From Catajapyx aquilonaris (Eukaryota): a DNA stretch of 47,424 bases. Position numbers and translations under genes: made by a program. The stretch's first letter is position 1; every line of letters starts with the position of its first letter. The notes beneath the pieces were generated by a model. That model saw only the letters and a program-made list of their open reading frames with translations, did no database searches and was not told the origin of the DNA. The stretch is taken from positions 1 through 47,424 of the forward strand of contig JYFJ02003009.1 of the NCBI GenBank assembly GCA_000934665.2, given 5' to 3'. This document shows positions 1 to 47,424 of this stretch, in pieces.

Positions 1-3000
1 AGACTGCCGGGCGAACCGCACTTTATTACCAACATGGAAGGGGAAAACTAGCAATGAAAATACCTGATGAAAAGCTGGGTAATTAATTACCCGAACCCCC
101 TCCTGGTGTAACGCCAGAGCGTATTTTTTAGGGCGATCGGATTAAGCCAATCAAGCACTCGGATTCGAAGCTGGAAAAGACCAGAGCAAAGTAACATATT
201 TTTTTTCTCCAAGCGCATTGTTAGAGAAAGCCTATCGATTCTCAAATCCTGTGGGTATTTTTTATTTTCGCCCCAAAAAATGTTATCCCTTTAGTGACTG
301 ACATGTTATGGAAAAATGTTGGATGGAGCTTAACACTGAAGACGTTAATACCCTATTTTTGGGGGGGAAAGTGCAAGGGCCTGTCTGTTGGTGACATCGA
401 CTTAGCATAATTTTACAACTTTTATTGACAATTCTGCAAAATCCTGATGAATGTGGATACAGATTGTCACAAGCATCCCGACAGAAGTCTATACCGCACC
501 CTTAGGAGTGATAAAAACACAAAATGGAATTTTGGTGTTCAGTCTGGGAAAAGGGCTGGAAGGGGAATTGGGATCAAAAGGGCGTGGTGAATCGGCAAAA
601 TGGGCCCCGAGGACTACTCTTACATGCATTTCCATTAATGCGACTCTCATCTGAGTTTCAAAGCGAGGCGATATCATGTTGTTTTTGTGTTCTGTTGGCA
701 GCCACGTTCATTTCACACTGACGGAATTGACGAAAATTTACATCGCACTACTGCTGATGGCTTTGCTCTCATCTAAATGTTGCCAAGCGACTAATCAGTA
801 TTAAAAATACCAATTTGTATCTGAAACTGAATAAAAATATTGAAAGATTTCTCTTGCGAAACATCTAAACTGTATAACCGCCTCATATTTCAGCTTCCAA
901 GCTGATTAACACCACATTACGCTCGAAAAGCATCATGTAATTATCCACCGCCAGTGTCGCACTTCACCAAATCTATCCGGTTGCCTAAACTAATTTTGTC
1001 TCCAAATGTCAGTCCTGACGTCACCCCGCACTGTAAGTCATCCGCCGTTAGTGAAATAGCTTATTCAACATGGGAGAAGTTTTCTTTCCGATCCCCCGGT
1101 CTATCCAAGGTTGTCAAACTCACGGTCTCCCCATTGGCCCCAATGTAAATAGCAATCGAGCCTTGATGCTAGAATGGAGCTCATCCCTGACTCTATGCGT
1201 TCTATGTGAACGGAGAGGGATCTATCCGGATTTTTACATGGGACCGACCATCCTATCGGAAAGGATCCGGCTTTACTCTACTTTTGTGTCCTGATGCTCA
1301 AAAGCGACCCGACCAACAAACAAATCGTCGCTCTATTTTTTAAAAAAAAATAGTGCTGGATGAAACTGATTGCTGATTATATTTGAATGTTCTGGATGTA
1401 TTACATTGTGTCAAATGATTTTATGCTAAAAGTACTGAACATTTTTTCCGTGACAAACTTGGCATCGTTGCAGGAACAGTCTTTATTTTGGAGCACTCCA
1501 TCTCCTCCTGAAGGCAATGTAAGACGAAAACAACGGTACAGAACCGAAGGCTTCTCTAACCGTGAACAAATCAATAGAGCAGGATACAAACAAATAGTCC
1601 CAACTATAACACATGGTGCTCAATATTTTCTTCCCATTTTTAATATACACCATATGGTTTGTTTGTAGTCACGTACGGTACGACTTTTAGGAGTTGATAC
1701 CTGATCATTTGTCAGATAGTTTAGTGACAAAGCGTGTTGCACATCATGTTTCAAGTGTAATAAGCCTCCGGGATTATCCGGCATCATGATTTCCCAGAGT
1801 TGTCAGCTATGTCAGAATTCTACCAAGCAAAGTCGCATCAACTCTATAATCGCCTTATCTCGGTTACATCTTGAAAGAATGACTAAAAACCTCACAAGGG
1901 GTCAGGCAGCTTCCAACTTTACATTTGGATGAAGAAGAATCTTGGAGGTTTTATAATCAACTTTTCAGAGGCAAAGGCAAAGGAGACTTAACTGGCCAAT
2001 AAAGCGAACTGCACTCGCACTTTAAATCTTGTTACATTTTAAGCCCCGGCTGTCAGGGCAAGTTGGCGGAATTCGTTACTGGGCCGCGGATCCGTCCGGA
2101 TAGAATGGCTTCGGGGGGAAGTGTGCAGGAATTGTTCCGGAGTTGGCGATACATGCCCAAGACGCGAATTAGTCAACTCTATAGTGTACCAGACACATTT
2201 CGTGAAGTTTCCAACTTTGGTGGAGGTAACAAACCGTGAGTAAAATGAAGTTCGATAGTCAGTGACGTAAAAGTTATTCGGATGTGTGTGACCCAATATG
2301 AAATGCATTAATCGCGCTTTTTACGAGTGTGAATACGTGTAATTTTGTAAGGGTTTCCTGTCTGCCCAGACTTGTTATTGTGCGCCTTCCTGACCACCAA
2401 GCGTAAATTGCAAAAGCAGCTTGTTATCATGTTTTGCAACTATTCTCACCTGACGCTACCACCTCTATAAGGATAACGAGTTAATGCATGTTTACGATGA
2501 CTTTGACGTCAAACTTGGTTATTCAACCCACCATCCTAATTTCTGACGAGCACCCAGCCAAAAGAGAGGCTCTTGCGTACACTAATACTAATTAACCATA
2601 GTGCCTAATTTGGGATACGTGTGAATAATTGTGTTTGCGAATAGCAAATGACAGGGCGACGCCATTTTATCCCTGGCAGGTTGTGACCAAACATGTTTTT
2701 TCATTCAGGTGAAAGCGGGGTGACACGACGCGACGTAGTACATCGTGTCCCCCCTCCTATGCGATTCTGACAGGTGGACATTAGTTCTAATTGATGTTTC
2801 CATCCCCCGTCAACATCTGGCTTTGACTTGGCCTCAAGACCTGAAGGTTTTGCCTTGGATTACACCGCCCTTTCCCCACTATCTTACACTCCAGACATTC
2901 AATTTTGGAGTGTCCGATAATGTCTCCAATATGTCAAGAAGGACGTTTTTAGGATTAACCACACTGATCCAACTCCGCCAGAGTGGATTTTACTTCAAGG

Positions 3001-6000
3001 GTGACATGTCACTTGGGACAATAATTCTGGTGCGTCAAGAAGGTTGTAAGTTCATCGAAAGTATTTGCATCATTTAGTGAGGTTGCGTGTTGTTGTGAAT
3101 ACGATATTATTGCGGTTAAGATATAAAATGCGCCTTTAAAATTAACATTACATCTGCCAATTGAAATAATTAACTATTCCATACTTTTAATGACAAATTT
3201 TCATTAAAATATTTGTAAATATTTGAACAGAATCCTTTAAAATTGCAAAAATTTGAATGTTTAATAAAAAATATTTGAATCTGCTTTTAATAGTACAGTA
3301 CTTGATTATGTTGAATTTGATCTTTCTGACATAACATTTAAGCAATTTATGTACTGAACTACTGTACGTTTATATGCACAGTTTCATACTATTCTGAGAT
3401 GAAAATTTTAATATTGACGGATGGACAACTGTCAAATAACAGCGCAAACATGAGTGCGTACTAAATGTACCAGCACTTTAATAATTGATGTATGGCACTT
3501 CTGATAATTCCATCGCTCCCACAAGTGCGCAGTATGAAACGTAACAGTTCACAAACTACGTGCACTTCATGCACATTAGGCACTGCCAGGAACAATTTAC
3601 GTGTATACAAGGTACGCGTAGTATGCCCTTTCACCCCCTGTTAACCTCGTGGTATATAATATTCACACTGAAAAATTGCTTCGACGTAATAATTGTCGAC
3701 AACAATAAATCTGTTGCAGACAATACACTTTTTATTTCCTGCAGATCAAGTTCCACATACTGGTAATGAACAAGAGACGTTAATTGCAAGAGTCCATTGG
3801 TGACTAGTGTAGCGTTTATCCTCCGCAATATTAACAGGTTCATGTGTGCATGAAGCAGATACTACTGCATCACTCTCCCCTCCTCCCCACCCCCTCCTTC
3901 TTCCTGGATTCCAATTTGGCCCCTATTAATCAAGAGGAGCGGTAAACATGATCAGATATCACTACACTCCAGACCATCATAATGAAAGAATAATAATTAA
4001 ACTTTGTGATTACGCGGCTCCAACTTGAATATAGGTGCGCAAATTTTCATTGTAACCGATATTTTTTTGCACTGAACTTCATTAGGCAAGAACCTCATTT
4101 TCTGCCAAATAATTGTTTTAAAAATTAGGCTGGAAATTATAATAAAAATGTAACACGATGTGGCTTCAAACACACCCGTTTCATGGAATAATAGAGGCTT
4201 TTAATTTCCAGCCATAATTGGGATCCTCATTAGAGAAGCGCGATAAAAAAAATAGTAATGCCGTTTGACAACTCCTACATTTTTTTTTCTAGCCCGAATC
4301 TACAAGGAATATCGAATCAAATTACATCCGCTTACAAGTGTATCTGAAACTGACTGGTTCCCAATTCAAGTTCAATCAGCGAATCCTCCTACTGTATACT
4401 GATGATGGGTAATGGAATTAGGAGAGGGTTTTTGGAATAAGAGGGGGGATATTGGGAAGGAATGGAAGGTATGGGGATGTTCCAAAGTCGACTGCCTCAC
4501 TGCTCCCTAATCGTGTTTTCATCGAATTATCCAACGTTTAATTTCTGTGTGCGTTGTAGCTATGATTGCTTAGCAAACCACTCGATCAATGTTCAGCATC
4601 GTGCCGCTTGGGAAATACAGGTTTAGAGATTTTTTTGAAAATCTATTTTGAGAATAAGTAGGATGTACAATACGTACATATAAACATGAGGTTTTTAATC
4701 AGGATTGCAGTGTAACTTACATTGGTCTGGCCTCTCCAACACTGCCCGTTAATTAGTTCCATTACACTAATTACAGTATCCTTGCAGGTGGAATCGGGAA
4801 AACGTCAGGGATCGGAGAAACAGCTCAATATGTAATCACACAGTGAGACACTGCCTCCATCTCTAATATTGCAGTTTCTGCCAGATTATAGCAGTTGTAG
4901 GTCACTTTAAAGTAATATAAATATGAAGTGTAATCCACCATGTGTACAGTCTCATAACCACAGTGCAATTTCCATCCTAGTAACATGGGTGCTCAAAGCA
5001 ATATTTTCTAGTGCTTCATTAATTCATCCATCGCACAAAATAAATTTTTTAAAAAAAACCTCTATACCTCCACATAAAAAGGAACAAAGATTTTTTAAAT
5101 AGGAAAGCCTTGATTGTGTTCACACTGCGATTCATTTATTGAAAATGTGCACTTTTTTAAATATTTAACAATCGAGCATAAAGGGCGCTAATTTTCGCCT
5201 GCACTGTTCAGGCTATAGAAAATTTTTGTTTGCACCACATGTTTCGTCAAAAACTGTAAATTGGAAAATCTGAATAAGCACGTTTCCCCTCCCAGCTTTA
5301 ATGGGTCAAGGACCAGGTTCATTACCGTAAAATTTCCGAAGCTAGGGAATCGAAAAATATATGGGGTAGTTAATTTGCATCCATCTATAGGGCGGTAAAT
5401 ATTTGGTCAGCGCAAATGTTTTTCGGTCGGATCAAATAATCGCGTCGACTTTTTACACTTTTTTTCCAAGGGGTCCTGTCAAAATTTTATTAAGGTAGAT
5501 GCAGGTGAATCAGTCTCAGCTTCTGTCGATGAGCACTCGAGGTTTGTCCCATTAAAGTCTCGCTTTTTTTCCCATGAACACCGCTTTGAAGCTTGTGTAA
5601 ATGAAAGTAGGTTGCATTTAGGCGATCAAAGCTGTGCAGAACAGCTTCATCTGCTATGGCCACTATTTCACCGAGCAAACCATTGTAAAAGCCACAAGCA
5701 GGGTTTTTCTAACGCATAGTTCATCAGGGAGTCATTTCATTGATAGTGCATATCACTCAAACGTTACATTACATGCCCTTGTAATGAAGAGCAGTAAAGC
5801 TATACAGTGTATTTGTCTATAAAATTATTTATGCGTCACACACGATATGTTGTACAGTACATGCAAAGTACTATGGTCAAAAAAGATGCGGACAAACATC
5901 GATGTTGAATTATTAATTTTAAAATAATTTTTGCGCGACTAAAAATTTCATATGCCAAAATAACATGGCAATATCATCAAACTTTAATTTCTCTCCCGAC

Positions 6001-8083
6001 TATATAAACACCACAGTGACATTCGGTATTTGTGCAGCAAATGAATTACAACTCTGGTATCTAGTATACGAGGGGGTATTAATCAAGTTGATCATTGTGG
6101 CCAGCAAGTGGGCCATTCGAATATATGGAGTGGGTGTAAAGTTAGTTTCAGCTGAAAGGTTTTAATGTCACGTTTTAATCGATGCTGTTCAGTTCCACAC
6201 CTGAGTCCCCCACATCAACTCATTATTTTTCAAACAAAAAAAGCAACCTCGTTCGCAACTTTATCATGGTCCAAATTCTCCTAAAAATCTTCAAACTCTT
6301 GCAGGCTGATGGCCTTCAAGATTCAGACGGAAAAAAAGACGTGTGGCCTTAATAATTGTGTCGAGGCGCAAACAACATTTTTTTTTCTCTCTGTCTCTCT
6401 TTTCCTTGCCTGGGGACCCTTCCTTCTCATTGTCAAAAGAAGAAAGAGTTCTCCAGGTCGGCATTTGTGCAACCTGAACTTGCAGAGGCAGATAATGAGG
6501 CACACTCTTAAGGTTTCATAACCGGGGTCGAGTTCCCTCATTAATATTTTTTGTTGCATCAAAATGTGCGAAAAAATATGTGTATGCACCGACTGTTTGA
6601 TCAGCTATAGATACAAGCTGTGTGCTGTAGTTCGCAAAAGCTATTTTGGCTTGAGGCAAACGGATTCCAATACCGTCCCGTTTCTCAAGACCGCGGTGAT
6701 TAATTTTGCACATAATACCGCCGCAAAGTCTAAATTCCGTTGGGATGAGGTTCGGAACAGGGGCTTTCCCTTTGAGGCAGCATCTTTGATACGGAACTGG
6801 ATCCGGTAGTCGCCGCACGTTTAGCGGATTTTCCACGACGATTAGAATCGTTGTCCTGAGGGGACTATAGTCGGCAACAGGTTTGTCCACACTCTATGTT
6901 GTTGTTGTTTCCAAAAGTATGTTGTGCTTGCAAATATTATGGCTCTTTAAAAAAAACACAATGAAACCAATATTATCGCGATGAAGGATGATTAAATTGG
7001 TTGTGCACCCTACTTGATAGCTGCGTAGTTGTCTTAATTAATTACGTTGTTGTCATTAATTCTGGCATGAGAGCCATAGAAAAATTGTTAAAAAACCGCT
7101 CTTGAGGGCTGTAAATGAGGCTAATTGCTCATACCACGTTTGCGTTGGTCAGGGCACGAGCTATAGTTTCAAACAATCCACAGCGTTTATTGCTCGTGGC
7201 AATCCCGCAAATTCCGCTAGATCCCATTCATTATTGTGAGTTTAAAATAATGCAAGTTCTCTCAGGGGTTACAGGTAACATGACAGCCGGTCATTGCTGG
7301 TAAACGGTAGAGGATTAAGAACATTAGGAAAGATTCGAAATTGTCTAGCCTGTACACTAATGAGGAGAAAATATCACAGACTTCTTTAGAAGGCAATTAC
7401 TCGTCTTTCTTTTTAAAAGGAAATCCTTCGAGAAATAAAGAAGTTTTTCCAAGCTGTCGTTTGCAGCCGGTAACTTTTTTCGCAAGGCACAAAGGGGAGT
7501 GCTTCTTGGCCTAATTTGCTAATGATTTATATAACCTTTAACTTTCTGCGCATGAAATATTGATTGAAGCGGAAAACTGTGTTTTAGTGAAAAAATTTTA
7601 AAGGGTACTGTATAGCCTCTTGGTATGGACAAAGTTCAGATTTCATGCCTGATTAGGCAGCAAAACATTACGCAATTAGCTATTCAGTAATATTCATTTT
7701 TCGCATAGTTGTTTTGAGAAGTGTTGGAAGATACGCAGGCAGTGTTACATTTAATGCTACTGATTGAATATACTCATTGAACTCATTATTATGCACGTTT
7801 ACATCTCCCTCAACTAATACTGATTCGATGATTGTAACGAGTTAATTAACATGCGCTTTGACATAATTGTCCATTCCTGTGTTATATTAATGACAAATCA
7901 ATGTTATGTGACATGCACAATGCATTTTGAGAACCGTGACATATTTCGACATTTGTCACCAGTAATCTGTCGCAATTGGCACATTCTTATAGGGCCGGAT
8001 TGTCCCAGGTCGTAAATATTACTATTGATGTATCAGACCCTTATTGGACCATAAGATGAAAAAGGGTCGTCGGACCTACTCAC

Positions 8084-8485
8084 GTGGTTCGCAGGACCTT
8101 AGCCACTGTGGTCCTCCAGATGACCACCTTCTTCTTCACGTCCCTCCACTTCTTCTTCGCCTATGAACTCAGCAGGAGGTGGCAGCATCGAGCTCATCTT
8201 GTCTCCAGAAGGTTTGACGTGAGGTAAAGGTCGAGTCCCCCCTCCGACTTGTGTCAGAGCCCCTTCTGGCGACGGCCCCAGTTCTGCTCCTCTCTTTGCC
8301 ATGTACAGGAGTCACCATGGCAACTTACTCCTCCTCCTCCTCCTCTCCCCTCACACCACCACCCTTGCCTTTCTTGCATGCGCCCTGTGTACCTTTCATT
8401 GCTTTTCCTTTTCTGATGATTTGTTCTCTCTCTCTACATGCTGATTCGGACCGGCGGATGGGACCGCGTTTGGGGTCCACCGCGA
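8084..8485 (-). other. Exon-like island: possible unannotated spliced transcript or decayed Myb/SANT-like gene fragment
   Basis: Two segments bounded by canonical splice signals (8485-8329, TTTCAG/GTAAGT; 8160-8084, CATAG/GTGAGT). The second reads AKKKWRDVKKKV in one frame. Confidence 0.3.
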
Positions 8486-11400
8486 CTGAAACGACAAACA
8501 GGATATTGGAAGTCGGGTGTTATTATTGGGTTATCCTGCTAGGTCCCCCTCGAGGCCTGTTTGGTTATATGCGGCGGATACTTCTTGCGGAGGTTGAACT
8601 GTAGGCATGTCGATCATATTATAGTTGTCTTTTACAGTTTCAGTAAGGGTTGCGGTTTTTGGCTGTCAGTTGTTGCGGGTTTCGGTGACTTACTCTGTCG
8701 GGGTGTGACAGGCTGGGACAAATATATTGTATACCTGAATGCAGACTCGTTATCGAGATAATGGGATTCCAAATGTGGCAAAAATTGAGTGAATGCACTC
8801 GCTACGACTACATTATATAATATACACACAACAATCAAGAATTTCAGTGACTTATAAATCGAGCTAAATAGAAAATTGCACAGTTCATAGATATTAATAT
8901 CTGTGACTGCAATTATGATATATCCTCAATGCACATACCAGTGCTGTTATACTGTACTGTACCTTAGCATTGATATATTTTGCAAGGTGGAATTGGGGCT
9001 ACTCTGCAAGGTTACGAGCGTCAAGACTCCATAGTTGTCAATTCAAAAATATTCTCTGAAACTTTACTGTAATATGACTTCGCCGAAAATCAAGGCTGTC
9101 ACGCCCCATGTGACATGTTCAGGGTTGCCTTGGAGAAGCCAATGCCAAACTTAGAATGACTGGAGCCGCACAAGTCTCTCATGTCATTGCAGGACGTTTC
9201 CAGGGAAGGTATAAACCCCTTTCAACCGAGCCAGAATTACACCAAGTACGACCTTGACATGCAGCACTGTTCAGAACTATATTTCTACTTACAAAATTCA
9301 GATTGGCTGGACACCAACAATTTGGTGGTTTCATTATAGCTATTTATATTTTTTAGATAAGCAGTTAGTCACGTACGACTTGCTAATTTTGCAATTAATT
9401 TAAGGAGATCCTCCAGATTAAGGTGAATTTACCTGTGCACTGAACACAGATGCTTAGCAATTAGTACTTTACTATCTCGTTGCACTGTCGGATATGAAGT
9501 CATCGCCCTATAACACTTTGTATTCCGTCTCTTCACACCCCAAGTATTCATTTGGCCCATGATTTCGTTATTACCGGCAGCAGTAAGAGTCCATTAGCCC
9601 AGCAGTAATATTGTCCAAAGTCGCCCAGTAATGGCGTCACGTTTGCTGTTTATTAGCCGACTCTTCTCCTAGAATCCCCCGGCCGCACATTCCGTGATTG
9701 GGTTTTTTAAAAATAATTAGGGGGGACGTGCCCTGATTCGTGCCAACGAGGCTTTTCAGTTCGAGAAGAATGGAGGCGGACTTCGTTATTTTCACTTCCC
9801 CCCCCCTGCTCGTTGTGGAGGCAATTCCGGAAGAAAAAAAGAAGCGTCATCATCTCAAAAATGCCTCCCCATAACGAGCTGTTCTCGTGAAAAGGATAAA
9901 GAAGGGAGGGTCATCCCTGGAGGATAGATAGATGCAGCCCTGTTACTGGCCAAGAAATCCGGGACGATAATCCGGGGTCCACCGCACAAAAGAAGTGCGT
10001 CTGATGGGCCCTAGGCCTTTTGTTGGCCCAAAGCATTTTACGGGACCATCCAACTCTTATTACTTCATGATGAATGTGATTTCAGTGTTCGGCCAGGGGA
10101 TTTCGGGTTCGGACTCTCTTTTTATTGGGGGGACACTTTTTCCATCAGAGTTGGATTGGGTCCTTCAATCCCTCCCACGGTTATCCACTTGCAGGAAGTC
10201 CAAATTGGATCAACGAGACGGCATGAAAGCACAGAAAATGGACACACTTGGTGCTATGTTTGTGCTCATATTAGGAGGATTTATATAGGCATGTTGAATG
10301 AATGACAAGCTTTGGAAGCAGAAGCGCACGTAGGAGGATCAGCATTGCGGTCCTCTGTGTATATGGATAGCCCTGTTTAGCACTTCGTAGTTGATTATGT
10401 TCATGGTTATTGAAGAGCATGAAGCATGAATGACTCTGCTGGAGGCTGCTGAAGATGTTCTTATTCAAAGCCTACTGCGTGGGATGCGTGCTACAAAGCA
10501 GTGTTGTCAAAATGATGCTATATCGTGTTATATCAAAGGTACTCTAAAGCACCGCCCTGATACCATCACAGATGGGTATCAAAATTTGTGAAAATCTCGG
10601 TCGTAACTTATTGCAAAAATCAGGTAGGACTGTCCGATATCAGGATTCCCATATTGAAAATCGATGTGGCACAAATATCGCCTCGTATCGACACGAACTG
10701 TTATAAATGTAAATCAATAGCAGCAAGGTGTTCAGTATATCATCTAATTCATTACTGACATGTCGCTCAATTGACAATATTTTTTGAGTGAGAATTCTGC
10801 ACTATATATATAGAGAATACACGGTCCATATGATCATCAGCAATACTTTCTATTAGTGCAACCATCTCACAGAGGTAATAAGAACTGCTAATAGGACTAT
10901 TGAGCGCTTTCAATCATCGGAACTGACATGATGAAGGTGATTCAGTGTAATCTTGCTGATCCGCACAGCTAGAGGTAATTTAAACCTCCAACTGCAAACG
11001 AGCTGCAAATGATGCTGGGCATTTCGGTCTCTCTCCAGCCATGATGAGGTGGTTATTACTGAAGCTAACAGCAGGCAAAAGAAGAAAAAAACTACTTTTT
11101 TATCATTAACGAATTGGAAATGCCATGAGCATGATCCCTGCAGTTATTTCAGGCTTATCTAGGCTACTGAGCTCTTTTAGGGTTTAATGCTCATGTCTGA
11201 TTTGATAAGCAGTAATAAGTCATTATGAACCATTCTTGCAATGTCTAGAACTGAAATACATCTCAGGTGGAACACACTAAGAAATGTACAGTACATAGAA
11301 GTATAGCATGGAAAATGCAATAATGTTTCACTGGTCCATTTCTCGTTTTCTAATTTCGTAAAGTTGTGCGTCCCTTTTTTTTCAAGTTTTTTCTTGCTCC

Positions 11401-11907
11401 ACTTGTGCTTTTTCTAGTTCCATCGTTTCTTTTTCTGGAACGCCTACGCCTGGGTGTATTCCCTGCGGGATATTCGTTGAGACACATTGGCCTTTACAGG
11501 CCTTAGGGAACCTTTGGTCCGTGGGCTTTGAAAAATGGGGTCAGTTGGTTGGTTCTGCACAAATACCAGGATTATTTTTTCATCGGGCAAACAGGGGTCA
11601 TGCTCATCCGTAATAATTAATCTTCTTCTTGTGGGTTGAGAAGTAAAAGTTTGGGAAGATAATAACTTTTATAAGGCAATGTCCTGAGAGACAACAAAAA
11701 GTTGCAGGTTAGGCCATAAACAAAAATGTTACATATAATCTTATCTCCATTGAACTTTTGAGATGGCAATGGCAGTGATATACTGCTTAGCTAATCGCTG
11801 AGTTTTTGCCATGTTTGCTAAATATTTTGCGCATTAATTTCTGATAACAACAAGCTTATCCATTTCGGATTTGGGGTCAATGTTGGCATCACTGACAATA
11901 TTGCTGT

Positions 11908-11937
11908 TGGCAACACTGCCAGTTCAAAGATGGCGGC
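11908..11937 (+). promoter_or_regulatory. Promoter-proximal motifs of GTDC1: YY1-type AAGATGGCGGC and TGGCAACACTG
   Basis: AAGATGGCGGC (11927-11937) matches the YY1/Pho consensus about 100 nt upstream of the ATG; TGGCAACACTG at 11908-11918. Confidence 0.5.
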
Positions 11938-12029
11938 GCCTGCTGTTTGCAAAGAGAGTTGAAATCTGGACCGTTTTGCTCAAGGTTTTGCTAATTTCTG
12001 CGTTAAAGCTGGCGAAATACGTGGCAGGC

Positions 12030-12143
12030 ATGGCCGGAAACGATGAAGTGCTCTTTCTGGAGCCGTTTTACGGAGGATCTCATAAGCAGCTGATCGACAC
12101 GCTCATGGAAGGTGTGTCATAATATGTGCGACATTGGTGGATC

Positions 12144-12203
<60 letters not shown>

Positions 12204-13464
12204 ACAGGAAGAGCTGATACATGTCTCCATACACTTCCCGCAACCAAGTGGCACTGGAGAGCCAGAACGAGTGCTTTGCACTTCGCACAGACAGTCCCAA
12301 AGGTGCATAAGTTCAGGTGATGTAATTATTAAATTCTTACTTTACACTCCCAACTAATACAAAGTGTAAGTCATACGAAAAAGGCTATTGTGCTGAAGGA
12401 AATCATTGCAATGCTTATCTTTTTGCAGGGTTTTATTTGCAAGTTCTGTGCTGAATTTGTCGGAACTGATGTCTCTGAGGCCAGACTTGGCTGCCTTGCA
12501 CAAAGTGGTGTACTTTCATGAGAATCAACTTGTGTACCCAGTAAGGAAGCATCAAGAGAGGGATTTTCAGTATGGCTATAATCAGATCTTAACCTGGTAG
12601 GTATAACTCACAAAATTGTCAGTATATTGTTATTGGTGAAGTAAATGCATCTTGCGTGAGAGAGCTATCCTTCAAACAAAATCAGGCATTATTGCGGCTT
12701 TCTGTAACTTGTATTTGTTTTAACATGCAAGTGAAAACCTCTTGATTGGTATCAGTCTTGTTGCAGACAAGGTAGTGTTCAACTCCCACTACAACATGGA
12801 ATCATTTCTTGGCTCCATTTCAACGTTCTTCAAACTACAGCCCGACCACAGGCCTAAAGGCTTGGAAGAACAGATTCGGCCAAAGTGCAGCGTCTTGTAC
12901 TTTCCACTACAATTTCCACCTTGCATCAATCGTGTTGCAACAGACAAGCCACTGCACATAGTGTGGCCTCATCGATGGGAACATGACAAGGATCCAGACA
13001 CTTTCTTTTCAGTCCTGGACACCCTGACTCAGTATGGCCTTGACTTTCGCGTCTCCATCTTGGGCCAAAGTTACAACTGCATGCCGGAAGTGTTTGAGAG
13101 TGCACGCAATAACCTTGGTCATAAGTTAGTACATTTTGGTCACCTCCCATGTCGAGAGGATTATTACACAGCGTTGCGAGATGCAGATGTGGTTGTGTCG
13201 ACTGCCATACACGAGTTCTATGGAGTAGCTATGATAGAAGCATCTTATTGTGGTTGTTATCCTTTGTGTCCGAATCGACTTGCATATCCTGAAATATTCC
13301 CACCAGAGTGCCTGTATAATACGACAGCTCAGCTTGTTAAATCATTAGCCTCATTCTGCAAGAAGCCATACTTGGCTCATCATAAATGGAATAAACTTGG
13401 ACTTGAATTTGAAAAGTACAGTTGGGACTCGCTTAAGAGCAGTTACAATGCACTTCTGAAATAA
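12030..13464 (+). CDS. GTDC1: Glycosyltransferase-like domain-containing protein 1 (tRNA-queuosine mannosyltransferase, QTMAN/GTDC1); 4 exons, about 355 aa
   Basis: Exons 12030-12111, 12208-12316, 12429-12596 and 12756-13464 join in frame through GT-AG introns (1068 nt). Motifs [62 protein letters not shown] and PNRLAYPEI are characteristic of GTDC1. Confidence 0.93.
12145..12201. repeat. (ATT)19 microsatellite in GTDC1 intron 1
   Basis: Perfect ATT run directly before the ACACAG acceptor. Confidence 0.97.
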
Positions 13465-14232
13465 AATTATTTGTAAAAGTGAATTGTTGTGCTTAAGTTA
13501 TTCATTACGCAGTTATGTCGCATTCCCACACGTAGAGGCATGCCATATCAGAGCCAAAATCGTGGTCAAAATGATGCAGAAGTTCCATAATGATTTTTAA
13601 AAAGGTTTAGGCCTCACCTTGTATGTTTGAAATATTATTAGGATTAAGTAGGCCTACGATATACGTATGCTTGGGAACTCTTGCATAGGCTACCTACCAG
13701 CTTCATGGTTGGTGCTTAGGATGGTTTCCCCCAGCAAGGGTAGTTTCACAGTTGTAGCTGGTAACCTTTCACCACAAAATGGTTGCTTCTCAGAAGACTG
13801 ACTTCTCTGGCTACTCAGCCACCATAATTATGCAGGTGATACACATGAGCATTGAGCAATCCCACAAGGCGGCGGAAGATTTGAGCATAATTGCCAGTGT
13901 TGCAGAGCATATGTACCAAGCCTGGGGAGCATTTTGTGAAAAAGTGTCAGAGCAGGGGAATAATGAAACATAAGCATGCACTATAAAGATGGACATAGTC
14001 AAGATCTCTGGAGAGTTCAATAGCCTTCCTCTGGTCTCCAATGCAATGTGAGCATGCACTAGTGATTTCATAATCTTGACATAATATGTGCAACATTAGC
14101 TTTGGAATTGAAAGAGAACTGGTTTTTCAATGAACTTTTCGGAGATCCTTATAAATTCCATCTTCATTCTTTTGGCTGTACAAAGTCAATTTGTTGCATA
14201 AACCAGCAAGCACTTTCCCATAGGTGTAGTTA

Positions 14233-14370
14233 CAGTGGACCCTCTCTGTACACATGTGGATTCAACTAATCATGGACTGAAAATATTCAGATTAGTAATA
14301 AATATTTAAAATATTGGTATCCACAGGAGGTCCCCAAAACCAATCCCCCGGAGATACAGAGGGCCCACTG
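14233..14370. mobile_element. Tigger/pogo-type (MER2-like) MITE
   Basis: TIRs CAGTGGACCCTCT ... AGAGGGCCCACTG (1 mismatch), flanked by TA on both sides (14231-14232, 14371-14372); 138 bp, non-coding. Confidence 0.8.
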
Positions 14371-14784
14371 TATTGGGTATTTGAAGTAGCATCTATTACT
14401 AATGACGTCAACATGATTGACTGCCTTACTGAACATAGATTGAACAGGATCACTGTGAAGTGATAGGACATATTACTTGTGACTTAGCAGATCCATGGTC
14501 CTGCAAAATCATCAAAAAGCATCCCTAACAATACTGGCCCAATTAAAATAACATGTTAATAGTCAGCAGCTCTCGGAATAAGTTAGTGCTCTAATCTGGC
14601 TCCACCAGTTCATTCAATGACTATTTTAACATTTAACATGATATGGTAATAAGTTCTGAGGTTGTCTAATAATTGATGCTATGCCCAAATTCCATGCATA
14701 CTACACCCTTTTCATTAAATGGACATGTGCTATAAATCGTAAAAAAAAAGAGGAGTTATTTCACTTTGTTCAAAACACCGCTAA

Positions 14785-14911
14785 GGGCCGGTTTCACCGA
14801 GCTCAGTATATGATAAAACCAGGGTTCTTTCTCAAAATCCGTATCTATTTGTATGGGATTTTCCTAAAGAAACCTGGTTTTATCATATACCAAGCTCGGT
14901 GAAACCGGCCC
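14785..14911. mobile_element. PIF/Harbinger (Tourist-like) MITE
   Basis: Perfect 19-bp TIRs GGGCCGGTTTCACCGAGCT ... AGCTCGGTGAAACCGGCCC, extending imperfectly inward; TAA target-site duplication at 14782-14784 and 14912-14914. Confidence 0.88.
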
Positions 14912-15436
14912 TAAGCCCAACTGAAACAGAAAGTCGGTTCCAAAACTAGCACATATTTTATTTACTTTCTTCGACCTTCCAACCAGTACATGGCTATTCA
15001 CATCTACACAACACACCTACTCGTGACATCCACTACCTCGAGGCCTTCTCTTGATATGTCTCGTTATGTTTCCAGTGATGATATGTATCAGTTGGACAGT
15101 GTTACCAGGACAAAAAAAAGGAAACTCAAAAATGTTTGTGAAGTGATGTCTTCTCAAGAACTACAGAAACACTTTTATTCCAGACAAGGTGCGGACGACA
15201 CAAAAGTACACAATGACACATAAGGTGTGTGTTTGTGTGTAAAACCTTAACCGAATGAAACGGAAAAGAACAAGTAGGGACGTCGCGCAACAGTATAAAA
15301 TAGGAAATTAAATTAAGAAGGTTTATAAAATCACAATAAAAGTGTCCCCACAATGAAATGAAATGCAGTAAAATGTACAGAAGTAGACCAACCACCTTCC
15401 TATTTAGCTTAGAGAATGTCTCTTTTGTTGATGTTT

Positions 15437-18400
15437 TTAATTGTACTGCTCTGGCATCACGTATGAGATGTCGTCCCATGGATGACGATACAGCCCTTGC
15501 TTCAGGCGCCTCTGGTCCAAGTAATGGCCTGAAAGCAAAGGAAGGTTTAGACACACTTCACTCTCCAGCCATTGCATTAGAAACTCACCAATGAATCCTA
15601 TGCTGCGTCCAAGCACAAACAGGCCGTTGATGGTCCCGACCTCAATGTACTCTTGCGCCTCCTCAAAGGTGAAGCAGCCACTGTTGCGCAGCAAATCTAC
15701 GAAGGACACCGCTATCACTCCGTCCACATTGAGGATGAGGTTAGGCTTCTTGGAAGTGGTGATCTTCTCAACCTCCAAGGCATAGTCAAGGAGGGGAGTG
15801 GATGGGAAGTTCTCCTTCACATATTCCTTTATGATCTTCACCCGCATGTCAGGGTTGTTGATCTGCAATAGACAAGGAGTATATGAGACGTGAAGGCCAA
15901 CATGTTAAGTGCAATGTTGTGTACGTTACACTGTACAGCAAGCTGGATACTGCTCAATATTCAGTGACAGAAAGTTACGCAGTTAGTTATGAATGAGTCG
16001 AATACTAACCGACTTGACTCTGTGTCCGACACCCATGATGAGTTGCCCCTTCTTGCGCATTGAATTCACAAATTCCATGGGGATGAGCCCGCTGTCGTAT
16101 GCCTCACTGAATTGCCTTGCAGCTCCATCGAGTGCCCCGCCAAACCTGTCGCCAATGGTCAGCAAGCCAGACACCAGAGACGAAACAAGATCTTTCCCAG
16201 CACGTGCACATACAATGGTGTTGTGAGCTCCAGATACAGCTGGTCCATGATCTGCAGTTACCATCAAGCACATCTCAAAGAAGTTGCATGCATAGAAAGG
16301 TAGTCGCCGTTGGAACCATAATAGAGAGATGACTCCTCCAAGGCCCATGTTTTGCTTGAGGACATCACTGATTGGCATCCCAGCATACAGCAGCTCCTGC
16401 CCTCGCTCGTCACATATGGATGTCATGAAGGAGGCTGGTTTGCGGATGAGGCCCAGCTCTCGTGCCCAGCTAAAGTCCATGGGCACTGTCGGAGGGGGAA
16501 CTTCCGGCTGGGGAACAATGACCTCGGCCTTAACCAGCTGGTCATACACCCGACGAATCATTTCTCCAAGCTCATCAAAATTGGGTGGGACATATGCTCC
16601 AGCCTCTGCCAGAGCCTTGTTCTTGGCTGTGGCCGTCTCCCGGTCAGAATTGGCACAGGCACCAGCATGGCCAAACTGGACCTCTGCCGTGAACATGCCT
16701 GCACAAGTGCCAATGCACCATGCAACAAGAGGCTTGGTAATGCGGCCACTCTTGATAGCTTCACACACTTCATACTCCTCCACACCACCAACTTCGCCCA
16801 GGAGAACTATCATGTGGATCTGCAATTTTAAAAATCCAAAAGTTATGGACAAAATGCACCACAAAATTCTCTTTCCATAACTGACAATTATTTGTTAACG
16901 ACTAGTGAACATTTATAGCAAAATCGTATCTGGCTAATTTAGAAGCTTTTGCTACATACCTCTGGATCAGCCTGGTAGCGCAAGATGTGGTCCATGAAGG
17001 TGGTCCCTGGATAGCGATCTCCACCAATAGCAACACCTTCATAAACACCATTGGATGCCTTAGATATGACGTTGTTGAGCTCATTGGACATCCCTCCGGA
17101 GCGGCTGACATAAGCCACACTCCCTGGACGGTACAGCTTGGAGTGCAGGATGTTGTCCATCATCCCTCCGGTGTTGCCAATCTTGAAACAGCCTGGCTTA
17201 ATGCCTCCAACAGTGGCTGGCCCAATGATGCTGACTCCCTTGGCATGAGCCTCCTTGTTCAGCTTACGGGTCATGTTTTCTGGGATACCTTCAGCAATGA
17301 TAGCTATTGTGCGGATTTGTGGGTGTTGCATGGTTTCCATGGCTGACTCATAGGCAGATCGCAAGGAGGCAAAGTTAACAAGGACATCTGCATCTGGGTG
17401 CTTTTTGTATGCATCTGCCATGTTCTTGTACACAGGGATGAGGATCTCCTTATGCCCCCAGTAGAACTTCTGCTTGTGGTCACCAGTGAAAGGGTAGACC
17501 ATAGCTGCCACAGAAGGTTCCTCCCGACGGCATACAAAGTCAAAGTCAAGCATTCCTTGCACAGCTCGGGTCTGCATGCCCCAGATCACTGCCTTGGTCT
17601 TCTTGGTGAAGGGCACGCGAATGGAATCACCTCCATCAAAAGCTGGTGGAGATGAGGAGGAAGGTGGAGGAGAGGCTGCTCCCTCAGGCTTGCTAGTCTT
17701 GCGAGATGGCACGGGACTCTCCTGTGAATAAGGTTCAGATGTTTGATCAGATTTCCAGATGTTCCCACTCTTATAATTAGTACCTCTCATATTAAATAGT
17801 TTTTCAATACATTTGTAGCACCTCTATTGGCACTATAATAGGATAAACTGTCAATCTGTTTAGGTTTATTATCCATGTGAAAATTATTGAAAGACCTCTA
17901 TCAGTTTAGATAGCTTCTACGTACCGACTTGTTCTGCCCTCCAGGAAGAAGGAAATTGGCAGTAGAAAACTCAGCAGTGGGCTCCTGCGGGATGGGACGC
18001 TTCCCCAATGCCATCCCAACAATGGCTGTCATGTGAGTCTCAGGCCCAAACACAAAAAGTGGGATCCCCAGACTCTTGGCCACGTCCCTCATGACCCTCA
18101 ACCCCTCCTGGTAGTTGGGACCGGCCCTGCGTGCAAATATGGAGATCTTGTGCTCCACCAGCAACGGCTGGAACTCTTGCAGGGCTGTTACTATCCCCTT
18201 GAAAGTGGAAGCCACATTTGTGAAGTTGGCTATTCCGCCACCAATGATGAGAACTTTCCCTCTGGGATGCTTCTGCTTCGTCATCAGCTGCAGGATGGTC
18301 TTTGCGTACTCATAAGTTTGCTGCTCTGATGGAGCTCCAGAGTATTCTCCATAGTTGGCCAGCTCAGATGCACCTCCTAACTCGCAGATGGTGTCACTGT

Positions 18401-21400
18401 AGATGACCGATGCACCTCCACCAGCCACCATGGTCCAGATTCGTCCAGTGGGGTTCAGTAAGGTTAACTGTAGCAACAGAATGCATAAATTTAAAAAACG
18501 TAAACAAAGGATGTGTACATGTAAATTATAATTTAAGTAATTCATTTGATTGAAGAGCACATCTAATGTTAAGCCAAACTTCAATAAATGATATGGCAGT
18601 CTCGAACATGAACAATGCAATATTGTACAATATTAATCACAATTCAGACAGTCATTAATTAGTGAAGGAAATCAATAACATCCACTCCAATGCTAAAAAT
18701 ACGAATGCGGTTTTTGCTATGGCCCACATTTCCCCTGCCAAGTGAATGCAGTTAAAATAATTTTTCTGCTTCCTTCGCTCCATGTTTTGTGTGCTCCGAC
18801 TAGCGAGTTACGTGCAAGGCCTAATTGCGGCATCCCAAGATCCACCTTATCTGTACATCTTCCTGACAGTGAATGCAGTCCTGCATAATCATTAGACTGA
18901 TTTATTTCATTTCATTGGAAATATGCTTTGAGTATCTGTCATACCAAAGAGACGTAAGAGACGTAACCGAAATTAAACTTATTACGAGATGATGTAACAA
19001 AAAGCAGCACATCAAGAATATTTCGTAAGATCTAGCTTGAAATTTTTTGCCTGCCACGAGAAGGTCTCAATTATTCTTGCTTAGATAATGCTTATCACAA
19101 CCATCACACACTTGAGCATCTCTAACCACTAAAAATAGGATATGTGCTAAAAATACATGACTGTTAGATAACTTGATGACGGAGGCCATGAATAACTCTG
19201 AGGTACAATTATTTCTTCTGCATTATTGTGGTAGGCACGAGAGCAGAAAAAAACGTATGATTCACTTCACTGTTTTCCAGGGGTAAATCACGCGTCAAGT
19301 CCGACCAAGTCCAGGCCCAAGTCCGTTGTACGCTCAACTGCCGAGTGATTTACCCCTTGAATGTCTTGGAGTATGACAATAACGTAACAATTTTTTTAAT
19401 CTGACTACAATTAACTCACACATTGGCTAGAATTTACATTTTTCTTGTTGTTATTATTATTAGTATTATTATCAGAATTCTTTGTTAATCTAATAAAATT
19501 CGCCCTCTTGTCAGATTAACAATGAATTATAAATCCAACATACCTTGAGGGAAGCCCCACTCTTGGCATCCAAATCCGCAATGTAAGCTTCCTCTGGGTA
19601 GGCATCTCGTCCGAATGGAGGTGGATACTCCACCTCCCCCCATTTGGCGCGGCACACAAAGTCAGCTGTGGCATCAAGCTTAGCTGCCAGATCCAGGATG
19701 TACACCGACCCCTTTGTGACCACCAGGGGATTGATCTCCAGGTAGGTGAAGCAGAGGTCCACATAGTTCTTGTACAGGGCATGGATGAACTTGGCCACCA
19801 GAGCCTGCTTGTCCTTAGCCACATTCTTCAGGAGCTTCGACTGTATAGTGGACTCGGAGATCTCCTGGTCAACGGGAACCTCTAGACGTAGAGCCTTGGC
19901 ATCCACGTCACCAATGTCCACTCCACCTTCGTGGTGGAAAAGGATGGTATCGCCATCACGATGTGAGTAGATGCACACGTACGCCTCTTCTTCCTGCAAA
20001 CAGTGGTTAGTGTAAGCCACAAGGTCAAGTTTGATTTGCCGTTAATTCTCTTCCAGCTTCGTTTACAATGCAATTCCAGCATATTAGCACGGCCATTTCT
20101 ATCACCATTTGAGAAATTCAAGCAACTGTTGTGTAATATGTATATTTCAAATTACCATCACCCCACTCAAATAACTACCATCGCAAAGTACCAAATTGGT
20201 ATCATAAAGTATAAGTGCTGCATGAAAATAGTTAAATTCCACGGCAGGGATATTAAATGATTCTGCAAGTTGTAATCAAGCAAGCAATAACATTTTTTTG
20301 TAATACGCCTTGCCAAATTACAAGAGTTACTTCCACATCACACAAAAAATTCTGTTCAATGACAAGAAGCTATAAATTGGCTGTATCTTCTGGTGTTTGG
20401 ACTTGAACAGGCAAACAGTCAAGAGATAAACCAGACCTACTAATTTCTCACATAAGTTGGTAAATATTTTGATTGCATGTTTACTCTAATTTCTGAGGCA
20501 ACAAAAGAATTACAGTGATCCTTTCAAGCTGTTCAGATTAACACACATTTCCACATTATTACACAGCAATCATGACTCTTGCAACAAATGTCAGCCTCCA
20601 CATAAATTACATCTGAGTGTCCTTTAATCATGATGCACATAATACTTACTTGAGTGTGAGCAACAAACGGTTCGATGATGAAGTTGCGCAGTTTTCCAGA
20701 AGCTCTCCCCACCTGTAATGGAACAAAAGGCTGCTGATTACTCCTGAACTATTATTGAAGGCCATTTATTCCCACACTATTGACACTCCTCTTACATGCG
20801 ACCCATGTGTGCTTGCACACTCAGGCCAGAAAGCATGTCACCAAGTCGTGACTCACTTCATGACCCTCCACGTGCAATTACCGCAATAATCAGTGATCGA
20901 TAAAAATATTGTGTCACTGATATTGCTCAATACTCTCAACCCAGGAAACTGAAGAGGTCATCATTCATTGATAATAAAACCCATAAAATATGAGGACATT
21001 TTATTGCCCTTTCCAGTCACTGCAATGAAATCTGGAGTTTGGTTACGCCTCTAGGGTACGACCTTGGCAAGGTTTCCCAGCCCAGCAGATCAATAGAGAG
21101 ACACATCATCTGATCCACACTCTTCGGGAGCCAAATTATTCTCCACCCACGCTTTTCTTCCCCGCAAAATAAATTCGCAAAAAAAAAAAAAATCGGGACG
21201 TCAGTACCTTGGAAAAACAACACGTAAGATTAAGCCTTGAAAAAAAAAATTTTTTTGCCCGAATTTTTCTCTGTCAACGCGCGGAAAAAATTTGCGTGCG
21301 AAATTTTCGCAGCCATTGCGTTATGATCCTTGACGTAAGTGATGAACAGGTTCCTTTCTGGCGATAACGGGACCATGAACGGATTCTGGCCTCATCCACT

Positions 21401-22946
21401 GGGCACCAGGGAAAAGGTCAATTTTTTTTTATTTTTTAAAAAATCTCCCATTGCATTTGCAAGAACTGGGTGGGAAAAAAATGTTATTACAAATGAAAAC
21501 TCATTGTTCGCTTCAGGGTACACCGTGCAATTGTTGATTTGCACATTTCCTATCATGCAAATTCATTTTCCCACAAAATTGCAATCTGCTTCCCAAAAAC
21601 TAATAATTTCTTGCACCCAAATTGCAGGTATGATCCAAGGCCGGTGGTCAGACTCAAAATGTTACATCACGTTAGAAGTGAGGCATAAAAAAGGGAAGTA
21701 TTAGTATGCGGTAGCAGCACTTAGGTAATAATCCAGAGGATTTTATCTCCCAACAAGTGACGTCTGGTAATATCTAGGGGTGACTACCGGGGTTAAAAAG
21801 TCGAGATGTATTTCCACTTGTATCTATACCCCTTGTTTTTTTTACAGGCGTGTGCGACGCCCTGTTGGGATGGGATGGCATTTTGAATGGTTTTTTGATG
21901 CAATCGGTTAGCGTTTTGCAACCAGGGAAGGTTTCCCTACATTCAAGGTCGACCCTGGGGTCTCAGTAGATTTCTTAATAGGGATGGTTAAAAAAAAGTT
22001 GTTGCCTTCCAGCATTCAAGACAGCCAACTAGTCATTCGTGATAATAAAGCAAACTGAGTAAAACAAAACAAAAAAAAACATGTGGTTCAAGGATGGGGG
22101 GGATTCCCGAATGACCGGCATTGAAGTTATGCAGCATCCAGGTGCAAATCTCATGGGCATGAGTCCAATTAGGATTTACATCGCTGGTAACAAGAGTGAG
22201 AAAATTGAGTCGCACGGACCTTGTCATTATCTCCAAGGTGATATTAAAAACATGCAATCAGACAGCTATCTCCGTCATCTTAGGAAGTAATTTTAGCTGA
22301 ACTACACATGTGCCTATGAAATGTACGGTGGGAAGAATTTTCTCATTTCGCAACATCTAACGTAACACTAGTGATAAATTTAGCATCACGCTCGTATACA
22401 ATTCTGACTAAAATGCCGTATGACGAAACTACCTTCCCCATGATCTGTCTTAATTGTTTGCAGCGGTACCATCTTCATTTTCGCAGGACTTGAAAATATT
22501 GAGCTTTCGGTTGTTCAGTATTGCCCGACTACAAATTTATATTTTTGCCAACTACATGCAGATGTTCACCTACCTGAGTATCTTTGTTCATACGATCGCT
22601 GATCCACGCCTTGACTTCCTCTGCCTTAGCGTTCACTTTGATCAGTCCCAATTTACCTCTGCGCTTGATCAACTGATCCGGCTTCACCACAAGGGCCTGG
22701 AAAATGTATGAAACACAGTATAATCGAATGTGAACAAGACGAATGCAACGAACGGTACGAATGCTTTAAAAATGCGGGTGCAGTACAAACCTCTGAGAGA
22801 ATCCATGGGTTCTTCTGCACCAGGTCGTGCCACTTGCTGTCCTCAGTGACTGTCGCAAACCTACATGCCGCTGCGCCGCAACCGCTGGGCAAGTTGCGGT
22901 TCAGTATGTCCTTCCCGGTGGCCTCTCTGATTGCTTTGGCTGACAT
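15437..22946 (-). CDS. ACLY: ATP-citrate lyase; 9 coding exons, about 1090 aa
   Basis: Exons 22946-22791, 22696-22574, 20712-20650, 19993-19544, 18467-17925, 17721-16960, 16819-16010, 15862-15589 and 15528-15437 sum to 3273 nt in frame. Motifs [57 protein letters not shown] (phospho-His), [12 protein letters not shown] and C-terminal [11 protein letters not shown] 5' UTR intron probably spans 22982-23150. Confidence 0.97.
19279..19357. mobile_element. Short inverted-repeat element (putative MITE) in ACLY intron 4
   Basis: 13-bp perfect IR AGGGGTAAATCAC ... GTGATTTACCCCT enclosing three CAAGTCC repeats; no clear TSD. Confidence 0.55.
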
Positions 22947-23059
22947 TGTCGCTGGACTTTAAACTGGTCAAAAAAATATCCTGCAAAACCGAAACAATCA
23001 AAATGAGTACCGTACCAATTTGACAAGACCCCCCGTTGGCACCCCTGTCAGGTCACATG

Positions 23060-23470
23060 TTCCCAATCGCCCCAATCCCAACTGGCCTACATGTCACGTG
23101 ACCCAGCAATGGTGCCAATGACGTAATCGAACAATTGGTCATAACGGTACCTTTTTTTTCCTTTCTTAAAATTAAAAAAAAGTCGCTGTCCTTTTCCCGC
23201 AACCGGGAGAGCTCTACGTTCCGCCAAAAGTGCCAACGCAACGACTCCTCCTTCCGAACTACCTGCCGACCGGCTTCTGCTCCTTCTATTTCACTGTCGG
23301 CTGCCGACCTCCTCCCTTGCAGCGTTGGAAATAAAAACACGCGATTGTTAATTCCAACCCTGCCGATCGCACGTCCTGTGGCACCACCGCTGACGTCACA
23401 TGACGTCACACAACCGCAAAATTTTATGTGCGAAAATTGAAGGTTTTTTATACAATGACGTCATTTGTGT
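23060..23470. promoter_or_regulatory. Bidirectional ACLY/NSUN6 promoter region with CRE, E-box and CCAAT sites
   Basis: TGACGTCA at 23391, 23401 and 23456; GTCACGTGAC palindrome at 23093-23102; CCAAT at 23063, 23072 and 23115; lies between divergent start codons 22946 (-) and 23666 (+). Confidence 0.7.
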
Positions 23471-23665
23471 AATTGGCGTACGAATAGGGGAATATTTTTA
23501 CAATTAAAATTTTTGGCGTGCGTCAATTGGGCAACGTGGCTCTTCGTGTACAGGGTGTGTACACGTGCGTATGATCACATGTAATGAGTGTGTAAGTAGC
23601 ACGTGCTGCTTAAATGCGTGCATAATGCATATTAACAGGTCCTTTTTATTGCAGGGGCTGAAAAT

Positions 23666-25808
23666 ATGGAGGTTTTTCAAGAAGGAGTTTTGGACTACTT
23701 GAAGGCTACGTACTGCGATGATGTACGCTGAGTGATCAATGGGTCAATGTCTGGGGTTGTCCATACTCATATACAAGGAAAAATGGGCAGAAAAATGTTA
23801 TGTCACCATCATGTTTATTAGGATAAATTTATTGTACAATTTATTAACACTTTGCTAGTGATGCAGGAGCGTTGTGCTGCTACAGAAACACTTTCAAAAA
23901 AAATTTGTTGCATTTTTCTTTCTCTAATAACGCCTTTAATTGATGGTTCATTCAAATTAGGGCATGTACATGAGACTTATAGTTCATTTCACTTAGATCA
24001 TAGAACATTCATAGCTTACACATGTAATTTTAAAGATACCGGTACACTAGAACTTGTTCTTTTTAGGAAACCACATCAAAAGTGCTGGAGTGGCTGAGGA
24101 CACCTCCGTGCAAGAGTTACCTGCGACTGAATACACTTGAAGATGTGTCGCACATTGAAGATGAACTTAGAGATGTGCTTCTCCAAATGTATGAGGAGAA
24201 GAAGGCACCAGTTCCACACGTAACGAAGGTTGCTGGAATTCCAGATGCTTTGGAGTTACGTTCGGTGGGTCTTAGAGATGGGGTGGTGCCAGTAGAAACT
24301 GAGGTCATGGTTGACGTCAGGTGCGGTGCCGCTGTCATGCGAGGTGCGTATGTGTACGCACCAGGAGTGCTGTCGCTTCCACCTCTTTCAATGCCAGGAG
24401 AGACAGTGTCAGTATATTGCGACCTGGCTGGCCAGTGTTTGCGTGGATCCAAGGCTTTTGATGGATCAAAGCAGTTTTTAGGTAATGGCATTCTGCTGCA
24501 GCCACGGAAGGACATATTTGGCAGTGATACCATTCCAAGCGGAGTTGCGGTTAAAATGGTTGATCCGTTATGGGATTGTCCTAGTCTGGGAGACTGCTTC
24601 CAGGACAAGGTTATGCTTCAAAATTTACCTTCCATTGTGTGTGGGCACGTGTTAGATCCGCAGCCAGGAGAAACAGTGCTGGACATGTGTGCTGCACCAG
24701 GTGGGAAAACCGGACATCTAGCTTCACTGATGCAAAATAAAGGGATACTGGTTGCATTAGATCGCTCCAAGTCTAAGATTGAGACCATGAAGGGACTTTT
24801 GAACATGCAGTGTGTCTCAGTACATCAGTTTGACTCAACGAAGGCAGTGGACCTTGAGGCTAGGGAACTGAAGGACACACGGCCACCTTTTCCACCAGAA
24901 AGTTTTGATCGTGTTCTGCTCGATGCACCTTGCAGTGCACTGGGACAGAGACCACAAATTTGCAACCGAATGAGCTTGAAGGAAGTGGCTTCATACCCTG
25001 CCTTGCAGAAAAGGTTATTCAAAGCAGTGAGTACCAGTTTTTGTAATCTCCTTTGTTAAAAATCAGTAGCATTTGTATGGAATTGCCCTGCAACAAGGAC
25101 ATGCCAATATTATATTCATTGTTGAAGGGTGATATTGCAATAATGATAAGACAATAACCACATAATGACGGTATAAAATAACAATGCTGTCATGCCTAAT
25201 GTAATAATTCATTTGAGAAGATCCCAATAGGTGACAGCCAATCTAGTCAATGATCAATGTTCAAGCATCAGCCCATCATCCTTTTGGGGCCAATGTCCAC
25301 TTATAATCCATTGATCTATCAGTGGTCTGACTTATTATGAGGTGCACTTCACAATACAAATTATTATTTAATCTCTTTACCTGCTAGCCAAAACATAGCC
25401 TATGCTAGATTATATATCATCAGCATGTGAATAACACAAAACCACGAAAATTTGACTTAGATTTGACTTTAATGCCCATGATATGACGTATGAATCCAGT
25501 GCACTGGAGGAAATTAATTTTTCACTTTCTTTCAGGCTGTGAATTTGGTGAAATTGGGCGGTGTCTTGGTGTACAGCACTTGCAGCATTGCTGTTCAAGA
25601 GAATGAGGATATGGTTCAGTGGGCCCTATGGACTTTTCCAGCAGTTCTGACTTTGGAGGAATCTAAACCACGATTTGGTGGAGTAGGACTCGGAGAATGG
25701 TCTGGAGCGGAATTGGTGCAGAGGTTTGACTGTATGCAGAGTCCACATCTTGATACTATTGGATTTTTTATTGCCAGATTTAGAAAAGTAGGCAGGTACG
25801 TTAAATAA
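23666..25808 (+). CDS. NSUN6: tRNA (cytosine-72-C5)-methyltransferase NSUN6; 3 coding exons, about 429 aa
   Basis: Exons 23666-23722, 24067-25026 and 25536-25808 (1290 nt). PUA-like segment AVMRGAYVYAPGV, LQNLPSIVCGHVLDPQPGETVLDMCAAPGGKT (SAM motif I), DAPCSALGQRP (motif IV Cys), YSTCS (motif VI Cys) and DTIGFFIARF. Confidence 0.93.
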
Positions 25809-26054
25809 AATCATTACAATGTGATAACAGCTAGTATTCTCTGACTTACAGTCCTCTCCATGTATTTATGCCTCATTGTCATTTGTCACAACTTGCTGGA
25901 GTCCATTAAGGAAATGTGCAGAATTATGAATAGGTGGTGTTACATCGCATGTAATCACACTCATAATGATCGAGATGGACTTGACAGAGAGCTCTTCCAA
26001 CAAGTTTGTATAAAATATTAATTTCATATGATGCAGATGAAACACCTCAACTGA

Positions 26055-27328
26055 TTAAATTTTCACTGGGTATGAGTCAGCGTCCCACTTGACCTCCGAC
26101 TTGTCAAACCAAATGTATCCTCCTTTGGGTTTGGTCACTCCAGGTGGCAGCAAGGCCAAATAAACTGGTGCAGCAGCCCCTTGTTCCACACTTAGAACTC
26201 CCCTTCCTCTGGTCATATCGGTCTTGACATATCCAGGATGAACTGAGTTGACCACCAAATCAGGGCGGGGATCCTTATCAAACTGACGCTGCTGGATTCG
26301 TGTCAGAGCAGCCACTCCTGCCTTTGATGTTGTATAGCAGTTGTTCGGCCAGCCTAATTCAATGTGATGGCCAGTCTGAGCAGATCTGGAAGCATTTTAA
26401 ATAATGCAAATCATCATATACATCCCAGACATGGACAGCAATTTGTGGTACCGGTACCTCAGTAAGGAAAATTTCCCATTATAGTGTAATTTTAATATGT
26501 GAATGATTAAGCCTGGCTTTACAGACATCAGTACTGTCCATCCTGAGTCTCACTTACGTTACAAACTGGTCCATCAGGTTGCACAACTCTTCTTCACTCA
26601 GTGTATCAGATGCCAGCTTCTGGCGAAGTTGTGATGATTCAGGTTCTTTTCCTTTAATACGAGAGAGGTGTCCCAAACAGCTGCTCAAGTTGACCACACG
26701 AGCATGAGGGCGTAGAAGTGGAAACAACGACCGGCAGACATTCAAATTTCCAAAGAAGTTGACTTGGATAGTGTTGGCAGCCTGCTCTTTAAATTGTACT
26801 CTCATATCATCCTTTTGTGACAGCCCATGTGATACCATCCTATGAGGAAGAGCCCAAGCAAATTAATGTCCAGGTCATACAGTCCAACATGCTGGAATAT
26901 AACAATGGGTCACATTCCATCACGTTGGACTGTATGACCCAGTGTGCAAATTGCACCATATAAAATTAAGCATGTACCGAATACATGATCGCAGCGTTGT
27001 TAATCAAGACGTCCAGTCCGCCATAAGTTGACTTAATGTGATCTCGAAGTGCGTCAATGCTGCCTTGATTCACGATGTCAAGCAGGTGGAATTTTGGATG
27101 CAAACCCATCTGTGTGTAGTGAAAGTTAATCGCATTGGATGCACGAGAATATTCCTATTATTTGTATTGCACCTTATTAAGTTTTTTCACAGCAGCCAGT
27201 CCCCTTCCTTCATCACGCGCTGTTAGGTACACATCGCCAGTGAATTTCTGGCACAGCTCTTTGACTATTGCGAATCCAATGCCTTTGTTGCTTCCTGTCA
27301 CAACTGCCACTGCTTGTGTTGACATCAT
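26055..27328 (-). CDS. CBR1: Carbonyl reductase [NADPH] 1/3-like short-chain dehydrogenase; 4 coding exons, about 290 aa
   Basis: Exons 27328-27173, 27109-26978, about 26811-26558 (acceptor uncertain) and 26385-26055. Motifs VAVVTGSNKGIG, LTARDEGRG, YGGLDVLINNAA, VVNLSS, GWPNNCYTTSK (YxxxK) and VHPGYVKTDM. The exact CBR1 versus CBR3 orthology cannot be resolved. Confidence 0.88.
26873..26939. repeat. 67-bp hairpin in the second coding intron of the CBR1-like gene
   Basis: GGTCATACAGTCCAACATGCTGGAAT pairs with ATTCCATCACGTTGGACTGTATGACC (26 bp, 2 mismatches), 15-nt loop. Confidence 0.85.
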
Positions 27329-27644
27329 AAAATCAGCTTACGCCTTTGTCACCTGTTAATTAGTGTTATCTGAAAAAAAAAAGAAGTACACAGCAAATTA
27401 TTATTGCATAACACCATTTACTCTTGATAACACAAAATAATGCAAATAATGGCTCACTTGCAACAAAGATGATGTTGCAAAAGGTGATAAATTTGCCTAT
27501 GTGACAAGATGTCGGTTTTCCAGTGATTCTTAACTGGAAGTGGTAATCAAGATTATCTCACAAATAGATAAAAACTATCAGACAAATTGTCGTTAAACAA
27601 TATTTGGCAGTACCTTTCACCTTTGAAAGAAATTATTGGTCTTC

Positions 27645-27855
27645 TCATCAGATGGCGCCACGAATTGGGATGTCTCTGCCATCTGCAGTGAATTTACGGA
27701 AGGCATCATAACTTGTTAAAATACATGCCAATTACAATTTAATTATAATTATTAATAGAAATAAGCCTGTTCGAAGATGTGTCCGAATTAACTTTTTAAA
27801 TGCCCCTCCTCCCCCCCCCTCCTCTCCCCCACTTCCGGTTCCAAACAAGATGGCG
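27645..27855. promoter_or_regulatory. Divergent promoter between the CBR1-like and THAP genes: inverted CAGATGGC pair, ETS and YY1-like sites
   Basis: CAGATGGCGCC at 27649-27659 and inverted CTGCCATCTG at 27676-27685; ACTTCCGG at 27831; AAGATGGCG at 27847-27855, about 90 nt before the THAP ATG. Confidence 0.55.
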
Positions 27856-27941
27856 CAGAGTCGTTGGCTGTGATCTGTTCTGTTCCATATTTTTTTGCGA
27901 TCCTGATTTCGTCCTTGGTTCCCCCGGGGGCAGAGAAGACA

Positions 27942-30771
27942 ATGCCGTGCTGCAGCTTCGTGTACTGCTCCAACCGGAGCGATAGGAACGTCACCACCCG
28001 GAGGCTCTTCCGATTCCCCAGGTGCCCCAGACGACTGCAGCAGTGGGTCATGCTCTGCAGGAGAGACCAGTACTGGACGCCCACAGTCAACTCCAGGCTT
28101 TGCGAGGTATTCACATGCCCATATGCACACCCATATTGTGATGACACTGGGGGTGTTTCAATATTGCAGTTCCACTTTGATGAGTCGCAGTTTGAGGCCA
28201 ACCGCCAGGACGGACGGCGCCTGCTTCGTCCTGATGCCATCCCGACTATATTCCAAGCGGGGCCGTCCGTGGAAGCGCACTTCAGCAGGAAGAGGGTGCG
28301 GGAGACTGAGACTTACTTTACCGACCACAGCTACACCGCAAAGAGGCTGCTCATTCGCACCAACGACCATTGCTACACCAACAAGAGGCAGCAGTGCAGC
28401 AGTAATGAACATTGCTACAATTCGACCATGCCCTTGCCGCTCATGGTTGTAAGTACATGCTGTGTTTGCAAGTAGAGTCATGTTCACGAGTTCAGTCAAG
28501 TAATAAAACACACAATTTCAGGAACTTCGAGTGGAAGACTCGGGAGAAGTAATCTGCAAATATTTTGACAATGACAGTATGTATACATTCTAATATTAAT
28601 ATACAGTAAATGAAGGGTAAAGGCCATTTCACAAAAAAAATGTCGCGCGGCAAACGGCGCGACTTGCGGCAAATTTTTTATTTATATTTATTGTTGCCAA
28701 TTGTTGGCAACAATAAATATAAATAAAAATTTGCCGCAAGCCGCGCGACATTTTTTTGTGAAATGGCCTTTAATCACTCAATAGTTGACTTGCAAAGAGT
28801 CAGACTCAGTATTTACCATTCAACGGATTTACCCCTCAATAGTAAACTTATCCTTTGAAAGCCAATTGTAAACCGTATGTTTCTTGTATTTTAGGTCCGC
28901 AGAATATGGTGATAACTCCTGAGCTGCCACCTCCAGAAGTGCTAGACTTAGACGCAGAGGATGACATCAGCCCGCCATCCCCGATATGCCAGCTAGATAT
29001 GCCTCCCAGCCCCAACACTGCCGTCATGGTGGATCCGCCTGCCAACACCGGGGGTGAGTTTGAGTCCCAGCTGTTGTCTCACTTACACCAGATGGAACGA
29101 GAGAACAAAGCGCTGCAGACGGAGAACCAGAAACTGAAGGACAAAGTGCAAGAGGAGCTGGATCGCAATGCAACGCTGGAGGAGGAAAAGCGCAGTCTCC
29201 GTCGGCGTCTGTACCTTCTGGAGAGGCAGGTCACGCAGTTTAATCGTTTGCGCAAGCGGTTGCATTTCCTGAATCCAGACCAAGTGAACATGCTGTGTGG
29301 TCGGAAGCAGGTGTCGCACTGGAGCGAGGCCAGCATCAGGCATGCACTGCAGATCAAGTATGCCTGTGGGAAGAAGGGTTACGAGTTCCTCAGGAAGATG
29401 AAGTACCCTCTGCCTAGCTACAGTACCTTAGCTGGACGCACCAACCAAGTCAGCTTTGTTCCAGGCATCATTCAAAGTACACTCGAGGTGAATATTCTGT
29501 TTGTTACTCGTAATGTACTCTAAGTCACGTTGCAATTGATGTTCTGCAATGTATGCTAGAGTATTCGAAGTAATTTCATTAACAACGATGGCTGCATTTT
29601 CAACATGAATATTTTTGTCCAGCCACTTTCCTCTCTTTTGAAATGTGTGAAAATGCATTGTTGTTAGTAACTTACGTACTTTGTGTTGCAGATTATGAAA
29701 TTGAAGGCAAGCTCTATGAGTGATCAGGACAAGCAGTGCTGCATCCTGGTGGATGAGATGCAGTTGACAGAAGGACTCTCATATGACCTGGGAATGAAGA
29801 GGATGATGGGCTTTGTAACTCTCGGTAGCAACGCCAGTGGAGAATCTAATCCTGCCTCGCACCTCTTAGCAGTCTGCCTCCGAGGGCTGGGGCCTGGCAA
29901 GTGGCGTCGGATTATTGGGTGGCACCTGACTGATGTCTCTTCGTCAGGTGCTGATACCTGGGTGTTCGTGCGGGAGGTGATACAGAGCTACGAGGCTGCT
30001 GGGTTTAGGGTCCATGCTGTTACAGTGGGACTGACCAAAAAGTGCCGTTCAGTGTGGACTGCTGCTGGGATTCCACCCAATGTGATGAGCACTGAGTCGA
30101 GTGTAATCCATCCATGTGACATGGCACGGCAGTTATACTTCATGGCTGATCCGCTCTGTGTGTTAAAATCCCTCCGAGTTGCACTCCTGAAGGACGGTGC
30201 CGTAATTCCAGGAAGTGTCGCACATGCTGAGGGCCTGCCAACAGTTGAGGTGTGTCCTAAGTACATCATGCAAGTCACCAGCAAAGACACAGACAGTGAC
30301 CTGCTTAAGAGTATGAAGTCTGTCAGTGCCAGTACCATGTTCTCCTCAAGGACTGCAAACGCCATTCGCTCAGCCGTGAACTCAGGGACTCTCGAACCCG
30401 ACGCACTTGCTACGGCTTATTTCGTAGGTTTGGTTGCGCGTTGGTACTCCACTCTTAATGGCAAGGGCCGGAAGGAGTTTCTGACAGTTAACAACATTGT
30501 GGAAAAGGAGACTTTTCTGGCCAGATTTGTCGAGTTGGTCAGAGATTGCCGAATAGGGTCCAGTGATTGGCTACCTTGCCAGACTGGATTTACAGTCAGC
30601 ACATTCAGCTCTGTGTTGTTAGCGAAGCAGCTTCTGAGGGAGGGTGGGCTACAGCGAGTTCTGACCTCTCGCTTAGGGCAGGATGCTGTTAGGAGCATGT
30701 TCAGCAGTATCAGGGCCAAGGCAGGGGACAGGCCAAACGCACTTCAAGTGTGGGCTGCCCTTAAAGTGTGA
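27942..30771 (+). CDS. THAP-domain, P-element-transposase-derived protein (THAP9-like fold, probably catalytically inactive); 5 exons, about 723 aa
   Basis: Exons 27942-28106, 28170-28448, 28522-28576, 28895-29487 and 29692-30771 (2172 nt in frame; exon 3 is the least certain). THAP C2CH finger (MPCCSFVYCSN...FRFP...W...RLCEFHF...DAIPTIF), coiled coil, P-transposase motifs W...ALQIKYACGKKGYEFLR..YPLPSYSTL, CILVDEM, W..IIGW, YFMADP..LKSLR and RLGQD...FSSIR. Confidence 0.85.
28618..28772. mobile_element. Foldback MITE (near-perfect 155-bp palindrome) in intron 3 of the THAP gene
   Basis: TAAAGGCCATTTCACAAAAAAAATGTCGCGCGGC... mirrored by ...GCCGCGCGACATTTTTTTGTGAAATGGCCTTTA; about 70-bp arms, 3-nt loop, one 12-nt bulge; TA (or TAA) flanks. 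Confidence 0.85.
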
Positions 30772-31054
30772 TGTGTAATACATGAAAGGTGGTCTTGGCA
30801 TGATTAGAGGTGTGCAGTTTTTGGTGGGGAAGTTACTCGCATGAAAAGAGGGACTGCTGAATCACAGTGATATTCATACCCAGTTGTACAGTATGTGGTT
30901 TGGCCTTGTGTAGAGAACAGGATGGATCAACTGCACTGATGTTTTGGTTTACTTGATGTTGCAAAGATAGGCAATAGAAACATACCACTGGTATTGCACT
31001 GCGGATGGATTCATGAACAGGCGTAAACAGGTGGCACAAACCAGCGTAACTCTC

Positions 31055-31199
31055 TGAGGGATTAGTCACTTATGAAGTCCTTCATACACCAAGACTGAAG
31101 TCCGGACGAAGTTTGTAAAGTACGACTGAAATGGACTGCAGTCCGGTCAAAGTCTGTGAAGTCCATCGTAAGCTATAGTATCAAGTGACTAACCCCTCA
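31055..31199. mobile_element. Inverted-repeat element (putative MITE) with internal AAGTCC-like repeats
   Basis: TGAGGGATTAGTCACTT ... AAGTGACTAACCCCTCA (17 bp, 1 mismatch); interior contains repeated GAAGTCC/AAGTCT/CAGTCC units. Confidence 0.65.
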
Positions 31200-31706
31200 T
31201 AACTTTCACAACCTGTTCAAAAGTCTGCAACCCAAGGTATACCCAAGAGTCGACACAAGTGTTATTAGCGTCTCTTACAGCAGCTAATCATCACCGTTAA
31301 AGATTGAGGCTTATATCGTAACTAGTATCAACATCCATTGTAAATATTTGACAGTGTGGCCCTGCCGACCCGTATGGGAATGTTTGATGGCCTGTATTGA
31401 CAAGGTTTGTCTAGGGGGGCCTATTTTTACAGACCCTGCATGAGTATTTGCAATATTGTAATATATTTGCCTGGTTATTGTGTGCATCAGTCCACAGGAT
31501 GTACCATGAGTAAAATGTGGTTGAACATGCCCAGCTGTCGTTTTATATTCTTTCTTGTCAGTCTTTGGGAAGAAGCAAGCAGTTTTATGGTACCACTGCA
31601 CTCCTATGGTTTCCCTGGTGAAAATTCCTAGGTGATGCAAAAATCAGAACACAATGATTGATTTTGGTTTGAAAGAAATATTGTTGGTGTGGATTCGGCC
31701 ATAAAA

Positions 31707-33836
31707 ATGCACATGCTTTTAGGATATCGCCTTACGTCATGCTTCCGACCTACGCTTTTATCCAGAGCCAAGCTGACTTCCATATTACGCAACTTTCATG
31801 TCCTGCCTGCCACGTAAGTCAATGCAGTTTTGAATTCCTTTGGGGATAGGGCTTGAAAAGCATGAGAGGCACGGTAGTGTTGGTATTATGTTGTAATTCG
31901 TAATTTTTTTAAAAAAACCTACAGCAGCTGGAGGAATTTCGTTGCACCAGTGGCAGTTTCTTCGATCAAATTGCTGCCCCGATATGCCTTCCATCCATTC
32001 CGATCTTTGACCAGCTCTGGAGAGGTGTCCACTGCCCTCCAGCCCTTCTTTTCTGCTGTGCATCCAGACAGCTTTGATGGCAACGAGAAGGCAGTAAATG
32101 CAAGTTCCCTCAAGATGCTGCAGACCTATCTAGAGTCTCTCCTGGAGCCTGGAAACAGCGGATATCTAGGTGATTCCTTCCCACCAAAGACTGTGACCTT
32201 CTACATACGTGATATGGACCCAAACGCAGCTCTTGACGTGGAGCCACGTGCTGTACATGTCATGTTAGGACACAAGGATGTACAGGAGGCAGTCGCAGAC
32301 ATACTTCAGACGTTCAACCTTCCCAGCGTATCGGCCACTGATTTACCCAGAACCCCACCAGCATCGCCCTCAGCTGGGTTGTCCGACAGGCCTCTGCCTG
32401 CATCCACTTTCCAGCCAGCCGCTATTTCATCCCAGCTGGAGCAGATCCGCTCACAGTACAAGCCACCTACACTCGAGAGCTGGCTGAAGGCATATGGAGC
32501 AGAGGCAAGGAACCAGTTGACTGCTTTGAAAAAGTTGAAGGAAGGCGAAGAGGCACAGTTATGCGCCAGTCTGAAAGAAAGGTTGGGACTGTCGACCATA
32601 ACTTGGGAGTGTGACTGGGACAGGAGGTACTTCCAGGCATGCCTCAAAAGCTTCCTGACACTGGCAGAGAACAACAGCCAAGACTTGGAAGTGATAAGGG
32701 GACGAAAAGTCACCTTCGGGAGGGTGAATGGGGTCGACGCGGTGGACGGAAGTGTGGTGCTGAGCAGCCGAGACGTGCAGCAGGAATGGCTGAACGTAAG
32801 AACATTACCTGGAGGTGTTTCTCTTACTCTTTAAAATGTTATCGTAATAATGGTCTACTCATGCAAGCAAAAAACTCCGCAACCTACAGAGAAGTTATGA
32901 AATTTTGGTTAAATGACTCGTAAGATGTAAGGAAGAAAATATTCACATTATTGAATTGTTAACAGTCATGATGTACTAGTAGATCTAAAATTGAGCAGTA
33001 TTATTCATGTGAAATTTAACTTCTGCTGTAAATGAACATGGGAACTTTTTATTCTTCTCATTCTCTCTTGCAGGTATTGATAACTAGAAAAATAACTTGT
33101 ACTGTAATTACTCTCCTCTTTCTGTATTAAGTTGATTGTCAACATTCCGAAACACGATGAGATGATTGACCGGATACCAGACATTGAAAAAACCATTTCA
33201 ATCCTCCTGAACAACATGCAGTTGGTGCACAGCAAGGACAAGCCAGTGCTTGCTGAGAAGTACGAGCTGCAGCTCAACTCTCTCCGGGCCAACCTGGAAG
33301 AATTCCGACAAACTCACAGCATTATTGATTCCTGGCCATCTATGACTTCCTATCAGCTTTTGGTCGAGTCGTGAGTGTTTGTTTTCAGCACTTGGAGCAT
33401 CAGAAAATTCTATCATATAAGTCAACTTAATTAATGTACTGAACCTTTTGTACGCAGTGAGTCGTACCCATTGATGTTGTCGCCTGGTGGGCAAATAATT
33501 GTCCCTGCTTCATGCCCTGGATCTTTACTGGCATGCTTTGTGACTGCTAACATGAAGAAAGCAAAGCAGAGGATGGAACGCCTCCCAGCAGAGGAGAGTA
33601 AGGAGGAGAAACTAAAGGACTATTGCAAGGAGATACTTGGGATGGCATCCATCGAGAGAGATGTGGGAGTCAGCTTACTGCATATGGGCAAGTGCATGAG
33701 GCGAATACTGCGACACTCCCAGCGGCTGCAGCCTCTCCTGCAGGGCATGCACGTACGCGTGTCGACTTGCTACTCCGCACCACTGGAAGGTATCGTGTCT
33801 ATACCGTGGAACTGGGCATCTGAAGGAGGAAAGTAG
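31707..33836 (+). CDS. TCAIM: T-cell activation inhibitor, mitochondrial (TCAIM) homolog; 4 exons, about 531 aa
   Basis: Exons 31707-31813, 31925-32795, 33132-33370 and 33458-33836 (1596 nt in frame). Arg-rich, acid-free N-terminus (presequence-like), ALQPFFSAVHPD..F...EKAVNASSLK, ITWECDW, LSPGGQIIVPASCP and C-terminal SIPWNW. Confidence 0.85.
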
Positions 33837-34205
33837 GAGGAGAAATATGGAAAAAAAAACTAATTTTCGGCATGTTAAACATGTAAATTGTTTCAAACAG
33901 TGTAGGCCGTTGCTTAAATTTTATATTGGTAAATTGAATCTGAAAAAATTAAAATAACCTGGATGGAAGCTTGTTTGTGAACTTCTGTTAGACTTCTGTG
34001 TCATACAGTATTCATTTTTGTGACCAGTGGTGAATGACGTGTGTTAATTTGCTTATAAGATAATCTGCATTGAATGCTGCAACCTGGCCAGTGCACTTGT
34101 GGCATTGCCGCTGGAGCAGATGCCATGAAGTAACATCTGGTCAAAACATTTATTATTCCAAACCACTTCTTTAAAAAAACAAAACTAATCTTCATCCTCT
34201 GCCAA

Positions 34206-37200
34206 TCAGTCATTTTCGTCATCGTCTGCTGCATTGTCCTCTGACTCCTCTGCAGGTTCTGCCTCCTCGCTGCCTTTGTATGACGCTTCTTCTGAAGGTG
34301 TCATACCTTCCTCACTGCCCTTCTTGCTACGATCTGATTCACCTTGCTTATCCTCGTCATCCTCATCCTGCGCAGCCAGCTCAGCTGCCATGTCCACTGA
34401 GTCCACGCTCTCAGCATCCTCCTCATCCTCCGCCTGCTCTTTGCGCCTCTCTTTAAGGTAGAACCTAGCGTCTTCCGTTTCCTCGCCAGTGACCATTTCC
34501 TTGTCAATCCGTCTCACGGTTGATATGTTACTTATCAGCTCCATTCTGTAAGATGCCGACCCATGGCAGTAGAGATTTTTTTGAATTGAAAAATGTGACA
34601 TTACCTGTAATTTTCATCCTCACTGATCGGATTACCATCAAATAGGACTGTGGCGAGACTGACCAACGGCGGAATCTTTCGGGTTAATTTGATTTTGTCA
34701 ATCTTGTTGTTCCTGAAGAAGGACTGGCTTTAGTACACGACATTTGACTTACAGCGAGAGACCATACCTTGCATTGATGTACGTCAGTCTCACCAAGTCC
34801 TCATTCAGCCCTTTCAGGTTCACCAGGAAGTTGTCTCGAATGTGCAGGATTTCCAGGTTGACCATCCCCTCTAGCCCCACGATCTTCTTGATCCTATTCT
34901 GCGCCTGTTGAGGAAATGTCACCGTTCAATGTGTCTGTTGTAAAGTGTACCAAAACAACAATTGTTGGTAAAGTTTGCAACAATTGCGTACCAGGAACAG
35001 CCTCACAATGCTGGGAAGCCCCATGCCATGGGTCGTCTCCAACATGTTCTTGCGCAGCTCCAACTGCACCAGGCTAGGCAACGCACCCGGAAGCAACAGC
35101 ACAGTTTCGATCCTGTTATCTGTAAACATTTACGAGACATTCAGTGCCATACAAGTCTTAATTTCAATATATTGAAGTTTGAACTCCCGCGTTTTCAGAG
35201 GACTAGTTCAATTTCAAGCCAACAGATGGCAGCGGTTGCGTCACCGAGCCGTCGCTACATCTGGCGGCCAATTCGGACACCACATGAAACCGCGGTGGGA
35301 AATTCGAAAATGTCATTAACACCAATCGTGAAATATTGACGAAGCAATTAATTAGACGCCATTATCCACCATTTCCGCTCTTATTTTCCGAGCCATTCCG
35401 CGCAGGAAGCTCGTGGCAGGAAACGGGTGAAATCATGCATCTATAGAGTGAGTGTGTAAAAAAAAAAAGGTCAGAAGGTGAGATGGGTGGAAAATAAAAG
35501 GAGGCGGTCGAAAATTCTCCCGTCACTCTTGGGCGCCACAACGATTACCCTTGGAAGACGCCCGATTGCGAGCAAGTACCATAAACTAAAGGGGGAAGAA
35601 GAAGTGTTTGGAGGAGGCCAGCGGCCGTTTCGTTCTGCACCAGGTCTCTTCTTGGGAACATCTGTGTCGGGGAGTAGTCTCCGCCCATCCGGTCCCACCC
35701 CGACCCCCATCTCCACTTCCCACATCATTTTCTATTCACAGTCTCGAAGCAGTGTAATTGAAGGCGTAATTTACAAAGCGGCAGGGAAAACCCAACTATA
35801 CTCCCCATCCGAGAGAGAGAGAAAAAAAAGAAAGAAAATGTAGCGAAATTATCGAATTACCTCATGAATATGCAAAAATACCCCGTTGCATTTTCGGTGC
35901 CATGTTTAGCTGCAATAATTTCCCCTCTTCCCAACCAGCAAACAACTGATTTTCCACCTCCCCTTCCAATGTTTGTCTTGTGGCACCAGTTGTCGCTCCA
36001 TATGTAAGCCCCCCCGTCAGCCGCCACCAGCACCGTGTGTGCCTTCACTTTTTTTTATTTTTGTTTTTTAAAAGGAAGAGGACAGGAAATCCTTGACAAG
36101 CACCAAATTATGTGGGAGTGGCACTACGACCCATATGCATTTTTAGGAGGATGCAACACCTGACGAAATGATGCATACACCTCCGAGGCGTGGTTTCGAA
36201 GTTTCTTCGGGGCGGTGGTAGAGACCCTCGAAAAGAACAGAGCATAGACACTCCGGAGGAAACAACCTCATTCCCCATTGTGTCCTCATCCATAAGCAGG
36301 TGCTATAAACATTAGGAGTGTCTTTTTGGGATGATGGTGGTGGTTGATGAGAGGGGGGGGGGGGAGTAATCATATTCTCATTGTTTCCAGTGTGTACTGT
36401 TAACTGGGTGCGTGTAGGCTGCTCTAATGATGCCATGCTCTGTGATTATGGGCCGGGTTTGCTTTGGAATTGAAACGAAAGATGTGTCAAATAAGTAGGG
36501 TCTTTGACTTTAAGGGGATGTTGGGTGCGCCGTACCTTTGCTAAGCGTGTACCCAAGACGTGTAACTGGCACCGACTCCCTCAGAAAAAGATTCATGTCT
36601 GCGACACGTGATGACTTACAACCGTCATATTACTTGGGAAGTAGAAGCTCCGTTCATTATTTTTAAAGCCGCGTTCTGCTGCCAAGTGGGAAAGGCCAGT
36701 GGGCATTAATGTGTCGTTACCTCACTTCTTTCGCAAAGAGGAAACGTGGTTACTTTCCAACTTTTACCGCCTGCTTAGTGGCGTCTTTGTCAGCACTCAA
36801 ATTGGTGGGGGCCATCTTCCTCCCCCCAAAAAACAAAAAAAAACTTGTAAACTGAAAAAAAAATTAGGTGAATATTATTTATCTGCGACTCGTCAACTTT
36901 AATGCAATATTTGATGTTACCTGTCGGGTTCGTGAATTTTTAAGGACGGTCAAAAAATGTGTGCCGGTGGGGATTAATTTTGGACTTTTAGGAGTAATAA
37001 CAATATATTATTCATGCAGATCTCCTGGCAGCAGTTTTTAGCCGGCTTGAAAAATAGAACGAGTCTATTTGGAAGCGTAATGACCGTCATAAAAGACGGT
37101 TTAAATGCCGCCATTATTATCGTGTTATGCAGTAAGGTCCTAGAGTGAAACCTTGTGCACATCTACTAAATCTCTCGGAGAGGAGATTCTATTTTTGAAG

Positions 37201-40200
37201 CAACCAATGTCACTTTGGGAGAAAAAACTGCGAAAAACTTCTCACATTACGCAACCATTTTTTAAAAAGGAATAATTCTGTGTGAATATTTCCCTATAGT
37301 TGAAAGTGGGACTTTTTTTTTTTTTTGAACATAGATACGTACATATACTCGCAAAACCAGCCCGTGGGCAAGCAGCCGGATTTTTTTTTCTCCCTATCAG
37401 TATAAAAGCCGGGAAGGGATGAAGATTAATGACTCCGAAAATGGCCGAAGGTTGACGTTTTTCTCTTCGTCCATTTTTTTTTCTTGGAAAAAAAGAGAAG
37501 GAGAAGGCATAGGGTTGACAAGGACAGCGAAACGTGGGACAAGAATGACACTGAGGGAATTCCTCTTCTTCCTAATTTTTTTTTCCTCTCGTCTTTCTTC
37601 TTTCTTCAAGTTTCTCCTGGCCGCCCCCCTTTTTTTTCTATACCATCCTCGTCGAATCTAGATGTCGGAGACGCGGTAGACAAACCTTTCAAGTAAGGTC
37701 AAAACGAATTGCATTTTCCGCCTTCTAAGCTTTTTCCTATGTATCTATGAAAAGTGTTCCTTGAAGCGCGGAGGAAATGAAGAAGGATTTCTTGATCGCA
37801 AACCCCTTTTTCCAAAAAAGCTATTCTCATCCTGATTTACTGTTTCGAATACATCAGTCNGGGTGGCTTCTTTTCTGTTTTCCATCGGCCGCAACAGATT
37901 CGTCGGTTTCACGGTACGCAATTTTGTTAGGTGTACACATAGCAAGGAATGTGTAGGTGCATCGGGAACAGATCTATCTCTGGCAAACTTGATTGGCATT
38001 ACCCCTAAGAGCGACTCGTGCCAAACTGCTGAAAATCCATCTGTGTGTGACCACGCCCTTATACTATTTTTTTTTTTGAAGGACCCAAGAATTAGATACC
38101 CATCGATGAGCAAAGGTTTTGCACCCGAAGCGATGACGAGTACGTTGTGCATTTCGAACGATCCATCATTTTCAGGAGGTGAGGTAGATTATGTGACAAG
38201 CAGGCCTCAAAGAAGCCATCATTCATTTTGACTGCATGAGGTGTGCTAGAATCTTGAAGAATATTGAATAGCGGTGCTGGTGAATTTTTCAAAAAACGGC
38301 GGAGAAGATAACGAACCGGATTATTTTCGGCGAAACTAACCCCCCCTCTATACCCCCCACCCACCTTCCGGTTTGTTTTTTTGGGGCAGGCCAAAGTGAG
38401 GTGTAAGTCGTCACCTGTAATCCTGCTCCTTTTTCACTTTCCATGATTCACCCTCAGGTTGGCTGGCAGAGCCCAAATTGCGGCCAGGAGGTGAGTGCCA
38501 AATGGGAGGCAAGTGAAAGATGTCCACTTTTGCAGCAAACATTGCTTAGTGCCAGCAATTAGGTGGGACTTAAAAAACATAGATTCAAACACTTTGATTT
38601 ATTTCATCAAGGTCGGGCTATGAATTTTTTTTTCCACGATTAATTGAAATTAATTTTCGTGCAAATTCTGATCACGAAACGATTGTATTGTGGGCGAGAT
38701 AGATAAAGGTCTGAGGTCGACTAGAAAATCGAAAAAAAAAACTGTAAAAAAAAGGTGGGCTCGTAATACTATTAGCAACATTGCGAGCAATTAGCTTATC
38801 AGCTGCAAAAATAATCTCATTTCATGTTGCCAGCGCGCATTTAGTGGATCGCTAATATGGGTTTTTACGCTACCGTATATTTACCCCGCTAATAAGCGTA
38901 ATTATGATGTATCTGAGCCTGCAAATGTGGACTAATAACACAGCGTTTCGAACTGGTTACATACGCCCCACACATCATCGATTTCGGTGCGGACCCAGGC
39001 ATTTATTACGTTTGTTCTCATCCTCGCATTGATATGTAAGACCACGAGGGCAGCATCAGCTCGATGGGTCTCTCTCTATATATATACGGGGGGCCTCCGA
39101 TCCCGGTTTTATCCTGCAGTCTTGTTTTACCGATTTTTTGGAGGGGCGGGGGACCTCCTGCATTCTTCCCGCATTCATTTGTCATCTGGGTCTTTGACAG
39201 TGCTTGGCCTTCTCTTCTCCAGAAAAGATGCCCGGATTTTTTTCTTTTTCTTTCATTCTTGAGACAAGTTGAGAGCCAAACGGCGACTTAGCAGGACTAC
39301 CAACTTGTGGTCATCCAGAAAATATAGGATGTGTGGGAATATTGCAGACATATTTTGCCATTCTGTACAATACTCCCGCTAGATGGCAACGTCTCAGCTG
39401 CCATCTGCCGGAACCCCAATTAGTGCTGGCCATGAATGGATCCGCCTTAAGCAATGGCACTTCCTGGTCCCATTCAAAAAAATTCGACGCCCCCTAAATT
39501 CGAACCTGCTTTCCGGTTAGCCTGGGCCAATTCGATAGGAAGCAATTCGTGAAATGTCAGCCGTAGTGGTCCGAGCAGGTAGCCTACACCACACGTGCTG
39601 TAAAAATAGACAAGACGTATGTGCAAGATCCTTCTGGACCACCACAAAAAAAAAGTCACGGAACCCACCCTTTTCCTTGCTGTACTTGCCAGAATTTCCG
39701 CACAGTTTAGCTTGATGAACTGCCAGGGGGAGGTGGAGATACTGCATATATCCCATACACTCCAAGCCGGACTATTAAGTCGCCAAGTGTGACAAAATTG
39801 CACCTACCACTAATAAACACCCAAAAAAAAAAATCTGGCCAATTTTGGTCAGTTGGTAACAGATCCCATTTCTAAACTGCCTGTCCTTCAGTCCGATACC
39901 ATCTTTTTTTTGTATCCGGAAACGCCCTCCGAAAAAAGGGTAAATCGCTTGTCCGATTCGAACCATTTTTCATCGTTTCTAGAGATTAGAAGCGCAGTGG
40001 GTTACATAGTCGGCGCCCAGAAATCCACATAAATTGCAGCCGGATTGGGATCCTTCTTTCTGGCTACCTGACCATGAGGGTTTTACACATACAAAAAAAG
40101 AAAAGAAAAGAGGACGGAAAGGACCTTTCTGGCTATTCTTCTAGCCTGTCTGATTTGAAAAGAGGACGGCGGAAAGGGTTAAAGGCAAACGCACCGTCCG

Positions 40201-43200
40201 AGTAGCCGTGCATACAAATTTGATCAAATTCACTCAACTCGAAGCAATTCAAGAAAAGCGGAGGAAAAACCGGTCTGATTGAAGCACACCTGAAGAGGGG
40301 GGGAATTCAGAACCTTTTTTTTCCCATTTCAATTTTTTTAAAGATGGAAGGGGGGGGGGGGGGNGCCTATTCATCGGCCGCAACCCTTTTGTGGATTTTA
40401 AGCCTTTTCTTGCTCAAAAAGTGCGCGGACTGGCGTGAAGGATGATGTGCTGGGTTGGATGCTCCAGAAAAGATTTATTTTTATTATCTTCCGGGTAGGG
40501 GGGGGGAAATTTTTGGTTCGATTCATCCTTTACCCGCGCGGGGTCCCCACCGCGATTCTTCATTTGGGTGGCATCTTCCAGCTGGATGCAGGCAAAACAG
40601 CTCAGGTGGATAATTCAATGGTTTTGTGGGAGCTGGAAGGACCACTGGCTTTTCTAGCTCGCACGTGTTCCGACTACTCAAAAACCGGGTTTGCAGACCA
40701 GTCTCCGGGGACAAAACATTGTTTAAAAACTCGTCCGGACTTTATCATAGACACCTTTTAAGAGCTGGAGAAATGCGCGTAAGAAGTGTCCTCCGAAGGG
40801 CAACTTTTGGTATAATAACTGTGTGCACATTGAAATTGGGCACCCTCGGGCTACTTTTCATGTGTGGTCTCCGGTACCCCCCACGTAAATATCCCTGCTA
40901 TAAATTAGAGAAACCTGTATAAATGGTCCAATTTGGAACGAAGGGGGCAATAGTGGTTGGAGGTCGAGAACTCACAAAACTGTATTAATATTGCGATTAA
41001 AAAACGGTTAAGTGCAAATAAAGGAGTATGAAGAGCAACTTTATTACTGGGACGGTGATTAATTGTCGCGTAATGATCCTCACGCCTGACTGGTGATGAA
41101 ACACGGTGATTATTTTGGAAAATAATAATGATGATCAGACGGCCAAGACCCCCCACTTGCCTCCACCCCTTTTTCTTACGTTTTTTCCTAATCTTAAAAG
41201 GCGGTCTGCGTCGCGTATCACCGGGAACAGTCACGATTCCATCCTTAGCTCTGCGTCTAACGAATGGTGAAGCATTTATTACACCCGCAGTCTGTTTGGC
41301 ATGACGTCCAACCCAGAGGCTTAGACCCATCATCTTCCAGAGCGCCTATTTGTTATTAAAGCTGGTGACCTCAAAATGGAAGTCATTAACGGGTAATTGC
41401 AGATGTGCCAAGTGCTGTGGTGTACTGTATGTTCAGATGATTTTTTGAACAGCGACTGGATTCAAAACATGGCCGGAAATATTTTTTATATGGCCTACTG
41501 TATAGATGTATCAGTACGCATATGAATGAAGATTTTACAGCCAGCAATAATTATTGGTTGGGGTGATAATTAAAACGGCGTCGTTTGAGTTGTTCAGACG
41601 CTTTTTTAATGGCCTTATCATGATGTATCGAATATTTAATGTTTATTTCCGGATGAAGAAATCATAATAAATACCCAGCTTTGCCCGGGTGTATTGTGAT
41701 GTGTAGGACTAGTAGGGGTATATGCAAGAATGAAATACAGTACATTTCATATAACTTACATAGCAGCCCTATGTACTTCATTTTCTGTACATGACGGTAT
41801 ACTTTGATATGCTTAAAACTGGACCTATGGGCCATTGTACGTATAGTAGGCTAATAAGCCAAAGTGTTTTCATTGCCTCATCTGAGAAGGTCAATCACGC
41901 CTCGGTTAGTTTCTATAGGGGACAAACTCACCAACTCACAAACTTCCTAAAATATATAGATGTATGGTAAGATTGTGGACATACAAGTGAAACACACTGT
42001 AGCAAAAAACAAGTTTCAAAAAATCAAAAACCAAATCATATACAAAGAGAAAATTCTGGCTTGCTGGCTCATTACGGATCTTTATGACTAAAATGGCATG
42101 CACTTCCACGATAAATTGTAAACATCTGGAAAGCGGTGCAGAGAGCAAATTTTGCAAATTTCTTTGGTGATCTCGTGTTTTTGGAGGCCTGCAAAATCCC
42201 CCGCATTTTGCAAACCATGTTCCATCGCGTGCCTGTTGAATGCAATGAATGGGAGCCTTATTATGCTCAGCAATATGTTCATCCTCGTTTTTTTATCCAG
42301 AGGGTTTTTATTTAGTTGAACGTGGGAAATTCCATACTCACGGGTATTTGGAGAAAGAAAAGAGACCCCCCCCCAATTTGGGGGCTGGAGCCTGGCTGAT
42401 AAGAGAATGCAAAGGGCATTATGGTTTTGAAAGGGGAACAAATAGCAGGCTTGCGTCTAATACACAGTCAAGGGCAAGCTCGTTTTTCCACCCATTGAAC
42501 TAAGCGAAATGTGCAAAAAAAAAAAGTATGTTAAAAGGGGCTTTCACCACGGACCAAATGGTTATTAATTTATCCCCGCGATCTGCTACGGACAATTTTT
42601 TTGCCATTTTTTTCTTTCTAGATTACAAATAATCAGCAATTAAACCCACCCACACTTTTTGGTTATTCTTACCTCGTGACTTGTACTCACAGCTTGTTCA
42701 TATTTCACGTCCCTTTTTTTTTTCTCAGGCTCTCACCGCCCCGTTTTTCTTGGCATTTGCAAAACGCTGGCCATGTTTTCCGAGTCAAATAATGTTATTA
42801 GTAGTGTTGGTTAACACGGCACTTCACAGCTCGGGGGTCTATGTCTCGCTATTTGCGGTTCTCTCCCGGCTGGAAACGTGTGAAAACTGCACAATATCTC
42901 AGGTTGTTTGTTCAGTGTCAGAAGGGTTATACTCTCTTAGCTCGTTTCTTTTTTGTTGTTTTTGCGGCTAATTTTATTCACGCTCACGATTCGAAAAACA
43001 TTGCTTTCCTGCCTCTTGAAGAAAACCAGCTCGGAAAAAGATGGCATCCTGGCGAGTGAGATGGGAGTCGACAAAAATTGTGGGGGCCTGGAAAATCACT
43101 ATAAGTTACACTCTCTTTTTTTATGAGGGGGGCTCCCAAATATGGAACCTCCTGTGGGTCTGATTCTGACGTGGTCCCGTGTCAAGGATTGTCGCCTCTA

Positions 43201-46169
43201 ATAATGCGACCAGACAGCTGGGCTCGACTTCTTGACCCATCAGAGTGCATTAAAAACCATCAACGCCACTTGTGGCAGCTGCTGAGGGGTTGACATTGTT
43301 AGAGAGAAAAAATGGACCTCAATAATTGCATGCTTTTTTGATCGTGTCCTCACCTTATGGAATTTAATATGTACCTGTACGTGACTAAAACCGTGATTGT
43401 TCAGGATAGACGGGAATTCCCCGCTTAAAAAAAATAATTATAATAGGCGATTCGCAATTGATTTGGACTTTGGCCAGAAGCAAGCTAATGGCGTCACGAA
43501 GAAGAATGGAATGGCGCATAATTTGTCTTAATCAGTATCCGGGTTTGTGGGAAGGGATGATGGTCGGACTCAATTTTTTTTTTGTTCATTTTAAACGGGG
43601 CCATGAATTAAAGGAGATTGCAGTTATTAGATGGCGAATTGAAAGGTCTTTTTCGGTTATGGAAACGTTGCGCTTATTAGCTGTAATATGGTGACGCAAT
43701 CGCGGCCCACGAATTAAACGCGGTTTTTGATTTTTCCTATTGACTGTTGGAGGGGGGGATTGGCTCAACAAATAAATTAATTAAATAAAACGCGGTCTTT
43801 CGAACCAGAAATGTTCATGAATCATTGTGTGCTAAGTACTTACGGTTGAGGATGAGTGTTTGCAGCTTTGGGTGCGAAATCCCTTCAGTTGACGAGATGA
43901 GATTCCGAGACAAATCCAAGTACTGCAAACAAAAGAAAACGAATCATCAGGCAGAAAATTTCTTGCATGTCATTTTACAGCATAACTGCAAAAAAAAGGG
44001 CTGCTTATTAATTCCGGACGAATCAACAGCGTATTATCCACAAAAGGATTGGGGGGCTTTCCCCATGTAACAGGACTTTTTCGTGCGCGATTGTGTCCAC
44101 AACAAAGGGCACTGTTACCCGAATAACAAACGGACCGAATTAGGCGAAGAATGAAGGAAAAAAAATTCCTGGCAACTAGAGTTTTTCGAACCGTGACCCC
44201 TACTTCTTCTTCTTCTGGGGGCCGGATGAAACACTTACTTGAGGAACATGACATCAACAAGTCTTTTGTTGATTGCAGTGCTTTTGACGTTAACACGTGT
44301 TTTCACAGGGAGCATCGACCTTTCTTGATCGAGTCCAGCCTTAAAAAGATCTGCTCCGCTCATTTGCATGCCCTGCCGGATGCTTGCGAGGTTTAAAAAA
44401 TTGGGAACTTTTATTCCCCAGGAAGCGCGTGTTTTTTATATAAACAATTGCTGTTGAAAACGGCACCGCCAGCTTTTTTTGTGTGTGCATGCTAGCAAAT
44501 TCAGCGTTTTGCCATGTGCAAAAATGTGTAGACTCCCTATTTGCGGAGCGGAAATGCCACAGAATCCGACAGACAGGACAGGTTCGCATTTCAAGGCGTT
44601 ACCTGACTCCCGCGAAGCGACAAAAACTCCCCGCGAAGCGACAAAACGACATCTTTTTACATGCTGTAGGTTTCTAAGGTCGGCAAAAAAAAAAATCTGT
44701 TTGTGTTGGCCACTGCCCGTCTTTTTTTCTACCCGTTTGTTTACCATCCTACTTGCGGGGACAAGACATTTAGATTTGGACTGTAGCGGGGGTGTGGTGT
44801 ACTAGGCTTTGAGAGTCTGCCAATTTGCAAGGTGAATGATGGGGAGCAAATGAGCCGCCGATACCACGTCCGGATTCTAAAATAAAGGGCCTGTTTTATA
44901 AAGGTCCTAGTTTCCGCCTTTGTCCTGCCCACTTGCCGACTCGAATTGTTCCGTGTTTTGCTAAACAGCCAATAAACTTGGGGATCGGGACCTCTCTTTT
45001 TTATACTGCTGTGGAAGGTTTGTGAGCCAACTTCCGAAATAAGCCAAGGGAGGGCAGAAAAATAATGAGCATTCTGCGGTCAACCACAAAATGAAACATG
45101 CCTGCGGTTTTGTCAACACTAGTTAATATGCGAAGAGTCGGTCAATATACTGCTCACAGTTGAAAAAGAGGTGCAAGCAGGATTTGGATCAAAATGTTTA
45201 AAATTTTTAGAGTAGGTCATTAACTCATTATCATCGGTACGAATCATTCAGACAACAGGAAATTCCGATTTCGTTGTCTCGATTGGACCCTTGGTCCATA
45301 TATTAGAAATATGAATTTGACTATATTGTTCTGTTGCTTGAATTGGAGTTAAAGAGTTGGAACAGACAAACGGTTGGAATGTGGGGCAATAGTTTGTTCT
45401 CACAGGGATCGATAGTCGGACGTCTTCTGCTTTCTCCACGAGTCTGGAGATTGAGGCAGGTCCAGGAAACCCACAGCTGCTCCAGTCCCCTTTTCCCCCC
45501 TTTTTTCCAGAAAGGTGTCCCAAGTAACTCGAGTTGGTGGGAAAAGTCTCCCTTTTTTCGCGCGCCCTTTGAGACTTTTTCCCTCACTTGGCTGAGCGAC
45601 AGAATCATAATTTGTAAAGCTAAACCCCAGCCAGTCTGGGAGCTGACGTGGAAGTATGGCCAGAACTGTTGCCTTTTTTTATGGACCGAAGGGGGACCTC
45701 TTGTCAACACGAAGCATGATTTTTTGGCAAAAAGAGGGGCTCACCTGCAAGTACGGAAGGGCTGGGATGTAGGGTGATATCAGATTGTTCTTGAGTGCTT
45801 TGATGACCAGAAGGTGGGTCAAGGCTCCGAGAGGTGAGAGGTCAGTCAGACGATTGACAGACACATCCACGTACCGCAAGTGTATGAACGCAGACATCAC
45901 TGATATGTCGATCAGCCGCCTAATTTCATGAGGTAATATTGGCAATTATTGTCCAGCTCATTTTAATTGTGCTATACTCACTTTCGGTTGGCCTCGAACT
46001 TGACGTATGCGTGTTCCAGACCGTTTGCGGTTTTGCAGAGAAGAGAGAGATATTTTCCTGCATCCTGAAAGGACAAGCTGGTGTCCTGGAGAGGAACACC
46101 CTCACTGCCTTCTTCCTCTTCCTCCTCTTCCTGCTCCTCTTCTCCCTCCGGAGCCTCCTCGTCGTCCAT
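34206..46169 (-). CDS. LRRC23: Leucine-rich repeat-containing protein 23 (axonemal radial spoke protein); 7 coding exons, about 384 aa
   Basis: Exons 46169-45982, 45919-45745, 43922-43844, 35119-34992, 34904-34768, 34712-34605 and 34545-34206 (1155 nt in frame). Acidic N-terminus, LSLLCKTANGLEHAYVK, FIHLRYVDVSVNRLTDLSPL, LPYLQ and TEGISHPKLQTLILN match LRRC23. The 79-nt exon at 43844-43922 is not in the ORF track but supplies the required phase. Probable 5' UTR intron at 46170-46232. Confidence 0.9.
35223..35267. promoter_or_regulatory. Inverted pair of CTCF-like motifs
   Basis: CAGATGGCAGC (+, 35223-35233) and CCGCCAGATGTAGCG (-, 35253-35267). Confidence 0.45.
39376..39411. promoter_or_regulatory. 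Inverted pair of CTCF-like motifs
   Basis: CCGCTAGATGGCAAC (+, 39376-39390) and CCGGCAGATGGCAGC (-, 39397-39411). Confidence 0.55.
44606..44646. repeat. About 21-bp tandem duplication
   Basis: ACTCCC(C)GCGAAGCGACAAAA occurs twice head-to-tail. Confidence 0.85.
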
Positions 46170-46342
46170 CTAGGACACACGCTATTTCCACACCATAATT
46201 CATTTCAAATAAAACACAGCAATTGATCTTACCTTCGAAGTTTGCCCTAATTATCGACCGTACTTTCAAAGAAAGTGAATAAAATCGAACCGTTTGATGT
46301 AAACAGCCTTCTCGGAGCATTGTTGACATGTTGGCTACATTT

Positions 46343-46356
46343 GCTACCAAGGTAAC
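46343..46356. promoter_or_regulatory. RFX X-box upstream of LRRC23
   Basis: GCTACC-AA-GGTAAC fits the RYYNYY-WW-RRNRAC X-box pattern and lies about 175 nt upstream of the ATG of a ciliary gene. Confidence 0.6.
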
Positions 46357-46468
46357 CGCATAGTTGGCAATGGCAGGGTCCCCTACATGGTTGCCTCCCC
46401 CACCCTAACCTAGGTGGGTGGCACTCATGTAGGTGACCCTGGGCAATGGCGGCCTGACTTATTAATTA

Positions 46469-46620
46469 CAGTTCAATCCTAATATAACAGACTTCAAGGG
46501 ACCGCGGAAATCAGTCTGTTATAACCAAAGGTCTGTTATTATAGCCGAATATGGAAGTTTGCATGGACCGGCCTTTCGAGTATGTTATAACCGAAAGTCT
46601 GTTATATCCAGATTCAACTG
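46469..46620. mobile_element. Tigger/pogo-type MITE
   Basis: TIRs CAGTTCAATCCTAATATAACAGACTT versus CAGTTGAATCTGGATATAACAGACTT (reverse complement of the right end), TA on both sides, internal GTTATAACC repeats; 152 bp. Confidence 0.8.
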
Positions 46621-46952
46621 TAAATAATTATTCATTTAAAATATATTTCACACATTTGCGCCTCTATATAATATTTAGGGAGTAATTTTACATGAAACTG
46701 AATGGCGCCTCACCAGCCAACGCCTGGTCTGCAAATTTACATCCACTTTTTTGTGACGAGTTTTGATTGAAGTTGTGGCAAAATTGCACGCTAAATCCCG
46801 CCTTATTTGTAGTTGTCCCGGAAACAATGCAAAAAAGGCGCTAATGCTGCATATTGCCCAAACACAGCGTTTATTTGCCAAAAAATTCATCCGGGGGGCG
46901 GGCCTGTAGGAATATTCTGCAGATTCCCCCCACAGTGCTGCACATACAAACG

Positions 46953-46971
46953 ACACACACACACACACACA
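46953..46971. repeat. (AC)9 microsatellite
   Basis: Direct read of the sequence. Confidence 0.9.
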
Positions 46972-47424
46972 AACAGTGTAATTAAGCAGCATTCATCAGT
47001 CGCCGATAGCGAGTTGATGAATAGGAGCTCCCTTGGCCTTGATAAATTGTCACGTAATGAACAAGCCGAGTGTGATTAGTATGATGAATGCAGCGGGACG
47101 GGATTCCCTCCCAATCCCTCCCCTCCCCTCCCTCCCTCCCCCCCACAGTGCAACCGGGTGTCATCCGGAGTGGGAGGTGACTGTGGGTGGGGGACAGTCA
47201 TCCCCATCCCTTTTCCACTCTTTTGTCGCTGAAAATGCTGGCGAAAACGAAGAAAAAAGACCCCCGAAAGATTAATCACACACTCCCACTGTTATCCTGG
47301 GATTGCCACAACCAGTGTCACACCCACGCATGTGAAATTGCAACCCACGGACTGGTCTAAAGGCAACATTACAAAAATAAGCAGCTTACACCAAATTTAA
47401 TAACTAACAATTGAAGCTAATAAA

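Follow-up and report, generated by a model that had tools for sequence, protein, structure and literature searches.

Does a gene of Catajapyx aquilonaris that appears to descend from a P-type transposase still belong to a mobile element, or has it been retained by its host in another role? We approached this question in a window comprising the whole stretch of DNA analysed, positions 1-47,424 of contig JYFJ02003009.1 (assembly GCA_000934665.2), in which the P-derived gene occupies 27942-30771 of the forward strand, with five exons, 2172 coding nt, 723 codons followed by TGA, and no internal stop. A sequence-only reading of the window had proposed a host gene built from a transposase, possibly a sequence-specific regulator or a repressor of related elements. 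The first part of this proposal is favoured by the P-type descent of the protein, its probably dead catalytic centre, the missing transposon ends and the spliced transcript, which together support domestication indirectly, while the function as a regulator or repressor is something we infer.

The gene model (Table 1) builds on run X5, whose sample and study are both different from those of the DNA runs X1 and X3 and whose kind is unlabelled; because its contigs are spliced, we treated it as RNA. A single 2112-nt X5 contig joins all five exons, the listed coding pieces are gap-free, and the introns removed (63, 73, 318 and 204 nt) all follow the GT..AG rule, whereas none of the four exon joints is present in X1 or X3. 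The uninterrupted five-exon frame noticed at the outset is thus borne out by 723 codons without an internal stop and by four introns seen spliced, and the gene is transcribed and correctly spliced, with its frame intact, in a second sample. A shorter form of the mini-exon (28522-28549) was rejected for its non-GT donor, the X5 joints giving 28522-28576. Downstream, neither AATAAA nor ATTAAA occurs between the stop codon and 31900. The MITE in intron 3 reaches a DNA word depth in the thousands, against 21-33 in its flanks, and many contigs break there.

Table 1. Features of the P-derived gene and its surroundings, in window coordinates; residue columns refer to an alignment (MSA) of 150 relatives.
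Feature	Positions	Strand	Details
Intergenic/promoter region common to the CBR1-like and P-derived genes	27338-27941	.	motif scan, ORFs, joints
ETS-type ACTTCCGG and YY1/Pho-type AAGATGGCG	27831 and 27847		promoter region; motif scan
Exon 1	27942-28106	+	start codon and first part of THAP (C-x4-C ... C); joint 28106/28170 in X5
Exon 2	28170-28448	+	end of THAP (xH, AIPTIF) to ~28253, then linker; joint 28448/28522 in X5
Three tandem [DE]HxY motifs (DHSY, DHCY, EHCY)	28323-28418	+	residues 107, 121, 135; regex scan
Exon 3, 55-nt mini-exon	28522-28576	+	X5 joints 28448/28522 and 28576/28895, both GT..AG
Palindromic high-copy MITE, non-coding, in intron 3	28618-28772		inverted repeats I1, I3-I5
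Exon 4	28895-29487	+	Pro/Asp-rich linker, coiled coil ~29053-29250, HTH ~29251-29487
Exon 5	29692-30771	+	RNase H-like fold and GTP-binding-type insertion ~30148-30684; TGA 30769-30771
Asp385, D230 equivalent, kept	29752-29754	+	column D in 114/117 relatives with a residue
Gly477 at D303 position, lost	30028-30030	+	column D in 137/140 relatives
Cys520 at near-invariant His of DxxHxxK(N)	30157-30159	+	column H in 145/148 relatives
Arg698 at E531 position, lost	30691-30693	+	column E in 123/128 relatives
3' UTR	30772-31532 (minimum extent)	+	X5 contig record 20 spans 30714-31532, joint-free
Second small TIR element, within the 3' UTR	31055-31199		inverted repeat I9; DNA depth raised in that bin

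The encoded protein resembles a P transposase from its N-terminus to the end of the RNase H-like fold. Its THAP finger, recognised already by the sequence-only reading, matches Pfam PF05485 with 43.5 bits over profile positions 1-87 and is split between exon 1 (positions 1-55, 33 bits) and exon 2 (positions 57-87), with the zinc ligands C4, C9, C54 and H57 and the AIPTIF motif readable in the translation. The Pro-rich linker and the coiled coil proposed after it are visible in the translation as well, the coiled coil of exon 4 with weak Pfam matches and with a dimer prediction described below. Exon 4 matches residues 103-204 of 6p5a, the Drosophila 87-kDa P transposase (phmmer, E 0.004), and relatives align to the protein from about residue 245-310 onward, the exon 4 region included (blastp). 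For exon 5, the proposed P-type RNase H-like core is confirmed by a match to Pfam PF21787 (64.6 bits), by the pairing of its residues 7-352 with residues 216-551 of the 6p5a chain (HMMER, E 6.9e-15), and by an AF2 model of this part (pLDDT 93.8) whose best match in the PDB is 6p5a_A (Foldseek, TM 0.79, E 5.8e-20). Identity to the Drosophila protein is ~22% over the catalytic region. The domains of the P-derived protein thus run in the same order as those of Drosophila P transposase, from THAP via coiled coil and HTH to RNase H with its insertion, and its descent from the P element/THAP9 transposase superfamily is supported. The impression that the GTP-binding insertion is shortened did not hold, as the second Asp and the Glu positions lie 221 residues apart here and 228 in the Drosophila protein, and the predicted fold superposes on 6p5a with TM 0.79; no Pfam match to a separate insertion-domain family was obtained at E<=0.1.

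The catalytic centre, in contrast to that of the Drosophila protein, has been heavily altered. The triad of P transposase consists of D230, D303 and E531 (PMC7776569, in part), and the codons singled out by the sequence-only reading, Asp at 29752, Gly at 30028 and Arg at 30691, pair exactly with these residues when aligned to 6p5a with HMMER; the protein retains the first Asp and, in the Glu motif, QD, while D303 and E531 are replaced. The neighbouring motifs have changed too: SDMGxxN reads TVGLTKKC, DxxHxxKxxRN reads DPLCVLKSLRV, as had been noticed, and pairs with DTPHLIKLVRN of the Drosophila transposase (HMMER), and the residue after Arg698 is Ser, where the family has Asn. Coverage reaches 85% or more in 80 relatives, of which 70 retain the full DDE triad and 10 carry a single substitution; none of them has lost two triad positions, as the P-derived gene has. 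The eight GTP-contact positions D528, K385, K400, V401, S409, F443, D444 and N447 read D, K, K, S, S, Y, S and N, with five identical in the pairwise alignment; the V401 column holds V in 133 of 145 relatives and the F443 column F in 125 of 143, where the gene has S and Y, and the other columns vary or align uncertainly.

Pairwise HMMER alignment, the alignment of 150 relatives and the structure model all support a dead catalytic centre. Only one of the three metal-binding carboxylates remains, several residues of the adjoining motifs have changed and the acidic C-terminal domain is missing, so that the protein would no longer be able to cut or join DNA. That it is still an enzyme, working through non-canonical acidic residues such as Asp385/Glu386 and Asp695, strikes us as very improbable. 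Asp385, the adjacent Glu386 and Asp695 (the D528 equivalent) are indeed kept in an intact fold, and structure superposition is reported to put a Lys at the first-Asp position of human THAP9, which is active all the same (PMC10824691, in part). Alignment-based calls have already been questioned in the P/THAP9 family. However, Gly and Arg stand at D303 and E531 in each of three independent alignments, with no acidic residue adjoining either; the flanking SDMGxxN, His and Asn-after-Glu are replaced as well; S, Y and S stand in place of the GTP-contact residues V401, F443 and D444; and both the C-terminal domain and transposon ends to act on are absent.

The absence of this C-terminal domain, also claimed by the sequence-only reading, is confirmed. 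Drosophila P transposase has domain bounds at 200-566 and 566-751 (PMC10824691, in part), and the P-derived protein stops at the boundary between RNase H and the C-terminal domain, its last residue aligning near Drosophila residue 558. Its frame stops 18 residues past the conserved Arg of the Glu helix, whereas 89 relatives extend at least 120 residues further, the C-terminal domain of active P-type transposases measuring about 185-220 residues. No remnant of it was detected in the window with a tail profile, which matches 107 of the 150 relatives, nor downstream with tblastn. The end of the frame, ...AAA|GTGTGA, resembles a retained splice donor that is read through into a stop. In Drosophila, the IVS3 junction lies at codon ~561-576.

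Such an end recalls the 66-kDa P repressor, a protein that has the THAP domain but no C-terminal third and that represses transposition (PMC7776569, in part). Like this product of IVS3 retention, the P-derived protein ends before the C-terminal domain and keeps a DNA-binding N-terminus, but the truncation is fixed in the gene here and brought about by alternative splicing there (PMC7776569, in part). The gene might therefore encode a host-fixed transposon repressor, equivalent to the 66-kDa or type I product, that would bind the ends of related active P-like elements via THAP and HTH and could also poison their transposase by co-oligomerising via the coiled coil and RNase H scaffold. Besides the position of its end, this alternative accounts for the retention of all DNA-binding and dimerisation modules, and has a precedent in the stationary, truncated P copies with a 66-kDa-like product described in the Drosophila montium subgroup (a title in PMC8434751, in part); moreover, P-like transposases with intact DDE are common in arthropods. 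We nevertheless consider it rather unlikely, as the 47-kb window holds no related P-like element, the nearest known transposase is ~32-34% identical, which is distant for common ends or mixed oligomers, and the triplicated HCF-type motif and housekeeping-style bidirectional promoter described below suit a general regulator better. The two readings overlap, and only the target of the protein differs between them.

Evidence of mobility is likewise missing around the gene. An inverted-repeat and flank search found no flanking TIR or 8-bp TSD, as the sequence-only reading had stated, apart from one chance-level 17-nt inverted pair of 82% without TSD. Other P-like segments are absent from the 47 kb, where all 241 tblastn HSPs fall within the P-derived gene. 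In the two DNA runs, exons 4-5 have contig word depths of 21 and 33.5, against 20.6-22.6 and 32.6-32.9 in the single-copy flanks, a measure that guides on copy number indirectly and that diverged copies would escape. An immobile host gene without near-identical extra copies is, as part of the best explanation taken as a whole, what we hold to be probable.

An immobile gene may also be a decaying relic, an old insertion without host function that is transcribed via the adjoining bidirectional promoter and whose frame has not yet been hit. No orthologue or close paralogue was found, the best match having 34% identity among 1.84 billion representatives in libraries evidently without this species; members of the best cluster are no closer (31.7% identity), and a word-based search of longer proteins for orthologues returned nothing. 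One metagenome match was discarded as a 15-residue chance match. The terminal branch of the gene is long, at 0.94 (median 0.62), with 35 of 50 family-conserved positions kept and 15 replaced, against a median of 92% kept in 96 relatives; the losses comprise 8 of 17 positions in catalytic motifs and 7 of 33 elsewhere, a trend only (p = 0.10). The missing orthologue and the lost catalytic residues and C-terminal domain, as in dead copies, would fit a relic, as would the single triad substitutions in 10 of 80 relatives, which indicate that broken copies are common in the P-like family, and transcription beside an active promoter can be incidental.

Several observations speak against a relic, which we regard as improbable. 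Both the assembly and an independent transcript contig, the latter with all four introns precisely removed, carry the 2172-nt, five-exon frame unbroken. In neutral simulations at 0.10-0.15 substitutions per site, the divergence implied by the 15 replaced family-conserved positions, and with indels ignored, 1 and 0 of 2000 frames stay open, an argument which presumes that drift replaced these residues once the gene had become immobile. Across the 2172 coding nt of the locus, the three runs differ once, and across 1723 of its non-coding nt nine times, which makes differences roughly ten-fold rarer in coding sequence (Fisher p = 0.007), although only 10 differences, drawn from no more than two samples, enter this contrast, and rare variants are lost from contigs. 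The protein retains its THAP zinc ligands, HTH and fold core, with a very confident model, and a motif-bearing unit of 14 residues occurs three times over in the same frame. The open frame and the coding contrast indirectly suggest purifying selection on the P-derived gene.

This triplicated unit, together with the predicted dimer, goes beyond what the sequence-only reading had noticed. The three [DE]HxY copies follow each other at a spacing of 14 residues, all inside 33 residues, and are encoded by a 42-nt DNA repeat (family D1); of seven THAP-bearing relatives, three have one copy. [DE]HxY is the consensus of the HCF-1-binding motif found in most human THAP proteins, and having this short motif does not guarantee HCF-1 binding (PMC10824691, in part). 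For the coiled coil, the homodimer prediction scores 0.49 against 0.00 for the best control, a value attained by 21 of the 30 proteins with structures solved as pairs and by none of the 23 solved as single chains; three runs share at least 93% of contacts, with a partner pLDDT of at least 81. As coiled coils resemble many solved dimers, this pass may reflect the model's memory.

The gene also appears to have a promoter of the housekeeping kind. It lies head-to-head with a CBR1-like (short-chain dehydrogenase) gene on the minus strand, with its ATG near 27324 and its orientation derived from CT..AC joints and ORFs, and is followed downstream by a TCAIM-like gene (DUF4460/DUF4461). The arrangement with a housekeeping gene noted by the sequence-only reading is correct, and so are the ETS- and YY1-like motifs, of which there is one each: the length of the 2112-nt X5 contig places the start of the 5' UTR at ~27846, and a motif scan finds the ETS-type CCGGAAGT at 27831 on the reverse strand and the YY1-type motif at 27847, both where the transcript presumably starts.

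Taken together, the explanation we favour, and consider probable though by no means certain, is that of a domesticated host gene, an immobile and catalytically dead P-type transposase turned into a dimeric DNA-binding regulator. A DNA transposon of the P superfamily (P element/THAP9-type) would have given rise to an immobile arthropod host gene, whose 723 residues comprise, in this order, a THAP domain, a linker with three HCF-1-type motifs, a stretch rich in Pro and acidic residues, a coiled coil predicted to form a parallel dimer, an HTH, and an RNase H fold with insertion. With catalysis lost, what remains would be a dimeric, sequence-specific DNA-binding scaffold, in which THAP and HTH may bind sites and the [DE]HxY motifs may recruit HCF-type co-regulators, making the protein a putative regulator of transcription or chromatin that is expressed from a bidirectional promoter common to the CBR1-like gene.

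This kind of gene is already known from the P-neogenes of fruit flies and from THAP9 in vertebrates, and the P-derived gene would be a new member of it. Stationary, truncated "domesticated P elements" were reportedly described by Nouaud and Anxolabehere in 1997, and P-neogenes are said to have been treated by Quesneville et al. in 2005. The P-neogenes of the Drosophila montium and obscura groups are immobile, TIR-less and encode repressor-length products without the transposase end (PMC8434751, PMC8700633, both in part), all of which they share with the P-derived gene. The tree gives no tie between them, as the nearest relatives, at ~32-34% identity, include beetle sequences and the Drosophila genes stood outside the comparison. 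The host, too, differs from those of the P-neogenes, being an arthropod whose ACLY reaches no more than 85-88% identity with those of the insects, crustaceans and chelicerates in the library. Compared with the Drosophila P element and its transposase (6p5a), the P-derived gene keeps the same domain order but has Gly and Arg at D303 and E531, three [DE]HxY motifs, no TIRs or TSD, and, by contig depth, no extra near-identical copies. A literature search found no catalytically inactive, domesticated arthropod gene derived from a P element, which is weak evidence of absence from print.

New DNA-binding regulators have repeatedly arisen by domestication of transposases, in the P superfamily as THAP9 and the P-neogenes, and the P-derived gene leaves this general principle unchanged. 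If our explanation is true, it would be a clear-cut example from an arthropod of a scaffold kept while catalysis and the C-terminal domain were discarded and a co-regulator docking motif was amplified. Since the DNA-binding and oligomerising scaffold is kept without catalysis or the C-terminal domain, the gene would represent a natural separation-of-function variant, and it raises the questions of what an inactive RNase H/GTP-binding core contributes, for example to DNA binding or oligomerisation, and of whether such genes start as transposon repressors before they become host regulators. As a tentative extension, possible but doubtful, we suggest that a solution like the 66-kDa repressor arose a second time, independently and outside the drosophilids, from a P-type transposase frozen at the RNase H/C-terminal boundary, with the active site erased and the HCF-1 motif triplicated, as a dimeric, chromatin-recruiting factor that maybe still polices P-like elements.

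Outside the flies, close parallels are found among THAP proteins. Vertebrate THAP9 is likewise a TIR-less, P-derived host gene with a THAP domain, an HCF-1 motif, a leucine zipper, and an RNase H fold with insertion, and it is single-copy (PMC7776569, PMC10824691, both in part). The human protein is reported to be active and keeps a long C-terminal region (PMC7776569, PMC10824691, both in part), whereas in the P-derived protein two residues of the triad and the entire C-terminal domain are missing, and [DE]HxY occurs three times instead of once. THAP1 and THAP11 show the same succession of THAP, [DE]HxY and dimerising coiled coil, the last predicted here (PMC10824691, in part), but are without a transposase core, while in the P-derived protein the motif is triplicated and a complete, apparently inactive HTH-RNase H-insertion module follows.

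The gene at 27942-30771 (plus strand) is an expressed, correctly spliced derivative of a P-type transposase without near-identical extra copies, its five exons encoding 723 codons and a TGA with no internal stop. All five are linked, with every joint GT..AG, in a 2112-nt contig from X5, a publicly available run of the organism with a sample and study other than those of the DNA runs X1 and X3; we take X5 to be RNA, which its label does not say, because its contigs are spliced. The run also shows CT..AC joints at the minus-strand neighbour gene, and none of its splice joints occurs in X1 or X3. Judging from its length, the 2112-nt contig would reach upstream to about 27846, and a second, unspliced X5 contig (30714-31532) crosses the stop codon. 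Intron 1, 63 nt long, in frame and stop-free, lies inside the THAP finger, where its retention would move the third Cys of the zinc site 21 residues further from the His; it also contains three of the between-run differences.

Positions of the exons and associated features of the transposase-derived gene
Feature	Position	Strand	Remark
ETS-type motif	27831	-	
YY1/Pho-type motif	27847		
Exon 1	27942-28106	+	
Intron 1	28107-28169	+	
Exon 2	28170-28448	+	
Tandem duplication	28332-28393		in exon 2
Exon 3	28522-28576	+	mini-exon, set from sequencing data (X5)
Intron 3 MITE	28618-28772		
Exon 4	28895-29487	+	
Coiled coil	29053-29295		in exon 4
Exon 5	29692-30771	+	
Second small element	31055-31199		in 3' UTR

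The THAP finger, the alignments of exons 4 and 5 and the fold match together establish collinearity with the P transposase (domain bounds from passages of PMC10824691) from the THAP finger through the end of the RNase H fold. The finger is split by intron 1 (Pfam profile positions 1-55 in exon 1 and 57-87 in exon 2) and scores 43.5 bits when read through both exons, and exon 5 matches the P-transposase RNase H N-terminal domain (PF21787, 64.6 bits). In 6p5a, the structure of the Drosophila P transposase, residues 103-204, encompassing the zipper and HTH, align with exon 4 (E 0.004) and residues 216-551 with exon 5 (E 6.9e-15). An AlphaFold2 model of exon 5, with 66 relatives as input, is of very high confidence (pLDDT 93.8, pTM 0.91); in the PDB it most resembles 6p5a_A (E 5.8e-20, TM 0.79, 22% identity), with Hermes, Transib and RAG1 as far weaker matches. 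The GTP-binding insertion, which the sequence-only reading had described as shortened, is not shortened: it spans 221 residues from the second-Asp to the Glu position versus 228 in the Drosophila protein, and in the model it is folded and can be superposed. Because just five of the eight GTP-contact residues (enumerated in passages of PMC7776569) are identical to Drosophila P transposase in the pairwise alignment, GTP binding by the product is uncertain.

The same reading was right about the active site, where only the first residue of the P transposase triad (D230, D303 and E531; passages of PMC7776569) is kept. In the HMMER alignment to 6p5a, D230 corresponds to Asp385 (codon 29752), D303 to Gly477 (codon 30028) and E531 to Arg698 (codon 30691), and DTPHLIKLVRN of the P transposase reads DPLCVLKSLRV. 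A search of 1.84 billion representative proteins yielded 1303 relatives, the best 150 of which we aligned with the gene; counting only relatives with a residue at the column, Asp is found in 114 of 117 at the first position, where the gene also has Asp, and in 137 of 140 at the second (Gly in the gene), Glu in 123 of 128 (Arg) and the motif His in 145 of 148 (Cys). The DDE triad is complete in 70 of the 80 relatives whose coverage of the region is 85% or more and lacks one position in each of the other ten; compared with these 80, the gene alone has lost two. Across 50 columns conserved at 80% or more, it retains 35, the median being 92% across 96 relatives, just three of which retain fewer. 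Its 15 losses include SDMGxxN in its entirety, His and Asn in DxxHxxKN, Glu and Asn in QDxxEN, K and Q in WKQ and the GTP-contact positions V401 (to S) and F443 (to Y), and they show no more than a trend towards the catalytic motifs (8/17 vs 7/33 elsewhere, p = 0.10). Domesticated P transposases as such are already known, and the gene shares descent and architecture with the Drosophila P-neogenes (cited in PMC8434751 and PMC8700633) and with vertebrate THAP9. The latter exists as a single copy, lacks TIRs and is reported to be active (passages of PMC7776569), whereas the gene is truncated and catalytically dead, and that it might still encode an active enzyme is extremely improbable.

The C-terminal domain is missing, as had likewise been noticed: 89 relatives run at least 120 residues beyond the end of the gene's frame, and a profile of this tail, matching 107 of the 150 relatives, finds nothing in the window in any frame, its best match (E 0.04) lying inside an ATP-citrate lyase (ACLY) exon on the opposite strand. 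Beyond the gene, tblastn of the 150 relatives against the window revealed no P-like sequence, all 241 HSPs falling within it. The frame ends in AAA GTG TGA, and AAA/GTGTGA speculatively resembles a splice donor read on to a stop; in that case the truncation could have originated as in the IVS3-retention repressor of the Drosophila P element.

New in this analysis are a predicted coiled-coil dimer and a triple [DE]HxY motif. The coiled coil is predicted as a parallel, in-register homodimer with a score of 0.49 versus 0.00 for the best control. Among proteins of solved structure, 21 of 30 pairs and none of 23 single chains attain this mark; the runs share at least 93% of contacts, with a pLDDT of at least 81. 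As coiled coils resemble many solved dimers, this score is short of proof, and the prediction supports dimerisation short of showing it. The motifs (DHSY, DHCY and EHCY at residues 107, 121 and 135, spaced by 14 residues) follow the HCF-1-binding-motif consensus, which most human THAP proteins carry, THAP9 among them (passages of PMC10824691); of seven relatives with a THAP finger, three have one copy. The second unit stems from a tandem duplication of 42 nt, in frame and with 75% DNA identity, and the third, more diverged, comes after the duplicated pair. With THAP, HTH and fold intact, the active site dead and the C-terminal domain gone, we infer that the product is a dimeric, sequence-specific DNA-binding protein unable to cut DNA. 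It is, domestication premise included, probably a transcription or chromatin regulator, in which the dimer would bind its DNA sites without cleaving them and the triplicated motif would dock HCF-type co-regulators. The main alternative, differing from this regulator solely in its target, is a host-fixed protein that represses related P-like elements, akin to the Drosophila 66-kDa protein, which likewise lacks the C-terminal third and has a THAP domain (passages of PMC7776569); we consider it unlikely.

Repeat structure and read depth both speak against a mobile copy. No inverted repeats bracket the gene, in agreement with the absence of TIRs and target duplications proposed earlier; the sole TIR candidate (17 nt, 82% identity; 27690 and 31984) ends in an exon of the downstream TCAIM-like gene without a target duplication and was rejected. 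Mean word depth of the exon 4-5 contig equals that of its flanking contigs (21 vs 20.6 and 22.6 in X1; 33.5 vs 32.6 and 32.9 in X3), an indirect guide to copy number that diverged copies would escape. The MITE in intron 3, a near-perfect 155-nt palindrome with 22-nt perfect outer arms, apparently TA-flanked, has a summed DNA word depth of about 4,500-7,800 versus 21-33 for flanking DNA, and contigs are interrupted by the dozen at its borders. These findings mark it as a member of a very high-copy family; intron 3 is spliced correctly despite it. The second small element has 17-nt terminal inverted repeats (94% complementary), and DNA depth rises about five-fold in the bin that holds it. DNA and RNA contigs contain several alternative joints there, which would fit either multiple diverged copies or deletions within the element.

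In an 81-tip tree, the terminal branch of the gene measures 0.94 substitutions per site versus a median of 0.62, 75 of the other 80 being shorter, and with 30% of family-conserved residues replaced the 2.2-kb frame is still open. Neutral simulation, ignoring indels and on the premise that the losses built up after immobilisation, left the frame open once in 2000 runs at 0.10 substitutions per site and never in 2000 at 0.15. Within the locus, MITEs excluded, the three sequencing runs differ at 1 of 2172 coding versus 9 of 1723 non-coding nt (Fisher p = 0.007, from a tiny polymorphism sample), the coding difference being 30280 A>G (Ser>Gly). Branch length, open frame and polymorphism contrast point, indirectly, to constraint, and a functionless relic appears less likely again than a repressor.

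The closest relatives in the tree are beetle sequences or unnamed ones, any sister grouping being weakly supported (0.55), and the partially covered literature yielded no description of a comparable gene outside Drosophila and chordates, which is weak evidence. No protein library searched holds a protein more than 34% identical to the product; the gene's own product is unmatched there too, so that the species is evidently not included. The host has no close relative among the insects in the library, and its ACLY exon is 85-88% identical to those of many insects, crustaceans and chelicerates, closer to none, which makes the host an arthropod lacking close kin in the library.

Upstream, about 620 nt from ATG to ATG, lies a spliced minus-strand short-chain dehydrogenase gene (adh_short in three exons), called CBR1-like after its name in the sequence-only reading. 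The shared intergenic region bears out the ETS/YY1-like motifs reported for it: a single CCGGAAGT and a single AAGATGGCG lie where the transcript is inferred to start. Farther upstream are ATP-citrate lyase, an RsmB/F-type (NSUN-type) RNA methyltransferase and a QTMAN/GTDC1-type glycosyltransferase, housekeeping genes in a compact neighbourhood (15400-23000, minus; 24067-25808 and 11838-13464, plus). The downstream DUF4460/DUF4461 gene has as its best named relative a brine shrimp 'T-cell activation inhibitor, mitochondrial-like' protein (29% identity). Long frames are scarce from about 35 kb to the window end, a region with two single N's (37860 and 40364), and at 34189-34613, downstream of the TCAIM-like gene, a Ser-rich plus-strand frame overlies a strongly acidic (Asp/Glu-rich) minus-strand frame.
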